Source of the DNA: an uncultured virus (IMG/VR IMGVR_UViG_3300033150_001293)
Lineage: Duplodnaviria > Heunggongvirae > Uroviricota > Caudoviricetes
DNA: 20,000 bases
Virus record (IMG/VR): IMGVR_UViG_3300033150_001293
Direction: 5' to 3' (one strand)
This document shows, piece by piece, positions 1-20,000 of the stretch; position 1 is the first letter of the stretch, and every line of letters starts with the position of its first letter. The notes under the pieces were generated by a model that searched no databases, was not told the origin of the DNA, and saw only the letters and a program-made list of their open reading frames with translations. Position numbers and translations under genes: made by a program.

Positions 1-1865
1 TCCCGCTCGCGCTGGTCCAACAGCTTCTTAGCGCGTGTGATCTCAGGATGATACGGTCGTTCGCCCCCCCGATATTCTTCCACCGTCATTCCTGGCACAA
101 CGGGCATTTCCATCTCTTGCTTGAAACGCATAGCACCAGTCGGCCCCTTGCCACGCATTAGCCGCGTCTCCTCCTTGCGGGCAGCCTCACTTCGCAGCTG
201 GATGTATTTGCCGCGTTGGGCTTCGCGTGCTTGGACCGCCTCGACAATCGCTTTTTCCTGTTCGGCGATAGCCGCCTCGTAAGCGCCGAGCGCCGGCTCC
301 TCAACGTCCCCTGATTCGGCCTGCGCCTCCTTGCGGTCCTCTATGGCCTTTTTCAGCTTGCGCTCCAATTCGACGGCCTTCTCCCGAGCGACATTCATCG
401 CGTCCTCGGCAGTCAACGCCTGCCTAGCTGCTGTCGCCGCCGCTACTTGCGCATCGGAAACCAAACCGACACTCTTGCCATATTCGGTGAGCACGTCCGA
501 GAAACTACGGCCGGCTACCTTTGACTCGGCGAAGGCCACGCCGAGCACGCCCAGCGCCGTCGCAACGGCCATCAACGCCGCAACCAAAATAGCGGCCCAT
601 CCGCCGCCGACAACGGCTCCAATGCCAAGACCGAGCGTAGTTAATCCGGAAAACATTTTCATCACAACCGGGGCGATCACCGCAACGGCAGCGATTCGCG
701 CGGCGAGCTTAGCCCACTTAATCGCCCCGTCAATAGCCTCCGTGTTCCCCTTCGCCACCGCCGACGCGAGCTTCGTCAAGTGATCCGCGGTCTTGCGGAT
801 CTCGGGGATGAGCCTGTCCGCAAACGCGACAGCGACGCCCTCGACCGCCGACCACAGCAGCTTGAGCGACCCGATCAGCGTGTCCAACTGGATATCCGCG
901 ATCCGCTTGGCCGTCCCCGCCGCGCCCTGGAGCCTCGACTCCATCTCCCGGATCGCGTCCCCTCCCTCCTCCAGCATGACGGTGAACGCCGCAACCGCCC
1001 GCGTTCCCGCCAGCATGGCAGTTATGGCCTGCCGCTCCATCGGAGTGAACCGCTGCATCGCGGTCTTCACTTCGTCGACAATCGTCGCCAGGTGCTTCAT
1101 CTTGCCGGAGCTGTCGCCAATCTCCACGCCGAGCAGGGCGAGAGCCTTCTTCACCTCGGACGGCTGGGCCGTGAGGCGGATCAGGATATTCCGCAGCGCA
1201 GTTCCTGCCATCTGCCCCTGGACGCCCGCGTTCGACATGGCCATGATCGCGGCGGTGATCTCCTCGATCGCCTTCCCGCTCGATTTGGCCACCGGCCCGA
1301 CATACTTGAACGCATCCCCCAGCATCAGCAGGTCGGTGTTGCTGGACGTGAACGCCTTCGTGAGCACGTCCATCGTGTGCTCAAGCTCCGTGGCCTCCAG
1401 CCCCATCCCGGCCATCACCTTGGCCGCGATATCCGCCGCCTGGGCCACGTCGATCTGTCCCGCCGCCGCCACGTTCAGTGTGGCCGGCATCGCCTGCATG
1501 ATCTTCGTGGCGTCGAATCCGGCTAGGGCGAAATAGCTCATCGCCTCGGCCGACTGCCGGGCGGTGAACACCGTCGTGCGGCCCAGCGTCAGCGCCTGCG
1601 TCTTGAGCGCATCGAAGCTCTCGCCCGTCGCCCCCGTGAGGGCCTTGACCCTGGCCATGCCCTGCTCGAAGCCGCCCCCGATCTTGAGAGCCCCCGCCGT
1701 CGCGGCGCCGGCAAGCAGCAGGCCGAACTTCGCCTGCCGTGCCACCGCGTCCATCTTGTGGATCGACGCGGTGAGCTGCTGGTGGGCGGACGCCAGCCCC
1801 GCCCTGAAGCCGGCCATGCCGGTCAGGTAGATCGGGACGTAGCCCTCGCCGAACTTTAGTGCCAC
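1..1865 (-). CDS. Phage tail tape measure protein, TP901-family core (partial, runs off left edge)
   Basis: GTG at 1865 with GAGGAG RBS at 1873-1878. Not in the ORF track, consistent with no stop inside the window. Translates MALKFGEGYV...FEQGMARVKALTGATGESFDALKTQALTLGRTTVFTARQSAEAMSYFALAGFD...SNTDLLMLGDAFKYVGPVAKSSG...GVQGQMAGTALRNIL, typical of the PhageMin_Tail/TP901 core. Lies directly downstream of the chaperone pair. Confidence 0.95.
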   Translation of the reverse strand, partial: MALKFGEGYVPIYLTGMAGFRAGLASAHQQLTASIHKMDAVARQAKFGLLLAGAATAGALKIGGGFEQGMARVKALTGATGESFDALKTQALTLGRTTVFTARQSAEAMSYFALAGFDATKIMQAMPATLNVAAAGQIDVAQAADIAAKVMAGMGLEATELEHTMDVLTKAFTSSNTDLLMLGDAFKYVGPVAKSSGKAIEEITAAIMAMSNAGVQGQMAGTALRNILIRLTAQPSEVKKALALLGVEIGDSSGKMKHLATIVDEVKTAMQRFTPMERQAITAMLAGTRAVAAFTVMLEEGGDAIREMESRLQGAAGTAKRIADIQLDTLIGSLKLLWSAVEGVAVAFADRLIPEIRKTADHLTKLASAVAKGNTEAIDGAIKWAKLAARIAAVAVIAPVVMKMFSGLTTLGLGIGAVVGGGWAAILVAALMAVATALGVLGVAFAESKVAGRSFSDVLTEYGKSVGLVSDAQVAAATAARQALTAEDAMNVAREKAVELERKLKKAIEDRKEAQAESGDVEEPALGAYEAAIAEQEKAIVEAVQAREAQRGKYIQLRSEAARKEETRLMRGKGPTGAMRFKQEMEMPVVPGMTVEEYRGGERPYHPEITRAKKLLDQRER

Positions 1866-1869
1866 CGGC

Positions 1870-2145
1870 TCACTCCTCGTTGCGTGGGCGCAGCAGGCCG
1901 CGCTGGCGCATCAGGTCCTTGATGGACGCAGCCCGCTTGTCCGCCGCCTCGGTCTCCCGGCGCATCTTCTGATCGGCCGGCCGCATCCAGCAGTCCAACT
2001 GGTAGTCGGTCATCTTGCGAACCTCGTCCGGCGTGATGCCGTGCTCCATCTTCATGTAGCGAAACACCCGGGGCCAGGGGATTTCCCACGGCGTCAGCCC
2101 GCCGCCTTCCCCGTCTCCGTCGACGGCGGGCCAGTCCCTTTTCCC
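1870..2145 (-). CDS. Tail assembly chaperone, -1 frameshifted C-terminal extension (lambda gpT-like part)
   Basis: The -1 frame entered at the slippery site G GGA AAA (2139-2145) reads GKRDWPAVDGDGEGGGLTPWEIPWPRVFRYMKMEHGITPDEVRKMTDYQL. The 'G.TP.EV..MT..QL' pattern is typical of such extensions. Ends just before the tape measure start. Confidence 0.8.
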   Translation of the reverse strand, partial: GKRDWPAVDGDGEGGGLTPWEIPWPRVFRYMKMEHGITPDEVRKMTDYQLDCWMRPADQKMRRETEAADKRAASIKDLMRQRGLLRPRNEE

Positions 2146-2681
2146 AGCAGGTCCGTTCCGCTCGCCGCGTTGACCGCCTGGTGGAACGCCATGATTGCCG
2201 CGTTTTCCGCCTCGGCCGACAGTTGCTCCATGCTCTCGGCCTTCTCGATGTTGCGGCGGATCATGTCGGCGATGTGCTCGGCGAACAAATCCGAGACTTC
2301 GCTCTCCGTCAAGAACGGCAGGTCCTCCGCCTTCTCGCCGTCCTTGGGAGGCCACTTCAGCGTGCGGGTGCCATACCAGATCGTCCCGGCCCGCGTGCCG
2401 ATCCAGTCCAGCACCTCCGACGGCAGCTTGTCCTGGTTCTCGGTGTCCTTGTCAACGCAAAACTTGAGAAAATCCTTCCGCTCCTCGGGGCGTTCCGCGA
2501 AGTAGGCGGACCCCGCCTTCGACTCGTACAGGTCCATGGCCTTCGGATGGCGGCGGATGTACTCCGTCTCCGCCTCGGGGTAGAACTCCTGTATTCGCCC
2601 GTAGACGATCACTTCCTTGCCGCCGTAGGTGAACGGCATGGGCGTGCCGAACGCCCTCGCTGTCGGTCCGAGCATCGTCAT
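2094..2681 (-). CDS. Tail assembly chaperone (lambda gpG-like position)
   Basis: 195 aa, ATG with GAGGAGG RBS, located between tail tube and tape measure, slippery heptamer near its 3' end. Confidence 0.8.
   Translation of the reverse strand: MTMLGPTARAFGTPMPFTYGGKEVIVYGRIQEFYPEAETEYIRRHPKAMDLYESKAGSAYFAERPEERKDFLKFCVDKDTENQDKLPSEVLDWIGTRAGTIWYGTRTLKWPPKDGEKAEDLPFLTESEVSDLFAEHIADMIRRNIEKAESMEQLSAEAENAAIMAFHQAVNAASGTDLLGKGTGPPSTETGKAAG
2097..2145 (-). promoter_or_regulatory. Programmed -1 ribosomal frameshift signal
   Basis: In-frame X XXY YYZ heptamer G GGA AAA, followed after 7 nt by a GC stem GCCCGCCGTC...GGCGGCGGGC. Confidence 0.8.
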
Positions 2682-2744
2682 TCCCTCCTCAACCGACGGG
2701 AAATCCGGTTGTATAAGGGCGTTTCATGTGGTATATAGTACCGA

Positions 2745-2759
2745 GAAGTGTGTTGCGAG
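2745..2759 (+). repeat. Core motif copy (GAAGTGTGTTGCGAG) abutting the tail tube stop codon
   Basis: Exact 15-mer shared with 14828, 14957 and 15551. The minus strand reads TAG-CTCGCAACACACTTC. Confidence 0.85.
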
Positions 2760-3164
2760 CTACGCCCGCGTCGGCAAGGTCCACTCGCCGTCGCTCTGCC
2801 AGTTGACCGTCACCTCCGTCGGTGGCCCGCTCCGGGCGCTCGGGTTCTCCGCGAGGCTGACGATCTTCGCCGGCACCTCGTAGTAGGCGCCCGGGTCGAG
2901 CGTGTAGTCGTCGTACAGCTTCAGCGTCACTTGCGTGTTACTCACCGGGGCCCTCGCCTCAGGCGGGCTGTCCCGGTCTAGCTTGAGCGTGACCGAGCCG
3001 TTGAGCTGCTGCTGCCCGACCCACGTGTTTTTCGCGCCGCCCCCGCCAAACACGCCCTCCTGGTGGGCGTCGCCCTCCCAGGTGAAACTCCACTCGCAGC
3101 CGTAGGCTTCAAGCCCACTGCCAAGGTCGATGTGGGCGTCTTTACCCATTACTATCCGAGCCAT
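2760..3164 (-). CDS. Probable tail tube (major tail) protein
   Basis: MARIVMGKDAHIDL...WSFTWEGD...WVGQQQLNGSVTL...VTVNWQSDGEWT. Size, beta-strand pattern and position just upstream of the chaperone fit a tail tube. ATG 3164 has a GGAGG RBS. Confidence 0.7.
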   Translation of the reverse strand: MARIVMGKDAHIDLGSGLEAYGCEWSFTWEGDAHQEGVFGGGGAKNTWVGQQQLNGSVTLKLDRDSPPEARAPVSNTQVTLKLYDDYTLDPGAYYEVPAKIVSLAENPSARSGPPTEVTVNWQSDGEWTLPTRA

Positions 3165-3221
3165 CGCGTATTCCTCCACTTGCGGAAAGGTAGTCAGAAC
3201 CGTTCCGCCTTTCCCTCTCGC

Positions 3222-3788
3222 TTACTGGACGCCGGCAATGCCGATGTCGTAGCTGATGTCGCCGCCGCTCGCCTCCGAGCCGCCGTGCTCAATCTGGAGA
3301 ATGTCCTCCGTGCCCGGCGACACGCTGTAGCCGTCCCGCGGAGCGCACACGCCGAATATCCCGTCCGTCCGCAGCGTGATCTGGGCGTCCTGGTCCCCGT
3401 TAAACAGGGCCGCCCAGGCGTTGCCGCCCGCCCCGCCGATCAGCAGGTCCTCGCCGGCCGTCGGGGTCGCCGTCTCGTCGTCCGCGTCGCCCGCCACCAC
3501 GCCGCGGTTGTGGACCGTGAGGATCTTCAGCTCCTTCAGCGTGATCGTGTTGCCGTACTGGTCCGTTAACCCCGCCGCCAAGTCGAGCGAGTCGATCGGC
3601 GACGCCAGCGACAGCGTTCGCCTCGCAACCCACATGCAGTTGCACTGGTTGTCGCCGGTTCCGCTCGTGAACGTCGCCAGGAACCGCTGGTACGAGTTCC
3701 ACTTTTGACCCTCGGTCGCGCCCTCTACGCTGTTTGGGTAGCTCCAGTCGAACTTCGTCAGGAACGTACCCGTGAATGTAACGGCCAT
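3222..3788 (-). CDS. Putative virion structural protein (hypothetical)
   Basis: ATG 3788 with GAGGAGG RBS. Acidic and Gly/Thr-rich. Lies between tail terminator and tube genes. Confidence 0.6.
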   Translation of the reverse strand: MAVTFTGTFLTKFDWSYPNSVEGATEGQKWNSYQRFLATFTSGTGDNQCNCMWVARRTLSLASPIDSLDLAAGLTDQYGNTITLKELKILTVHNRGVVAGDADDETATPTAGEDLLIGGAGGNAWAALFNGDQDAQITLRTDGIFGVCAPRDGYSVSPGTEDILQIEHGGSEASGGDISYDIGIAGVQ

Positions 3789-3834
3789 ATCACACACCTC
3801 CTCGAATAGGGTTGTTTAACCAGTCCGGCCCCTG

Positions 3835-4257
3835 TCACGACGGCCGTTGTCTCCAGTACGTGGCCTGATAGTCGATCGAGCACAGCCAGCAGTCCTCGTC
3901 GGCCTGCTCCTCGGTTTGGCCCGTCTTCTTCATCGTGATGGCGTCAATCCCGTCGGCCGACAGCGACAGGCTGCGGCTGTTGAATACCGCGTTTACCAGT
4001 TTCGCGTGGGCCCGGCACAGCTCCCGCGTCTTGTCCACAACGTGGAACGCGAACGTCTCCTCGACGAAATCCCTCCCGCCGAAACACTCGTCCAGGATGT
4101 TTTCCTGCGGCACGGTCATCGAGCAGTACGGCATCGCCACGTCCGTCGGGGAGCCCACCTCGCCGGCGTGCAGCTTGTCGAACGGGCTGCTCACCAGCGT
4201 GTCCTCCGCATCGAACGCTGCCTTGATCGCGTCGTACAAATCAGCCAAAGCGAACAC
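3835..4257 (-). CDS. Tail terminator / tail completion protein (DUF3168, SPP1 gp17-like)
   Basis: 140 aa. Pattern LYDAIKAAF...L...AMPYC...E.TF.FHV...A..V...F...L and position after the gp10-like gene. Confidence 0.65.
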   Translation of the reverse strand: MFALADLYDAIKAAFDAEDTLVSSPFDKLHAGEVGSPTDVAMPYCSMTVPQENILDECFGGRDFVEETFAFHVVDKTRELCRAHAKLVNAVFNSRSLSLSADGIDAITMKKTGQTEEQADEDCWLCSIDYQATYWRQRPS

Positions 4258-4840
4258 CTCCCCTGGCAGAAAACGCCCTCGCTTCGCTAAACACCAGTAT
4301 CTCGATCCGCCGCTTTTTGCTCACGAGCGTGCTCTCGATATACGGCCGGGGCGCCAGGTGGAAGCCCTTGGCTTCCTTGGCAAACACCCACCAGCCCTTG
4401 CCGGCTTTGAATCGTCCTCTGATATCACGGCCTACGCCCCCGCCCTCCTTGGCGCCCCACACCATGTACTTCTTCCGCTTCGGCGACCGGCTCGGGATCA
4501 CGGCCCCCTTCTCCAGGTACACGCCGTACTTCAGTTTTGTCCCCACCGTCGCCGCCAGCATCTGCCGGTCCGCCGACCAGAAGATCGACTGTGCCAGCTT
4601 CCCCGTGTCCCTCCGCGGCGGCTGCCCCGGCCTGGACCGCTTGAACTGCATCGGACGGCCCTTGCGTTTCCCCTTCCCCGGCCTTCGCCTCCCGCCGCCT
4701 CCCGCCCTGGCCGACTTGCTGATCGCCCGCACGATCGACGTCCGGCCGTAGGCCGCAGCTTTCTTCAGTCCGCGGAACAGCGACGCCTCAAGCCCCCTGG
4801 CTTGCTGGTCGCCGTACCATTTGGCCCTACCCCCCGCCAT
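4241..4840 (-). CDS. HK97 gp10-like neck/tail-completion protein
   Basis: Motifs SRPGQPPRRDTGKLAQSI, VGTKLKYGVYLEKG and LAPRPYI. Very basic protein. Confidence 0.85.
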   Translation of the reverse strand: MAGGRAKWYGDQQARGLEASLFRGLKKAAAYGRTSIVRAISKSARAGGGGRRRPGKGKRKGRPMQFKRSRPGQPPRRDTGKLAQSIFWSADRQMLAATVGTKLKYGVYLEKGAVIPSRSPKRKKYMVWGAKEGGGVGRDIRGRFKAGKGWWVFAKEAKGFHLAPRPYIESTLVSKKRRIEILVFSEARAFSARGGVRFG

Positions 4841-5057
4841 CGGACTCCTCCGTCAGCGGGTACTCGACGTCCGGCCACTCGCGGGCGTCGTCGGGCAGCG
4901 CCTCCCCGAGCGTCGCCGGCACCACGAAGTACACGGGGCCTCGGCACGCCGCCACCGCCGAGTCCCTGTCGGGGAACACGCCCCGGAAATCCCAGATAGC
5001 GCCCGCCGGCGTCTGCTCGCGGAACTGGCCGACGATCCACAGCGTCGTGTCGCTCAC
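4827..5057 (-). CDS. Small hypothetical protein
   Basis: GTG 5057 overlaps the upstream stop (GTGA). 76 aa, LWIVGQF...WDFRGVFPDRDSAVAAC. Good codon style. Confidence 0.65.
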   Translation of the reverse strand: MSDTTLWIVGQFREQTPAGAIWDFRGVFPDRDSAVAACRGPVYFVVPATLGEALPDDAREWPDVEYPLTEESDGGG

Positions 5058-5407
5058 TGATTTCTCTCTCTCTCTTCGCAGTCCACCCGCCATAGCCTTC
5101 CAACCCCGGCCTGGTCCACCGGCTTTCCGATCTGCTCAAGCACCCTGCCGGCCCACTCGGTCGGGACCACGACCACCAAGTGGTCGCCGTGCGAACTCCC
5201 TGGGTCGTCCGCGAAATACACTACGTGCGTGATCACGTACTCCCGCTGGTCCAGCACGAGCGAGTCGTAGCTGGTCCGCGGCTGGATAAAGCACCGCTTC
5301 TGCGTTGTCCCCGAATATGTGAACGCCTGGCTGCCCGCCGAGCCGACCGACGCCGAGCGCGGCTGGTGCGTCACAAGATGCCGGCTGCATTGCGATCGGA
5401 TACTCAT
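5054..5407 (-). CDS. Head closure / head-tail adaptor protein (SPP1 gp16-like)
   Basis: 117 aa with RCFIQP, THVVYF..DP...GD.L and D.AG....W.VDC.E patterns. ATGA overlap with the connector gene. Confidence 0.75.
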   Translation of the reverse strand: MSIRSQCSRHLVTHQPRSASVGSAGSQAFTYSGTTQKRCFIQPRTSYDSLVLDQREYVITHVVYFADDPGSSHGDHLVVVVPTEWAGRVLEQIGKPVDQAGVGRLWRVDCEERERNQ

Positions 5408-6135
5408 AATTTACGACCATAGTGTAGATAAGGGACTAGCAGCTTGCGGCTCTGCTTCGGCAGTCTCGACGCCGCGTCCTCCACGGCGTAAGTTACCGCG
5501 TAGTCCCCGATCTTCTCCGACTTCACGTTGGCCCCTTCGCCCCACGCCGCGAAGGCCCGTTTCACCGCGATCAGCACCGCCAGCTTGACCGGCGAAGCGA
5601 CCCCCGTCGCCAACTGGTCCGCCGTCCAGCCCGCCGTGTACTGGACCTTCACGGTCCCTGGCCTGCTGGGCCACGGCCCGCCGCGCCGCACCACGATCCC
5701 GCTCCGGCACATGCCGCTTTCCCACTGCCATAGCCAGTAGTCGTCCCCCGCCGTTAGCTCCGACGACGCAGGGAAGTCCCCGCTCTGCTGGCCCCCGTAG
5801 GCGTCCGAGTCCTCGTACACCGCCGACACGGCCGTCACGGGCACCTCCGGCAGAATCAGCCGGTTGCCGGCCCCGGTCGACGCGGCCGATATCTCGACCG
5901 CCTTGTCGCCGCGCCTCTCCCACCACGTGCCGAACTCCGTGGCGAACATCCCGCCCGTGTCGACCATCGGCAGATAGTGCGTATACGTCGCCTGCTCGAT
6001 CGACGTGCCGGTGAAGTCCTTGACGGCCTGCTCGATGGGCCCGAGGATCGCGTTCAGGAAGCCCAGCTCCTGGTCCGTTGCGGACCCGCCCTTGCCCAGG
6101 AACGGCAGCACGTCGGCAAAGAGGCTAGTTATCAT
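5404..6135 (-). CDS. Head-tail connector protein (HK97 gp6 / SPP1 gp15-like)
   Basis: ATG 6135 overlaps the upstream stop (ATGA). Motifs LPEVPVTAVSAV, VKVQYTAGW, VKLAVL, KSEKIGDYAVTY and C-terminal LP....LLVPY. Confidence 0.85.
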   Translation of the reverse strand: MITSLFADVLPFLGKGGSATDQELGFLNAILGPIEQAVKDFTGTSIEQATYTHYLPMVDTGGMFATEFGTWWERRGDKAVEISAASTGAGNRLILPEVPVTAVSAVYEDSDAYGGQQSGDFPASSELTAGDDYWLWQWESGMCRSGIVVRRGGPWPSRPGTVKVQYTAGWTADQLATGVASPVKLAVLIAVKRAFAAWGEGANVKSEKIGDYAVTYAVEDAASRLPKQSRKLLVPYLHYGRKL

Positions 6136-6425
6136 CCCCCACCCCCTCTTGGACGCATCAGCAGCAGCTCCCTCTGGCTCTGCCGGATCTCGCGCATGTC
6201 GTCCTTGATCTGAGACAGCATCTCGTTCAAGTGGCTCTTCTGCGCCTCCAGCTCGATCTGGATGCCGCGGCTCCTTGACGACGCCGAGTACGACTGCTGC
6301 GCCGCCCCGAACATCAACCCGGATAGCAGGACCATCAGCCACGTCAGCATCTTGAGCCAGCGCTTCGTGCTGTCGTGGATCTCGTCGCAGCGGGCGACGG
6401 TCTGGTAGAGCGATTGGTCAGGCAT
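6132..6425 (-). CDS. Small membrane protein with one TM helix and a coiled coil (holin/XhlA-like possible)
   Basis: Hydrophobic WLKMLTWLMVLLSGLMFGAA followed by heptad-like LNEMLSQIKDDMREIRQ. Confidence 0.55.
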   Translation of the reverse strand: MPDQSLYQTVARCDEIHDSTKRWLKMLTWLMVLLSGLMFGAAQQSYSASSRSRGIQIELEAQKSHLNEMLSQIKDDMREIRQSQRELLLMRPRGGGG

Positions 6426-6444
6426 CGCGTGTTGTCCTTTCGTG

Positions 6445-6843
6445 TCAAGTCAGTCCGACATCGCCGTTCATCGTTCGCATAAAGTGAACGCACCCCTGCT
6501 CGCACGTCTTGATCGCGTCCGCCGGATCGGTCTCGGAGCTGTCCACCACCGTCACCTCGGCTTCGTACGGCCCGAACAGATCGTCCGTGTCCCCCTGGGC
6601 CAGCCGCACCGTGGCGCTCGCGTGCGTCGCCGATCCGTCGCCCAGCTCCTCGACCGTCACCACCGAGCCGTCGGCCGTCGCCGCCACGGAGTCCAGATCC
6701 AGGTCCGGCGTGCTGGCGCCCCTGCCGATTTTGCACCGCACCACGTCCGACGCCTGGAGTTGCAGGTAGCCCCCGCTCGCCGTCTTCAGCGTGACGGTGA
6801 AGTCGACCGTTCGCCCCGCCTCTGCGACAATTTCAAACGCCAT
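6445..6843 (-). CDS. BppU-N-like beta-sandwich virion protein
   Basis: G.T..FTVTLK..SG..L.L....V...I...VRL...DT..L.G.Y..EV.V.D pattern. AGGAG RBS. Confidence 0.55.
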   Translation of the reverse strand: MAFEIVAEAGRTVDFTVTLKTASGGYLQLQASDVVRCKIGRGASTPDLDLDSVAATADGSVVTVEELGDGSATHASATVRLAQGDTDDLFGPYEAEVTVVDSSETDPADAIKTCEQGCVHFMRTMNGDVGLT

Positions 6844-6844
6844 G

Positions 6845-7042
6845 TCAGGACTCCTTTCGGGTCCAGGTCGTGTCGCCCGGCCCCGCCCTCGCCACCGTCG
6901 TGTCGCCCGGCCCCGCCCGGCTCACGTCCACGCTGCCGGGGAACGACTGGGCCAGCGAACTCACTATATAGGCCGCGACGTGGCCGTGCGCTAGCACCGT
7001 CGGAAGCTGCCCGCCGTATCCACTTGTCTGGTCGATGATCAT
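6845..7042 (-). CDS. Small hypothetical protein with a 10-aa tandem repeat (RAGPGDTT x2)
   Basis: ATG 7042 lies just after the upstream stop and fills the gap exactly. 30-bp-period repeat at about 6867-6918. Confidence 0.55.
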   Translation of the reverse strand: MIIDQTSGYGGQLPTVLAHGHVAAYIVSSLAQSFPGSVDVSRAGPGDTTVARAGPGDTTWTRKES

Positions 7043-7047
7043 TTCAC

Positions 7048-7881
7048 TTACGTCGGTTGCGTCACTATCACTATGAGCCGGTCGTCCGCGCCGCTGGCCG
7101 TGAACCGCAGCACCACCGTGTCCCCGTTCATGTCCGCCGCCGCCAAATTGATCTTGTAGACGCCGCTGCCTATCTCGACTGCCGAGTTGGCGCACGACGC
7201 GAAGGCCGCCCCGTCCAACGATCTCTGGGCCGTCACCGTGAGCCCGGTCTTCGCGCTGACGTGATCCGTCGCGTCCACCATGATGAAGGCGAAGTTGTCT
7301 AGCGCGACGTTCTTCGCCGGCTTCGCAGGCAGGTCCGCCGCAATGGCGTCCAGGATCTCGTCCAGCCGGCCGCCGTCGATCCAGTCCGTCAGTGCTCCGG
7401 CCCTCGCGGCGGTCCACACGGACGCCAGCGCCGCGTTGTCCGTCCCCCGCATCGCGTCCGACGCAACAAGTAGTGGCGTGGCGACATCGAAGAGCTTTAT
7501 GACCGCCGCCGCCAAGTAGCCGGCGGAAGTTTCGGTCAGCGCCGTGCCAAGTATTGACGCGGCATCGGCACGAATGTCGCCGGTTTCCTCCGGAAATAAC
7601 ACCACCAAGTAAGTCAGCGCGTTGGTATTCGTGACCGTGACTTTGAGGACCACGGCGTCGTAGTTCATCTCGGCCGCCGTCAAGTCGATGTACCCAATGC
7701 CGCTGCTGCCAATCTCCACTGCCTCATTGTCGGCATCCCCAAACGCCGCGCCATCCTTGGACAGCTTGCTGTCCTGCCCGGCCCAGCTCGTCACCAACTC
7801 CCCCACACTGTCGCGAATAGCGAAGTAATGGCGGTACGCCGTGTTTTTCTTCGGGACAGGTCTTGCGTCCGAACTCGCCAT
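7048..7881 (-). CDS. Putative virion accessory protein with an internally duplicated domain
   Basis: ATG 7881 with AGGAG RBS. N-terminal SKDGAAF..A.NEAVEIGSSG..YIDLTAAEMN.DAVVL matches C-terminal SLDGAAF....NSAVEIGSGVYKINLAAADMN.DTVVL. Confidence 0.65.
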   Translation of the reverse strand: MASSDARPVPKKNTAYRHYFAIRDSVGELVTSWAGQDSKLSKDGAAFGDADNEAVEIGSSGIGYIDLTAAEMNYDAVVLKVTVTNTNALTYLVVLFPEETGDIRADAASILGTALTETSAGYLAAAVIKLFDVATPLLVASDAMRGTDNAALASVWTAARAGALTDWIDGGRLDEILDAIAADLPAKPAKNVALDNFAFIMVDATDHVSAKTGLTVTAQRSLDGAAFASCANSAVEIGSGVYKINLAAADMNGDTVVLRFTASGADDRLIVIVTQPT

Positions 7882-7882
7882 G

Positions 7883-10012
7883 TCAACACTCCTGTACTCC
7901 GATTCGGCCGGAACTTGCTTGGACAAACCCGCCGGGCATTATGTCCGGATCGGCCCACCAATACATCGTCCCCGAGGCGTTCGCACCACGCACGCGCAAC
8001 CAGACCTCCTTGTCGTAGTCGGCCGTGTACGTGACGTTGACCGTCTGCCAATCGGTGGTGTCGGCAATCTGGTCGTCGTCGAGCTTGGAGGCGGCGGAGT
8101 CCCACGGCTCGTTCGGGTCGATGATCTGGACTCGCGGATGCTCGGACATGCCGCTTGGCGTCTGCGAGCATTTGATGTAGACGGGGATCATGACGGCCTG
8201 GCCGGCCTTGAGGCGGATCGCCATCACGTCGACCCAGACGGGATGATCGGCCGACTCGAACGTGTACTTATGGCACCAGTCGAGCGCGATGGGGGGATCG
8301 GCGGGAACGCTGGCTTCTTCGCTCGTGCAGTAGCCGCCGCTCGTCCAGCCGAGGATGCGTCCTTTCTGGAGCACGTCGCTGCCGTCAACCGGGTCGTAGA
8401 TGAATTGCCCTACGTCGTCTTTGTAGTTCAGCAGGTATTCGTAGTTTTGCGTGGCAGAACGGAGGGAGCAGCCGTAGCCGATGAGCGGACCGACTTGGCG
8501 GAGGTCGTACGTGTTTTCGCTGAAAATAGTGGCCTGGAGTCGATGGGAGCCGGAGCGGATGCCGTAGGTGCACCCGGTGATCGTCGTGACCGTGTGACCC
8601 GAGCCGTAGTCGATGCCGTAGCCGCACCCGGCGATTGTCGTGGCCGTGCAGCCCGAGCCGTAGTCGATGCCGTAGCCGCACCCGGCGATTGTCGTGGCCG
8701 TGCAGCCCGAGCCGTAATAGATGCCGTAGGTGCACCCGGTGATCGTCGTGACCGTGTGACCCGAGCCGTAGATGATGCCGTAGCCGCACCCGGTGATCGT
8801 CGTGGCCGTGCAGCCCGAGCCGTAGTCGATGCCGTAGGTGCACCCGGCGATTGTCGTGGCCGTGCAGCCCGAGCCGTGGATGATGCCGTCGCCGCACCCG
8901 GTGATTACGGCTATCTCGACATTGCCGCCATATTGCACCCCGCGCCCATAAAACGTCGTCCCCGATCCGGCCGTGTTGGTGATTTCCCCAAACGTGCCGC
9001 CGTGCGTGTCGCCATTCACAAACAGCACCACTGCCTGACCGCTACTCGTGCCTGCCGACCGAATCGACACGTTGCGGGACGAAAGCACCACGAGGGCAAA
9101 CGGATATTGCGCCGAGTCAACCGCCTCGCCGAGCACCAGCGTCCCTGCGTTGATCGTATCGACCGTCGTCCGCTGCTGATCGTAATCCGCCGGGGCCACG
9201 TCGCACAGCACGACGCGATCGCCGGCCGTCCAGTTGTCGGCGGTTACGTCGTCGACCACCTTGACGGTGGCCGATCCTGACGAGTAGCCCGAGTACATCG
9301 TCAGGTTGCCGCTGCCGGTGGCGCTCGGGATGACGATTTGCGCGTCGCCATTTTGCAACGCGAGCTTGCACGTGTTGCCGCTCACCGCACGGACGTAGTA
9401 GATTTCGTTCTCAGAAAAGCCCGTCGGCAACGTCCCGCTCGACAAGAGCCTGACCGCCGTACCGGCAGCCGGCGGTGCCTCCCCCCAGTCGATCACGCCG
9501 GTCGTCGTGTTGACGTTCGTCGCCTGGTCGGTCGGCCCATAGTCCTCACCGTAGGTGCGAACATAGGTCTTGGTCGGCTCGGCACAGATCAGCTTGCAGT
9601 CGAGGTTCGTCGCCTGGATCTGCGCCGTACCCTGAAGGTCGATGACGGCCTTGTTGCTGTACTGGAGAGCCGTGTCGGTGTCCCAGTCGCCGTCGCTGTT
9701 GGCGAGCAGCCGACCACGGTTGGTATCCAGCGTGCCTTGCAGTGTCGCTCCGGTTTGCAGCTTGAGGTGCCCATCGTCGCCGTTGGCCCAGTAGAGCATT
9801 CCGGGCGTGGCGCCGCCGCGAATGATGTTCGTACCGGCCAATCCCGTCCACGCCGACTGGTCCACGTCCATCTTGACCGAGACGCCGGCCGAGATGACAA
9901 ACGTGTCGCCATCCGCGGGCACGAAATTGCCCGGTGCGCCGCCGTCCGAATCGCTCCAGACGTTCGCCGCATCGCTCCAGTCGCCGGATGCTACTGCATA
10001 GCGGGTTGACAT
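7883..10012 (-). CDS. Fibre/spike-like protein: G8-like N-terminus, beta-helix repeats, probable carbohydrate-binding C-terminal domain
   Basis: N-terminal SGDWSD..VW...GG....VP.DGD..VI..G. 18-aa GC.YGI.YGSG....TI. repeats. C-terminal TTDWQTVNVTYT......V.LRV......GT.YW jelly-roll-like pattern. Start could be 10024. Confidence 0.7.
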   Translation of the reverse strand: MSTRYAVASGDWSDAANVWSDSDGGAPGNFVPADGDTFVISAGVSVKMDVDQSAWTGLAGTNIIRGGATPGMLYWANGDDGHLKLQTGATLQGTLDTNRGRLLANSDGDWDTDTALQYSNKAVIDLQGTAQIQATNLDCKLICAEPTKTYVRTYGEDYGPTDQATNVNTTTGVIDWGEAPPAAGTAVRLLSSGTLPTGFSENEIYYVRAVSGNTCKLALQNGDAQIVIPSATGSGNLTMYSGYSSGSATVKVVDDVTADNWTAGDRVVLCDVAPADYDQQRTTVDTINAGTLVLGEAVDSAQYPFALVVLSSRNVSIRSAGTSSGQAVVLFVNGDTHGGTFGEITNTAGSGTTFYGRGVQYGGNVEIAVITGCGDGIIHGSGCTATTIAGCTYGIDYGSGCTATTITGCGYGIIYGSGHTVTTITGCTYGIYYGSGCTATTIAGCGYGIDYGSGCTATTIAGCGYGIDYGSGHTVTTITGCTYGIRSGSHRLQATIFSENTYDLRQVGPLIGYGCSLRSATQNYEYLLNYKDDVGQFIYDPVDGSDVLQKGRILGWTSGGYCTSEEASVPADPPIALDWCHKYTFESADHPVWVDVMAIRLKAGQAVMIPVYIKCSQTPSGMSEHPRVQIIDPNEPWDSAASKLDDDQIADTTDWQTVNVTYTADYDKEVWLRVRGANASGTMYWWADPDIMPGGFVQASSGRIGVQEC
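8558..8899 (-). repeat. 54-bp tandem repeat, about 6.3 units (18 aa each)
   Basis: Units GCGDGIIHGSGCTATTIA / GCTYGIDYGSGCTATTIT / GCGYGIIYGSGHTVTTIT / GCTYGIYYGSGCTATTIA / GCGYGIDYGSGCTATTIA / GCGYGIDYGSGHTVTTIT / GCTYGI, near-identical at DNA level. Confidence 0.95.
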
Positions 10013-10095
10013 CTGTTCAATCAATCATCATTTAGTCCTCGCTTCTCAAGGATCAGGACAGCCCGTGGCGCTCTCACCACGAGGCGTGTGAGTTG

Positions 10096-10620
10096 CTATC
10101 CCTCGTAGAGGATGCGGCCGCTGGTCAATCCGGTGATCGTCGTCACGGTGCGCCTAGAGTCATTGCATTCGCGCATTTGCTTGGCGTCGTACCGCAACCG
10201 ATAGCCGCATCGCTGACAATAGAGGGTAAACCTACCACGTCGTCTCCGCTCGCGCAGCGACTCGCCGCAAACTGAACATAATGGCGGGCGCCAGTTGATC
10301 GTCATGACATCGCGATCTATGTGAAATGCAACACTGCTCTTACCATCACCTACAACCTTGATGTTGTAGCGGTAAAACTCTGGTAGCTTCCGTAGTTTCA
10401 GTGGAGTCTGCTGTGCTCTCGTCACGAGATGTAGTGGCTTCGGTAGCCTCAGCATACCCGGATGCTGCACCAGGATTTGTACGTCTCGATCGAACTCTGC
10501 GCCTGCCTTGGTAATGCAGTGCAAAACCACTATTTGTGTCGCCTGAGCAATAGAACCTTCCCATACTTCCGGGTCTTCCCATCGCCCATGTTTTACCGAT
10601 GAAACCATACGCTCGTTCAT
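10096..10620 (-). CDS. Hypothetical protein, lower GC, G8-like start and CxxC-x16-CxxC Zn ribbon
   Basis: ATGA overlap with the upstream ORF. SVKHGRWEDPEVWEG; CSVC...CQRC. Line 10321-10380 is 26/60 GC against 41/60 at 11461-11520. Confidence 0.6.
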   Translation of the reverse strand: MNERMVSSVKHGRWEDPEVWEGSIAQATQIVVLHCITKAGAEFDRDVQILVQHPGMLRLPKPLHLVTRAQQTPLKLRKLPEFYRYNIKVVGDGKSSVAFHIDRDVMTINWRPPLCSVCGESLRERRRRGRFTLYCQRCGYRLRYDAKQMRECNDSRRTVTTITGLTSGRILYEG

Positions 10621-10886
10621 AAGGTTTCTCCTGATACTTCTGGAAACATCCGTACAATCTCAACAAGCTTGCCGAAGAGCGGATACCGTCGCATTACCTC
10701 GTCACGGACAGTTGGCGGCATCCGCGGCCAGTCCGCAACCGCGTCGGCCACGGCGGGAATCGCCAGATAATCCAAGATGCGGTCCGCTGCCTGCTTCGTG
10801 GAGACGTGCCGGCCCCGCGATATTCGCAGGTCGATCGTCCGGCAACGACGGCGTTCCCTTACAACTGCTCTCCGATTACTTCCCAT
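10617..10886 (-). CDS. Hypothetical protein (start uncertain)
   Basis: 3' part of the 10617..11360 ORF. Nearest ATG is 10886 (MGSNRRAVV...TKQAADRILDYLAIPAVADAVADWPRM). Confidence 0.5.
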   Translation of the reverse strand: MGSNRRAVVRERRRCRTIDLRISRGRHVSTKQAADRILDYLAIPAVADAVADWPRMPPTVRDEVMRRYPLFGKLVEIVRMFPEVSGETL

Positions 10887-11056
10887 TCGTCCTGGTCCTC
10901 CAGCCGTGCCAGGTGCGCAGCCTCCAGTTTGTCCGCTGCAACTTGCACGTCCTTGGGCTTCGACAGCCAATGAAACGTCATCCGCTCGCCGTTGGAGAGC
11001 AGACACGCAGCGTTGTAGCCGTCGCACGATTGCCAGTGGTCGAGGATAGTCGCCAT
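10859..11056 (-). CDS. Small hypothetical protein
   Basis: 65 aa, ATG with GGAG upstream, packs tightly with neighbours. Confidence 0.6.
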   Translation of the reverse strand: MATILDHWQSCDGYNAACLLSNGERMTFHWLSKPKDVQVAADKLEAAHLARLEDQDEWEVIGEQL

Positions 11057-11059
11057 AGT

Positions 11060-11212
11060 TTACTTCACTCCGGCCCGGCCGGTCTTCTTCGTCGCGTAGC
11101 CCCGCCCGCTGCCGCCGCACTTCGGACACGGTATCTTGCCGCCCTTGGCCTTCTTGCTCGGCACTACGCCGTCGCCGTGGCAGTGTCGGCACTTCGCATT
11201 CTTGTCTCGCAT
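11060..11212 (-). CDS. Mini DnaJ-type zinc-ribbon protein
   Basis: MRDKNAKCRHCHGDG...CPKCGGSG has two CxxCxGxG motifs. Overlaps the end of the glycosyltransferase gene. Confidence 0.65.
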   Translation of the reverse strand: MRDKNAKCRHCHGDGVVPSKKAKGGKIPCPKCGGSGRGYATKKTGRAGVK

Positions 11213-12144
11213 AGTCGCACCAACTCCCTCGCGCGATGCGTGTACGTGTGATTGGACAGCACCCATTCGCGGGCCCGTTTGCCCATCTGTTTGCGGTCTT
11301 CCGCAGACGTGCGCAGCGGCGCCTCTCCGACGATTGCCGCCAACTGTCGAGCGTCCCCATACGTCAGGTATGTTGGCGATTCCGCCGGATCACGCGGCAG
11401 TCCCGGCGACCAACGCCGCACGTGGCACGCCCCCATCCCGAGCACGAGCCAAAACTTGTCGCTCCAATAGCCCGGCAAATCAGAACGCGCCCCGCAGTCC
11501 ACCACCACGGCCGCCTCGCTCGCCAGCTCCGGCAGCCTCTCCGGCGGCACGAACGGCACGTACTCGACGCCACCGACGTGCCCGTAGTCCCCCTCCTGGA
11601 CCGCCCAGCCGACCCTCAGCCCGGCGGCCACCAGGGCTGCCACGTCCTCCCTCCGCTGTCTCCAGCGGGTCGTGCCGAGCACCAGGGCGTCCCACCGCGG
11701 CGGCTCCCGGTGCTCGCACTCGCCGATCCAGTGCGGGCAGCCCTGGTCGAACCACTCCGCGTTTACCCCAAGCCCCCGGTACTCGTCGAGCAACGAGCGC
11801 TCCTTCACCAGGGCCAGGTCGCACGACTTCAGGCCGCGCAGCAAGGCCGTCTCGGCCATTCGCTGGCCGTCCCACCCGAAGAGCAGTCGCTGCTCCGCCA
11901 GCGGTCCGTCCTGGCGCGCGATCAGGTCAAACATCCATCCGACCCGAAAACACCCGCTCGGGCCGACGTGGTTCTGGAGCCACTTTGGTTCCCAGACCGA
12001 CACGTCGGCCCACCGTTCCGCGGCGGTCACCTCATCCCCGAACATCGCGCGGCGCACCTCGTGGCCCGTCCGCTCCAGCGCGGCGGCCACCCATGCGTAT
12101 TTGTCCCAGCGCAGGTGATGCCCGGCAATAACGGCAATTCTCAC
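11164..12144 (-). CDS. Glycosyltransferase, GT-B / CgeB-like (Glyco_trans_1_2-type C-terminus)
   Basis: MRIAVI N-terminal strand; WDALVLG...RR..V..L; Y.SDKFW.VLGMGA; R.QMG.RAREWVL.NHTY.HRA.EL. Confidence 0.85.
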   Translation of the reverse strand: MRIAVIAGHHLRWDKYAWVAAALERTGHEVRRAMFGDEVTAAERWADVSVWEPKWLQNHVGPSGCFRVGWMFDLIARQDGPLAEQRLLFGWDGQRMAETALLRGLKSCDLALVKERSLLDEYRGLGVNAEWFDQGCPHWIGECEHREPPRWDALVLGTTRWRQRREDVAALVAAGLRVGWAVQEGDYGHVGGVEYVPFVPPERLPELASEAAVVVDCGARSDLPGYWSDKFWLVLGMGACHVRRWSPGLPRDPAESPTYLTYGDARQLAAIVGEAPLRTSAEDRKQMGKRAREWVLSNHTYTHRARELVRLCETRMRSADTATATA

Positions 12145-12164
12145 GATTACCTCGCTGCGGGTGT

Positions 12165-12860
12165 TTACGCTTCAGCCGCCTCCATCTCCTCCAGGCCGCG
12201 GCGGCGGCGGTACTCCGGCCAGAGCCCCTTGTTGAACCACTCCATCTCCTCGCGGGTTCTGGGGAGCGTCCGGCTCCCGCCAACCCCGCCCACGGCAACT
12301 ACCGCCTGCGACCACTCGGGGATAACCTTCGCCACGTCCTCGTCCGAGCAGGTGAGCAGGGACTTCCAGTCCTGGACCACACGGGCGCAGTGCACGATGC
12401 GGTCCTCCTCGTCCTCGTCGGGTTGCCGGATCACGTACGACTGCACGGCCCGCCGCATGTGCTCCAGCCACGTCGCCACCTGGATCGCCGTCAGGTGTAC
12501 CTCCTTGTCGCGGATCGGCCGCACTTCCGTCGCAAACACGTCGCGGATCGGCGAGGACTTGATCAGCGCGCCAATCTTGTCGAGCATCGGCTCGTTCTCT
12601 TTCCAGCCGAGCGGGTCGGTCAGCCGCCCCATCCGCGTGTTGACGCTCAGAATTACGTGCTGCCCCGGCACCGTCGGCATGTGCGACGCGAGCTTGCCGA
12701 GGTGTCCGCGGGGGCCGGGCGTCAGCTTCGGCGACTCGTGCCGGCTCCGCAGCATCCGCTGTGGACCATAGTCGTTCGGGCACGGCGGGAAGTTGTACCG
12801 CTCGCCCTTGGGGAGGTCGATCTCGATCACAAGGTCGTCGGATTTCCAGTGCTTGGCCAT
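12165..12860 (-). CDS. Hypothetical phage protein downstream of the capsid gene
   Basis: 231 aa, ATG with purine-rich RBS, codon style matches the structural genes. Confidence 0.75.
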   Translation of the reverse strand: MAKHWKSDDLVIEIDLPKGERYNFPPCPNDYGPQRMLRSRHESPKLTPGPRGHLGKLASHMPTVPGQHVILSVNTRMGRLTDPLGWKENEPMLDKIGALIKSSPIRDVFATEVRPIRDKEVHLTAIQVATWLEHMRRAVQSYVIRQPDEDEEDRIVHCARVVQDWKSLLTCSDEDVAKVIPEWSQAVVAVGGVGGSRTLPRTREEMEWFNKGLWPEYRRRRGLEEMEAAEA

Positions 12861-12897
12861 TCGACTTTTCCTTTCCCTCTTGCAGTATGCCGGAGCG

Positions 12898-12938
12898 AAA
12901 AAACACCCGACGCCCGACTACGCCGTCGAGCGCCGGGC
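12898..12938 (-). terminator. Intrinsic terminator after the major capsid gene
   Basis: Minus strand GCCCGGCGCTCGAC-GGCGTA-GTCGGGCGTCGGGT-GTTTTTT. Confidence 0.8.
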
Positions 12939-13009
12939 TCGCCGAGGGAAAGGCGGCTCCGGAGAAACACCTTCCCCTTGGGTAGTGTCCCTGTCAGGAC
13001 TTCGGCAGG

Positions 13010-14683
13010 TTACGCCTCGATGCTCTGATCGAGGTCCGTGATCTTCATGCACGCTCCGGGCAGCGAAAGCTGGCCGCCGAACCGGGCCCGAAGGAGCAGC
13101 ATCTTCTCGTTCAGACGGAAGAGGGTGTAGCCTTCGGACGTTTCGCGGAACTGGCTGCCAAGCCGCCGGATGAGCTGGTACTCGTTCAGGGCGCAAAACG
13201 CGGCCGAGCCGTTGCTGATATGCTCCTCGATTGACACGGCGCGGTCCATGAGCGTGTAGTTCTCGTGGTCCATGCCGGGCTTGAGTACGCGCCGGGCGTC
13301 CGAGGATCCGACCGGGACCTGGCACATGCGCTTGTACATCAGGTCGCTCGTGACGAACCGGCAGTTCCGGCCCGACGCTTGCCGGCGCGCCTTCGTCAGC
13401 CCGAAGATCAGCTCCTCGATGTCGTTGACCGTGATCGCACCAGCCGTGCCGTTGACGGAGCTGGTCGAGTTGACCCCGGACTTGGTGAAGATGCCCTCCG
13501 GCTCGGTCGTGCCGTCGCCGTTCGCAATCTGGTTGTCCAGCCACTCCCGCAGCCGCTCGCCCATCTGCTGGGGCAGAATGCGGCCGAAATTGACGGGGGT
13601 GTCGCTAAGCCAGTCCATGCCCAGCTGGATTCCCACCGCACACGTGAAGATGGTCGTGTCGAGGTTGCCGATCAGGCCGGTGCAGTCGAACAGCGTAATG
13701 TTCGACCCCTCCGCCGTGTTCGACGTCACGGTGATCGCCCCAGCCAGGTACACCCCGTCGACGGAGACCCCGGCAGGCAGGTCCATGATCGACACGTGCG
13801 GCACCAGCTCGCCGTTCAGGATGGGGTCCATGAAGAGCTGGTCGTCGAACGCGCGGGGCACGGCGTACGATCCGCCGCTGGTCGTGTCGCCCAGCAGCGA
13901 CGCCTTGACGTTCCCGGGCAGGTTGGCCAGCCGCTGGCTCCCCTTCCAGCAGGGCACCAACGTGGTCGGCTCGCCGCAGACCCACTCGGCCTTGTCGAGG
14001 CAGTAGTTGACGAGCTGCCGCTCGTGCTCTGAGAGCTCCGGCCTGTCCGTCAGCCTGCCCCCGCCGAGGATGTTCCACTTCGCCCACGCCCCGACCATCG
14101 CCGCCTCGGCGTCGGAGATGTCGTACATCGGGCGGCAGTGGTTCTGGGCGACGTCCGCGCCCTTCGCCCCGTACATCACGGGCTGGCCGGCCATCGGGTG
14201 CCGCCTGTCCTGGCCGCCGGAGGTGAGGCGCTCGGGATATCTCGCCATCTGCTTCGTGGTCGAGTACCCGCCCACCTCGATCGGACTCTTCATCCTGGGC
14301 AGGGGCGTGCTCCCGGCCGCCTCCGCGAACATCTTGTCCGCGGCGGTCGGCTCGCCGGGCGTCTCGTCTTCGGACGGCGCCGGCTTCGTCTCGGCCGCCG
14401 TCTCCATCTTCTCGATCCGGTCGCTCAGCTTGGAGAGCGTCTGGTTGATTGGCCCCATCGCCTGGCCGACGGCTTTGCCGATCAGGCTGGCAGCGGCCTC
14501 CAAGTCGGCGTCGGGCTCCGGCGCCTCCTCGACCGCCTCGCCCCGGCCCATCTTCTGGATCTGGTCCCACGTCAGGTCGCCCTTGGCGTGGGCCTCGACG
14601 ACGGCGGCCTCGAACTGCTTGTCGTCCGCGTCCGCCGGCACGCCGAGATGCTCGATGGCGTAAGCCTTGAGCGTGTCGTGCAT
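13010..14683 (-). CDS. Major capsid protein, HK97 fold, with long N-terminal scaffold region
   Basis: KASL....SGGSYAVP..F, D.WL.D...N....L...MGE......LD.QI.NGDGT.EP.GI and R..G near the C-terminus. Directly follows the protease gene. Confidence 0.93.
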   Translation of the reverse strand: MHDTLKAYAIEHLGVPADADDKQFEAAVVEAHAKGDLTWDQIQKMGRGEAVEEAPEPDADLEAAASLIGKAVGQAMGPINQTLSKLSDRIEKMETAAETKPAPSEDETPGEPTAADKMFAEAAGSTPLPRMKSPIEVGGYSTTKQMARYPERLTSGGQDRRHPMAGQPVMYGAKGADVAQNHCRPMYDISDAEAAMVGAWAKWNILGGGRLTDRPELSEHERQLVNYCLDKAEWVCGEPTTLVPCWKGSQRLANLPGNVKASLLGDTTSGGSYAVPRAFDDQLFMDPILNGELVPHVSIMDLPAGVSVDGVYLAGAITVTSNTAEGSNITLFDCTGLIGNLDTTIFTCAVGIQLGMDWLSDTPVNFGRILPQQMGERLREWLDNQIANGDGTTEPEGIFTKSGVNSTSSVNGTAGAITVNDIEELIFGLTKARRQASGRNCRFVTSDLMYKRMCQVPVGSSDARRVLKPGMDHENYTLMDRAVSIEEHISNGSAAFCALNEYQLIRRLGSQFRETSEGYTLFRLNEKMLLLRARFGGQLSLPGACMKITDLDQSIEA

Positions 14684-14712
14684 CGTGTGTCCCCTTTCGA
14701 TTAGGGTGAAAG

Positions 14713-16383
14713 TTAGCGGCGGACCATGCCGCCGAGCTTGCGCAGGGCCAAAAGCAGCCCCCTACCTTCACCGCCGTTTCCCTCGGATGACTTGTCCTCG
14801 ACCGTCTTTCCGCTATGACGGGAAGTTGAAGTGTGTTGCGAGTAGTTTGGGTCCATAGTGTAGATAAGGGACCAGCGGCTTGCGGCTCTGTTTTGGCTGC
14901 CTCGACGCCTATCCAGTGACTTGTCTTCGACCGTCTTTCCGCTATAACGGGAAGTTGAAGTGTGTTGCGAGTCTTCGTCCCCGGCCGATTTCAGCACCGC
15001 GTCTAGGTCGGACATGATGCTCCGGGCAAGCGACTTTGTCTCCCGATCTACGTCTCGTTTGCCGATGGCCTCCGCGTTGTCGCGGGCCTCCCGGATACGC
15101 CCCTCGTTGGCCTTGGACAGAGAGCGGCCCGACTTGAACTCGGCAGCCGTCTTTTCGCTATGATGGGAAGCTGAAGTTTGTTGCGAGGGCTGGTGCGCCG
15201 TCAGGTGCGACAGCACCCTCTCCAGATCCGCCCCGCCGAGCCCGCTTACTTGCCCGGCCCTCGCCTTGGCGTTGTTGACGCCGTTGATTGACGCCTTGCC
15301 GGCATTGGCGTGCCCCGGCGGGAAGTGGTGCGGCAGCGACAGGTCGCCGAATGTGCCGCCCCCGGCGTCCCAAGCATAGTGCTTGGCGATCTTGGCCTTC
15401 TCGGCGACAGAAAGATCGTCCCACTGTTTGTCGGTGAAGTCCGAGAGCGTCGGCTTTTTCCAGTCGCCCTCGACCGCTTCGCCGCCGCCATTGGGCGGGT
15501 TCGGCGGGACGGACTTTTCGGCGGCCGTCTTTTCGCTATGATGGGATATTGAAGTGTGTTGCGAGTCTAGGAGCGGGACGGGCTCGGGCAGCGGATCGCC
15601 ATCGACATCTGCCGCCGCGTCAGGGGCGGGCTCTGGTTCGGCCTTGGTTCCCTGCACCACCACCGGCCGCTCGTCAAACAGCTTGCCGGCCCAGCCCTTG
15701 ACCATCGGATGGGCCAGCTTGCCGCGGCTGAACGCCGTGAGAACGGCGTCGATCTCCGCCCCGCGATTTGACGCCACCGACACGGGCGACCGCTCCATCA
15801 CCTCGTAGCGGTGGATGTGGTAGCCGACGAACTCGCCGTCGCCGTTAAGCATCTCCTCCCATGCCGGGTCTTCCTCGTCCACGTTGTCGTCCGGCAGAAA
15901 ACCGTGGGACATGCGGCGGACCGCCCCGAACTCGATAAGCTGCGCCACGTCGCGGCCGAGGGCGTTGTTGATAATCGCCTCGCGGGTCCGCAGCCGCTTG
16001 CTGTTCTGCTCCAGTATCTTGACGAGCTTGCCGATAGGCTCCGTGTGGAGATGGTTCCAGAGCAACGGGCCCAAAAGATCCACCCTTGCTCCCTTGGGGT
16101 CTAGTATGTCGCCGTCCCGATCCTTGTCGCCCGTCGTGAGCGTCGTGTCGTAAATCAGCACCGCGCCGCTGGTATGGTCGTCCGCGGCCTTCTGCCGAGT
16201 CGCCTTTTCGACTATCGCGGAACTCTCGCAGTAGACCAGCTTGCCCTCTGCTTCCTTAACCGCCTCCGGATCGACGCCGGGCACGCCGCACAGGTACATC
16301 GACGCCCGACCGATCCCCCACCGGCCGCCTTTGCGGTCCGCTAGACGCCCTAGGATCGTCTCAGCCGCATGTTCTTGGGACAT
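14713..16383 (-). CDS. Prohead (capsid maturation) protease, HK97 family, with C-terminal accessory domains separated by repeat linkers
   Basis: DRDGDI.DPKG, PLLWNH..EPIGK, MSHGF and E.SPVSVASN.GA motifs. Later LPHH-containing domain and KSGRSLSKANE..I..A helix. ATG 16383 has a GGGAG RBS. Confidence 0.9.
   Translation of the reverse strand: MSQEHAAETILGRLADRKGGRWGIGRASMYLCGVPGVDPEAVKEAEGKLVYCESSAIVEKATRQKAADDHTSGAVLIYDTTLTTGDKDRDGDILDPKGARVDLLGPLLWNHLHTEPIGKLVKILEQNSKRLRTREAIINNALGRDVAQLIEFGAVRRMSHGFLPDDNVDEEDPAWEEMLNGDGEFVGYHIHRYEVMERSPVSVASNRGAEIDAVLTAFSRGKLAHPMVKGWAGKLFDERPVVVQGTKAEPEPAPDAAADVDGDPLPEPVPLLDSQHTSISHHSEKTAAEKSVPPNPPNGGGEAVEGDWKKPTLSDFTDKQWDDLSVAEKAKIAKHYAWDAGGGTFGDLSLPHHFPPGHANAGKASINGVNNAKARAGQVSGLGGADLERVLSHLTAHQPSQQTSASHHSEKTAAEFKSGRSLSKANEGRIREARDNAEAIGKRDVDRETKSLARSIMSDLDAVLKSAGDEDSQHTSTSRYSGKTVEDKSLDRRRGSQNRAASRWSLIYTMDPNYSQHTSTSRHSGKTVEDKSSEGNGGEGRGLLLALRKLGGMVRR
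14751..14842 (+). repeat. Dispersed repeat, full-length copy A (92 bp)
   Basis: Aligns end to end with 16924-17015 (10 substitutions and two 1-nt gaps by manual count). Confidence 0.95.
14853..14909 (+). repeat. 57-bp copy of 5417-5473 (3' end of head-tail connector gene)
   Basis: ccatagtgtagataagggaccagcggcttgcggctctgttttggctgcctcgacgcc vs ccatagtgtagataagggactagcagcttgcggctctgcttcggcagtctcgacgcc, 51/57 identical. Confidence 0.95.
14917..14972 (+). repeat. Dispersed repeat copy B (56 bp)
   Basis: tgacttgtcttcgaccgtctttccgctataacgggaagttgaagtgtgttgcgagt, 2 mismatches to copy A. Confidence 0.95.
15141..15187 (+). repeat. Dispersed repeat copy C
   Basis: cggcagccgtcttttcgctatgatgggaagctgaagtttgttgcgag. 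Confidence 0.9.
15512..15566 (+). repeat. Dispersed repeat copy D
   Basis: gacttttcggcggccgtcttttcgctatgatgggatattgaagtgtgttgcgagt. Confidence 0.9.
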
Positions 16384-16570
16384 ATTCGGCTCCCTGTTTG
16401 CTGTGCGCTTTCTGTGTTGCGAGTTTCCACGCTCCAAACGTGTTCCGCTTGGCCCGCTCCTCGGTCGCCCTGATCTCCTTGGTCCGGCAAGCCGGACACG
16501 GGCCCACGTCCGGCTTGTCGCCGACCACGACCACCCGCTCCCCCGATCCGCCGCACGCCCTGCACGTCAT
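16361..16570 (-). CDS. Mini zinc-ribbon protein (CxxCxGxG...CxxC)
   Basis: MTCRACGGSG...GPCPAC. Starts just after the terminator and overlaps the protease start. Confidence 0.6.
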   Translation of the reverse strand: MTCRACGGSGERVVVVGDKPDVGPCPACRTKEIRATEERAKRNTFGAWKLATQKAHSKQGAEYVPRTCG

Positions 16571-16581
16571 GATCGCCCCAC

Positions 16582-16629
16582 AAAAAAAGGCCCCGGTCGA
16601 CTAAGCCATACGGCTCGTCGAACGGGGCC
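16582..16629 (-). terminator. Intrinsic terminator between the small leader ORF and the structural genes
   Basis: Minus strand GGCCCCG-TTCGAC-GAGCC-GTAT-GGCTT-AGTCGAC-CGGGGCC-TTTTTTT. Confidence 0.85.
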
Positions 16630-16649
16630 CGGTGTTCCCGCTGCCCGTC

Positions 16650-16877
16650 CTATGTCGTTGTTCTGTCTGGTGTTACGGTCTGTTCGACCCTCGGCCGGAC
16701 AGTCACCACCTGACCGGCTTGCCACACGATCTCGATGCCCGTGCGGCCGAAAAAGTCCGTCCCCGCCGCCCCCAGTTGGGCGCGGAACGCCCTCTCCGCC
16801 TGCTCCAGCAGGCTCACTGTCTCGCCCGCCACAGTATTGATCTTCGTGCCGAAATCATAGCAGACAAGGCGGTCCAT
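16650..16877 (-). CDS. Small protein, DUF2292/YezD-like pattern, probably leaderless
   Basis: FFG.TGIEIVWQAGQVVTVR..VEQTV resembles the G.V.I..QDG.V..I...E pattern. ATG lies at the predicted +1. Confidence 0.6.
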   Translation of the reverse strand: MDRLVCYDFGTKINTVAGETVSLLEQAERAFRAQLGAAGTDFFGRTGIEIVWQAGQVVTVRPRVEQTVTPDRTTT

Positions 16878-16883
16878 GCCAAT

Positions 16884-16912
16884 AGTCTACCCGCGGGGCG
16901 GGGACGTGTCAA
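16884..16912 (-). promoter_or_regulatory. Sigma70-type promoter TTGACA-17 bp-TAGACT
   Basis: Perfect -35 (16907-16912), 17-bp spacer, -10 TAGACT (16884-16889). ATG follows after 6 nt. Confidence 0.85.
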
Positions 16913-16923
16913 CACGTTTCGGG

Positions 16924-17015
16924 AAAGCAGCCCCCGACTTTCACCACCGTTTCCCTCAGATGACTTGTCGGCAACCGTCTTTTTCGCTATGATGGGAAGT
17001 GAAGTGTGTTGTGAG
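16924..17015 (+). repeat. Dispersed repeat, full-length copy E (92 bp)
   Basis: Matches copy A. Overlaps the last codons of 16987..17721 in a different frame and the intergenic region upstream of the promoter. Confidence 0.95.
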
Positions 17016-17721
17016 CGAGGCGTTCGGCCGCCCTGGCCTCCTCTGGAGTGCATCCTCGCCACATTCCCTGCGATACGTACCACCAGGTGCCGGCTTCGGC
17101 CCGCCTTACCGTCCGAGATGCGGCCTGCCAGCCGCTCTTTCTTTCATACCAACGGACTATTTGGATCGTGCCCTCCCCGGCCTTCTGCGTGCTGTAGTTT
17201 CCGGAAATCTGAATACTGTATTCTCCGGTAATCTGTACGCTACAGCCCCCGGTAATCTGCACGCTACAGTCCTCGGAAATCTGTACGCTGCAATCCTCGG
17301 AAATCTGCACGCTACAGTCCCGTGCCTCCTGCTTGCTGTCTCTCCCGGCCGTCTGCGTGCTGCCATATCCGGTCTTCTGTATGATCCTGTCTCCGCCGGC
17401 CAGCTGAGCATTTGCGATATACTCTTCCTGAACGCAACAGTGATATTTCAGCCAATCCCTCAAGGCGGCTCGCGTCCTTGCCTCGTCGCGTGCCGGGTCA
17501 TGCCAGGCGGGTAGCAGCTTTTGGACGACGCGGAACACCCATGTCTCCGGATCGGTCGAGTAGTCCCCGTTTTTGGGCGTGATCTCCACCTTGAGAACGC
17601 TCGGACCACGGGCGCCATTGGCGTACAGGTTGTGCTCGTCGATGATGGCTTCATGGCTGTTGGTGGCACACGACCAAAGCACGGAGTTGCTCGTGAGTAC
17701 AAACGCCGCTGGAGTACACAT
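16987..17721 (-). CDS. Hypothetical phage protein with degenerate ice-nucleation-like octapeptide repeats
   Basis: AGGAG RBS. N-terminal MC....V....VLW....SHE.II...VEI.P domain, then TGYGSTQTAG..S.Q and 24-bp tandem units at about 17170-17380. Confidence 0.75.
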   Translation of the reverse strand: MCTPAAFVLTSNSVLWSCATNSHEAIIDEHNLYANGARGPSVLKVEITPKNGDYSTDPETWVFRVVQKLLPAWHDPARDEARTRAALRDWLKYHCCVQEEYIANAQLAGGDRIIQKTGYGSTQTAGRDSKQEARDCSVQISEDCSVQISEDCSVQITGGCSVQITGEYSIQISGNYSTQKAGEGTIQIVRWYERKSGWQAASRTVRRAEAGTWWYVSQGMWRGCTPEEARAAERLAHNTLHFPS

Positions 17722-17782
17722 GGCTAATCTCCTTTGGGTTCGGTGCCACCCGCCTACCCGGTGGCCCGGTTAAGCGTCAATG

Positions 17783-17838
17783 AAAAATAATGCGCTCGGG
17801 GGCCCCAGGAGAGACCCCAGCGTCCACCCCCGAGCGCC
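17783..17838 (-). terminator. Possible terminator hairpin
   Basis: Minus strand GCGCTCGGGG...CCCCGAGCGC followed by ATTATTTTT, just after the 17856 stop. Confidence 0.5.
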
Positions 17839-17855
17839 GGCCAAGGACGCTGGAG

Positions 17856-18071
17856 CTAGCTGTTTCTCTTTCGCTGCGGCACCAGCCGATCGTACTCCTC
17901 GAGCGCTTGCCGCTTCTCGCCCGCGGGCACCAGCTGCCAAGCCCCGGCGATCCGCTGGAACTGTTGGTACGTCGAGAGGATCTCTCTCGCGTCACTCACC
18001 GAGACGAACACGATATCCGACTCGGCCGGGACACGGTCGACCTCCTCCTGGAGGGCCTCGAAGGCATTCAT
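17856..18071 (-). CDS. Small hypothetical protein
   Basis: 71 aa, AGGAG RBS, helical composition. Confidence 0.65.
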   Translation of the reverse strand: MNAFEALQEEVDRVPAESDIVFVSVSDAREILSTYQQFQRIAGAWQLVPAGEKRQALEEYDRLVPQRKRNS

Positions 18072-18121
18072 CGCAATCTCCTAGGTTATCCGATTTGGAC
18101 CGATTCGACAAAATAGTCTTG

Positions 18122-18706
18122 CTACGTCCACCGAAGATACGGCACCATGCAGTTGTGCTGAGAAGTGTATTGCGAGAGCAGGACTTTCCATGGGATATGG
18201 TCCCGCACAAAAGAAACAGCCGTCGCGGCAGCCGATGGGACCACATGGCTTGCTGTGGAAACCACATAGTCTACTGTGCAAATTGCATGGCGCGTCGCCT
18301 TACCGTCAGTCGCCTCGGCCGCATGGATTGCCGCGTCAACTGCCAGATACGCTGCGCGCGCTGCATCATCTTCCCAATACGTTGCTCCCTTTGCTCTGTC
18401 GATTGCCTCCTTGACTTTGCCAATGGACGTGCCGCCTTGCAGCCACCGACGCATCATCTCGATAGCCTGTTTTGTCGGACGGCCCTTGTCGGCAGGCACA
18501 CAGGACAGGGCTAGCTCGGCACAATCGCACACGATGGCGATCATCCGGTTCTGATCGACACCACAACGCTCTGCGACCCACAGCATCCAGTCGGCGCGTT
18601 CGCATTGCTCCCACGCCTCTTGGGGGTCGCGGTTGCCGAACCAGTCGAGGGCCTGTTGGCAGGCACCCCATTCTTTCAGCAATTCGACGCAATCTGGATT
18701 GTTCAT
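18122..18706 (-). CDS. Imm5-like helical phage protein
   Basis: AC..AL.W...AW..C.RADWMLW; CDCAELAL......D..RP..AIE..RRW..G; Ala-rich AARAA..A..AA. Confidence 0.65.
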   Translation of the reverse strand: MNNPDCVELLKEWGACQQALDWFGNRDPQEAWEQCERADWMLWVAERCGVDQNRMIAIVCDCAELALSCVPADKGRPTKQAIEMMRRWLQGGTSIGKVKEAIDRAKGATYWEDDAARAAYLAVDAAIHAAEATDGKATRHAICTVDYVVSTASHVVPSAAATAVSFVRDHIPWKVLLSQYTSQHNCMVPYLRWT

Positions 18707-18721
18707 TATTGCATCCCCTGA

Positions 18722-19390
18722 CTAGCGAACCACACGATATTTGCTCAGGTCCAATGTTAGACCCTCAGCCAGCGTGCAGCGACGAAGGTCGAGGCAACCG
18801 CCAATCGACTCGGGTAGCGTCAAATCGGTAGGCAGTGCGCAATTGTTGAAGTAGAGTGAACTGCCTACTGATTTGGGTGGTGTCAGACCAGCAGGTAGCA
18901 CACAGTTGCTAAGGTCGAGCCAATTACCGATCGACTCGGGTAGCTTTAGCCCAGCAGGTAGCTTGCAACCGCTAAGGTCGAGCCAACCGCCTATCGACTT
19001 GGGTAACGCCACTCCGGCGGGTAGCAGGCAATAGCGAAGATTGAGCGAGCCATCCATCGACTCGGGTAGCTTCAAATTAGCGGATAGTATGTAGCCGCTA
19101 AAGTCAAGCGAGCCGCCTTTCTCTGACACCTGGGCGATACAGGCATTCAGCGCTTCTTCCCGCGTCGGGTATTTCGCCAGGATGGCTGACTTCAGCACGC
19201 TGGGATTCTCCCCAAGTGCGGCACGCACCGTGAGACTGGCGCCGTCGTCATCCTCGGTCCACTCCCATTCCCGGTACGTCTCCGGCTTGAGACCGAACGC
19301 CTTCACCGTACGCTCGTGATGCCGCAGGTCGGCGCAGAGCACTCGCGGGTATCGCTCGATCGTGACCACGCCGGATAAAAATTCGCACAT
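18722..19390 (-). CDS. Phage protein with 22-aa LRR-like repeats (LPESIGGxLDLSGC)
   Basis: ATG 19390 in a TAATG overlap. About 5.5 units of 66 bp at about 18760-19120. Confidence 0.8.
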   Translation of the reverse strand: MCEFLSGVVTIERYPRVLCADLRHHERTVKAFGLKPETYREWEWTEDDDGASLTVRAALGENPSVLKSAILAKYPTREEALNACIAQVSEKGGSLDFSGYILSANLKLPESMDGSLNLRYCLLPAGVALPKSIGGWLDLSGCKLPAGLKLPESIGNWLDLSNCVLPAGLTPPKSVGSSLYFNNCALPTDLTLPESIGGCLDLRRCTLAEGLTLDLSKYRVVR

Positions 19391-19602
19391 TATGTTGTCC
19401 CCCGTCTGCGAGTCACCAGATAGCGGAATCCTTCCCCGAACCACATTGTCGTGTCGTCGTCAAGTGTGGCTTCGAGATAGGATGAGCCTTCTGGGTACTG
19501 ACCGGGGAATAGAGACACCACGCTTTGACCGGTCACTAGCACGTCGCCAGTCTGGATTTCCAACCCGCCAACGTACAGCCGTTTTTGTGTTTCCGATTCC
19601 AT
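19390..19602 (-). CDS. Small hypothetical protein
   Basis: MESETQKRLYVGGLEIQTGDVLV... Start could be 19623. Confidence 0.55.
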   Translation of the reverse strand: MESETQKRLYVGGLEIQTGDVLVTGQSVVSLFPGQYPEGSSYLEATLDDDTTMWFGEGFRYLVTRRRGTT

Positions 19603-19670
19603 CGTCTTGTTCCTGTGATTCAATACCCCCTCCCCGGATGCAAGCAGAGCCGGGGAAGGGGAAGCAAAGG

Positions 19671-20000
19671 TCAGTTGGCGATCATCTCCTCGGCAGCGTC
19701 CTTAGCCAGCGACAGCGTTTGCATCAGATACTTGCGGTTGATGTCGGCGGCCTCCGCATGCTCTCGCGCATTGTGGCACGCCGCCTCGATCGACGGGCCG
19801 TAGCCAATGGCTTCCCAACGGCCGTGTTCCTCGTCGTAGCCCTGACAGGCCCCCCAAGACTGGCACACATGGACGCGGTAGCGGTCGTAGCACGCCGCCA
19901 CGATCGACGAGCCGCGGCCAATGACCTCCCGGCGGCCGTGTTCCTCATCGTAGCTCTGACAGATCCCCCAAGACTGGCACACATGGACGCGGTAGCGGTC
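19671..20000 (-). CDS. Hypothetical protein with 38-aa tandem duplication (partial, starts beyond right edge)
   Basis: Frame is open to 20000. DRYRVHVCQSWG.CQ.YDEEHGR.E.IG.G.SI.AAC occurs twice. Confidence 0.6.
   Translation of the reverse strand, partial: DRYRVHVCQSWGICQSYDEEHGRREVIGRGSSIVAACYDRYRVHVCQSWGACQGYDEEHGRWEAIGYGPSIEAACHNAREHAEAADINRKYLMQTLSLAKDAAEEMIAN
19777..20000. repeat. 114-bp-period tandem duplication
   Basis: 19777-19886 vs 19891-20000, 12 mismatches in 110 bp by manual count. Confidence 0.95.

Follow-up and report, generated by a model that had tools for sequence, protein, structure and literature searches.

The 56-nt repeats in this stretch of phage DNA (20,000 nt in all, hereafter the window) may, at roughly 50% probability, be stand-alone crRNA-like cassettes of promoter, handle and guide belonging to a phage-borne, probably nuclease-dead Cas12f-type system, with the spacer between the first two copies serving as the guide of cassette A and deriving from the adaptor gene of a related phage.

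Repeat units in the window and in a unit-free relative

Seven copies of the repeat family are present in the window, all on the plus strand and antisense to the structural genes (Table 1). Their 16-mer core occurs seven times at ≤3 mismatches, always on the minus strand, compared to a chance expectation of 0.14, and none of 200 shuffles reached seven. The shared end of the units, termed the handle, is GAAGTGTGTTGCGAG, from which units C, E and G deviate as listed. The two copies flanking the spacer, already reported in the first-pass annotation, are real: copies A (14788-14843) and B (14917-14972) form a 56-nt repeat (D4) with 96% identity.

Units A-D, spaced by 129, 216 and 378 nt, each a multiple of three, are in-frame insertions into scaffold linkers of the protease-scaffold ORF. 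In unit E, which is not part of the protease frame, 37 nt (16924-16960) duplicate the scaffold 3' end and two 1-nt indels compensate each other; units F and G are intergenic. Unit F is located directly past the stop of ORF 2760-3179, so the earlier statement that the core abuts a stop codon at 2759/2760 holds, but the assignment of this ORF as the tail tube found no confirmation, as it matched no protein family.

The syntenic relative G003 shares 70-80% nucleotide identity with the window and contains no core. Its homologue of the protease-scaffold ORF is devoid of units A-D, and breaks in the window-G003 alignments coincide with the units. Relative to G003, unit C is an in-frame insertion of about 30 nt; at the position of unit D, G003 instead has a 230-nt Zn-ribbon-like segment; and unit F lies within a 75-nt intergenic insertion absent from G003. 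Moreover, the alignments showed short similarities between the promoter-side ends of the units and the G003 sequence at the insertion sites. Judged from these comparisons, the units appear to be recent insertions, which would support their reading as guide cassettes.

The junctions of the units vary between sites, and the units show neither the terminal inverted repeats nor the target-site duplication of MITEs or palindromic elements; a repeat search of the window found no inverted arms at them. A candidate hairpin, CCGTC...GACGG, was rejected, as inspection by eye found its stem broken without compensation in three of five copies.

Table 1. Repeat units and related features of the window
Feature	Position	Strand	Details
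Unit A	14788..14842	+	-35-like TTGTCC 14792-14797, 16 nt, -10-like TATGAC 14814-14819, 8 nt, handle GAAGTGTGTTGCGAG 14828-14842
Unit B	14917..14971	+	TTGTCT 14921-14926, 16 nt, TATAAC 14943-14948, 8 nt, handle 14957-14971
Unit C	15133..15187	+	-10-like TATGAT, 8 nt, handle 15173-15187 (GAAGTTTGTTGCGAG)
Unit D	15511..15565	+	TATGAT, 8 nt, handle 15551-15565
Unit E	16924..17015	+	TTGTCG-17-TATGAT; handle 17001-17015, one mismatch
Unit F	2727..2759	+	TGGTATATA, then handle 2745-2759
Unit G (class 2b)	18117..18176	+	TTGCTA-18-CACCAT, 13 nt, handle 18162-18176 (GAAGTGTATTGCGAG)
Prohead protease (S78) and scaffold-like ORF	14713..16383	-	holds units A-D in frame
Spacer, putative guide of unit A	14843..14916	+	between repeats A and B
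Native counterpart of the spacer	5407..5473	+	final 22 codons of the head-tail adaptor gene, overlapped at 5407 by the ATG of the following gene
Head-tail adaptor gene	5404-6342	-	PHROG 442 'head-tail adaptor', E = 1e-18

The adaptor-derived insert between units A and B

Sequence comparison within the window revealed that 14843-14909 is an antisense copy of the 3' end of the head-tail adaptor gene. As described before, 14853-14909 matches 5417-5473 at 51 of 57 positions, and the next 10 nt are less similar (6/10, 14843-14852 against 5407-5416), up to the last codon of the adaptor; in codon register the whole match amounts to 56/66. When 14843-14916 was compared by BLAST with the window (own locus masked), 5417-5473 was the single match (89.5%, E = 7.8e-18), and a separate repeat search also recovered the adaptor copy (D6, 57/67). 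The tail of the insert, 14910-14916 (TATCCAG), lies outside this copy. Read in the adaptor frame, the copy gives ASRQPKQSRKPLVPYLHYGPKL, compared to ASRLPKQSRKLLVPYLHYGRKL of the native adaptor, whereas the same piece reads LDRRRGSQNRAASRWSLIYTMDPN in the protease frame; the translations agree with those given earlier. The PHROG match likewise bears out the connector gene as the likely type of donor.

Within the 57-nt core, four out of six differences are silent in the adaptor frame, the same count on recomputation as in the first-pass annotation. Over 66 nt, nine codons are changed, six synonymously and three nonsynonymously. Because six of the nine changes are synonymous in this frame, the insert most likely stems from the orthologous adaptor gene of a related phage and not from the phage's own copy, which favours one side of the earlier proposal of capture from this or a related phage. 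A closer external match, also envisaged before, was found in neither INPHARED nor IMG/VR; an exact 20-mer of the spacer retrieved from IMG/VR only G001, which is the same phage.

The adaptor homology begins at base 1 past the handle, which is the repeat/spacer boundary in the CRISPR arrays of a related phage contig from IMG/VR (G002). The handle-proximal 10 nt contain four mismatches to the phage's own adaptor, and the following 35 nt match at 33 positions. With four mismatches among its first 10 nt, the guide may lack any target. At 73 nt (14844-14916), the insert falls outside the usual 36-38 nt of G002 array spacers. The earlier view of a spacer-like guide is partly supported, by the spacer position and by 15 nt shared with a CRISPR repeat, but neither by the whole repeat nor by the spacer length.

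Link to the CRISPR arrays of a related phage

The 15-mer GAAGTGTGTTGCGAG of the units also forms, without a mismatch, the spacer-proximal end of the 36-nt repeat in the CRISPR arrays of G002. This contig contains 79 core matches, against none for a reversed control pattern. Its arrays, composed of 36-nt repeats ending in GAAGTGTGTTGCGAG, flank a putative effector gene (P0002) on both sides, and 29 of the 43 extracted spacers are 36-38 nt in length. Alongside the effector and the long arrays, G002 also holds about 30 solitary unit copies, two of which (46050 and 49743) carry the scaffold 3' end as a flank, as unit E does. These three copies lend some support to the earlier suggestion of a flank carried along by a mobile repeat.

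Apart from the units, G002 and the window share only a 260-nt stretch at 86% identity and a repeated LRR-like gene. The window units reproduce just 15-16 nt of the 36-nt repeat, whose 5' part (18 nt) has no match in the window; on this comparison, the window repeat does not appear to be a CRISPR repeat as such. The effector was seen only in G002, and neither an effector gene nor full arrays are present in the window, nor is any nuclease, RT or recombinase gene of the kind that the first-pass annotation had considered.

Among 154 distinct spacers compared with all DNA collected for comparison, one gave a usable match: a G002 array spacer that matches window 6914-6933 at 19 of 20 positions, in the same polarity as the guides of the window. 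In addition, one G002 guide matches the unit-free G003 at 22/22. Seven guide-target pairs yielded no consensus TAM, the G002 arrays had no match in INPHARED, and Rfam had none in the window or in 38-48 kb of G002.

In a host search of 185,579 species genomes, the CRISPR repeat had no match. A two-core pattern gave two matches, one being an Acidimicrobiales MAG gene that has a 60-nt tandem repeat, the other a repeat from Lachnospiraceae. By estimate, these genomes would contain a single 15-mer about 1,000 times at random, so both matches may be fortuitous and happen to lie in tandem repeats, and nothing is drawn from them.

A Cas12f-like effector and its putative scaffold RNA

P0002 (427 residues) matched AsCas12f chains in a phmmer search (E = 2e-9). 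Its AlphaFold model (pLDDT 87.3) has AsCas12f as the top Foldseek match, with E = 1e-19 and a TM-score of 0.61-0.65, and also resembles dCas12f (PDB 9n9c, E = 9e-15). The predicted structure displays the WED-REC-RuvC organization of the Cas12f fold. The family comprises 49 protein clusters of about 410-480 residues. Handle-like matches occur at 16 of its 29 metagenome loci, where the neighbours are same-strand arrays and phage replication genes; a scan of 27 ORFs found no cas1, cas2 or cas4.

P0002 lacks the complete RuvC triad (D, E, D). In the family, the RuvC-I Asp column holds Asp in only 19 of 33 sequences, while E372 is kept in 30 of 33. All family ORFs end ahead of the Zn-ribbon and RuvC-III region; in P0002 the stop lies ~20 residues beyond the point where the aligned AsCas12f has 64 residues left (TNB and RuvC-III). 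From these features, an effector of the P0002 type is probably nuclease-dead. "Truncated" may not be the whole story, because a Zn-ribbon ORF overlaps the effector stop in the -1 frame. This ORF has no significant match to a Pfam family or a solved chain, and inspection by eye found no RuvC-III-like motif in it.

Next to the arrays, a conserved hairpin lies 219-220 nt from the end of the first repeat at 10 of 12 loci. One of its pairs covaries, being CG in six sequences and AU in five, and a CUCGCA segment complementary to UGCGAG of the handle is found in 10-12 of 12 sequences. The P0002 locus appears to combine an adjacent same-strand array with a putative tracr-like RNA bearing an anti-repeat, encoded by this conserved 220-nt region.

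Promoter signals at solitary handles

Of the 38 solitary handles in G002 and the window together, 20 are preceded on the handle strand by a TANNNT -10 box ending 7-13 nt upstream, several being a perfect TGnTATAAT, compared to 1.9% of 20,000 random positions. A promoter on the opposite, gene (core) strand was rejected, since the mirrored control gave 0/38. The other 18 handles have no such box, nor do the solitary handles of locus L071. In a separate promoter scan, unit E passes, and units A (TATGAC) and B (TATAAC), whose -10 elements are devoid of the conserved final T, do not.

Proposed reading and alternatives

We propose that each cassette lies on the plus strand and would consist of a sigma-70-like promoter, 7-13 nt, the 15-nt handle GAAGUGUGUUGCGAG and a downstream sequence that acts as the guide. 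The handle would be the spacer-proximal repeat end, able to pair with the conserved CUCGCA of the tracr-like scaffold RNA. In most cassettes the guide would be the neighbouring gene read antisense; in cassette A it would be the last 22 adaptor codons of a related phage, likewise antisense. The adaptor piece most likely travelled with a cassette that once resided directly past the stop codon of that gene, and recombination between cassettes would have placed it beside cassette B, creating the repeat-spacer-repeat appearance. The expected effect would be RNA-guided binding without cutting, as a roadblock or silencing, on relatives with a matching adaptor end, and the phage's own adaptor gene would escape owing to its four mismatches to the 10 nt next to the handle. 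For this scheme we infer that the cassettes are transcribed and loaded on the effector, that this phage has the effector, and what the target is.

It is possible, if on the unlikely side, that A-insert-B is an inert scar, left by a single event in which unit copies of co-infecting relatives recombined or served for a template switch. On this view the adaptor piece would be a functionless passenger, tolerated because the 129-nt addition preserves the scaffold frame, and the units might still have a role of their own. Several findings fit this explanation: unit E (37 nt of the scaffold 3' end) and the G002 copies 46050 and 49743 also drag along flanks of an earlier site, the 96% identity of A and B suggests a recent duplication, the insert is twice as long as an array spacer, no donor or target was found in INPHARED or IMG/VR, the promoter-side ends resemble the insertion sites of the relative over short stretches, and a scan of 27 ORFs revealed no adaptation genes. 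However, the insert joins the handle at precisely the repeat/spacer boundary of related CRISPR arrays, and the polarity is that of the single array spacer matching the phage. Moreover, the mismatches to the own gene cluster next to the handle (4/10 compared to 6/57, in a post hoc test with small numbers), unlike random decay.

The 15-mer could alternatively be an operator or promoter module, bound as DNA by a phage regulator or a sigma-like factor and merely reused by the CRISPR-like arrays. Oriented sites of this kind exist as the "stoperators" of cluster A mycobacteriophages, and the site is asymmetric, adjoins -10 boxes and is strictly oriented relative to transcription in the window (7/7 on one strand). 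We nevertheless regard this as improbable, because the end of the 15-mer is conserved family-wide as the 3' end of the repeat and is complementary to a conserved scaffold segment, which points to a role as RNA.

We give an equally small chance to the idea that the cassettes are self-propagating guide-RNA genes, with a promoter-handle part of ~45-60 nt, whose guide against the adjoining sequence would match the "empty" allele of relatives, as in the 22/22 match of a G002 guide to G003. A Cas12f-like R-loop or roadblock during co-infection would stimulate the recombination that copies the unit into the relative. Such cassettes would amount to TnpB-style homing stripped down to a trans-acting guide gene, with the adaptor-derived spacer as a fossil left by a unit that moved while keeping its old guide.

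Handle-only RNAs might also act as decoys that titrate the Cas12f-like effector or scaffold RNA of a competing phage or host, with no guiding and with the downstream sequence being irrelevant. Solitary repeat units are a phage anti-CRISPR strategy described in the available parts of the Racr literature (PMC11656645, PMC10651486), the effector was not seen in the window, and many copies have their own -10 boxes. This is a still slighter prospect, as G002 holds effector, long arrays and solitary units together, and the units keep only the 15-nt repeat end, whereas Racrs mimic the whole repeat. Finally, a functional protease-scaffold peptide, SQHTS(T)SxHSxKTxxE, serving as a cleavage or docking site with the DNA similarity as a by-product, is rejected as close to refuted: there are four in-frame copies in the scaffold part and one G002 ORF begins with the peptide, but G003 lacks all four, copy E retains the DNA with its frame broken by two indels, F and G are intergenic, and the 15-mer also heads non-coding CRISPR repeats.

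If the reading as guide cassettes is true, this phage lineage would run its own miniature CRISPR-like system, probably without cutting, made up of classical arrays and dozens of scattered one-guide cassettes, some of them in frame in the head protease-scaffold gene. It would extend what is known of mini-arrays in inter-virus conflict, natural nuclease-dead Cas12f/TnpB regulators and spacer gain without Cas1-Cas2, and would offer a natural and highly compact way of expressing guides, consisting of promoter, 15-nt handle and guide. One guide of recognizable foreign origin provides a concrete object for testing.

Relation to known systems

In type II-C repeats of Neisseria and Campylobacter, a -10 box just upstream of each guide starts the crRNA without processing of a long precursor. 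There the promoter resides inside every repeat of a Cas9 array, whereas here it lies in solitary units of a type V-like system whose array repeats are without it. The palindromic elements of Rickettsia are short repeats residing in frame in coding genes and tolerated as an extra peptide; in contrast, the present units have no palindrome or terminal inverted repeats, and share their end with a CRISPR repeat. Keyword literature searches, which may miss an existing description, found none of this phage family or of dispersed promoter-handle cassettes.

Viral mini-arrays and solitary units have been described (Medvedeva et al. 2019; Shmakov et al. 2023, 10.1101/2023.03.03.530964). As far as the available parts of these sources go, the mini-arrays resemble our case in being a repeat-spacer-repeat in a virus, with a spacer from a gene of a related virus and no adjoining cas genes, and their proposed use is inter-virus competition or regulation, as here. 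They differ in keeping the full repeat of the host and a spacer of normal length, compared to the last 15-16 nt and a 73-nt insert here. In further contrast to them, the present units seem to bring their own promoter, lie in frame inside an essential structural gene, and have a cognate system that appears to be phage-encoded.

The P0002 family also resembles dCas12f and TldR (PMC13472631, PMC13622181, as covered by the accessible portions of both), in that a small ORF of Cas12f/TnpB fold ends ahead of RuvC-III with arrays or guide RNAs nearby, and binding without cutting is expected. In the same portions, the described dCas12f clades are bacterial, either from Bacteroidota with sigma-E or near efflux genes, and TldRs use one fixed guide. 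Unlike them, the P0002 family is located among phage replication genes, together with long arrays, numerous single-guide cassettes at dispersed sites and an overlapping but separate Zn-ribbon ORF.

Dispersed repeat units in the structural module

The window, high in GC, is a phage structural module with its genes on the minus strand. In the 574-codon protease ORF, the C-terminal 330 residues are scaffold-like, and conservation in a relative runs to a common end, ...GGMVRR followed by the stop codon. A 16-nt core, CTCGCAACACACTTCA, occurs in seven copies at up to three mismatches (units A-G), all on the minus strand, against a chance expectation of 0.14; none of 200 shuffles reached seven. Within the protease ORF, units A-D lie in the scaffold portion at spacings of 129, 216 and 378 nt, which preserve the frame, and units A and B are 96% identical. 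Because unit E has two 1-nt indels that compensate each other and falls outside the protease ORF frame, and units F and G have only the core in common with the family, the repeat is conserved as DNA or RNA and not as a peptide.

Features of the window, ordered by position
Feature	Position	Strand	Evidence or remark
Tape measure	3-1865	-	PF10145, E 8e-47
Unit F	2744-2759	-	core only
Head closure-like	5054-5407	-	family match
Head-tail adaptor	5404-6342	-	PHROG 442, E 1e-18
713-codon ORF	7883-10024		no family match
54-nt (18-codon) unit	8493-8978		6-7 tandem copies, within 713-codon ORF
Glycosyltransferase	11164-12144	-	family match
Major capsid	13010-14683	-	PF05065, E 4e-20
574-codon ORF	14713-16437	-	residues 100-238, S78 prohead protease (family match)
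75-codon ORF	16650-16877
Promoter-like site	16884-16912	-	TTGACA-17-TAGACT; ends 6 nt before ATG of 75-codon ORF
Unit E	16961-17016	-
24-nt tandem repeats	17175-17390		in ORF 16987-17721
Unit G	18161-18176	-	core only
LRR-like ORF	18722-19444		relatives in many copies at G002 27-31 kb
114-nt tandem repeat	19773-20000		at window end

Comparison with the related contig G003 (IMG/VR, 57 kb), which is syntenic with window 748-16919 over 14 BLAST blocks (68-87% identity; capsid proteins 80% identical), showed the alignment to break off precisely at the units. The A-spacer-B segment stands in place of 88 nt of G003, unit C is an in-frame insertion of ~30 nt, and the intergenic stretch holding unit F measures 75 nt in the window and 14 nt in G003. 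Since a scan of the G003 contig found no core at up to two mismatches and the alignment is interrupted at the units, these are recent arrivals in variable linkers. At the site of unit D, G003 has instead a 230-nt Zn-ribbon-like segment (L055:3050-3290, CxxC...CxxC, in the scaffold), and this scaffold linker is thus a hot spot for different insertions.

CRISPR arrays and a Cas12f-like effector in a related phage

The IMG/VR contig G002 (61 kb) carries genes for portal-MuF, terminase, RecT, helicase and many glycosyltransferases. What it shares with the window is a 260-nt stretch (86%), LRR-like gene copies and units (89-94% identity). The core matches G002 at 79 places, compared to none for a reversed control pattern, and ~46 of these matches form three arrays with a period of ~73 nt. 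The array repeat is 36 nt long, GTGACGACGGCTGAAATCnGAGAAGTGTGTTGCGAG, and the spacers are unique, 29 of the 43 extracted being 36-38 nt in length. By sequence, the window core corresponds to the end of this CRISPR repeat. At G002:49743-49818, an inverted core comes 45 nt after a long-type unit, such that the two 15-mers could pair as a perfect 15-bp stem. On the minus strand, G002:3045-6191 is a 1048-codon ORF with a portal domain, a Mu-F-like domain and a weak intein-splicing match. The same 15-mer starts four tandem 60-nt repeats in an Acidimicrobiales MAG (L049:9215-9440), in-frame SQHTS, inside an ORF that by eye is aminoacyl-tRNA synthetase-like; this may be a chance match.

P0002 (427 aa), which has no Pfam or PHROGs match, is encoded on the array strand between the two large G002 arrays. 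A phmmer search against AsCas12f chains gave an E-value of 2e-9, the ESM Atlas returned TnpB/Cas12f clusters (TM 0.7-0.76), and Foldseek with the AlphaFold model (pLDDT 87.3) retrieved AsCas12f (E 1e-19, TM 0.61-0.65) and the solved dCas12f 9n9c (E 9e-15). The family comprises 49 protein clusters of ~410-480 aa. Handle-like matches (at most three mismatches to the 15-nt end shared by units and array repeat) occur in 16 of the 29 metagenome loci recovered, and seven of these 16 (L065, L066, L070, L071, L072, L077 and L084) have same-strand arrays of at least three periodic repeats; many remaining loci are contigs of 1-3 kb. The repeats differ among loci, always ending in ...GTG(T/A)TGCGAG. Neighbouring genes are those of phage replication and recombination (ERF, AAA_24, ResIII helicase), with no cas1, cas2 or cas4 among the 27 ORFs scanned.

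Of 33 family sequences, only 19 have Asp where the RuvC-I Asp aligns, and 30 have E372. All family ORFs end ~10-20 residues past a conserved GMxEWRP motif, at a point from which AsCas12f continues for 64 more residues with the Zn ribbon and RuvC-III. Bacterial nuclease-dead, C-terminally truncated Cas12f, in some cases beside CRISPR arrays, was recently described (PMC13472631). Compared with dCas12f/TldR (PMC13472631, PMC13622181), the P0002 family would work alike, but is phage-borne, with long arrays and dispersed cassettes.

A conserved Zn-ribbon ORF of ~105 codons (LDCEICGEP...RPRCRKNGCERLCG; G002 L044:3959-4279, plus strand, and loci L064-L088) overlaps the effector stop in the -1 frame, with a TGATG stop/start overlap in five loci and an A-run just upstream. 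A family search gave no match, and no RuvC-III-like motif was seen by eye. The overlap may represent a split gene, translational coupling or programmed frameshifting; the ORF also overlaps the scaffold RNA region. In L065, L066, L077, L081, L084 and L087, a degenerate repeat or handle precedes the effector start by ~35-60 nt, so that the "spacer" would correspond to the 5' end of the effector gene itself, an arrangement that may serve autoregulation.

Tracr-like scaffold and solitary handles

In 10 of 12 loci, a stretch of 219-220 nt runs from a conserved hairpin (GCGAGnGG...CCnCTCGC) to where the first repeat ends. RNAalifold retained this scaffold hairpin, in which one pair covaries (CG in six sequences, AU in five), and paired a conserved CUCGCA with the handle UGCGAG in 10-12 of the 12 sequences. 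As the latter pairing never varies, it represents complementarity, not covariation.

G002 and the window together hold 84 handles, 46 in array repeats and 38 solitary. On the handle strand, 20/38 solitary handles are preceded by a TANNNT box (matching TATAAT at 4/6 or better) that ends 7-13 nt upstream, compared to 1.9% of 20,000 random positions and 0/38 mirrored positions; several boxes read TGGTATAAT or TGCTATAAT. With the layouts TTGTCN-16/17-TATGAY-8-handle (long-type repeats) and TTGCTR-17-TGGTACCAT-13-handle (class 2b), each class of repeat spans what would be a whole promoter, and solitary handles resemble small transcription units. Against this reading, 18/38 solitary handles have no -10 box, nor do those of locus L071; among the window units only E passes a promoter scan, and the boxes of A and B (TATGAC and TATAAC) lack the final T.

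The adaptor-derived piece between units A and B

The first-pass annotation had reported that a repeat-flanked piece matches the 3' end of the adaptor gene, and this match was recovered (14853-14909 against 5417-5473, 51/57; next ten bases, 6/10), as were its translations and count of synonymous differences. In codon register the identity is 56/66, and BLAST against the window with the piece's own locus masked gave the adaptor 3' end as sole match (E 7.8e-18). Over the whole piece nine codons differ, six synonymously. Because a rough estimate predicts about a quarter of changes to be synonymous had the copy drifted after capture, this excess suggests, from a small sample, divergence while still an adaptor gene, i.e. 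in another phage.

On the plus strand, the promoter-like sequence and handle of A are followed by 73 nt and then by those of B. Adaptor homology starts at the first base 3' of handle A, the same boundary as between repeat and spacer in G002. The only G002 array spacer matching the window phage (G002:40035 against window 6914-6933, 19/20) shares its polarity with the piece, and RNA from either would be antisense to the gene. The first ten bases of the piece differ from the phage's own adaptor at four positions; the next 35 match at 33. In Cas12-type effectors the handle-proximal bases are the seed; with four mismatches there, the phage's own adaptor gene would probably be spared by the putative guide. 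This test of mismatch clustering is post hoc.

As to its origin, a unit placed after a relative's adaptor gene would have been copied together with the downstream 67 nt, landing beside unit B, most simply by recombination between units. Unit F, directly after a stop codon, illustrates that such placement is possible, and unit E and two G002 copies carry along the scaffold 3' end as flank of a former site. Alternatively, the piece may be a functionless scar: it is twice as long as an array spacer, and searches of INPHARED and IMG/VR found neither donor nor target. The locus would work like a viral mini-array, but two features of such arrays, a full repeat and normal spacer length, are missing here. 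A literature keyword search found no description of such an arrangement. Altogether, the locus is best filed with virus-borne CRISPR-like guide elements of putative function, with an effector known from G002; the annotated guide or mobile-repeat interpretation is supported in part.

Additional features of the structural module

The placement of the promoter-like site before the 75-codon ORF suggests a leaderless transcript, and G003 has the same site/ATG arrangement (L055:1551-1590). Glycosyltransferase and methyltransferase genes lie within or beside the structural module in the window (10096-12860) and in G002 (44-60 kb, at least eight such genes), which suggests virion glycosylation.
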